The translations under genes and the position numbers were made by a program. From a virus: DNA of 31,214 nucleotides. Below are positions 1 through 31,214 of the stretch, piece after piece. The notes beneath the pieces were generated by a model. It worked only from the letters and a program-made list of their open reading frames with translations, was not told the DNA's origin and did not search any database. Each line of letters starts with the position of its first letter. Position 1 is the stretch's first letter. The stretch is taken from IMG/VR virus record IMGVR_UViG_3300045988_098657. One strand, given 5' to 3'.

Positions 1-119
1 GCAACAGCACGCAGAAAAGCAAGCCGAACGCTTTGACCGCAGGGCAAAATACAGCCTTGATGAGGACAACAAGAAGTTTGCTAAAGCAAGAGCAGACGAG
101 TGGCACGATAGGGCGGATA
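1..119. repeat. Terminal direct repeat (copy 1), identical to 31096-31214; circular-contig overlap
   Basis: gcaacagcacgcagaaaagcaagccgaacg...gagtggcacgatagggcggata is present at both ends. The reading frame is continuous across the junction. Confidence 0.95.
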
Positions 120-787
120 AGTTGGCGGAAAAAACAAGAGATTTTACTATCGACGACAGTAAGCAGAAATATTATAAATCTGTAGTTGACGGAGGTGAAG
201 AAAAAGACTTTAACAGAAAAAACAGCGGTAAAAAAATTACAGTAAAAGCACATAAGACCACGGGCAGTAATGATATTTATTTATCAGATAAAGTAAAACT
301 GAAACGCAAGCAATTCCATAAGTTTGATAAGAATGTTACAAAGATTTATGAAATGCTCGGTCAGAGCAAATCTGAAAATAAACCTGCTATTTGCATATTA
401 TCCCCCGAAGAAATGGGCAAAAATGCAGTTGCAACTTACATACCGACTGATAATGTTTTAACTGTAAATTCAGCTTATTTTATAACTAAGAATTTAGCCG
501 AATTGCAGAAATCATTTGCTTGTTCTGACAGTGAATTGAGTTCGGTACTTCATGAGCTTATCCATTGGCAAGATGCCGAGAAATACAGACAAAAATTCGG
601 TAAAATTACCGATTATAACGCATATTGCGATTATCTTAATAAAATTTATGCTCCAAAGGTTGAAAAATTGATAAGAAGCGGTTATAATATAAGTGATATA
701 AGCGAGTATGCTTTTGACTGTTTAAGAGATAAAGTTATGGATGAAGTTTATGATGAGTATAGAGTTAAGCAACTTTTAGGGGGTTGA
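2..787 (+). CDS. 3' part of the MuF-family minor head protein gene (continues from 30164..31214): coiled-coil linker plus C-terminal HExxH (minimal zincin-like) domain
   Basis: The frame is open from base 2 and matches the frame of 30164.. once the 119-bp overlap is removed. Track ORF 122..787 is the same frame. Motif AVATYIPTDNVLTVNSAYF...SVLHELIHWQDAEKY. Confidence 0.85.
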   Translation, partial: QQHAEKQAERFDRRAKYSLDEDNKKFAKARADEWHDRADKLAEKTRDFTIDDSKQKYYKSVVDGGEEKDFNRKNSGKKITVKAHKTTGSNDIYLSDKVKLKRKQFHKFDKNVTKIYEMLGQSKSENKPAICILSPEEMGKNAVATYIPTDNVLTVNSAYFITKNLAELQKSFACSDSELSSVLHELIHWQDAEKYRQKFGKITDYNAYCDYLNKIYAPKVEKLIRSGYNISDISEYAFDCLRDKVMDEVYDEYRVKQLLGG

Positions 788-791
788 TACA

Positions 792-980
792 ATGAGATTA
801 ATGCAAACAGAAGAACAGAAATCTCTTTGGGATATGTTTAAACCGTATCTTATGGTAAATGGTTTAGACGTAACTTTGCGTGAAGATGCTCCCCAAGAAG
901 TAAAAGATGCCGAAGCGCTTTATAATAAACTTAGGGAGAAAGAAAAAAAGCAATTTCTTGAAGATAATGGCATAATTTAA
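792..980 (+). CDS. Hypothetical 62-aa acidic protein directly after the MuF-HExxH gene (candidate cognate/immunity partner)
   Basis: ATG lies 4 nt after the previous stop, with a G-rich RBS (agggggttga). A strong terminator follows. Confidence 0.6.
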   Translation: MRLMQTEEQKSLWDMFKPYLMVNGLDVTLREDAPQEVKDAEALYNKLREKEKKQFLEDNGII

Positions 981-1031
981 CCGCTCCGTAACAAGAGAGG
1001 GTTTGTTATACTAAAAATTCAATAACCAATT

Positions 1032-1067
1032 AAAGCACTTAATCAATCGGATTGAGTGCTTTTTTTA
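1032..1067 (+). terminator. Rho-independent terminator T1
   Basis: AAAGCACTTAATC-aatcg-GATTGAGTGCTTT stem followed by a T run. Confidence 0.8.
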
Positions 1068-1085
1068 TGCGAAAGGAAATGTGAA

Positions 1086-1343
1086 ATGACTAATGAAGAA
1101 TTTTTGAAACTTGCAAAAAGGGCAGTAAAAGACTATACAACAGAACATCTTGATAAATCAGACGGCGAAGTCGACTTTTGCGTATACGTTGTTTGGTCTT
1201 GTAAAACACTGCAAAACAGCAAAGCACTTCTGTCAACAACGCTCCGTGACGGTATGTATTATGAGTGTACATACAACGGTGACAAAGACGAAATGTACTT
1301 TGATGCGTACAAGAAGTTTGAAAACAGGGTAATTAAACACTAA
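1086..1343 (+). CDS. Hypothetical 85-aa protein (MTNEEFLKLAKRAVKDY...)
   Basis: ATG at 1086 has RBS gaaaggaaa. The track start at 1056 lies inside the T1 hairpin, so 1086 is preferred. Confidence 0.65.
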   Translation: MTNEEFLKLAKRAVKDYTTEHLDKSDGEVDFCVYVVWSCKTLQNSKALLSTTLRDGMYYECTYNGDKDEMYFDAYKKFENRVIKH

Positions 1344-1363
1344 AAAGAGCGGTTTTGTTATTT

Positions 1364-1437
1364 TAACTTGCCCGTAAAGGGTTACAATTCGTAAAAACGG
1401 CTTGTTTTCGGACTTTTTAACTTGCCTATAACTTGCC
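1364..1437. repeat. Three copies of TAACTTGCC (1364-1372, 1418-1426, 1429-1437) in a 194-nt ORF-free spacer
   Basis: Read directly. The first two copies extend to TTTTAACTTGCC. Confidence 0.8.
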
Positions 1438-1462
1438 AAGATAAAACTTAATACATCAAATC

Positions 1463-1492
1463 AGCACTTTGAGAAATCAGAGTGCTTTTTTG
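1463..1492 (+). terminator. Rho-independent terminator T2
   Basis: AGCACTTTGA-gaaa-TCAGAGTGCT (10-bp stem, GNRA loop) followed by TTTTTT. Confidence 0.8.
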
Positions 1493-1537
1493 TATTTAAA
1501 CCCGTCGATTTCGACCGGTTAGAAAGGCGGTGACAAA

Positions 1538-1720
1538 ATGAAAGTAAGAGTAATTACATCGTTCAACGATAAAACCGAGGGGTTTATTAACAGACCGATT
1601 AATGAAGTTTTTGAGTGCTCCGAGCAGAGAGCAAAGCAGCTCATTGACGGCGGCTTTGCGGCGGAGGTTAAGCCAAACGCTACGGAAAAGCCGAAAAGAA
1701 AGACAACAAAAACAGCTTAA
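1538..1720 (+). CDS. Hypothetical 60-aa protein
   Basis: ATG with RBS agaaaggcgg. Terminator T3 follows immediately. Confidence 0.6.
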   Translation: MKVRVITSFNDKTEGFINRPINEVFECSEQRAKQLIDGGFAAEVKPNATEKPKRKTTKTA

Positions 1721-1723
1721 AAC

Positions 1724-1756
1724 GCACTTGTGAGTGACTGCACAGGTGCTTTTTTA
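1724..1756 (+). terminator. Rho-independent terminator T3
   Basis: GCACTTGTG-agtgactg-CACAGGTGC followed by TTTTTTATT. Confidence 0.75.
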
Positions 1757-1775
1757 TTGTCCGAAGACGCTAAAC

Positions 1776-1839
1776 TACGGGAGACACCGTGCAAAACTGA
1801 AACAGAGAGACACTCTATAAACTGATTACGGGAGACACC
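1776..1839. repeat. Direct repeat TACGGGAGACACC (1776-1788 and 1827-1839; 51-bp period), each followed by AACTGAAA, just upstream of the scaffold gene
   Basis: Read directly. A third partial GAGACAC lies between the two copies. Confidence 0.85.
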
Positions 1840-1864
1840 CGATAACTGAAAGGATTGATAAAAT

Positions 1865-2440
1865 ATGGCAGAAAATAACCCAACACCTAACCCAAACGAA
1901 ACACAGCCGACACCGCAGGGCAACCCTGCACCTGCATTCGATTATGACAAGCTTGCAAGTCTTATTAACGGCAAGCAGAGCGTGACAGAGGACACGGTTT
2001 TAAAGTCATACTTCAAGGAGCAGGGATTGTCAGCAGATGAGATGAAACAGGCAATCGGTGCTTTTAAGGAGCAGAAAGCCAAGAACACACCCGACATTGC
2101 GAAAATGCAGTCGGAAGTTGAATCCGCAAACAACGCAAAGCTCACGGCAGAAGTCAATCAGTCGGCAACTCTCGAAGCCGTAAAACAGGGTGTAGATATT
2201 GCAAGTATTCCGTATGTGCTTAAAATGGCAGATTTTTCGGCTGTAACGGCAGACGGCAAAATCAACACAGAAAAGCTGACCGAGGCGGTTAAGAAAGTGC
2301 TTGACGATATTCCTGCACTCAAAGCAAAAGCAAGCGAAAACGCTGGCGGTGTTCAGAAAATCGGCGGTGACGGTAACGGCAACAAAAATTTAACAGAAGA
2401 TGCCTTAAGAGGAATTTTCGGCATCAAATCGAAAAAGTAA
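1865..2440 (+). CDS. Head scaffolding protein
   Basis: 191 aa, helical and charged with a P/N/Q-rich N-terminus, immediately upstream of the capsid gene. It looks like the DUF4355-type scaffold of Firmicutes siphophages. Confidence 0.7.
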   Translation: MAENNPTPNPNETQPTPQGNPAPAFDYDKLASLINGKQSVTEDTVLKSYFKEQGLSADEMKQAIGAFKEQKAKNTPDIAKMQSEVESANNAKLTAEVNQSATLEAVKQGVDIASIPYVLKMADFSAVTADGKINTEKLTEAVKKVLDDIPALKAKASENAGGVQKIGGDGNGNKNLTEDALRGIFGIKSKK

Positions 2441-2458
2441 GAAAAGAGGTAAATAATT

Positions 2459-3352
2459 ATGGCAGTATTAGAATACGCAACTATTTTCAGTAATGTTTTA
2501 AGAGAATTGTACGGTCAAGCCCTTACTTGTGATGACCTTTACCACTCAAACTCTGACATTCAGATTATCAACGGTAAGGATGTTAAAATCCCGAAACTCT
2601 CGGTCAGCGGTTATAAAGACCATACACGAGGTGCAGGCGGTTTTAATTCGGGTACATATTCAAATGGTTACGAAACCAAAACCCTTGACCACGACAGAGA
2701 TATTGAGTTTGCTATCGACCCTATTGATGTTGACGAAACAAATATGGTAGTAACTATCGCAAATATTCAGACACGCTTTGAAAAAACACAGGCTATACCT
2801 GAACTCGACTGTTATACTTACAGCAAGATTTATACAGAAGCTAAGCGAGTTGGTGCAACAGTAAAAACTACTGCATTAACTGCGGCGAATGTGCTTGCAG
2901 ATTTTGATGATAACCTTGAGGCTTTTGCCGAAGCGGGTGTACCGCTCGACAGGGTTATTCTTTATGCGACACCACAGTACAAAAAGCTTTTGAAGAATGC
3001 AGAGGGTATTCAGAGAACACTTGAAATCAGTTCCGCAAAGGGCATTGACCGCCGTGTTCGTTCCGTTGATGATATTGATAAGATTGTAGAAGTGCCAAGC
3101 TCAAGAATGAAGTCTTTGTTTGATTTTACAAACGGTTGTGTTGCTGACAGTTCAGCTAAGCAGATTGACTATATTCTTATTGACCCGGAAGCACAGGTAT
3201 CAAGAGTTAAGTATTCATATATCAATGTCTATACTCCGCGTTCTGACAGCCGAACAGCTGATAATTATATATATCAGAACAGAAAAGTCAATGGTACTTT
3301 TGCCATTGATGAACTTATGAAGCAGGGCGTAATCATTCACGCAGAGGCTTAA
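2459..3352 (+). CDS. Major capsid protein
   Basis: 297 aa with a strong RBS (agaggtaaataattATG). Position after the scaffold gene, and the sequence resembles capsid proteins of Gram-positive siphophages. Confidence 0.8.
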   Translation: MAVLEYATIFSNVLRELYGQALTCDDLYHSNSDIQIINGKDVKIPKLSVSGYKDHTRGAGGFNSGTYSNGYETKTLDHDRDIEFAIDPIDVDETNMVVTIANIQTRFEKTQAIPELDCYTYSKIYTEAKRVGATVKTTALTAANVLADFDDNLEAFAEAGVPLDRVILYATPQYKKLLKNAEGIQRTLEISSAKGIDRRVRSVDDIDKIVEVPSSRMKSLFDFTNGCVADSSAKQIDYILIDPEAQVSRVKYSYINVYTPRSDSRTADNYIYQNRKVNGTFAIDELMKQGVIIHAEA

Positions 3353-3368
3353 AGCGAGGTGAGCAAAA

Positions 3369-3599
3369 ATGAAAGCAATTAAAGACAATAAGTCATATAC
3401 AGTCAATACAGATGAGGAAGCTAAGACTTATGTATCTCGTGGTTATGATATTCAGGACGACAATGGTGAAATCAAAGAATACGGCTTAGGCAAGAAAATT
3501 TCTGTTGATGATTACAATACTTTGAAGAAAGAAAATTCAAAGCTCAAAGCCGAAAACAAAAAACTTAAAGAGAATATCAAATCAGACACAAAGGAGTAA
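3369..3599 (+). CDS. Hypothetical small head-module protein with C-terminal coiled coil
   Basis: 76 aa, RBS gcgaggtgag. Confidence 0.6.
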   Translation: MKAIKDNKSYTVNTDEEAKTYVSRGYDIQDDNGEIKEYGLGKKISVDDYNTLKKENSKLKAENKKLKENIKSDTKE

Positions 3600-3603
3600 A
3601 TCT

Positions 3604-3933
3604 ATGTTTGCGGATTACATCGAACAGCAGGGCGGAGATGAAAACAGCATTATCTCCGCCGAGCACATCGACATTCTGACCTTTAACCGCATTGATTTTG
3701 AAAAACTTTCGGAAATGCAGAAGAGAATCATCGGCAGAGTGCATAGCAGACTTACTGCTTTTGAAGAAGAAAATGCCGATATGATTTCTTCCTATCTGAA
3801 AAATTACAACATCAACGGTGTGGGTATTGAGTTTGGCGCAAGTTGGAATTTGATGTGCATAAGCGGCGTGGCAATTCCTGCGGACCTCTACTCTCTGCTT
3901 AAATCAACAGGACTTTGTTATCCTGCAATATGA
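3604..3933 (+). CDS. Putative head-tail connector/adaptor protein
   Basis: Assigned from synteny and size (109 aa). RBS aaaggag. Confidence 0.5.
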   Translation: MFADYIEQQGGDENSIISAEHIDILTFNRIDFEKLSEMQKRIIGRVHSRLTAFEEENADMISSYLKNYNINGVGIEFGASWNLMCISGVAIPADLYSLLKSTGLCYPAI

Positions 3934-3944
3934 GGTGATATTTT

Positions 3945-4337
3945 TTGAAATTTCCGTCACTTGTAAAAAAGCAGTTCTGTAAAACTCCTGCCGAGGTCAC
4001 AATCTACGGTGAGGGAATAACCGAGGACGGCTCTCCTGTTGTTGCTTTCCTCTGCGGAGAAATATACCCGTCAGACACCTTATTGCCGAACACTAATTTG
4101 TTTGCGGGTAATGCTCATTGCAATATGCAGTCAAAGGCAAAGACCATATACACAAAAGAACAGAAAATCGTGCAGGTGTCTGCAGTGCTGCTTTTTGACG
4201 GTGACATTGCTCCCGACATCCCGACTTTGAGCGCAGGCTTTGTAGTGCTTGACGGAGTAAAGCGTAACATCGTACAAGGCATTAAACACCGCAACCCTGA
4301 CGGTACAGTGAATTATACGGAATTGGATGTGATTTAG
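3945..4337 (+). CDS. Putative head-closure protein
   Basis: TTG start with RBS gaggtg 7 nt upstream. Assigned by synteny. Confidence 0.5.
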   Translation: MKFPSLVKKQFCKTPAEVTIYGEGITEDGSPVVAFLCGEIYPSDTLLPNTNLFAGNAHCNMQSKAKTIYTKEQKIVQVSAVLLFDGDIAPDIPTLSAGFVVLDGVKRNIVQGIKHRNPDGTVNYTELDVI

Positions 4338-4723
4338 TGAGCTTTTCTGTAACATCAAAAATCAAGCTGAATTTGCCTTTATTAAAGCAGCTTGATAAAG
4401 CACAGCAGACGGCATTGCGCAATACCACAGACGCATTGCTTACGCAGATTAAAAACACGCAAGTAATGCCGTTTGATACAGGTAATTTGCAGAACGAAAG
4501 CACATTTGCCGACTACTCAAACCTTGCGAATGGGGAAACAAAAATCGTATCAAGTACGCCGTACGCAAGACGGCTGTATTTCCACCCTGAATATAATTTC
4601 AGTAGAGATGAAAACATAGCGGCAGGCGGTAAGTGGCTCATTCCTTGGCTCAAGGGTGGCACAAGGCAAAACTTTTGTCAAAAAGCATTTGCACGATTTT
4701 ACAAGCAGGAGGCAGGACTTTGA
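4337..4723 (+). CDS. Minor capsid / neck protein (Minor_capsid_2-like)
   Basis: GTG start overlaps the previous stop. YARRLYFHPEYNF...GGKWL resembles lactococcal/streptococcal minor capsid proteins. Confidence 0.55.
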   Translation: MSFSVTSKIKLNLPLLKQLDKAQQTALRNTTDALLTQIKNTQVMPFDTGNLQNESTFADYSNLANGETKIVSSTPYARRLYFHPEYNFSRDENIAAGGKWLIPWLKGGTRQNFCQKAFARFYKQEAGL

Positions 4724-5112
4724 TTTATTTATCTGACATAAGGGACTTTTTAAAGACTGTCTTTAAAGCAGAGCATTACTACATCGGTAAACTCGACAAC
4801 AAACAGGATAAGTCAATCGGCGTGTACTCTCTCAAGCAGTCGGGCGCTCCTGCAAGGGCGATTGGTGACGAGAGTACATACAACACAATCAGCGTGTCTT
4901 TACTCTTGCATTGGAACAACAACGCAAAGGAAACGGAGCAAGCGGCACGCAAGCTGTTTGAAACACTATACAGCATTAAGAATGTTAAAATCAACGAACA
5001 CACAATTTATATAATCGAGCTGCTCACCCCTGAGCCTATTGATGTGGGTACAGATGACAAGGGCATATATGAGCAGGTCATTGAAGTTAAATTTTACTAT
5101 GAAAGGAAATGA
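4720..5112 (+). CDS. Putative tail-completion/terminator protein
   Basis: TTG at 4720 overlaps the previous stop (TTTGA), with AGGAGG 10 nt upstream. The track start at 4633 would overlap the previous gene by 90 nt. Confidence 0.5.
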   Translation: MIYLSDIRDFLKTVFKAEHYYIGKLDNKQDKSIGVYSLKQSGAPARAIGDESTYNTISVSLLLHWNNNAKETEQAARKLFETLYSIKNVKINEHTIYIIELLTPEPIDVGTDDKGIYEQVIEVKFYYERK

Positions 5113-5116
5113 TATT

Positions 5117-5557
5117 ATGGCAGCAACAAGCGGAGTTTATCCTTGCTACGAAAATCAGTTTGCAATCGGTAAATCGGGCACAGACACAGTCACAACTCCA
5201 ATTGCAAATTGCGATGAGTTCTCGGTGGCATTTGATAACGGCGTTGAGGAATGGACAGCATTTGAGAACGAGGGTTGGAAGTCAAGACTTATGACAGCCA
5301 AGAGCGTTACAATCTCTGTAAAGGGCAAGCGTACAATCGGTGACGCAGGCAACGATGAAATCGCAGAGCTTGCGTTTAAGAACGGCACAGCCGCACAGCT
5401 TCCGTTTAAGTGGACTTTCCCGAACGGTGCAAGCGTACTCTTCAAGAATGCGGTTATCTCTGTAACAGCAAACGGCGCAGGCGCAAGCACAGGCGTTGCA
5501 CCTCTTGAATTTGAGGTTATGTCAAACGGCAAGCCCGAATACACACCTGCAGCCTAA
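5117..5557 (+). CDS. Major tail (tube) protein
   Basis: ATG at 5117 with RBS gaaaggaaa. 146 aa, beta-rich, located immediately before the chaperone pair. Confidence 0.65.
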   Translation: MAATSGVYPCYENQFAIGKSGTDTVTTPIANCDEFSVAFDNGVEEWTAFENEGWKSRLMTAKSVTISVKGKRTIGDAGNDEIAELAFKNGTAAQLPFKWTFPNGASVLFKNAVISVTANGAGASTGVAPLEFEVMSNGKPEYTPAA

Positions 5558-5570
5558 GGAGGTATAAAGA

Positions 5571-5888
5571 ATGTCAAAAATCATTGATATTACAAACAAG
5601 CTTAATTTTGACGAAAAGCCAAAACTTGTTATCAAAGGCACAGAAATTGAGGTCAACAATGACGCAATTTCTTTCATTAAGACGGTTGCGCTTTTTGACA
5701 GTGAGGACGGCGTAAAACCATCTGACATCTTATCGGCTCTTGAGCTTCTCTTTGATGAGGAGAACAGAGAAAAGATTGCAAAACTTCATCTCTCGTTTGC
5801 CGACCTCTCAACGCTCATCAGAACGGCAACGGATCTTATCGCCGACAATGACAGCGAGGGGGAAATTCAGACCCCGGCTACGACTTAA
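5571..5888 (+). CDS. Tail assembly chaperone (G-like)
   Basis: 105 aa, acidic, RBS taaggagg. Canonical position before the tape measure gene. Confidence 0.7.
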   Translation: MSKIIDITNKLNFDEKPKLVIKGTEIEVNNDAISFIKTVALFDSEDGVKPSDILSALELLFDEENREKIAKLHLSFADLSTLIRTATDLIADNDSEGEIQTPATT

Positions 5889-6193
5889 TAGATGATTTCG
5901 ATTTAATCGTATCGAGTTTTAAGTCAGAGTACGGGGTGAGCATTTACTCCGAAGATTTTAAAAAGATGACTTGGGCGGAGTTCAGCTCCCTGCTGTGTGG
6001 CTTGGGAACTGACACGCCTCTTGCAAGAACGGCTCAAATTCGCCTTGAGAACGATGAAAATGTTTTGAAGAACTTTACATCATCTCAACATAAAATACGC
6101 AACAAGTGGCGTTCACGCACAGCAAATAAACGCACGCAGGCTGACATAAACACAGCCTTGCATGACTTTGAAATGCTATTTGCTAATATGTAA
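5852..6193 (+). CDS. -1 frame extension of the tail assembly chaperone (T part; Gp15-like IDDFDLIVSSFKSEYGVSIYSEDFKKMTWAEF)
   Basis: The -1 frame relative to 5571..5888 is open from 5852. There is no good RBS or ATG of its own, since the track starts it at GTG 5936. Confidence 0.6.
   Translation, partial: QRGGNSDPGYDLIDDFDLIVSSFKSEYGVSIYSEDFKKMTWAEFSSLLCGLGTDTPLARTAQIRLENDENVLKNFTSSQHKIRNKWRSRTANKRTQADINTALHDFEMLFANM
5858..5866 (+). promoter_or_regulatory. Candidate -1 programmed frameshift site (GGGGGAAAT)
   Basis: Run of 5 G inside the 37-nt overlap between the G frame and the -1 frame, which opens at 5852. GGG in the P site can re-pair one base back. Confidence 0.4.
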
Positions 6194-6229
6194 ACATTGC
6201 ATACAATTTTGTTTATTTTTATAAAAATC

Positions 6230-6258
6230 TTGACTTTTATGTATATTTTTGGTAATAT
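6230..6258 (+). promoter_or_regulatory. Sigma-70-type promoter of the TM2 moron (TTGACT-17-TAATAT)
   Basis: Read directly in an AT-rich spacer 50 nt upstream of ATG 6309. Confidence 0.6.
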
Positions 6259-6308
6259 AAAGAAAATATGAAATAAAGTAACATTTTATTATAAAAGGAG
6301 AGATACAA

Positions 6309-6713
6309 ATGGAGAATCAAAATACTGTGCAGACACAAGAAAACACAAAGTTTTGTAAACATTGTGGTGGAAAAATTGCGAAAGAGGCTGTTATCTGCCC
6401 ACTGTGTGGATGTCAAGTTGAGCAAATTACAAATACACAAGGTACACAACCTATTGTTATTAATAACACTAATAATAACACAAGTGCAGCCTCTGCGACA
6501 GCGGTCGCAAATGGTGGAATGCAAGGAAAACCTAAAAGCAAATGGGTAGCATTAATTTTATGCATTTTTCTTGGGTATCTCGGCGCTCATAAATTTTATG
6601 AAGGCAAAATCGGAATGGGTATTCTTTATCTTTTCACCGGAGGTTTATTTATCGTTGGTGTAATTATAGACATTATTGCTTTGCTCGGTAAATCTAATCC
6701 GTATTATGTTTAA
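6309..6713 (+). CDS. Zinc-ribbon plus TM2-domain membrane protein (moron)
   Basis: CKHCGG-x12-CPLCG, then KWVALILCIFLGYLGAHKFYEGKIGMGILYLFTGGLFIVGVIIDIIALL, which is the TM2 signature. Strong RBS aaaaggagag. Confidence 0.8.
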   Translation: MENQNTVQTQENTKFCKHCGGKIAKEAVICPLCGCQVEQITNTQGTQPIVINNTNNNTSAASATAVANGGMQGKPKSKWVALILCIFLGYLGAHKFYEGKIGMGILYLFTGGLFIVGVIIDIIALLGKSNPYYV

Positions 6714-6745
6714 GAATGTAGCATAACAACTAAATAAGCTAATTA

Positions 6746-6777
6746 CAGCGTACATCTTCGGGTGTGCGCTGTTTTTA
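6746..6777 (+). terminator. Rho-independent terminator of the TM2 moron
   Basis: CAGCGTACATC-ttcg-GGTGTGCGCTG (UUCG loop) followed by TTTTTAT. Confidence 0.8.
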
Positions 6778-6839
6778 TACCACAGGGTGTAGCATTTTTG
6801 CAACGCCCTTATTTTTATGCAGAAAGGATGTGAAACATA

Positions 6840-9572
6840 TTGGATAACACAACCGTGGGCGAAATCGGCTTAAATCTTGTACTGAACAGGCAAGGCTTTT
6901 CTAAATCGCTTAATGCAGTGCAGGAGCAGGCAAACAGCGTAAGCAATAATATGAAAAGCTCACTTAAAAAGCTCGGCTCTGCCATTGTTGCTGCGTTTTC
7001 GGTAGCGGCGATTAAGCAGTTTGGCCAGCAGTGCATTGAATCGGCGGCACAGGTCAATGCGGCAAATTCTCAGTTTGAGCAGACTTTCGGTTCAATGGAA
7101 TCACAAGCAAAAAGTGCAATTCAGAGTGTTGCAAAGGAAAGTGGTATTCTCGAAACCCGATTGCAGGGTGTGGGAACGAGTATTTATGCTTTTGCAAAAA
7201 CCACAGGTATGGACAGTGCCAATGCATTGAATATGATGCAAGAAGCTTTACAGGTAACAGCCGACAGTGCTGCATATTATGACCGTTCACTCGAGGACAC
7301 CGCAGAAAGCCTTAAATCTTTTCTCAAAGGCAACTTTGAAAACGACGCCGCACTAGGTCTGTCTTGTACAGAAACTACAAGAAACGCAGCGGCCAACAAG
7401 TTGTACGGTAAATCGTTTACGGAACTTTCAGAATCACAGAAACAGCTTACTTTACTTGAAATGGTAAAAGACGCAAATAAACTTTCGGGTGCTATCGGAC
7501 AAGCAAGCAGAGAATCAGACGGTTGGGAAAATGTAACAGGCAACTTAAAAGAGAGCTGGAATCAGCTCCTTGCGGTTATAGGCAAGCCAATTTTGCAAGT
7601 AGCAACGAATATTGTGCAAAAGCTTTCTTCGGCTATCGCAAAACTTACAGAGTACGCCAAAGGGGCGATAAATGCACTTTCAAAGCTGTTCAACTGGGGC
7701 GGAGATGATACGGCTGACAGCATTTCAGCCGCTGCAAGCTCGGCAGAGAATTTGAGCAGTGAGGCCGAAAGCAGTTCGGAATCTTTAGAGAATGTTGCAG
7801 ACAGCTCGGAAAAAGCAAAGAACAGCGTTGCAGGTTTTGACAAGCTGAATGTTCTCACTAAATCAGATAGCGGCGGTTCTGATACTTCCGCAAGAAGCAC
7901 GTCGGCAAGCAATGGTACTTCTGTCGCAAATACTGTTGTTAAAGACACAAACAGCGGTGTTTCGGGTGCTTTTAAAAATCTATACGAAAAGAGCGGATTT
8001 AAAGGCTTTGTTCAAAATGTTCAAAAGGGTATTAACAAGGTTGATTGGTCATCAATCGGCAAAAACTGCAAAATAATTTTTGATAATATTAAGCCGATAG
8101 CCAAAAAAAGTTTTGAGAAGATTCAGCAGGTGAGTGCCGCCAAGCTCAAGGCGGTCGGTTCTGCATTCGGAGCGGTTGCGACAATCGGCGGAAAGTCGTT
8201 TCAGACCCTTTCGGGTGGTGTTGCAAAGTGGATTTCAAAAGACAGGGAAAAGATTATCGGTTTTATTGACACCATAGGCAATAATCTTACAAACGGTTAT
8301 AACAATCTCTCAACTTTTTTTGATAATTTCGGTACGCTTGCAGGCAATGCAATTGACAATGTTCGTCCTCAAATGGAAGAGTCAATTTCAAATCTTTTAA
8401 GTGGTCTTACAACCTTTGCAGGTTCGGTTGGTGAAGTTATTTCGGGCGCATTTTCAATCGCAACCGAAAGCCTCGTCGAATGGACTGAAAACGACGGTGC
8501 AACAATCACAGAATTTCTTGAAAATTTACAATTGCAGTTTGCAGATGTGTTTGACTTTATCGGTCAGATTTTCGGAGATATCGGAACAATTATCAGCGAA
8601 TGGTGGAACGGCAACGGACAGGAAATTTTTCAGAATGTGTGCGATATGTTCCTTAATATCGGCACAACGCTTATGAATGTTTATAATGATTGGATTATGC
8701 CTGCGTGGAATTTCATTGTCGGAGTATTTCAGTCCGCATGGACAGATTGCCTTAAACCGATTTTTGAACAGTTATGGACTGTTTTTGGCAAGGTTTGCGA
8801 TTATATTGCAACAATATGGAATAATTGGCTTTTACCGTTTGTGAATTTCATAAGCGATACATTAGGCCCTGTATTTAATACGGTACTGAGAAATATTCAA
8901 AGCATTTTTGAAACAGTATTCAGAGTTATAGGCGATGTTGTGGGCGGTATTTTAAAATCGTTCGGCGGTCTTATTGACTTTATAACAGGTATTTTTTCGG
9001 GCAACTGGGAAAAGGCTTGGAACGGTATCAAAGACTTTTTCGGAGGTATATGGGACGGCATATGGGGCATTATCAAAGGCTTTGTTAATCTGATAATTGA
9101 CGGTATAAACCTATTGTTGACAGGTATATATACGGTTGTAGCCGCTATCGTTAATGCTATCGGCGGTATAGCTGACGCAATCGGTTCGATTTTCGGGCAG
9201 GAATGGGGTTGGTCAATGCCTAACGAACCTGTTCTTATTCCACATCTTGCAACAGGCGGACTTGTCAAAGCACCGACACTTGCGGTAGTCGGAGATAACG
9301 CAGGAGCTAATTCGGGCAATCCGGAAGTTATTGCGCCGCTTAGCAAGCTACAAGGTATGATTAATACTTCTAACGGCGAGGATACGGTAATTCTCGGCGA
9401 AATTCTGTCGTATCTTAAAAAGCTGTATGAGATGTTCGTAATATTCAGAAACAACGGCGGTAACTACTATCAGTTTGTCGCTGAAATTAACGGCAATGAT
9501 ATTTTTAACGAAATCGTAAAGCAAAACGAACTTTATAAAAACCGCCATAACGGCAAATCGGCATTTGCGTAA
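6840..9572 (+). CDS. Tail tape measure protein
   Basis: 910 aa with a helical N-terminal half, a Ser-rich linker containing GFDKLNVL, and a W/G-rich hydrophobic C-terminal half. TTG start. Confidence 0.85.
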   Translation: MDNTTVGEIGLNLVLNRQGFSKSLNAVQEQANSVSNNMKSSLKKLGSAIVAAFSVAAIKQFGQQCIESAAQVNAANSQFEQTFGSMESQAKSAIQSVAKESGILETRLQGVGTSIYAFAKTTGMDSANALNMMQEALQVTADSAAYYDRSLEDTAESLKSFLKGNFENDAALGLSCTETTRNAAANKLYGKSFTELSESQKQLTLLEMVKDANKLSGAIGQASRESDGWENVTGNLKESWNQLLAVIGKPILQVATNIVQKLSSAIAKLTEYAKGAINALSKLFNWGGDDTADSISAAASSAENLSSEAESSSESLENVADSSEKAKNSVAGFDKLNVLTKSDSGGSDTSARSTSASNGTSVANTVVKDTNSGVSGAFKNLYEKSGFKGFVQNVQKGINKVDWSSIGKNCKIIFDNIKPIAKKSFEKIQQVSAAKLKAVGSAFGAVATIGGKSFQTLSGGVAKWISKDREKIIGFIDTIGNNLTNGYNNLSTFFDNFGTLAGNAIDNVRPQMEESISNLLSGLTTFAGSVGEVISGAFSIATESLVEWTENDGATITEFLENLQLQFADVFDFIGQIFGDIGTIISEWWNGNGQEIFQNVCDMFLNIGTTLMNVYNDWIMPAWNFIVGVFQSAWTDCLKPIFEQLWTVFGKVCDYIATIWNNWLLPFVNFISDTLGPVFNTVLRNIQSIFETVFRVIGDVVGGILKSFGGLIDFITGIFSGNWEKAWNGIKDFFGGIWDGIWGIIKGFVNLIIDGINLLLTGIYTVVAAIVNAIGGIADAIGSIFGQEWGWSMPNEPVLIPHLATGGLVKAPTLAVVGDNAGANSGNPEVIAPLSKLQGMINTSNGEDTVILGEILSYLKKLYEMFVIFRNNGGNYYQFVAEINGNDIFNEIVKQNELYKNRHNGKSAFA

Positions 9573-9584
9573 AGGAGGTGCAGG

Positions 9585-9986
9585 ATGTCAAATTATAAAG
9601 GTTATTTACTAAAATTCGGAAATACCGAATTTCCTAATAACTATTTTGCTGAATATTCGTCAACACCTGATCAGCGTATGGACAATGATGCCGAGCGTGA
9701 CGATAACGGCAGTTTACAGCGTTCAACACTGCCGACAGGTAAGACAAGCATTACTTTTTCTACCCACATTCTGCACTTGAACGAGAAAATCAATATGCAG
9801 AATATTATTAATTCTGGAATCGTGAACACAGTACAACGCAAATGTTATGTTACCTACTGGAACGATGAAACAAACTCATATGACAGCGGATATTTCTATA
9901 TTCCCGATATTGAGTTTTCGGTTATGGACGCAAGCAAGACAGACATCCGCTACAACCCGATAAGCATTGAACTTATTGAGTATTAA
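9585..9986 (+). CDS. Putative distal tail protein (short form)
   Basis: First gene after the tape measure. RBS aaaggaggtg. At 133 aa it is short for a Dit. Confidence 0.4.
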   Translation: MSNYKGYLLKFGNTEFPNNYFAEYSSTPDQRMDNDAERDDNGSLQRSTLPTGKTSITFSTHILHLNEKINMQNIINSGIVNTVQRKCYVTYWNDETNSYDSGYFYIPDIEFSVMDASKTDIRYNPISIELIEY

Positions 9987-9997
9987 GGGGGTGCGGT

Positions 9998-11194
9998 ATG
10001 ATAAATTTAACAGATGAGGTCAAAAAGCAACTGTTGAACGACAGCTTGCAAAGGGAAATAATTATCAGCTTTCCTGACGACGATATTCCCAACATCACGG
10101 GCAAGAATATTGTATCTGAAAGTCTTGAACTTACGCAGGCAATCAGTGACGGCAAGGAGTTTAAACTCGGCGGCTGTATTGCAGGTCAGCTTACTGTAAG
10201 AGTGATAAATGTTGATACAGAGCTTAACGGCAAACGCATTAAAGTTATAATGAAACAGTCATACAGCAAGGGGCTTTTATTTCCCTCCGATACAGTATTG
10301 CCGAGTGCAGATTTATATTGCGGTTATCAGTCTGGAGTTATTGAGATGTCGCTATTCTGCGGTACTGTCAACAGCTCATCAAGACAGAAAAACAGGGCGG
10401 TAAAGGAAATTATCGCATATGACGATTTATACCTCGCTTCGCAAAAATACGCTTACAACTACTTTACAAGCCTTGCGATTTATTCGCCAAAAATAAGTTT
10501 ATATGATTTGAGAGTATATCTCTGCAGCAACTTTTTAAAAGATTATGATTACGAAAACGAATTTACAGGCTTTAATGACAGCAATGAGCTGTCACTGAAA
10601 TTGGATCTTGTAAAATCGGTTTTCAATGACAAAACCACGATAGCGGACTTGTTGAGTGCGTACTGCGAACTTAACGCTTGTTTTGCAATTATGAGCGGAG
10701 AGGGCAAGATAAAGTTTATTCAAATTTTAAATCCTAAAACCGAGGTCGTTGACAACTACAGCAACCTCGACTTTGAGGAATACATAACACGCAGTATTAA
10801 TCTTATTAAGTTTAAGTACAACAAGGACAGCTATTTTTCGTACGGTCATACAGAAGAAGAAAAACAAAGTTGGTATATATCGGACAACATAATTACTGCT
10901 TGCTGTACAGACATTGCAGGTATTGTTACAAGTTTTAACGATAATAAAGGTAACAACTACATCTTTTACAATTTGTATGCTTACAGGCCTTTTAAAGCTG
11001 ATGTTTACGGTAGGTGGTGGCTCGAATGTGGCGACAAGGTGAGCATAAAAACAGGCTTTACGGACACGGAAACGGTCGACAGTTTTATACTTGAACGAAC
11101 GCTGAAAGGCACTAACGGTATGAGAGTAAGGCTGACGGCAGAAGGTACAGAATATTTAGGAAAGGATGAGATAAATGAGTTACAGCAAAATTAA
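9998..11194 (+). CDS. Putative tail-tip / tail-associated (Tal-like) protein
   Basis: Assigned by synteny. 398 aa, RBS aagggggtg. Confidence 0.5.
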   Translation: MINLTDEVKKQLLNDSLQREIIISFPDDDIPNITGKNIVSESLELTQAISDGKEFKLGGCIAGQLTVRVINVDTELNGKRIKVIMKQSYSKGLLFPSDTVLPSADLYCGYQSGVIEMSLFCGTVNSSSRQKNRAVKEIIAYDDLYLASQKYAYNYFTSLAIYSPKISLYDLRVYLCSNFLKDYDYENEFTGFNDSNELSLKLDLVKSVFNDKTTIADLLSAYCELNACFAIMSGEGKIKFIQILNPKTEVVDNYSNLDFEEYITRSINLIKFKYNKDSYFSYGHTEEEKQSWYISDNIITACCTDIAGIVTSFNDNKGNNYIFYNLYAYRPFKADVYGRWWLECGDKVSIKTGFTDTETVDSFILERTLKGTNGMRVRLTAEGTEYLGKDEINELQQN

Positions 11195-11993
11195 TTGGGT
11201 TGACGGAGCTGTTCCGGCGCTGAACGCAACAAACTTAAATCGTATGGACGACGGTATCTACAACAACAGCATAGACATAGCGCTTGCGGGTGACAACATC
11301 AACACGCTAAACGAGAGAATAATTGCGATTAACACAGCCTTATCTGCAAAGGCAGATAAAACAGAGCTTGAAGATGAAATAACAGACATTGACGAAACAG
11401 TGACAATGAAGATTAATCTTAAAGCGGATAAGGCGGATACTCTTGCCGGTTACGGAATTACCGATGCTTACGACAAAACATATATAAATAGATCGTTAAA
11501 CCTTAAGCTTGACAAAAGGCCATTCGATACAGAACCAAAATATAATAGTCCTAATTATATTACAAGCGGCACTGTGTATAACAGTGTTAATTCGCTTAGG
11601 CAGACCGTTGCGCAGAACAAAGCCGATATAGAAAAATCGCTTGCAAACAAATATGATGCGGCGAATAACGAAATCGGTTCGGGAGAATTATCTCCGGCGC
11701 AGACAATTTATGAGGGCAGTGAGGGAAACTTTGTTTACGCAAAGAACGGCGACGTAGTTACTGTGTCTGTAAATATTACAAGTATGTTGGCGGATAAAAC
11801 ATATTTGCAAATGACGGGTTTGCCGTTCCCATCAAAAGCAGAAAGTAGACTTGCAAGTATTGCCGTATATTCTACAACGAATAAATTGCGTAATGTGAGA
11901 ATAGACGGTTCGTGGATTTACATAAGTTCACCGTCCGATAAATTTGCAGAGGGCGAAAAAATGAATTTCATTATTACATACATAATCAAATAA
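11175..11993 (+). CDS. Putative tail fibre / receptor-binding protein
   Basis: N-terminus MSYSKINWVDGAVPALNATNLNRMDDGIY is a motif common at the start of Gram-positive phage fibres. A coiled-coil middle region follows. Confidence 0.55.
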   Translation: MSYSKINWVDGAVPALNATNLNRMDDGIYNNSIDIALAGDNINTLNERIIAINTALSAKADKTELEDEITDIDETVTMKINLKADKADTLAGYGITDAYDKTYINRSLNLKLDKRPFDTEPKYNSPNYITSGTVYNSVNSLRQTVAQNKADIEKSLANKYDAANNEIGSGELSPAQTIYEGSEGNFVYAKNGDVVTVSVNITSMLADKTYLQMTGLPFPSKAESRLASIAVYSTTNKLRNVRIDGSWIYISSPSDKFAEGEKMNFIITYIIK

Positions 11994-12006
11994 GGAGCGA
12001 ATTACT

Positions 12007-12219
12007 ATGGAAATCAAAGAAAGAATTACACTCGATATGCTCACAAAAGACAGTGTAAGCGTATTAAGACAGAAGTTTATAACCCTTAACGGCGAAGATG
12101 TGCAGGTCGGCGGCAATGTTCGCAACGCTTACACAAACTGTGATGATGACAAGTCAATCTTAAAAGAACAGCTTTCAGAAGAATACTACAATGCTATTAT
12201 GGCAGTATGGGAGGTATAA
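12007..12219 (+). CDS. Hypothetical 70-aa protein between fibre and lysin
   Basis: RBS taaggagcg. Confidence 0.55.
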   Translation: MEIKERITLDMLTKDSVSVLRQKFITLNGEDVQVGGNVRNAYTNCDDDKSILKEQLSEEYYNAIMAVWEV

Positions 12220-12221
12220 AT

Positions 12222-13247
12222 ATGTCAAAAATTACTTGTGTTGATATTTCAGAATTTCAGCAAAATATTGATTTCAACAAAATGAAAAACGACGGTATAA
12301 AAGCGGTCATTATCAGAGCCGGCTACGGCAGAGAAACAAGTCAGAAAGACAGTATGTTTGAAAGTCATTATAAAAATGCGAAAAACGCAAATTTAAAAAT
12401 CGGAGTGTATTGGTACAGCTATGCTGACAGTGTGAACGATGCGGAAAAAGAGGCAAGGGCTTGCCTTGAGTGCATTAAAAGCAAGAGCCTTGACATGCCG
12501 ATTTATTATGATTTGGAAGATTATTCAATGGTTAAACTCGGCAAAACAAAACTTACAGCGATTGCAGAACGATTTTGCGAAACAATCAAGAAAAGTAACT
12601 ACAGAGCAGGTGTGTATGCCAATCTGAATTGGTTTAACAACTGTCTTGATTATGATGAATTGAAGAGAAAATACAGTATTTGGCTTGCCCAATATAATGA
12701 CAAAGCAGAGATTGACTGTGATATTTGGCAGAATAGTTCATCAGGTCGTGTTAATGGATACAACGGCAGGCTTGATACTAACATTGTGTATGATGAGAGT
12801 CTTTTTAATTGTGCTGATAAAAGCACATCAGAAAAGCCAACGCTGACTTATCGTGTATTTGCTGATCACAAATGGTACAGCGAAGTAAAAGGTCTTAGCA
12901 ACATAGCAGGAAGAAGCAAGCAGGCGATTTCTGCTATTGCTCTTAAGGTATCAAGAGGTAAAATTCGCTATCGTGTGCACTTGCTCAACGGTGACTGGTT
13001 GCCTTGGGTAAGAGGTTACAATATCAATGATAATCGAAACGGATTTGCGGGCATCAAGGAAAAAGTCATTGATGCCGTACAGGTCGAGTTTAGTGGCGTG
13101 AGCGACTTCAAGGCTACATACAGAGTGCGTAAGCAGGGTGCAGACTTTTGGGATTGGCAGCACAACACCGAAAAAGACAGCGAGCAGGATGGCTATGCAG
13201 GACTTTTCGGCGCTAAGATTGACGGCTTGCAGATTACACTTACATAA
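12222..13247 (+). CDS. Endolysin: GH25 muramidase plus three ChW-like wall-binding repeats
   Basis: N-terminal VDISEFQQNIDFNKMKNDGIKAVIIRAGYG...IGVYWYSYA is GH25-like. C-terminal repeats begin YRV at 12849, 12969 and 13119. ATG 12222 has RBS gggagg. Confidence 0.85.
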   Translation: MSKITCVDISEFQQNIDFNKMKNDGIKAVIIRAGYGRETSQKDSMFESHYKNAKNANLKIGVYWYSYADSVNDAEKEARACLECIKSKSLDMPIYYDLEDYSMVKLGKTKLTAIAERFCETIKKSNYRAGVYANLNWFNNCLDYDELKRKYSIWLAQYNDKAEIDCDIWQNSSSGRVNGYNGRLDTNIVYDESLFNCADKSTSEKPTLTYRVFADHKWYSEVKGLSNIAGRSKQAISAIALKVSRGKIRYRVHLLNGDWLPWVRGYNINDNRNGFAGIKEKVIDAVQVEFSGVSDFKATYRVRKQGADFWDWQHNTEKDSEQDGYAGLFGAKIDGLQITLT

Positions 13248-13265
13248 GCATAAGGAAGTGAAGTA

Positions 13266-13502
13266 ATGACAACAGAAGTGATTGTTGCTTTAATAGGTTT
13301 AGGTGGTTCTGCTATTGGCTCAATTTTAGGTATTATTGCAAGTTCAAAATTAACATTGTACCGTATTAAACAGCTTGAAGAAAAAGTAGACAAACACAAC
13401 AGTGTAATCGAAAGAGTTTACCATCTTGAAACGCAAGATGCTGTTATTAATGAAGAAATCAAAGTTGTAAATCATAGACTAACTGACCTTGAAAATAAAT
13501 AA
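13266..13502 (+). CDS. Small membrane protein with coiled coil (lysis accessory, XhlA-like?)
   Basis: N-terminal TM helix VIVALIGLGGSAIGSILGIIA followed by a coiled coil. It sits between the lysin and the holin. Confidence 0.5.
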   Translation: MTTEVIVALIGLGGSAIGSILGIIASSKLTLYRIKQLEEKVDKHNSVIERVYHLETQDAVINEEIKVVNHRLTDLENK

Positions 13503-13518
13503 AACGGAGGTAATATGT

Positions 13519-13728
13519 ATGAAGAAAATTACAAATTGGAAATCGTGGGCAAAATGCGCAGGCGTAAGAGCAATAAAAACCGTTGCTCAAACAGCTATTG
13601 CAACCATTGGCACAACAGCGGTGATCAGAGAAGTCGATTGGGTTATGGTTGCCTCAGCAAGTGCATTGGCAGGTATTTTATCAATTCTTACCAGTGTTGC
13701 AGGCTTGCCGGAGGTCGATAGCGAATAA
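13519..13728 (+). CDS. Holin (phi LC3 / LL-H-like)
   Basis: RAIKTVAQTAIATIG...SASALAGILSILTSVAGLPE. ATG 13519 has RBS ggagg 9 nt upstream. Confidence 0.75.
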   Translation: MKKITNWKSWAKCAGVRAIKTVAQTAIATIGTTAVIREVDWVMVASASALAGILSILTSVAGLPEVDSE

Positions 13729-13764
13729 ATCATTTTCCTTCATAATAACGCCCCAAAAGATATT

Positions 13765-14544
13765 ATGGAGGTAAAAGTATTGAAAAGTTTTATAGGCTGG
13801 ATAGGTGGCAAAAGTCATCTAAAAAATCAAATCATTTCGCTTATTCCCAATGATTGCACTCGCTACATTGAAGTATGCGGCGGTGCAGGTTGGGTATTGT
13901 TTGGTAAAGAAAAAATCAAGGGTCAGATGGAAGTTTTCAATGATATTGACGGTGATCTGATTAACCTTTACAGGCAAATTAAGCATAATTGCTCGGAATT
14001 GCAGTCGGAAATCGACTGGCTGCAATCCCGTGAATTATTCAATCAGTATCGTTATGAAATTGAAAATCAAATTAAACTTTCTGATTTACAGAGAGCGGCT
14101 CGTTATCTGTATCTTATTAAATGCAGCTTTGGCAGTAACCGCAATTCCTTTGCAACTGCCACGAAATCAATTAATAATATTATTGATGAGTTGCCTGCAT
14201 ATAAAGAAAGACTAAAAAATGTTATAATCGAAAACAAAGATTTTGAATTACTGATTAAAACATATGACCGCCCCAAAGCTGTGTTTTATATAGACCCGCC
14301 ATATGTAGCCTCAGAACAATATTATAACAAGAAATATGTAACATTTAATAAAGATGACCATATTCGTTTAAATACTGTTTTAAAGGCGATTAAAGGGCGT
14401 TTTATACTATCATATAATGACTGTGATTTTATTAGAAATTTGTACAAAGATTATAATATCAGAAACATAAGCAGACATAATTTACTTCCGATTACAAGTG
14501 GAAATCGTGAAGAATTCAAAGAAGTTATAATAACAAATTACTAA
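13765..14544 (+). CDS. Orphan D12-class (Dam-like) N6-adenine DNA methyltransferase
   Basis: WIGGKSHL...YIEVCGGAGWVLF (motif I) ...FNDIDGDLINLY... FYIDPPY (motif IV). The gene is visibly more AT-rich than its neighbours. Confidence 0.85.
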   Translation: MEVKVLKSFIGWIGGKSHLKNQIISLIPNDCTRYIEVCGGAGWVLFGKEKIKGQMEVFNDIDGDLINLYRQIKHNCSELQSEIDWLQSRELFNQYRYEIENQIKLSDLQRAARYLYLIKCSFGSNRNSFATATKSINNIIDELPAYKERLKNVIIENKDFELLIKTYDRPKAVFYIDPPYVASEQYYNKKYVTFNKDDHIRLNTVLKAIKGRFILSYNDCDFIRNLYKDYNIRNISRHNLLPITSGNREEFKEVIITNY

Positions 14545-14677
14545 ATTAGTAATAATATTACATATTTATGTAAATAATAACGCTTTAATGTATTATATTA
14601 CTTGGGGCGTTTGTGAAACACTGTCCGATAAAAACAAGTCTGCCTAACAGCGGCAAGCAGAAAGCGAGGTGAGAGCA

Positions 14678-14965
14678 ATGTTTTACAATGAACTTGACTA
14701 TTTGGACGATGAAGAAGCTTATACAATTTGTTCAAGTAAAATTCCAACCGAAGACGAATTGGAAGATAATCTAAACAAAGTTATTGACGAAAAGCTACTT
14801 CATTCGTTCTATCTGCTTGGCAAGTATGATGTCAAGATAGAGAGAGCATACCGAGAGGGGTTCAGGAGCGGTCTTGCACTGACTATTTCGGTTACCGCTC
14901 TATTATTATCACTGGTGGCATTAATATGGAAACTACAGACAATATTAACGCTATTACCGAAATGA
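14678..14965 (+). CDS. Hypothetical protein with C-terminal TM helix
   Basis: ATG 14678 with RBS gcgaggtgag. Its 3' end overlaps the minus-strand gene by 74 nt. Confidence 0.45.
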   Translation: MFYNELDYLDDEEAYTICSSKIPTEDELEDNLNKVIDEKLLHSFYLLGKYDVKIERAYREGFRSGLALTISVTALLLSLVALIWKLQTILTLLPK

Positions 14966-15212
14966 TTATCGGGACCCAAAAACGGATTTTTTCTTTTCTG
15001 CGGTATAGTAAAAACATTTTCCCTTTTTTAGAAATACAGTAGTATTTAGGATCGGGTGAATAGTCAATAAGATGATAACGCAACAAGAAAGAATATTTTT
15101 CTTTAAATTTATAGTCAACATCTTGTTTTAAAAGTTTATTACCTTTATATAATGACCTAAGTATTCTCACTTCTGATTTATCAAGAATGAGGTCTTTATG
15201 AGAAGTTGACAT
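14892..15212 (-). CDS. Membrane-anchored winged-helix-like protein; only minus-strand gene (repressor or superinfection-exclusion candidate)
   Basis: ATG 15212 with AAAGGAGG 8 nt upstream on the minus strand. LDKSEVRILRSLYKGNKL...YCISKKGKMFL is followed by the TM helix FWVPIIISVIALILSVVSILM. Confidence 0.6.
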   Translation of the reverse strand: MSTSHKDLILDKSEVRILRSLYKGNKLLKQDVDYKFKEKYSFLLRYHLIDYSPDPKYYCISKKGKMFLLYRRKEKIRFWVPIIISVIALILSVVSILMPPVIIIER

Positions 15213-15281
15213 AGTGTGCACCTCCTTTCATAGTTAATCATAGCATTTAAGGTCGTGTAAAGCAATAAAATATCGAAAAGA

Positions 15282-15310
15282 ATAGTAGAACTTGAAAAAG
15301 TTCTTGTCAA
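15282..15310 (-). promoter_or_regulatory. Leftward promoter TTGACA-17-TACTAT whose spacer is a perfect palindrome (AGAACTT-gaaa-AAGTTCT, 15287-15304)
   Basis: The reverse complement of 15282-15310 reads TTGACAagaactttttcaagttcTACTAT, about 60 nt upstream of ATG 15212. Confidence 0.6.
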
Positions 15311-15356
15311 ACAGCAGAAAACAGCGTGAACACACCAACAGAAAGGAGATGAGGAG

Positions 15357-15629
15357 ATGAACAACACTTTACTTATCAACCCAAAAACTGGTCAGGAATA
15401 TGACGATGTTCCGCCGATGGTGGCGGCAAAATATCTCGGTGTGGCCCTTAACTTTGTGTATGACGGCTTAAAGCAAAAAGCACTGCCGATTGGTACAGCA
15501 GTACAGAGCGACAAAGGCAGATGGACTTACAATATCCCTTGCGACAGGCTCAAAGCATATGCAAGCGGTGTTGATGTTTTGCAGACCACACAGCTTTTAG
15601 AAATGTTTATCAGTAGAAAGGAGGCATAA
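15357..15629 (+). CDS. Putative small DNA-binding (HTH) early protein
   Basis: First rightward gene. VAAKYLGVALNFVYDGLKQKALP looks like an HTH. Confidence 0.45.
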   Translation: MNNTLLINPKTGQEYDDVPPMVAAKYLGVALNFVYDGLKQKALPIGTAVQSDKGRWTYNIPCDRLKAYASGVDVLQTTQLLEMFISRKEA

Positions 15630-15632
15630 CAA

Positions 15633-15848
15633 ATGGCACTTAGACACATTAAAACAAAACGCAGTCTTAAGGACGAGAACAAGCACTTACATAGCTTAGT
15701 CAAACACTTGCAGATTGAGCTTGAGAACGCAAGGCTTGACATTAGCATTAAGAATGACGCAATCAACGGCTACCGCAAGGAGAACATCAAGCTCAGACAG
15801 CGCATTAACAGTATGTATGCATATGATGTTTTTGGGGAGGAGGTGTAA
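15633..15848 (+). CDS. Hypothetical coiled-coil protein
   Basis: RBS aaaggagg; 71 aa. Confidence 0.6.
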   Translation: MALRHIKTKRSLKDENKHLHSLVKHLQIELENARLDISIKNDAINGYRKENIKLRQRINSMYAYDVFGEEV

Positions 15849-15851
15849 CAG

Positions 15852-16154
15852 ATGACAAAAAAAGTAAAATCCAAAGTGCTTGAGATTATGGCACTTGCAC
15901 TCGAATTTAACGGCAGAAGTACAAAGTGTGAGTGCACTGGTAGCAAGCCGACAATATTTGTTAATTTTAGCGGTCATACATGCGAGTTAGATGTTAATAT
16001 CTACACACAGGGGTGGACTTTTCACAATACAAATGCAAGAGAGATTAGAGATATAATTTATCTCGACCGTACATCGACATTAAAAGAGCTCAACAAAACA
16101 TTAAAAACGCTTAAAGCTGTTATCGCAGAATACGAAGAAAGAGAAAACCGCTGA
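15852..16154 (+). CDS. Hypothetical protein
   Basis: RBS ggaggaggtg; 100 aa. Confidence 0.6.
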   Translation: MTKKVKSKVLEIMALALEFNGRSTKCECTGSKPTIFVNFSGHTCELDVNIYTQGWTFHNTNAREIRDIIYLDRTSTLKELNKTLKTLKAVIAEYEERENR

Positions 16155-16182
16155 AACTCTCGCACAGTTCCAGCGGTTCAAA

Positions 16183-16219
16183 AGGATATATAAAATTAAT
16201 ATCAATTTTATTATATCCT
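16183..16219. repeat. AT-rich imperfect palindrome AGGATATATAAAATT-aatatc-AATTTTATTATATCCT
   Basis: Read directly in the 96-nt spacer before ATG 16251. One bulged base. Confidence 0.7.
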
Positions 16220-16250
16220 CAAATCAAATAAAAATCAAGAGGGAGATAAG

Positions 16251-16478
16251 ATGATTACCTACAATCAATTCTGCAATACATTTGCGGTAAGCGTTGGCAG
16301 TGCTGTATTTGAGGAAGTAAAACGGAGGGCAGAGCGTAAGCGTAATTACATAATAAGCCGTTTTGGTGACGGCAACGGTGCAAGACTTACAGAAAAGTAT
16401 ATGCTTGAGCTTATGCGTGATGAGCTTTGCTCATTTACCTTAGAGCAGTCAACAAGGCTTGCTGTTGGAGGTGTTTAA
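16251..16478 (+). CDS. Hypothetical protein
   Basis: RBS agagggag; 75 aa. Confidence 0.6.
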   Translation: MITYNQFCNTFAVSVGSAVFEEVKRRAERKRNYIISRFGDGNGARLTEKYMLELMRDELCSFTLEQSTRLAVGGV

Positions 16479-16480
16479 GA

Positions 16481-16657
16481 GTGTGTTACGGTTTAGCTCC
16501 AAATGCACCTATACCGCAAAAGAAAGGTGAATGTGCTTGCTGCGGTTACGAACTCAGAGAAGATTATACATATTTTGAGGACAGCGAGTGCAACAAATTT
16601 TGTAGTAAAGACTGCGCAGCAGAATTTCATAAAATCACAGAAAAGGAGTGGCAGTGA
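16481..16657 (+). CDS. Small Cys-rich (zinc-binding?) protein
   Basis: GTG 16481 with ggagg 9 nt upstream. CACCGY...CNKFCSKDC. Confidence 0.5.
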   Translation: MCYGLAPNAPIPQKKGECACCGYELREDYTYFEDSECNKFCSKDCAAEFHKITEKEWQ

Positions 16658-17547
16658 TGAACGAACAGTCACAGCTTATTGTAGTTAAGCAAATACCGAT
16701 TATTATTGAAAAACTTGAGTCTGTTAAATCTGAAATTGAGCACAAGGTAAATGTTGCTTGCTCAATGGTTTGCACAGATGAGAACTATAAAGAAATCAAA
16801 AAAATTCGTTCGGCTCTCAACAAAGAGCTTGCCGAGTTTGAAAGTCAGAGAAAAGCCGTTAAGTCCGAGGTAATGACACCGTACGAGCATTTTGAAAGCG
16901 TGTATAAGGAGTGTATTTCCACACCTTATAAAAAAGCTGATTCAGCATTAAAGAGCAAGATTGAGGCTATCGAGCAGGGGCTTAAACAGGAAAAGCACGA
17001 TAAATCAAAAGCGTATTTTAACGAGTACGCCCAAACGCTCGGCATTGATTTTGTAAAGTACGAGCAAGTCGGCTTGAGCATTACGATGACGGTTACGCTT
17101 AAAAAGCTCAGAGAAACAATCAAGGCTTTTCTTGACAAGGTTATGGACGACATAAAGCTCATTGCAGTGCAGGAGCATAAAGACGAAATTCTGTACGAGT
17201 ACAAGCAAACTTTGAATGTATCTGCTGCAATAACTTCCGTAACCGAAAGATACAAGGCTATTGAAGCCGAAAGAGCAAGAGCAGAAGCTGAAAAAACAGA
17301 GCGTGAGAAAGCAGAACTTAACGAGCAAGCAGAACTTAACGAGCAAGCAACATTGAACGAATATGAACCGTTCGAGGCAAATGTTGCAGTAGAAGTAGCT
17401 CCACCGGAAGAAAAACCACATATTAATCAAACCGATGAAAAAGTATTTTCTCTTACATTTACAGTATATGGTACTAAAACGCAGCTTAAAGATTTTGCAA
17501 TAGCAGTTAAAAAGTTAATCAACGAAAGGGGATTAAGATATGAGTAA
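16657..17547 (+). CDS. DUF1351-like recombination-module protein
   Basis: ATG overlaps the previous stop (TGATG). LIVVKQIPIIIEKLESVKSEIE...IKKIRSALNK resembles the DUF1351 proteins that precede RecT in Firmicutes phages. Confidence 0.6.
   Translation: MNEQSQLIVVKQIPIIIEKLESVKSEIEHKVNVACSMVCTDENYKEIKKIRSALNKELAEFESQRKAVKSEVMTPYEHFESVYKECISTPYKKADSALKSKIEAIEQGLKQEKHDKSKAYFNEYAQTLGIDFVKYEQVGLSITMTVTLKKLRETIKAFLDKVMDDIKLIAVQEHKDEILYEYKQTLNVSAAITSVTERYKAIEAERARAEAEKTEREKAELNEQAELNEQATLNEYEPFEANVAVEVAPPEEKPHINQTDEKVFSLTFTVYGTKTQLKDFAIAVKKLINERGLRYE
17311..17361 (+). repeat. 18-bp in-frame tandem repeat GCAGAACTTAACGAGCAA, 2 perfect copies plus 1 degenerate copy (AELNEQ AELNEQ ATLNEY)
   Basis: Read directly. 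Confidence 0.9.
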
Positions 17548-18409
17548 TTATAACATTCAGAATCAGATTCAGCAGAGAAAACCAAAATTTTCAGCCATGC
17601 TCCAGACAGTGGCTTTTCAGAAAAGCCTTTCAAATTCAATGAAAGACCCGAAGGAAATCCAAAAGTTTACGGCGGCTATCACATCTGTGGTAAGCACTAA
17701 CCCGGCACTCGAAGAATGTGATGCTGGAACAATTCTTTCAGCGGCACTTTGCGGACATTCGCTCGGGTTGCCACCATCACCACAGCTCGGACAGTATTAC
17801 ATGGTTCCGTTTAAGGACCGTAAGAACAATCGTACAACAGCAACATTCGTTCTCGGTTATCGTGGCTATATTCAGCTTGCTATCCGTTCAGGACAGTATA
17901 AGAGACTTAATGTGGTGGAAATCAAAGAGGGAGAACTTCTCAATTGGAATCCGCTTACAGAAGAAATTACAATCAAAATGATTGAAGATGAAACAGAGCG
18001 TGAAACAGCTGAAACAATCGGATACTATGCTTATTTTCGCTATGTAAACGGCTTTGAGAAAGCTCTTTACTGGAGTAAGGATAAGATGAAACAGCACGCA
18101 ATGAAGTATTCAGCCGGATATGCAAATGATATCAAGAAGGGTACAAGCTATACATTTTGGGCAAAGGATTTTGATGCAATGGCTAAAAAGACGATGCTTA
18201 GACAGCTTATCAGCAAATGGGGCGTTATGAGTGTTGAAATGCAGACAGCGTATGAATCTGACAATCATATTATCAATGCCGACGGTACTCCAGATTACGA
18301 AACAAATACAATGATTGATGCAGATGTACCTTCTGATGTAACATTACCAGAACCATCTGAACAGCAGACCGATGATGAAGCTTTCTCAATTGATGATCTT
18401 GCAGAGTGA
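17540..18409 (+). CDS. recT: RecT-family single-strand annealing protein
   Basis: LGLPPSPQLGQYYMVPF...FVLGYRGYIQLAIRSGQYK...YYAYFRYVNGF is typical of RecT. Confidence 0.85.
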   Translation: MSNYNIQNQIQQRKPKFSAMLQTVAFQKSLSNSMKDPKEIQKFTAAITSVVSTNPALEECDAGTILSAALCGHSLGLPPSPQLGQYYMVPFKDRKNNRTTATFVLGYRGYIQLAIRSGQYKRLNVVEIKEGELLNWNPLTEEITIKMIEDETERETAETIGYYAYFRYVNGFEKALYWSKDKMKQHAMKYSAGYANDIKKGTSYTFWAKDFDAMAKKTMLRQLISKWGVMSVEMQTAYESDNHIINADGTPDYETNTMIDADVPSDVTLPEPSEQQTDDEAFSIDDLAE

Positions 18410-19080
18410 GCAAGATGATTGATTTAGATATTATTAGTACAGGCTCTAAAGGCAACGCAGTCTTTCTTGGTGGTCAGACCTTAATTGATTGCGGAGTGCC
18501 TTTTAGCAAACTTGTTGATGCGAAAGTTGTTGATAAGATTAAGTATATTTTCCTAACTCATCAACACAGAGATCATTGCAATATTGCAACCATTAAGAGA
18601 CTTATTAACGAACACCCCCTAATTAAGATAATCTACCCAAATTATCTGTGCAGACATTTTAGTGATTTTGAAACCCCCTTTCTGATAAAAAGTTCGTGTA
18701 TAGTTACTGAGAGCAAATGGTACACAATAGGCAATATTACATTTTCAGCTTTTCCGTTAAGACACGATGTGCCTAATGTAGGCTGGAAACTCTACTTTCG
18801 CACTCAACAGGGGATATATAAAGTCATATATGCTACCGATACTGCGGATATATCTCATATCGTAGCTAAAAATTATGACTTGTATCTTATCGAGGCTAAT
18901 TTCACTCAAGATGAAATTATTAATCGAATAAAAGATAAGAGAATGAATGGTCAATATGTGTACGAGGAGAGAGTTCTTCGTACACATTTGAGCAAAGAAA
19001 AATGCGATGAATGGTTGTATCAGAACATGGGTGTCAACAGTGCTTATGTTTATATGCACCAACATGAGGTCTTATTATGA
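18406..19080 (+). CDS. Metallo-beta-lactamase-fold hydrolase (candidate nuclease partner of RecT)
   Basis: GNAVFL...IFLTHQHRDH (HxHxDH). The start is uncertain: GTG 18406 or ATG 18415. Confidence 0.7.
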   Translation: MSKMIDLDIISTGSKGNAVFLGGQTLIDCGVPFSKLVDAKVVDKIKYIFLTHQHRDHCNIATIKRLINEHPLIKIIYPNYLCRHFSDFETPFLIKSSCIVTESKWYTIGNITFSAFPLRHDVPNVGWKLYFRTQQGIYKVIYATDTADISHIVAKNYDLYLIEANFTQDEIINRIKDKRMNGQYVYEERVLRTHLSKEKCDEWLYQNMGVNSAYVYMHQHEVLL

Positions 19081-19721
19081 TTACATCAGCAAATATAGTG
19101 GCATATGACGGCTACAACTTAATAGTAAGACCTCGTGACCGCATTGGCAGAGAACTTTCACAAAAACAGGTCAACGAGGTTGAAATAAGAATAGTTGACG
19201 GTAGAGAAATATCTGCCGAACAACGAAGAAAAATATACGCAGTAATCAGAGATATTGCATTCTGGTGTGGTGATAATCCAGAATGGATAAAGGAATACTT
19301 CAAATTTAACTTTTGTGGTGAGTTTGGAATAAAGTATTTCTCCTTGGCAGACTGCGAAAAAAGCGTAGCAAGGGATTTCATAAGCTATCTGATAGACTTT
19401 TGTTTTTATCAGAACATCGGTACAAGAGATACCTTGCTTAATGTTACAGATGATATTGGTAGATATTTATATAGCTGTCTTGAAAATCGTAAGTGTGCGA
19501 TATGCAATGCTCCCGGCGAAATTCATCATGTTGATAGAGTTGGGATGGGCCGAGACAGGGAACAGATAGTTCATATAGGACTTAGAGCCATCTGCCTTTG
19601 CAGAAAACATCACGATGAAGCACATTGGCATGAAAAAGAACTGTTTGAAAAGTATAAAATCTATGGCATAGAACTCGACGAGTATCTCTGTAAAAAACTC
19701 AAACTCAATACAAAGGAGTGA
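19077..19721 (+). CDS. HNH-like (DUF968-like) protein
   Basis: CAICNAPGEIHHVDRVGMGRDR...CLCRKHHDEAHW. Confidence 0.6.
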   Translation: MITSANIVAYDGYNLIVRPRDRIGRELSQKQVNEVEIRIVDGREISAEQRRKIYAVIRDIAFWCGDNPEWIKEYFKFNFCGEFGIKYFSLADCEKSVARDFISYLIDFCFYQNIGTRDTLLNVTDDIGRYLYSCLENRKCAICNAPGEIHHVDRVGMGRDREQIVHIGLRAICLCRKHHDEAHWHEKELFEKYKIYGIELDEYLCKKLKLNTKE

Positions 19722-19729
19722 TGTAGTGA

Positions 19730-20563
19730 ATGGCTGGACAACCAAAGCAAGGTTTAGACTTTGCCGCTTGGGATGTTCACATTTTCGATGACGATGAGAG
19801 ATTTGATGTGCTTATCGATGCACAGGGATGGAGCGGCTTTGGCGTGTTCTTCTATATTTGCACGAAAGCATATGCCACTAATGGTTATTACTATGAGTGG
19901 CGAGAAAAAACCAGTGCGGCCGCAATAGCGAAACGAATGAGTGGTGGAATTAAATCAGATACGGTAAAACAGGTAGTACAGCTTTGCTTACAAATTGGGC
20001 TGTTTGACAACGGGCTGTTTGATAGGGAGAGAATACTGACAAACAAAATGATGCAAGAACGGTATATGTACGCTATTGAGAAACGCTCTAAGCGAGGTCG
20101 CACAATTAATAAAGATTACTGGCTTTTGAAAGAAGATGAAACAAAGGCTTATATAATTGTACCCGAAAATGAGCATAATCTCTCCGAAAATGGGAATAAT
20201 CTCGCCGAGAATGACATAAAGAAAAGTAAAGTAAAGGAAAGTAAAGAAAAAGAAAAGAAAAGCGATGTTTTTATTTCTTTATTGTTAAAAGAAGAAAGCA
20301 CTTATCAAGTGACATTTTCTCAGCTGAATAATTTTAAAAATATTTACACATTGATTGATGTTGAAAACGAACTCGTAAAGATGTCTAAGTATTTTGAGCT
20401 GCACCCCGACAGCAGAAAAACACTTGATGATATCGAGAATTATATAAACCGTTGGTTATTAAAGAGGAGTGATGAAGTTGACAGCATACGAAAGAATAAT
20501 TCAAAAGTACCTGCCAAAAAACGGAGCACAGGAGCGTTTAACACAGGCGAGGTTGTACTCTGA
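19730..20563 (+). CDS. Replisome organizer / replication initiator (DUF4373, Lin1244-like N-terminal domain)
   Basis: GLDFAAWDVHIFDDDERFDVLIDAQGWSGFGVFFYICTKAY...ERILTNKMMQERY. Iterons and an A-rich tract lie inside the gene. Confidence 0.7.
   Translation: MAGQPKQGLDFAAWDVHIFDDDERFDVLIDAQGWSGFGVFFYICTKAYATNGYYYEWREKTSAAAIAKRMSGGIKSDTVKQVVQLCLQIGLFDNGLFDRERILTNKMMQERYMYAIEKRSKRGRTINKDYWLLKEDETKAYIIVPENEHNLSENGNNLAENDIKKSKVKESKEKEKKSDVFISLLLKEESTYQVTFSQLNNFKNIYTLIDVENELVKMSKYFELHPDSRKTLDDIENYINRWLLKRSDEVDSIRKNNSKVPAKKRSTGAFNTGEVVL
20163..20300. promoter_or_regulatory. Candidate replication origin: CCGA(A/G)AATG x3 at 21-bp phasing (20163, 20184, 20205), with ATAATCTC(T/G)CCGA(A/G)AATG x2, then an A-rich tract with GTAAAG x3
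   Basis: Read directly inside the organizer gene. Confidence 0.45.
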
Positions 20564-21332
20564 GCTTACGGCAGAGGAAAAGGCACAGCGAGAGGCGGAT
20601 ATTTTTAATGCGCAAACAGGCAAGCTGACAGGCTATGACTGCGATAAATGCAAAAACAAGGGTACGATATACAGCACAGTAAAAAGGGATTTTTGCGGTA
20701 CAGAAACCTTTGAGGTGGTTAGCCGACCCTGCGAGTGCTTAAAGGTGAGAGCAGAGCTTAAGAGAATTAAGAAAAGCGGACTTGCAAGGCTGATTGAAAG
20801 GTACAATTTCGGAACGTATATTGTCAAGAGCGAATGGCAGGCTTACATAAAGAAATGTGCCGAGGATTTCGCAAACAATCCTGTAGATTGGTTTTACATC
20901 GGCGGCCAGTCGGGCTGCGGTAAAACGCATATTTGCACCGCAATAATCGGTTCGCTGTTAAAGCAGGGCAGATCCGCAAGGTATATGCTTTGGGGCGATG
21001 ACATAACGGCTATTAAGCAAGCAGTAACAAACGCTGAGCAGTACGAAAAACTTATGAGCAATGTAAAAAATGCCGGTGTGCTGTATATTGACGATTTTTT
21101 CAAAACACGCAGCGGCGAGGGAATAAGCAACGCCGATGTGAATACAACCTTTAAAATCATAAACCACCGCTACAATGAGCAGCTGCCAACAGTGATAAGC
21201 TCCGAACTTTCCATAAACGAAATTGCGGCAATTGACGAGGCATTAGGCAGCCGCATAGCCGAAATGACAAGAACGCATAAGATTTACATTTCAAAGGATA
21301 AAAGCAAAAATCAGAGGTTTTACTATGGATAA
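20472..21332 (+). CDS. DnaC/IstB-like AAA+ helicase loader
   Basis: Walker A GGQSGCGKTH, Walker B VLYIDDF, and an N-terminal CDKC...CEC cluster. The start is uncertain (ATG 20472 or TTG 20478). It overlaps the previous gene by about 90 nt. Confidence 0.75.
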   Translation: MKLTAYERIIQKYLPKNGAQERLTQARLYSELTAEEKAQREADIFNAQTGKLTGYDCDKCKNKGTIYSTVKRDFCGTETFEVVSRPCECLKVRAELKRIKKSGLARLIERYNFGTYIVKSEWQAYIKKCAEDFANNPVDWFYIGGQSGCGKTHICTAIIGSLLKQGRSARYMLWGDDITAIKQAVTNAEQYEKLMSNVKNAGVLYIDDFFKTRSGEGISNADVNTTFKIINHRYNEQLPTVISSELSINEIAAIDEALGSRIAEMTRTHKIYISKDKSKNQRFYYG

Positions 21333-21729
21333 ATCAGTAACAGAATTTTTTATGAAAATGGAAAAAGTGCCGACTGTAACAGCTCAGGAACGCAGAGTAA
21401 GGACCGTTAAGGGCAAGCCGGTATTTTACGATTCACCGAGAATAAAATCGGCTAAGGCTTTACTTGTGGCTCATCTAAAACAGCATAGACCGCTAAAGCC
21501 GTATGATAGTGGTGTAAGGCTGAGGGTAAGCTGGCTTTTTCCAAAAGGCAGACACAAAGACGGTGAGTATCGTATTACAAAACCCGACACAGATAACCTA
21601 CAAAAAATGCTCAAGGACTGTATGACGCTCTGCGGATTTTGGACAGATGACGCACTTGTGGCAAGCGAGATATGCGAAAAGCTTTGGGCAGATGTGCCGG
21701 GCATTTACATAAGGATTGAACAGTTATGA
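21325..21729 (+). CDS. rusA: RusA-family Holliday junction resolvase
   Basis: ITKPDTDNLQKMLKDCMTLCGFWTDDALV is the RusA catalytic-region pattern. Confidence 0.8.
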   Translation: MDKSVTEFFMKMEKVPTVTAQERRVRTVKGKPVFYDSPRIKSAKALLVAHLKQHRPLKPYDSGVRLRVSWLFPKGRHKDGEYRITKPDTDNLQKMLKDCMTLCGFWTDDALVASEICEKLWADVPGIYIRIEQL

Positions 21730-21917
21730 ACATCTCGCAGGTTAAACGCAGTCTTGGACGAAAGGTGCTTTACAATGGTACAGAATACATTCTGACAGGC
21801 TGTATCATCAGACGAGGCACAACAGGTCAATTTTATTATCAGGCTGAAATAAAGGATTTAAACGCTAATTCTGCATTGTTGTATTGCAGACTTGAAGATT
21901 TGGAGGAGATGAAATAA
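21726..21917 (+). CDS. Hypothetical protein
   Basis: 63 aa; ATGA overlap with rusA. Confidence 0.55.
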   Translation: MNISQVKRSLGRKVLYNGTEYILTGCIIRRGTTGQFYYQAEIKDLNANSALLYCRLEDLEEMK

Positions 21918-22292
21918 ATGTATTCAGCTATATGTCAAATATGCGGTAACGAATTTACCGCAAGAGCAAAAACAACAAAATATTGTTCAGCTTGTGTCAG
22001 TAAAGCCAAAGCCGAGGCGGCGCTACACAGAAAAGAGCAGTTAAATAGACCGCCGACAACCGATACAGAATTTTTAATATGTTTATATACATACAGAGGT
22101 GATTCTATATCACGCATTGCAACGGATTTGAACAGAAGCGAAGAGGATGTTCAAAGCATATTAAATGAAGCAAAAGCAAGCGGTCGTTATAACATGCACA
22201 TACAAAAACATCTTAACTCTGTGAATTACAAAAGTACACTTAGTGACGATTATGTAGACAGCAGTAATGCTATTATGGACGGCTATAAATAA
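21918..22292 (+). CDS. Zinc-ribbon plus HTH (sigma region-4-like) putative regulator
   Basis: CQICGNEF...YCSACV followed by DSISRIATDLNRSEEDVQSILNEAK. Confidence 0.5.
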   Translation: MYSAICQICGNEFTARAKTTKYCSACVSKAKAEAALHRKEQLNRPPTTDTEFLICLYTYRGDSISRIATDLNRSEEDVQSILNEAKASGRYNMHIQKHLNSVNYKSTLSDDYVDSSNAIMDGYK

Positions 22293-22354
22293 GGAGGATA
22301 TTATGAGTATGCTTTTTGATTATGACCTGGTATTACTAATGGAGGATGAAGAAA

Positions 22355-22531
22355 ATGATTGATTGTTCAAGAACTGAAAATTACTTGACTAAAAAGTTAA
22401 GGCTGACGAAAAAACATAAGCTGAACGATGATACATATATATGTGGAATCGCTTGTGGCGACTGCCCTTTGAGCCGTGTAGGGCAAAAATTTACAAAAAG
22501 CACACATACTTTCATTGCCGAAGTATGTTGA
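22355..22531 (+). CDS. Hypothetical Cys-containing protein
   Basis: ATG 22355 lies 9 nt after ggagg. The track ATG at 22346 abuts the RBS. Confidence 0.45.
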   Translation: MIDCSRTENYLTKKLRLTKKHKLNDDTYICGIACGDCPLSRVGQKFTKSTHTFIAEVC

Positions 22532-22548
22532 GATAAGGAGTGATACAA

Positions 22549-22731
22549 ATGGGAACATCATATAAAGCTCAAATTGATAACGAAAAGGGAAAATATGAAA
22601 TTCAATTTGAAACTACCAATTATGATTATTACAAAATGGTAGAAAGAGCTTGTCAAAAAGCAATAGACAAAAAGGATAAGGCTGTATTAAAAGAGCGTTG
22701 TTCTCAAAGCAGAGTATTAGGGCATTTATAA
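22549..22731 (+). CDS. Hypothetical protein
   Basis: ATG 22549 lies 8 nt after aaggag. Confidence 0.5.
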   Translation: MGTSYKAQIDNEKGKYEIQFETTNYDYYKMVERACQKAIDKKDKAVLKERCSQSRVLGHL

Positions 22732-22745
22732 AGGAGTAATATAGA

Positions 22746-23285
22746 ATGAGTAATAGAAAATCTATATCAAAACATACGAGGCTTAAAGTATATCAAAAAT
22801 ATAATGGTCATTGTGCTTACTGTGGTTGTACACTCGAACTAAAGGATATGCAAGTTGACCATATACAGAGCGTGTATTGGTATGACGGTGCAAACGATAT
22901 TGAAAATTATAATCCTGCTTGCAGAATGTGTAATTTTTATAAATCTACAATGTCGGTTGAAGATTTTAGAGAGCAATTAGGTAAAATACTATCAAGACTG
23001 GAAAAGGTTTTTATTTTTAGATTAGCTAAGAAATACGGCTTAATCAGAGAAATAAAAGAACCTGTAATATTTTATTTTGAAAAAGAAAATTTTAAAAAAG
23101 TTGTGGATTTTGAGCCTAAAAAGCCTATTAAATCTGATGTACAGGAGATTAAACACGCAAAGTGGGAAGAAATCCGAGATGCCTACGGGCAACTTGAAGG
23201 ATGGATTCATATTGAGTGTGGTAGAGAGGTAAAAATTAAAGAGAATTATTGTCCGAGTTGCGGTGCGAGAATGGATAAGGAGTGA
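22746..23285 (+). CDS. HNH endonuclease with C-terminal zinc ribbon
   Basis: HCAYCGC...DHIQS...NYNPACRMCNFYK, with C-terminal CPSCGARM. Confidence 0.8.
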   Translation: MSNRKSISKHTRLKVYQKYNGHCAYCGCTLELKDMQVDHIQSVYWYDGANDIENYNPACRMCNFYKSTMSVEDFREQLGKILSRLEKVFIFRLAKKYGLIREIKEPVIFYFEKENFKKVVDFEPKKPIKSDVQEIKHAKWEEIRDAYGQLEGWIHIECGREVKIKENYCPSCGARMDKE

Positions 23286-23291
23286 GCAAGA

Positions 23292-23819
23292 ATGAAAGCC
23301 CATATAACTAAAGAACCTGCTGACAAAAGGAGAACAGGCAAAATGACAAATTTTGAAAATATTACAATTGAAAAGGGAATGTATCAGCAGAAGGGCAAGA
23401 CACTTACAGATGTACTTGAAACTCTTGACCCGTCGGAAAACTATAAGGGTACGACACTTTCAAATCTTGACGCTTTTTCAAGACAGCTCAAGCGTTTTGG
23501 CATTAAGGTGAACGGCAGCGGCAGTGACTGCGTGGAAAAATTCTTCCAATCCTCGGACTCGGCGGCACTTTTCCCCGAATATGTCAGCCGTGCGGTAAGA
23601 CAGGGTATGGAGAGAGCGGATATTCTCCCGCAGATTGTGGCTACTGTTACAAATATTGACGGTATGGATTACATAAGCATTGAGTCCGATATGACAGACG
23701 ATGACAAGACTTTAAAGCCTGTGGGCGAGGGCGCTGTAATTCCGCAGACAAAAATCAAGTCAATGAGCGTTGAGGATATGGCGGAAATGTTGCTTGATGA
23801 AAGCGAGGTGGAAGAATGA
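23292..23819 (+). CDS. Chimeric ORF: the ends are paralogous to 24331..24525 and the middle 131 codons are unrelated (possibly a capsid-protein-like N-terminal fragment)
   Basis: Two RBS-preceded starts (23292 and 23343). From 23343: MTNFE-[131 aa]-KIKSMSVEDMAEMLLDESEVEE, versus MTNFE-KIKSMSIDEMA...WLESEVEE in the paralog. Confidence 0.6.
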   Translation: MKAHITKEPADKRRTGKMTNFENITIEKGMYQQKGKTLTDVLETLDPSENYKGTTLSNLDAFSRQLKRFGIKVNGSGSDCVEKFFQSSDSAALFPEYVSRAVRQGMERADILPQIVATVTNIDGMDYISIESDMTDDDKTLKPVGEGAVIPQTKIKSMSVEDMAEMLLDESEVEE

Positions 23820-24127
23820 CATCAAAAGAGACTATGTATAAAGCAATCAATACATACGGTGTGGAAAATCAGATGATAAAGACGGTCGAAGAGTTGTCTG
23901 AATTGTCGCAGGCTTTGTGTAAAAGCATTGTAAGATTAAATTATACTAAAGAAAAAACATCACTTGTAGATGATTTGAAATCTGTTGATAATATCTTTGA
24001 AGAAATTGCAGATGTTGAGATTATGCTTGAACAATGCAAGATAATGTTTCAATGCGATAAAGAAGTGAATGAATGGAAACATAAAAAGATTGAGCGGCTT
24101 GAAAGAAGACTGGAAGGTGAAAAATAA
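23816..24127 (+). CDS. MazG-like all-alpha NTP pyrophosphohydrolase
   Basis: KTVEELSELSQAL...FEEIADVEIMLEQ, the paired acidic helix motifs of small phage MazG proteins. Confidence 0.65.
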   Translation: MTSKETMYKAINTYGVENQMIKTVEELSELSQALCKSIVRLNYTKEKTSLVDDLKSVDNIFEEIADVEIMLEQCKIMFQCDKEVNEWKHKKIERLERRLEGEK

Positions 24128-24318
24128 TGGCATTCCCCGAAAAGCTAAAAGCGTTAAGACTTAAAAATGGATTAACGCAAGATGAGTTGGGCGAAAAGCT
24201 CTATTTGAGCAGGACAAGTATTTCAAACTATGAGCAGGGAAAATTTGAGCCTAATATCGAAACCATAATAGCTATATCAGATTTATTTAACATTACAACA
24301 GATGAATTGTTGAAGTGA
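24127..24318 (+). CDS. XRE-family HTH protein (63 aa)
   Basis: LKALRLKNGLTQDELGEKLYLSRTSISNYEQGKFEPNIETIIAISDLFNITTDELL. Confidence 0.85.
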   Translation: MAFPEKLKALRLKNGLTQDELGEKLYLSRTSISNYEQGKFEPNIETIIAISDLFNITTDELLK

Positions 24319-24330
24319 GGTGTGAACACA

Positions 24331-24525
24331 ATGACAAACTTTGAAAAAATCAAATCAATGAGTATCGACGAAATGGCTCGTAGCAGTATAGACTTTTTCA
24401 GTTGCCCATATAACATACCAGGTGACCCGCCATATAGTTATTGCGATTGCGAAATAGGTGAAAAATTTAATCATAATTGTATTAACTGCACAAAACATTG
24501 GCTTGAAAGTGAGGTAGAAGAATGA
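24331..24525 (+). CDS. Small Cys-rich protein (MTNFEKIKSMSIDEMA...CINCTKHWLESEVEE)
   Basis: ATG 24331 lies 9 nt after tgaggtg. It is the paralog of the ends of 23292..23819. Confidence 0.65.
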   Translation: MTNFEKIKSMSIDEMARSSIDFFSCPYNIPGDPPYSYCDCEIGEKFNHNCINCTKHWLESEVEE

Positions 24526-24884
24526 CCACAAAAGAAATCAAAGACATAAACCGAGAAATTACGAGGTTAAAAGCTAAGATTGCACGCATAGCCGCCGAGG
24601 CTGACAATACATCGCCTAAGCTGTCGGATTTACCGAGTGCAGGTCAAACATCTGACAAGGTCGGCAATGCGGTGGTGCAGATTGCAGATATTCAGAGAGA
24701 GATACAAAACCTTGAAATCCGCCGAAACGCAGCACTCAACAGCCTATCTCGTGACGATTTTGTTGAGAACTGTTTGTTTATGCACCTTAGCTTGCGATAC
24801 AGCTGGGCGAAGATAGCAGTTGATACAGGCGGAATAAATACACCGGATAACATAAGAATTATGTGCAACCGCCACCGTTGGTAA
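24522..24884 (+). CDS. Sigma-70 region-4-like (DUF1492/ArpU-like) putative late-gene regulator
   Basis: LSDLPSAGQTSDKVGNAVVQIADIQREI...YSWAKIAVDTGGINTPDNIRIMCNR. It is the last regulator-like gene before the packaging region. Confidence 0.5.
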   Translation: MTTKEIKDINREITRLKAKIARIAAEADNTSPKLSDLPSAGQTSDKVGNAVVQIADIQREIQNLEIRRNAALNSLSRDDFVENCLFMHLSLRYSWAKIAVDTGGINTPDNIRIMCNRHRW

Positions 24885-24984
24885 AAGTTGTTCGGTTTTT
24901 CGGTTTAGGTGCAGTATAATATAAAATGAAGAAATTGATAATAAGAGACATTTTGTAGTTCTCCTTTTTCAAAAATAACGGCAG

Positions 24985-25016
24985 ACCGCTCTCGTTGAGG
25001 GCGGTTTTGCTTTTGC
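24985..25016. terminator. Hairpin terminator, possibly bidirectional
   Basis: ACCGCTCT-cgttg-AGGGCGGT followed by TTTTGCTTTTG on the + strand and by TTATTTTTG on the - strand. Confidence 0.55.
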
Positions 25017-25028
25017 GGGGTGGAATTA

Positions 25029-25652
25029 ATGTATAAAGACAAATGCGGTACAGGTTACGAAAATAGCACAAGAGCGATTTTTCAGGGTGCAGGAGAATAT
25101 GACATCCCGATTATTGAGCCTACAAAAATTACAGAAAACAACTTTATCGGATTTAATGAAGTTTTGAGCAGTAAGCAGAACAACTGCGGTGTGCATTTCT
25201 TTTTGGACGATTACCAGTTCCAAAGATTATGGAATACACCCGACAGGTACATTGAGAGGCTACAAAAATTCAATTGTGTGTTATCACCTGATTTTAGCCT
25301 TTACGCTGATTATCCGAAAGCGTTGCAGATTTATAACCACTATCGCAAACATTGGATAGGCGCATATTTACAGCTTTATGGTATTGAAGTAATACCAACA
25401 ATTTGTTGGAGCGACGAAAAGAGTTTTGAATGGTGCTTTGACGGCGAGCCTTGCGGCGGAACAGTCGCCGTGTCGAGTGTCGGCACTCAGAAAAACAAGA
25501 TTGCCAAAGAACTGTTTTTGAAAGGTTACAAAGATATGATTGAACGCTTACAGCCTGAAACGGTCATCTTCTACGGCAAAGTCCCCGAAGAATGTGTTGG
25601 AAACATCATCAACATCAAATCATTTCAGGAAAAATTCAGGAGGTCAGAATAA
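25029..25652 (+). CDS. DUF4417-like protein
   Basis: HFFLDDYQFQRLWNTPDRY...VLSPDFSLYADYP...QIYNHYRKHWIGAYLQ..GIEVIPTICW...WCFDG matches my memory of DUF4417. Confidence 0.65.
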   Translation: MYKDKCGTGYENSTRAIFQGAGEYDIPIIEPTKITENNFIGFNEVLSSKQNNCGVHFFLDDYQFQRLWNTPDRYIERLQKFNCVLSPDFSLYADYPKALQIYNHYRKHWIGAYLQLYGIEVIPTICWSDEKSFEWCFDGEPCGGTVAVSSVGTQKNKIAKELFLKGYKDMIERLQPETVIFYGKVPEECVGNIINIKSFQEKFRRSE

Positions 25653-25921
25653 TGGGCGGAAGAGGCGGAAACTTAGGTGGTCATAAAAATTATTCTGTAA
25701 GTCCTTTAGCCGCATTTAAAGAGAATGCGAAACAGTTTAATTTTGCTTTGCAAGAGGGTAAAGCTAAAAAATCAGGCATTGTTGAATTTACTGATATAAC
25801 AGGCAAGGTTATAAAAAGGTACTGGAACGGAGCAACTTATACAGACAGAAGTAGCGCACTTTATGAAAAAGAATTTAAAGGTACACATAAAGTGAGTTTT
25901 AAAAAGCCTAAGGAGTGGTAA
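25652..25921 (+). CDS. MGGRG-leader protein 1 (89 aa)
   Basis: ATG overlaps the DUF4417 stop (TAATG), RBS caggagg. MGGRGGNLGG... Confidence 0.7.
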   Translation: MGGRGGNLGGHKNYSVSPLAAFKENAKQFNFALQEGKAKKSGIVEFTDITGKVIKRYWNGATYTDRSSALYEKEFKGTHKVSFKKPKEW

Positions 25922-25922
25922 A

Positions 25923-26339
25923 ATGGGTGGAAGAGGTGGAAGTTTTGGAGTTATTCCAAAACTCAGAAATCCTGTTGGTATTCCTTCAAATGCTATTACT
26001 GAGGATGAATTTCTTAAATTAAAAGGTGTTGGGGATATTTCAAGCGGTTACACGGTTGATAAACTTAGAGGTAACAGAGCGCTGAAAACACAGCGTGGAC
26101 AGGAAAAGTTCGAAAAAGAGGCCTTGAAAGCCAATGCGGATTATTCAAATAAGCGTGCGAGTGCAAGAAAGGAATACAAATCTTTAGTAAGCAAAGGCGT
26201 GATTAGAGATAAGACACCTACAGAGAGAAGATTAACAACCGCTCACGGACACCCTGATAATCAATCGACACAAGCCGCAAGGCGATTACTGGCTAAACAA
26301 GGAATTGACTGGAAAACAGGCAAGAAAATTAAATCATAG
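25923..26339 (+). CDS. MGGRG-leader protein 2 (138 aa, very basic)
   Basis: RBS taaggag. MGGRGGSFGV... Confidence 0.7.
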   Translation: MGGRGGSFGVIPKLRNPVGIPSNAITEDEFLKLKGVGDISSGYTVDKLRGNRALKTQRGQEKFEKEALKANADYSNKRASARKEYKSLVSKGVIRDKTPTERRLTTAHGHPDNQSTQAARRLLAKQGIDWKTGKKIKS

Positions 26340-26361
26340 TAAATCCAAAAGGGGTATTACA

Positions 26362-26757
26362 ATGGGCGGAAGAGGTTCTTCAAGTGGAATAAGCGATAAA
26401 GGTAAAAAGTACGGTACGGAATACAAAGCAGTTGCTCAATTTGGTGAAATAAAAGTAATTCGTATGAATGGTAATACTTCGATAAAAGCTCCTATGGAAA
26501 CTATGACAAAAAATAGAGTGTATGCTACTCTTGACAAACAGAGCAACATCAAAAGTGTTACTTTTTATGACAACTACGGCGAAAGAATAAAACAAATTGA
26601 CGTTAAAGGTAGACCTCATAATGGAATGATGCCACATACCCATTTGGGTTATGAACATAATGAAATTGGAGATCGTCAATTGACTGATAAAGAACAGAAA
26701 TATGTAAGTGTATTATTGAATAAATGGGAAAGAAAAAGAAAACACTTGAATATTTAG
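26362..26757 (+). CDS. MGGRG-leader protein 3 (131 aa, His cluster GRPHNGMMPHTHLGYEHNE)
   Basis: RBS aaaagggg. MGGRGSSSGI... Confidence 0.7.
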   Translation: MGGRGSSSGISDKGKKYGTEYKAVAQFGEIKVIRMNGNTSIKAPMETMTKNRVYATLDKQSNIKSVTFYDNYGERIKQIDVKGRPHNGMMPHTHLGYEHNEIGDRQLTDKEQKYVSVLLNKWERKRKHLNI

Positions 26758-26774
26758 AAATTTATTGATATAAT
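26746..26774 (+). promoter_or_regulatory. Near-consensus extended -10 promoter TTGAAT-17-(TGa)TATAAT; candidate late promoter
   Basis: Read directly. It overlaps the last codons of the previous gene. Confidence 0.65.
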
Positions 26775-26780
26775 ATTATA

Positions 26781-26885
26781 AACGCAGGGGATAGTTTAAA
26801 TAGGAAAACAGTTTTTACAGATTCCGGTGCAACTCCGGAAACCTGTGTTTAAAGACAGTACAGAAATGTGCTGTCTTTTCTTTTG
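26781..26885 (+). ncRNA. Predicted short (~100 nt) terminated leader transcript with two hairpins
   Basis: It runs from about 7 nt after the -10 box to the terminator. Hairpin 1 is TTCCGG-tgcaact-CCGGAA (26822-26840) and hairpin 2 is the terminator. It contains no ORF. Confidence 0.35.
26851..26885 (+). terminator. Rho-independent terminator between the late promoter and terS
   Basis: AAAGACAGTAC-agaaat-GTGCTGTCTTT followed by TCTTTTG. Confidence 0.7.
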
Positions 26886-26912
26886 CTTATTTTTAGAAAG
26901 GGCGGTGATACC

Positions 26913-27308
26913 GTGAAAGACAAATTAAATGCAAGGCAGAAGAAGTTTGCCGAATATTATGTGCAGAGCGGTAACACCGTTCAGAGTGCGATTATGGCTG
27001 GATATTCAGAACATTATGCCAATGCCTTAGCTTATAAATTATTGGAAAATATAGGAGTTGCCGAGTACATCAAAGAGTTATCTGACAAGCTCAAAGATGA
27101 ACGCATTATGAGTGCTAAGGACAGACAGGTCGCTCTCTCGGACATAGCAAGGAGCAATGAGCAGGACCCGTCAGACCGTATCAGAGCCATCGACACACTG
27201 AACAAGATGACAGGCGAATATGTCGTTAAGGTTGACGCAAAGGTTGAGCAATCCGAAAAGCTCTCTGATGTGTTCAGACAGTTAGGCGGTGAGGGCTTGA
27301 GTGAGTAG
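26913..27308 (+). CDS. terS: Terminase small subunit (Terminase_2-like)
   Basis: KLNARQKKFAEYYVQSGNTVQSAIMAGYSEHYANALAYKLLENIGVAEYI. GTG 26913 is chosen because the track start at 26868 lies inside the terminator. Confidence 0.8.
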   Translation: MKDKLNARQKKFAEYYVQSGNTVQSAIMAGYSEHYANALAYKLLENIGVAEYIKELSDKLKDERIMSAKDRQVALSDIARSNEQDPSDRIRAIDTLNKMTGEYVVKVDAKVEQSEKLSDVFRQLGGEGLSE

Positions 27309-28662
27309 CTTTCCTTTGTCGCAAAAGTACATTGACTTCATAAACACAACAAATGTGTCGGCTGAATTTCTTGAGGGCACTACCGCATCGGGCAAGACAA
27401 CGGTCGGTGCCGGTGTAAAGTTTATGCGAATGGTGTCGCAAAGTTCCAAAAAGATACATGCCATTGCCGCCAAGACAACCGGCAAGGCGGAGGAAACTAT
27501 CATTCAGCAGGACAATGGTATTCTTGACCTGCACCGAAACGCTGTTTACTGCGGTAACGGCGACAAGGATTACAAACTGCCGCATATCAAGTTTGAGGGC
27601 AAAATTATCTATATTCTCGGTTACAGCAGTCGAGATAAGTGGGAAATGGTACTCGGTGCACAGTTCGGCTGTGTGTATATTGATGAGATAAACACCGCCG
27701 ACATTGAGTTTATCCGAGAGATGTCAACCCGTAATGACTATTTGCTTGCAACGCTTAACCCCGATGACCCGTCTTTGCCTGTTTACAAGGAATTTGTGAA
27801 CCGTTCAAGACCGTTTAAGAAATATGCAAAAGATGTTCCGCCCGAGATTATGGCGGAACTTAACGAAGAACCTGTGCCAGATTGGCGGTACTGGTTCTTT
27901 TCTTTTACCGATAATTTAAGCCTTACACCCGAACAGGTTGAAAAGAAAAAAGCCTCTGCTCCAAAAGGAACAAAGCTTTATAAAAACAAAATCTTAGGAT
28001 TGCGAGGCAGGGCAACAGGGCTTGTATTCTCAAACTTTGAGAGGGCAAGGCACATAAAAACAAAAGAATGGGCAAAGCGGTTTTTAAACTCCGACCGTAA
28101 AAGCGAGCATTTTATTCAGTTTACGGCAGGACTTGACACCGCATATTCGCAGAAGTCACCCGACACAATCGCAATGACCTTTTTCGGTATTACAAACAAG
28201 GGCAAGTGTATTCAGCTTGACGAGAGGGTGTATAACAATGCCGAACTTCAAGCTCCGATTGCACCGAGTGATACGGTACGAAATTTCATTGATTTTCTTG
28301 ACCGCAACCGAGAGGAATGGGGCTTTGCGAGAACTGCTTTTATTGATAATGCGGACCAAGCAACGATTACAGAATATCAAAAGTACAAGCGACAGCACGG
28401 CTGCATTTATGATTTCGTAAATGCATGGAAGAAAACCAAGAATATCGACCGTATCAATCTCGTACTCGGCTGGCTTGCCATCAACTGTTATTTTGTTCTT
28501 GAGCATTGCAAGAATACAATTGCCGAGTTTGAAATTTACAGCTGGCGAGAAGATAAAGACAATACACCCGAGGACGGTCACGACCATTGTATAAACAGTG
28601 GGCAGTATGCGTGGCTGCCGTTTAAAAATATTATTGGAAAAATATTATTGGAAGTGAAATAA
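27301..28662 (+). CDS. terL: Terminase large subunit
   Basis: Walker A GTTASGKT, then VYIDEIN, and a C-terminal nuclease-like region. 453 aa. Confidence 0.85.
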   Translation: MSSFPLSQKYIDFINTTNVSAEFLEGTTASGKTTVGAGVKFMRMVSQSSKKIHAIAAKTTGKAEETIIQQDNGILDLHRNAVYCGNGDKDYKLPHIKFEGKIIYILGYSSRDKWEMVLGAQFGCVYIDEINTADIEFIREMSTRNDYLLATLNPDDPSLPVYKEFVNRSRPFKKYAKDVPPEIMAELNEEPVPDWRYWFFSFTDNLSLTPEQVEKKKASAPKGTKLYKNKILGLRGRATGLVFSNFERARHIKTKEWAKRFLNSDRKSEHFIQFTAGLDTAYSQKSPDTIAMTFFGITNKGKCIQLDERVYNNAELQAPIAPSDTVRNFIDFLDRNREEWGFARTAFIDNADQATITEYQKYKRQHGCIYDFVNAWKKTKNIDRINLVLGWLAINCYFVLEHCKNTIAEFEIYSWREDKDNTPEDGHDHCINSGQYAWLPFKNIIGKILLEVK

Positions 28663-30171
28663 ATGGGGCTGATAAACAGAATGGCTGATACAATCAGAAC
28701 AGGACTAAGAAATTTTTTACATATCACTAAAGCGCCCGACAGGACGATAACCGTTGACGAAACGAGCAATCATCAAACCGAATGCTTTACCAACCGCATT
28801 TGGTATTGGGGCAGCAGCAGACAGCTTTCACAGCTTTATACACAGCTTGACAGCGACAAAACACGCTTTTGGTCTGCCGAGTGTACGCAGGGGCTGAAAA
28901 TACGAAAAATCCACACAGGCTTGCCCGCTCTCATTTGCGATACACTCGCCAATATTGTGATTGCAGACTACAACGGTACAGAGGTTACAAGCAAAAATAC
29001 GACAGCTTATGCCGAACGGTGGGCGGAGATAGAGAAAGAAAACAAACTCGCAGGTGTAATAAAGCAAATGCTCCTTGACCTTTGTGTTGTGGGTGACGGT
29101 GCATTAAAAATCAGCTTTGACACGGCTGTATCAGATGTTCCGATTATCGAATGGTATCCTGCCGAAAATATTGACTTTACTTATGTGCGCGGCAGAATCA
29201 GAGAGGTTAAGTTTTATACCGATTACACGCAAAATCACCGACATTTCCGTTTTGAGGAAACATACGGTTACGGCTATATTCGTTATGCTTTGTATGATGA
29301 TAACGGCAGAGAGGTCGATTTACACACAGTTAAGGCACTTGATTGGATAGACAGCAACGGTGTAACCTTTGACACATCGTATATGTGGGCAGTACCGGTT
29401 ATTTACGGCAAATCGTGTCACAAGGGCAGGGGTGCGGGTATTATCGGAGCAAAGGCAGACGCTTTTGACAGCTTAGACGAGGCGTGGTCGCAGTGGATGG
29501 ACGCTTTAAGAGCTTGCAGGCCAAAGCAGTACATACCTAATTGCCTTATTCCATACAATGCCGAAACCTGTCAGCCGATGGCGCCGAACCCGTTTGATAA
29601 TAGATTTATTGAGGTAAACACAGACACAAGCGAAAATGGCAACGGCAACAGGATTTATACCGAAAGTCCGCAGATTCAGCACGAAAGCTATTTAAGCTCA
29701 TACATCACCGCACTTGACCTTTGTTTGCAGGGCGTAATTTCACCAAGCACATTAGGCATTGATACAAAGAAACTCGATAATGCCGAGGCACAGAGAGAAA
29801 AAGAGAAAACAACTCTGTATACAAGACAGAACCTTGTTGAGCTCACCGAGAACGCTATGCAGAGCCTTGTTGAAGTTGTACTCAATGCAGACAGTGAGCT
29901 TAACGGCAAGGGAATTGTTGCCGGAATAGAGGTATCCGTAAACTTCGGCGAATATGCGAACCCGAGCTTTGAAAGTCAGGTTGAAACCGTGTCAAAAGCA
30001 AGACAGGGCGGTTTGATGTCTGTTGAAACCTCGGTCGAGGAATTGTACGGCGACAGTAAGTCGGACGATTGGAAAGCCGAAGAGGTACAGAGGATAAAAG
30101 AAGAACAGGGCATCGCAAGTGAGGAAGAAACCTCGTCATTCGACGATTTGGCAGGACTGACAGATGAGTGA
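28663..30171 (+). CDS. Portal protein (SPP1 gp6-like)
   Basis: 502 aa with an acidic C-terminus, located between terL and MuF. Confidence 0.8.
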   Translation: MGLINRMADTIRTGLRNFLHITKAPDRTITVDETSNHQTECFTNRIWYWGSSRQLSQLYTQLDSDKTRFWSAECTQGLKIRKIHTGLPALICDTLANIVIADYNGTEVTSKNTTAYAERWAEIEKENKLAGVIKQMLLDLCVVGDGALKISFDTAVSDVPIIEWYPAENIDFTYVRGRIREVKFYTDYTQNHRHFRFEETYGYGYIRYALYDDNGREVDLHTVKALDWIDSNGVTFDTSYMWAVPVIYGKSCHKGRGAGIIGAKADAFDSLDEAWSQWMDALRACRPKQYIPNCLIPYNAETCQPMAPNPFDNRFIEVNTDTSENGNGNRIYTESPQIQHESYLSSYITALDLCLQGVISPSTLGIDTKKLDNAEAQREKEKTTLYTRQNLVELTENAMQSLVEVVLNADSELNGKGIVAGIEVSVNFGEYANPSFESQVETVSKARQGGLMSVETSVEELYGDSKSDDWKAEEVQRIKEEQGIASEEETSSFDDLAGLTDE

Positions 30172-31214
30172 TTACGATATCGGAAAAGCCTTTGAAGAAA
30201 TCGAAAATGAACTTATTGACAGTATGATGCGCAATTTCAGCCGTCACAGGGCGGAAGAAGAAAAAGAGGGCTATAATTGGACCCAATGGCAGGCAGAACA
30301 ATTAAAGGCGCTTGAGGAGTACCGCAAAACGAACGCCCAAAAATTTGGCAAGCAGTTCAAGAGCATTAACAGCAAGGTTGAAGAAATGATACACACCGCA
30401 AGAGCCGACGGCAACGCAGAACAGGAAGTGAAAATCCTCGAGGCTATTAAGAACGGCTTTACACCGCATATGCCCACAGGAGCAAGCACAGGCGAGTTTT
30501 ATAAGGTCAATAGCCGTAAGCTCAATGCTCTTGTAAAATCGACCACAGACGATTTGAAGAGGGCAGAAACGGCAGTCCTGCGTATGAGCAATGACAAGTA
30601 CCGCAAGGCGATTTTTAACGCTCAAGTCTATGCAAACACAGGAGCAGGCACTTACGAAAAGGCGGTTGATATGGCTTGTAAGGATATGCTAAACGCAGGA
30701 CTGAATTGTGTGGAGTACAAGAACGGTGCAAGGCACACGCTTTCAGACTATGCGGATATGGCAATCAAGACGGCGAACAAGAGAGCATATCTAAGAGGTG
30801 AGGGCGAAGAAAGAGCGAAGTACGGGCTTTCACTTGTTGTGGTGAACTCAAGGCAGGGCGGCTGCCCTGATTGTGCAAAATATATCGGCAAGGTGTTTAT
30901 TGATGATGTGTATTCAAACGGCAAAAAACCGGACGGCGATTATCCGCTGCTTTCAACCGCCATAGCGGAGGGACTTTTCCACCCTCGCTGTAAGGACAGC
31001 ACAAGCACCCACTACCCAGAACTTGACGATTTGAGCGGACCTCTCACCGATGACGAGCTTGCAGAGCTTGACCGCCAAAGAGGACTTGAAGTACAGCAAC
31101 AGCACGCAGAAAAGCAAGCCGAACGCTTTGACCGCAGGGCAAAATACAGCCTTGATGAGGACAACAAGAAGTTTGCTAAAGCAAGAGCAGACGAGTGGCA
31201 CGATAGGGCGGATA
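30164..31214 (+). CDS. 5' part of the MuF/SPP1-gp7-family head morphogenesis gene (continues at 2..787; about 572 aa in total)
   Basis: ATG 30164 overlaps the portal stop. The frame stays open to the window end, which is why it is absent from the ORF track. VEYKNGARHTLSDYADMAIKTANKRAYL...GGCPDCAKYIGKVF...GLFHPRCKDS. Confidence 0.85.
   Translation, partial: MSDYDIGKAFEEIENELIDSMMRNFSRHRAEEEKEGYNWTQWQAEQLKALEEYRKTNAQKFGKQFKSINSKVEEMIHTARADGNAEQEVKILEAIKNGFTPHMPTGASTGEFYKVNSRKLNALVKSTTDDLKRAETAVLRMSNDKYRKAIFNAQVYANTGAGTYEKAVDMACKDMLNAGLNCVEYKNGARHTLSDYADMAIKTANKRAYLRGEGEERAKYGLSLVVVNSRQGGCPDCAKYIGKVFIDDVYSNGKKPDGDYPLLSTAIAEGLFHPRCKDSTSTHYPELDDLSGPLTDDELAELDRQRGLEVQQQHAEKQAERFDRRAKYSLDEDNKKFAKARADEWHDRAD
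31096..31214. repeat. Terminal direct repeat (copy 2), identical to 1-119
   Basis: Direct comparison of the two ends of the window. Confidence 0.95.

What the first reader, a model, noticed from the sequence alone, without database searches (positions are those of the whole stretch)
26746..26912. Near-consensus promoter followed about 100 nt later by an intrinsic terminator, directly upstream of terS (lambda PR'-tR'-like late control unit?)
TTGAAT-17-TGaTATAAT (26746-26774) is the best promoter in the window. The predicted transcript contains a 6-bp hairpin (26822-26840). It then meets a strong terminator (26851-26885) before the terS start at 26913. The terminator lies 95 nt past the upstream stop codon and downstream of the promoter, so it does not simply close the upstream operon. 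Late genes would therefore be expressed only if the terminator is overridden. That is the logic of Q-type or RNA-mediated antitermination, with a short 6S-like RNA as the default product. Candidate protein factors are the region-4-like proteins at 24522..24884 and 21918..22292.
Basis: partly seen in the sequence, partly recalled or inferred. Interest (0 to 1): 0.62.

Follow-up and report, generated by a model that had tools for sequence, protein, structure and literature searches.

The report
tRNA-like small RNA gene before terS

Summary
There is a TTGAAT-17-TGaTATAAT promoter (26746-26774), a 6-bp hairpin (26822-26840), a strong terminator (26851-26878 plus a T tract) and terS at 26913.

The unit is a gene for a ~105-nt cloverleaf RNA. 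The "6-bp hairpin" is its T arm. It is a divergent relative of Rfam SpF41_sRNA (41.8 bits against a threshold of 52). A model built without the window still finds it (47.2 bits, E 7.5e-14). That model's next-best hits in the host genome (Ruminococcus bromii) are true tRNAs. Covariation supports all four arms.

The RNA gene lies directly 3' of a homologous 131-aa Ntox24-like gene in 43 of 59 diverse Bacillota loci. There the protein's W-Y-N codons (TGGTATAAT) are the RNA's extended -10. Fourteen RNA-less loci carry a small overlapping ORF instead. Streptococcal satellites carry the RNA alone, once as a three-variant array. The gene after the RNA varies.

Best reading (inferred): a tRNA-mimic antidote or decoy for the neighbouring protein. 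The lambda PR'-tR' reading is only partly supported. A terminator precedes terS in 80 of 80 relatives, but 67 of them lack this unit. A better late-control candidate is at 24885-25010.

The scan had already noted the MGGRG gene trio on this window.

The parts
26362..26757 (+). 131-aa Ntox24-like protein gene with an MGGRGSSSG N-terminus. The true start is ATG 26362, with RBS aaaagggg. It is the conserved upstream partner of the RNA gene.
   Evidence: Pfam Ntox24 at 24.0 bits (cut-off 24) and phrog_9479 at 1e-40. Homologous to the ORF directly upstream of SpF41 in phage A25, Dorea phage DO134P1 and Javan377. 620 homologues found. AlphaFold model is all-beta plus a C-terminal helix, pLDDT 77.5, with no PDB fold match.
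26746..26774 (+). Promoter of the sRNA gene: -35 TTGAAT (26746-26751) and extended -10 TGaTATAAT (26766-26774). Predicted start is about A26781.
   Evidence: An extended -10 sits 4-11 nt upstream of the RNA in 36 of 44 homologues. In most of them it is formed by the W-Y-N codons TGGTATAAT of the upstream gene.
26781..26849 (+). Cloverleaf (tRNA-like) RNA core. Acceptor-type stem 26781-26788 with 26842-26849. D arm 26794-26797/26806-26809 with loop AAAUAGGA. Vestigial 'anticodon' linker 26810-26821. T arm 26822-26827/26835-26840 with loop UGCAACU.
   Evidence: RF02435, full length, 41.8 bits, E 2e-5. MFE fold z = -2.66. RNAalifold returns the same cloverleaf. Covariation: 91.4% of cells paired, 19 of 21 pairs changed on both sides, score 0.635 vs 0.219 in shuffles. 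Leave-window-out model R2: 47.2 bits, E 7.5e-14, next-best hit 10 bits.
26851..26888 (+). Intrinsic terminator T2 of the sRNA gene: 12-bp stem, 4-nt loop and a T-rich tail. It is also the last terminator before terS.
   Evidence: 41 of 44 homologous RNA genes end in such a terminator. 80 of 80 terS relatives have some terminator at this position.
26913..27308 (+). terS (small terminase subunit), first gene of the packaging and head operon. RBS AAAGGGCGG lies at about 26898-26906.
   Evidence: Pfam Terminase_2 at 9.2e-22. The start is conserved in 80 relatives.
25020..26339 (+). Remainder of the inserted cassette: DUF4417 protein (25020-25652) and two more MGGRG-led genes (25652-25921, 25923-26339).
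   Evidence: Pfam DUF4417 at 3.9e-66. Translations. In 48 of 80 relatives this cassette plus the RNA gene is absent, and the 24885-25010 unit abuts terS.
24885..25010 (+). Better candidate for the late-control unit. Direct repeats TCGGTTT x2 (24892-24906), -10 TATAAT (24915-24920) with no good -35, a ~60-nt leader, and terminator T1 (24983-25007).
   Evidence: The leader fold has z = -3.47. The same unit lies directly upstream of terS in type B/C relatives. The repeats covary with the upstream regulator's C-terminus.
24522..24884 (+). 120-aa putative late activator (phrog_36 'transcriptional regulator', weak match). It pairs with the 24885-25010 promoter.
   Evidence: E 1.2e-5....NIRIMCNRHRW goes with GTTCGGTTTTTCGGTTT...SIKKMCYRHHW goes with GTCCCGATGTCCCGAA; a different sigma-region-4-like regulator goes with GAAATGTCATTGAATGTCAC.

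Best explanation
SHOWN. Region 26746-26888 is an autonomous gene with its own extended -10 promoter and its own intrinsic terminator. It encodes a ~105-nt cloverleaf, tRNA-like small RNA. This RNA is a divergent relative of the uncharacterised Streptococcus sRNA family SpF41/F41. The RNA keeps an acceptor-type stem, a D arm with a GG loop and a canonical-looking T arm. The anticodon arm is reduced to a 12-nt linker, and elsewhere in the family that position is hypervariable. The gene is physically coupled to the gene immediately upstream, which encodes a 131-aa Ntox24-like (predicted RNase-toxin-type) protein. The pair is inherited as a unit in phages of many Bacillota. Here it sits in a cassette inserted between the phage's late promoter unit (24885-25010) and terS.

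INFERRED. The RNA is the antidote, or a non-cleavable tRNA decoy, for the neighbouring protein. It would present the tRNA elbow and acceptor surface without a target anticodon loop, and its strong constitutive promoter would keep it in excess. Phages that lack the RNA use a small overlapping protein partner instead. Satellites carry the RNA alone, sometimes several variants, as immunity.

SIDE EFFECT. The RNA's terminator (T2), together with T1, lies between the late promoter and terS, so late transcription must read through both.
For: RNA gene:
- Full-length sub-threshold RF02435 hit.
- A25 has a bona fide SpF41 (99.6 bits) in the same synteny.
- RNAalifold gives a cloverleaf, and covariation is strong: 91.4% paired, 19 of 21 pairs with compensatory changes, 0 of 500 shuffles as high, slid controls 0.05-0.13.
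- The leave-window-out model finds only this site in the window (47.2 bits, E 7.5e-14).
- In the R. bromii genome, that model's next-best hits are tRNA-His, tRNA-Met and tRNA-Thr.
- Promoter and terminator are conserved in 36 and 41 of 44 homologues.
- F41 is a 103-nt Northern-validated RNA.

Coupling to the protein:
- The upstream ORF is homologous in the R. bromii phage, Streptococcus and Dorea phages.
- The RNA lies directly 3' of the gene in 43 of 59 genome loci at 45-56% protein identity, and in 79 of 80 close IMG/VR loci; the 80th ends inside the promoter.
- The -10 is encoded by the conserved W-Y-N codons, and the stop codon often lies inside the D arm.
- Among 80 terS relatives, toxin gene and RNA are present or absent together. 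L026 keeps only a 3' RNA remnant and no toxin gene.

Antidote idea:
- 14 RNA-less loci have an overlapping ~100-aa ORF in the RNA's place, and no locus has both.
- Satellite Javan160 has three different RNA variants under one promoter and one terminator, resembling a poly-immunity locus.
- Ntox24 is predicted to be a metal-independent endoRNase and is also found in TA systems (PMC3482391).
Against: - The toxin assignment is weak. Pfam Ntox24 scores exactly at its cut-off (24 bits). There is no solved-structure relative and no PADLOC hit. Most relatives are stand-alone ~130-aa proteins, not C-termini of secreted toxins.
- The switch between RNA and protein partner maps to one clade, possibly a second at L214. 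It is therefore one or two evolutionary events, not many independent ones.
- The small partner ORF has no known immunity or antitoxin family.
- The gene order (protein, then RNA) is the reverse of known type III TA loci, and the window has a single copy, not repeats.
Confidence: 0.5

Rival explanations
1. The RNA is functional and tRNA-like, but it is not an antidote for its neighbour. It could be a cofactor, guide or substrate of the 131-aa enzyme, forming an RNP that may be packaged with the MGGRG proteins. Or it could act independently of the protein, for example as a sponge for host tRNA-binding factors or tRNA-targeting defence nucleases, or as a trans-acting regulator as proposed for F41 in pneumococcus.
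For: The structural and linkage evidence is the same as for the best explanation. Satellites and TIGR4 carry and express the RNA without the protein, so it can act alone. Deleting F41 changed host transcripts and attenuated virulence. A Dorea phage places a real tRNA-Met directly after the RNA, as if this were a tRNA-type slot.
Against: A cofactor or substrate role does not explain why RNA-less relatives carry a small overlapping protein ORF in the same position. An independent role does not explain a promoter embedded in the protein's conserved codons across 45%-identical homologues.
Confidence: 0.25
2. The unit is a lambda PR'-tR'-like late-control module. A constitutive promoter makes a short terminated RNA, and a phage factor (Q-like or RNA-mediated) modifies RNA polymerase there so that it reads through into terS and the late genes.
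For: A promoter, ~100 nt and a strong terminator lie directly before terS, with no room for another promoter. Every one of 80 relatives has a terminator before terS. Types B and C have a promoter-leader-terminator unit in exactly that place.
Against: 67 of 80 relatives with the same terS lack this unit. The same RNA gene precedes portal, MuF, DUF4417 or toxin-like genes elsewhere and occurs in satellites. The transcribed region is a covarying cloverleaf whose conservation follows the upstream gene. No Q/N antiterminator family was detected in the early region. The regulator at 24522-24884 covaries with the repeats of another promoter.
Confidence: 0.1
3. The cloverleaf is mainly an RNA-processing, stability or insulation signal. 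It would be a tRNA-like punctuation mark cut by RNase P/RNase Z, or a structured 3' end, that defines the 3' end of the upstream gene's mRNA and separates the cassette from the late operon.
For: In most homologues the toxin mRNA must run into the cloverleaf, and the stop codon lies inside the D arm. A three-cloverleaf array under one promoter in a satellite implies tRNA-type processing. The model cross-hits real tRNAs.
Against: The RNA has its own conserved extended -10 promoter in 36 of 44 cases, including satellites and a toxin-less duplicate in L190. That argues the RNA itself is the product. In the window the stop codon lies 24 nt upstream of the cloverleaf.
Confidence: 0.08
4. A decayed tRNA gene with no present function.
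For: ARAGORN and the Rfam tRNA model do not call it. The anticodon arm is degenerate.
Against: Compensatory changes maintain all stems across phages of many families, with a conserved promoter and terminator. The element is invariant or nearly so in about 90 related phage contigs.
Confidence: 0.02

Closest known systems
Rfam RF02435 SpF41_sRNA (F41/srn277 of Streptococcus pneumoniae TIGR4; Mann et al. 2012, PMC3395615)
   Same: Both are ~100-nt RNAs with an own promoter and terminator. The consensus match is full length and shows the same closing stem and T arm (GGUUCGAAUCC-type). Synteny is the same as bona fide members, such as phage A25: directly 3' of a homologous protein gene and upstream of terS.
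   Different: The window scores 41.8 bits, below the 52-bit gathering threshold. It lacks the short CCUU-GAUN-GAGG hairpin and has T loop UGCAACU. The host is Ruminococcus, not Streptococcus. In the papers read here the family is treated as an uncharacterised sRNA. The tRNA-like fold, the phage and satellite location and the link to the Ntox24-like gene are not mentioned in them.
Type III toxin-antitoxin systems (ToxIN, CptIN, TenpIN)
   Same: A small structured RNA is encoded next to a (predicted) RNase-type toxin, on a mobile element, with a terminator in the unit. RNA arrays occur in some relatives.
   Different: The order is reversed (protein, then RNA). The RNA has its own promoter inside the protein gene. 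The RNA is a tRNA-like cloverleaf, not pseudoknotted repeats. The protein is unrelated to ToxN, CptN or TenpN. Neutralisation is untested.
Phage-encoded tRNAs and tRNA mimics (phage tRNAs that counter anticodon nucleases; bacterial YrlA Y-RNA-like tRNA mimics). From my own knowledge, not tested here.
   Same: A phage-borne RNA that presents the tRNA acceptor, D and T architecture. YrlA-type RNAs likewise keep the elbow and replace the anticodon arm.
   Different: This RNA has no anticodon loop, so it cannot decode. There is no Ro/Rsr partner. It is tied to a specific small protein gene.
Lambda PR'-tR' / 6S RNA with Q antitermination
   Same: A constitutive-looking promoter, a ~100-nt terminated RNA and late genes immediately downstream.
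   Different: No Q-family gene was found. The unit is not conserved at the head of the late operon. The RNA is a conserved structured gene product in its own right.
GOLLD RNA (RF02032)
   Same: It occupies the same slot, between the last early gene and terS, in a pneumococcal phage with a related terS (L003, 270 bits). It is also a phage structured RNA of unknown function.
   Different: It is about 400 nt long with an unrelated architecture, and it is not next to an Ntox24-like gene.

Membership tests
Rfam RF02435 SpF41_sRNA | Covariance-model score at or above the curated gathering score (52 bits) | tested here: not met
   41.8 bits, E 2e-5, model positions 1-105 of 105. There was no hit in gathering mode.
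Rfam RF02435 SpF41_sRNA | Shared secondary structure (closing stem, internal arms, T-type arm) with relatives, tested independently of the window | tested here: met
   Model R2 was built from 27 RNAs from other genomes and includes streptococcal loci with the same RNA as the phages that match A25's 99.6-bit SpF41. It hits 26781-26849 at 47.2 bits, E 7.5e-14, full length. The next-best hit scores 10 bits.
Rfam RF02435 SpF41_sRNA | Genomic context of bona fide members | tested here: met
   A25 SpF41 (99.6 bits) lies directly after a homologue of window ORF 26362-26757 and before terS.
Rfam RF02435 SpF41_sRNA | Expressed as a discrete ~100-nt RNA | not testable with these tools
tRNA | Recognised by tRNA detectors (ARAGORN, Rfam tRNA model) | tested here: not met
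   ARAGORN found 0 genes in the window. There was no tRNA-family hit at E <= 10 in 26600-27000.
tRNA | Anticodon arm with a 5-bp stem and a 7-nt loop | tested here: not met
   The window has a 12-nt linker (26810-26821). Relatives have 4-bp tetraloop hairpins or 100-130-nt inserts.
tRNA | Acceptor stem, D arm with GG loop, T arm with 7-nt loop, in cloverleaf order | tested here: met
   The family model's next-best hits in the R. bromii genome are tRNA-His, tRNA-Met and tRNA-Thr over the full model length.
Lambda-type Q / PR'-tR' late control | Promoter, short RNA and terminator immediately upstream of the late operon | tested here: met
Lambda-type Q / PR'-tR' late control | A Q-family (or N-family) antiterminator gene in the phage | tested here: not met
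   No such Pfam or PHROG family was found among the ORFs scanned across 14669-26757. This is a sequence-level test only.
Lambda-type Q / PR'-tR' late control | The unit is conserved at the head of the late operon in related phages | tested here: not met
   It is present in 13 of 80 relatives with >=89%-identical terS, one of them (L026) only as a remnant. Elsewhere it precedes non-terS genes.
Type III toxin-antitoxin | RNA antitoxin made of tandem repeats, encoded upstream of the toxin with a terminator between them | tested here: not met
   The window has a single copy downstream of the protein gene. Arrays occur only in some relatives.
Type III toxin-antitoxin | The protein is a toxic endoRNase that is neutralised by binding the RNA | not testable with these tools
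   The only evidence is borderline Ntox24 similarity. There is no structural relative.
Pfam PF15529 Ntox24 (for the upstream protein) | Score at or above the gathering cut-off, all-beta fold and conserved His/Tyr | tested here: inconclusive
   24.0 bits against a cut-off of 24; the relative L216 scores 18.9 bits. The model is all-beta plus one helix. Y17, Y54, H92, H94 and H99 are invariant in 56 sequences. NCBI names one relative 'polymorphic toxin type 24 domain-containing protein'.

The most novel reading that the evidence does not exclude
The cloverleaf RNAs (the SpF41 family in a broad sense) are a new class of RNA immunity factor or antitoxin. They would be tRNA mimics lacking the anticodon loop that neutralise a phage-borne Ntox24-like tRNA-directed RNase. 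They would be interchangeable in evolution with a small protein immunity factor. Satellites would collect them in multi-variant arrays as 'poly-immunity' against helper-phage toxins. This would also explain the long-uncharacterised pneumococcal sRNA F41.
Probability: 0.35. Interest if true: 0.85.

Novelty: new variant of a known kind. Interest (0 to 1): 0.7.

Why it matters
SpF41/F41 has been in Rfam and in pneumococcal sRNA lists since 2012. It has a reported virulence phenotype but no mechanism. This analysis makes five points about it:

- It is a tRNA-like cloverleaf.
- It belongs to phages and their satellites across many Bacillota, including a prophage of the gut keystone species Ruminococcus bromii.
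- It is fused at the nucleotide level to a toxin-type gene, with its promoter inside that gene's conserved codons.
- It is replaced by a small protein in one clade.
- Satellites carry it in arrays.

Together these give a direct, cheap experiment: test toxicity of the protein with and without the RNA. The result could define a new RNA-based antidote or decoy mechanism and a new use of tRNA mimicry by phages.

Separately, every related phage has a terminator immediately before terS, and the 24885-25010 unit has an activator-specific promoter followed by a leader and a terminator. Late-gene control in these phages may therefore involve terminator read-through, and that too is testable.

Tried and rejected
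Searches that found nothing:
- ARAGORN on the window and on five related loci found no tRNA call at the element.
- Rfam in gathering mode found nothing in the window.
- blastn of 26700-26920 against 50,697 phage records gave no match, so nucleotide similarity alone would have missed the family.
- Foldseek of the 131-aa model against the PDB gave no hit below E 0.2. A profile search of PDB sequences found nothing.
- PADLOC found nothing for the toxin-like protein, its small protein partner, DUF4417 or the MGGRG proteins.
- The class-b partner ORF has no Pfam family.
- Four look-ups of the scan's earlier findings returned only notes on this same window.

Ideas tested and not confirmed:
- I looked for long polymorphic toxins carrying this domain at their C-terminus. 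The top 150 of 529 hits are almost all stand-alone ~130-aa proteins. Two are ParB-like fusions. The 'secreted polymorphic toxin' reading is therefore not confirmed.
- I asked whether the L214 partner ORF is homologous to the class-b partner. BLASTP gave only E 0.1.
- I asked whether the pneumococcal GOLLD locus is also next to an Ntox24-like gene. It is not; the gene there looks like a regulator.

I rebuilt the alignment without such rows.

Readings rejected:
- A start at GTG 26868 for terS was rejected. Homology and the RBS place the start at 26913.
- An attP-type tRNA fragment was rejected. The element is internal to the satellites, it is complete, and it has its own promoter and terminator.
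Full report
**1. Observation**

- TTGAAT-17-TATAAT with a TG extension lies at 26746-26774.
- A 6-bp hairpin lies at 26822-26840.
- A 12-bp-stem terminator with a T-rich tail lies at 26851-26878.
- terS (Pfam Terminase_2, 9e-22) starts at GTG 26913 behind a good RBS.

The promoter is the only site at 10/12 or better that has a TG extension. Two other sites match 11/12 hexamer positions, and promoter-like sites as a class are not enriched over shuffles. The consensus match alone therefore proves little. Conservation does (section 3).

**2. What the transcribed region is**

A permissive Rfam scan of 26600-27000 gave a full-length match (positions 1-105 of 105) to RF02435, SpF41_sRNA. The score was 41.8 bits and E 2e-5, below the 52-bit gathering score.

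The minimum-free-energy fold closes a stem between 26781-26788 and 26842-26849 around three internal elements (z = -2.66). Upstream of it is a D-arm-like hairpin (GUUU-AAAUAGGA-AAAC).

ARAGORN and the Rfam tRNA model do not call it a tRNA.

F41, the founding member of the family, is a 103-nt Northern-validated sRNA of S. pneumoniae TIGR4. Its deletion attenuated infection in mice, and no mechanism is known (PMC3395615). It occurs in only 4 of 385 pneumococcal strains (PMC11601373), so it is accessory DNA.

**3. Relatives and structure**

- Streptococcus phage A25 has a bona fide SpF41 (99.6 bits) directly upstream of its terS.
- blastn with the A25 RNA finds it in 26 streptococcal phage and satellite records and in a Dorea phage.
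- Starting from the upstream protein (section 4), I collected 59 diverse genomic loci and aligned 28 RNAs.
- RNAalifold independently returned a four-arm cloverleaf.
- On that structure 91.4% of cells pair, and 19 of 21 pairs show changes on both sides. The covariation score is 0.635 against 0.219 in shuffles (0 of 500 as high) and 0.05-0.13 when partners are slid.
- A model built without the window (R2) finds 26781-26849 at 47.2 bits, E 7.5e-14. The next-best hit in the window scores 10 bits.
- In the R. bromii genome that carries the same prophage, the next-best hits of this model are tRNA-His, tRNA-Met and tRNA-Thr, over the full model length. That is an objective measure of tRNA-likeness.
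- The anticodon-arm position is the variable part. It is 12 nt in the window, a 4-bp tetraloop hairpin in streptococci, and a 100-130-nt insert in nine loci.
- Of 44 RNA genes, 36 have a TG-extended -10 lying 4-11 nt upstream, and 41 have an intrinsic terminator within 75 nt.

The promoter-cloverleaf-terminator unit is therefore a conserved, autonomous sRNA gene.

**4. The conserved neighbour**

The ORF ending at 26757 really starts at ATG 26362. It encodes a 131-aa protein beginning MGGRGSSSG. It matches Pfam Ntox24 exactly at the cut-off (24 bits) and phrog_9479 at 1e-40.

It is homologous (47-51% identity) to the ORF immediately upstream of the RNA in A25, Dorea phage DO134P1 and Javan377. 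It has 620 homologues.

The closest genomic copy (97% identity, identical RNA unit) is in Ruminococcus bromii ATCC 27255 (L171). This identifies the likely host.

The coupling to the RNA gene is tight.
- In 43 of 59 genome loci (45-56% protein identity; Streptococcus, Enterococcus, Lachnospiraceae, Oscillospiraceae, Erysipelotrichaceae, Lactobacillaceae and others) the RNA follows directly.
- In most of them the protein's conserved C-terminal W-Y-N codons, TGGTATAAT, are the RNA's extended -10. The 5' acceptor strand is coding sequence, and the stop codon lies inside the D arm.
- In the window lineage the old -10 has decayed (TGGGAAAGA), and a new promoter sits 25 nt downstream.
- Of 80 close IMG/VR relatives of the protein, 79 carry the RNA unit; the 80th locus ends inside the promoter.

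**5. RNA or protein partner**

Sixteen of the 59 loci lack the RNA.
- Fourteen have an overlapping ~100-aa ORF in its place (MTWxxFxxWQRWDEFPExxDNPP...). It has no Pfam family.
- One (L214) has a different small overlapping ORF with marginal similarity (E 0.1).
- One (L228) has neither.
- No locus has both the RNA and the ORF.

On a maximum-likelihood tree the protein-partnered toxins form a single clade (support 99/94) nested among the RNA-partnered ones. The exclusivity is therefore strict, but it reflects one evolutionary switch, or two at most.

Streptococcal satellite phages carry the RNA, with the same TGGTATAAT promoter, but without the protein. Satellite Javan160 has three different variants in tandem under one promoter and one terminator.

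Ntox24 was predicted to be a metal-independent endoRNase of polymorphic toxin and TA systems (PMC3482391).

The AlphaFold model is all-beta plus a C-terminal helix (pLDDT 77.5). It has no solved relative. Most relatives are stand-alone proteins. The toxin assignment therefore remains a prediction.

**6. Relation to terS and late control**

Among 80 phages with >=89%-identical terS, the region upstream of terS is mosaic.
- Twelve loci have the window's unit.
- One has a 3' remnant of it (L026).
- 48 have a different promoter-leader-terminator unit (types B and C).
- Four have that unit's terminator but neither leader motif.
- Fourteen have only a CDS end plus a terminator.
- One has another hairpin.
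- All 80 have an intrinsic terminator about 25-40 nt before the terS RBS.

The type B unit is also present in the window at 24885-25010, directly after the 120-aa regulator gene 24522-24884. The window therefore equals type B plus an inserted cassette: DUF4417, three MGGRG-led genes and the sRNA gene.

In that unit the -10 is good and the -35 is poor. Two direct repeats sit where a -35 would be, and the repeat sequence covaries with the regulator's C-terminus across relatives. This is the signature of an activator-dependent late promoter. It is followed by a ~60-nt leader and the strong terminator T1.

The better candidate for the control unit is 24885-25010.

The gene downstream of the RNA in other phages is variable. 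It can be Terminase_2, other terS types, DUF4417, SPP1 portal, MuF, or further MGGRG genes including an ADP-ribosyltransferase. No Q/N antiterminator family is detectable.

**7. Mechanism**

Shown:
- An autonomous cloverleaf sRNA gene.
- Nucleotide-level coupling to the Ntox24-like gene.
- Mutual exclusivity with a small protein ORF.
- RNA-only copies and arrays in satellites.

Inferred (confidence about 0.5): the RNA binds and neutralises the neighbouring protein. It would do so as a tRNA decoy that offers the acceptor and elbow surface but no anticodon loop. A strong constitutive promoter would keep it in excess.

Alternatives:
- The RNA is a cofactor or substrate of the protein, or acts independently of it (0.25).
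- A processing or insulation element (0.08).
- A dead tRNA gene (0.02).

**8. Novelty**

The RNA family is catalogued but uncharacterised. None of the papers I could search links it to tRNA mimicry, phages or satellites, or a toxin-type partner. Absence from the open-access library is not proof of absence from the literature.

I classify the window's element as a new (divergent) variant of a known kind.

**9. Limits**

The window's own assembly is not held. The protein's function rests on a borderline profile match. The partner switch is phylogenetically a single event. E-values from my covariance models are rough because the calibration was shortened.

Noticed in passing
window 24885-25010 (with 24522-24884): This looks like an activator-dependent late promoter. 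Direct repeats TCGGTTT x2 replace a -35, and a ~60-nt leader and strong terminator T1 (24983-25007) follow. In 48 of 80 relatives this unit abuts terS. The repeat sequence covaries with the C-terminus of the upstream regulator. The leader begins ATAAAATGAAGAAAT and could encode a 10-aa peptide (MKKLIIRDIL). A similar ATATAAAATGA motif plus a hairpin precedes terS in streptococcal phages.
   Followed up: partly
The MuF/minor-capsid gene was read across the circular junction. It is 572 aa long, has an HELIH metalloprotease-like motif and ends ...VKQLLGG. In other phages MGGRG-led genes include an ADP-ribosyltransferase toxin domain (L210). One ORF (L202) reads ...IQRFGGRGASSG. This suggests toxin-type cassettes related to MuF C-termini.
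   Followed up: partly
L087 2484-2840 (Streptococcus satellite phage Javan160): Three different cloverleaf RNA variants lie in tandem (2502-2573, 2581-2728, 2737-2808). The spacers are 7-8 nt, and there is one TGGTATAAT promoter and one terminator. A Gp49/HigB-like gene plus an HTH gene pair lies downstream.
   Followed up: partly
L003 936-1330 (S. pneumoniae phage phiARI0285-1): A GOLLD RNA (270 bits) occupies the same slot between the last early gene and terS. The upstream gene there looks like a regulator, not an Ntox24-like protein.
   Followed up: partly
L089 2495-2679 (Dorea phage DO134P1): The cloverleaf RNA is followed, after its terminator, by a genuine tRNA-Met gene and then terS.
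   Followed up: no
L184, L186-L189, L211, L216-L218, L221-L225 (e.g. L216 1844-2149): A conserved ~100-aa ORF (MTWxxFxxWQRWDEFPE..PP.TV...) overlaps the 3' end of RNA-less Ntox24-like genes. It has no Pfam or PADLOC family and is a candidate new immunity or antitoxin family. DUF4417 is the upstream neighbour there too.
   Followed up: partly
L026 1357-1439: In one close relative only the 3' half of a cloverleaf RNA (T arm plus 3' acceptor strand, L181-like) and the terminator remain. The Ntox24-like gene is absent, so toxin and RNA appear to have been lost together by deletion.
   Followed up: no
P0248, P0162: Two longer proteins fuse an N-terminal ParB-like nuclease domain to the C-terminal two-thirds of the Ntox24-like domain.
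   Followed up: no
L190 1959-2161; L172 196-268; L196 394-580: Second copies of the cloverleaf RNA occur in some prophages. In L190 the second copy keeps a fragment of toxin 3' coding sequence (…KKIWYN) that supplies its -10. The promoter function is therefore retained after the ORF is lost.
   Followed up: no
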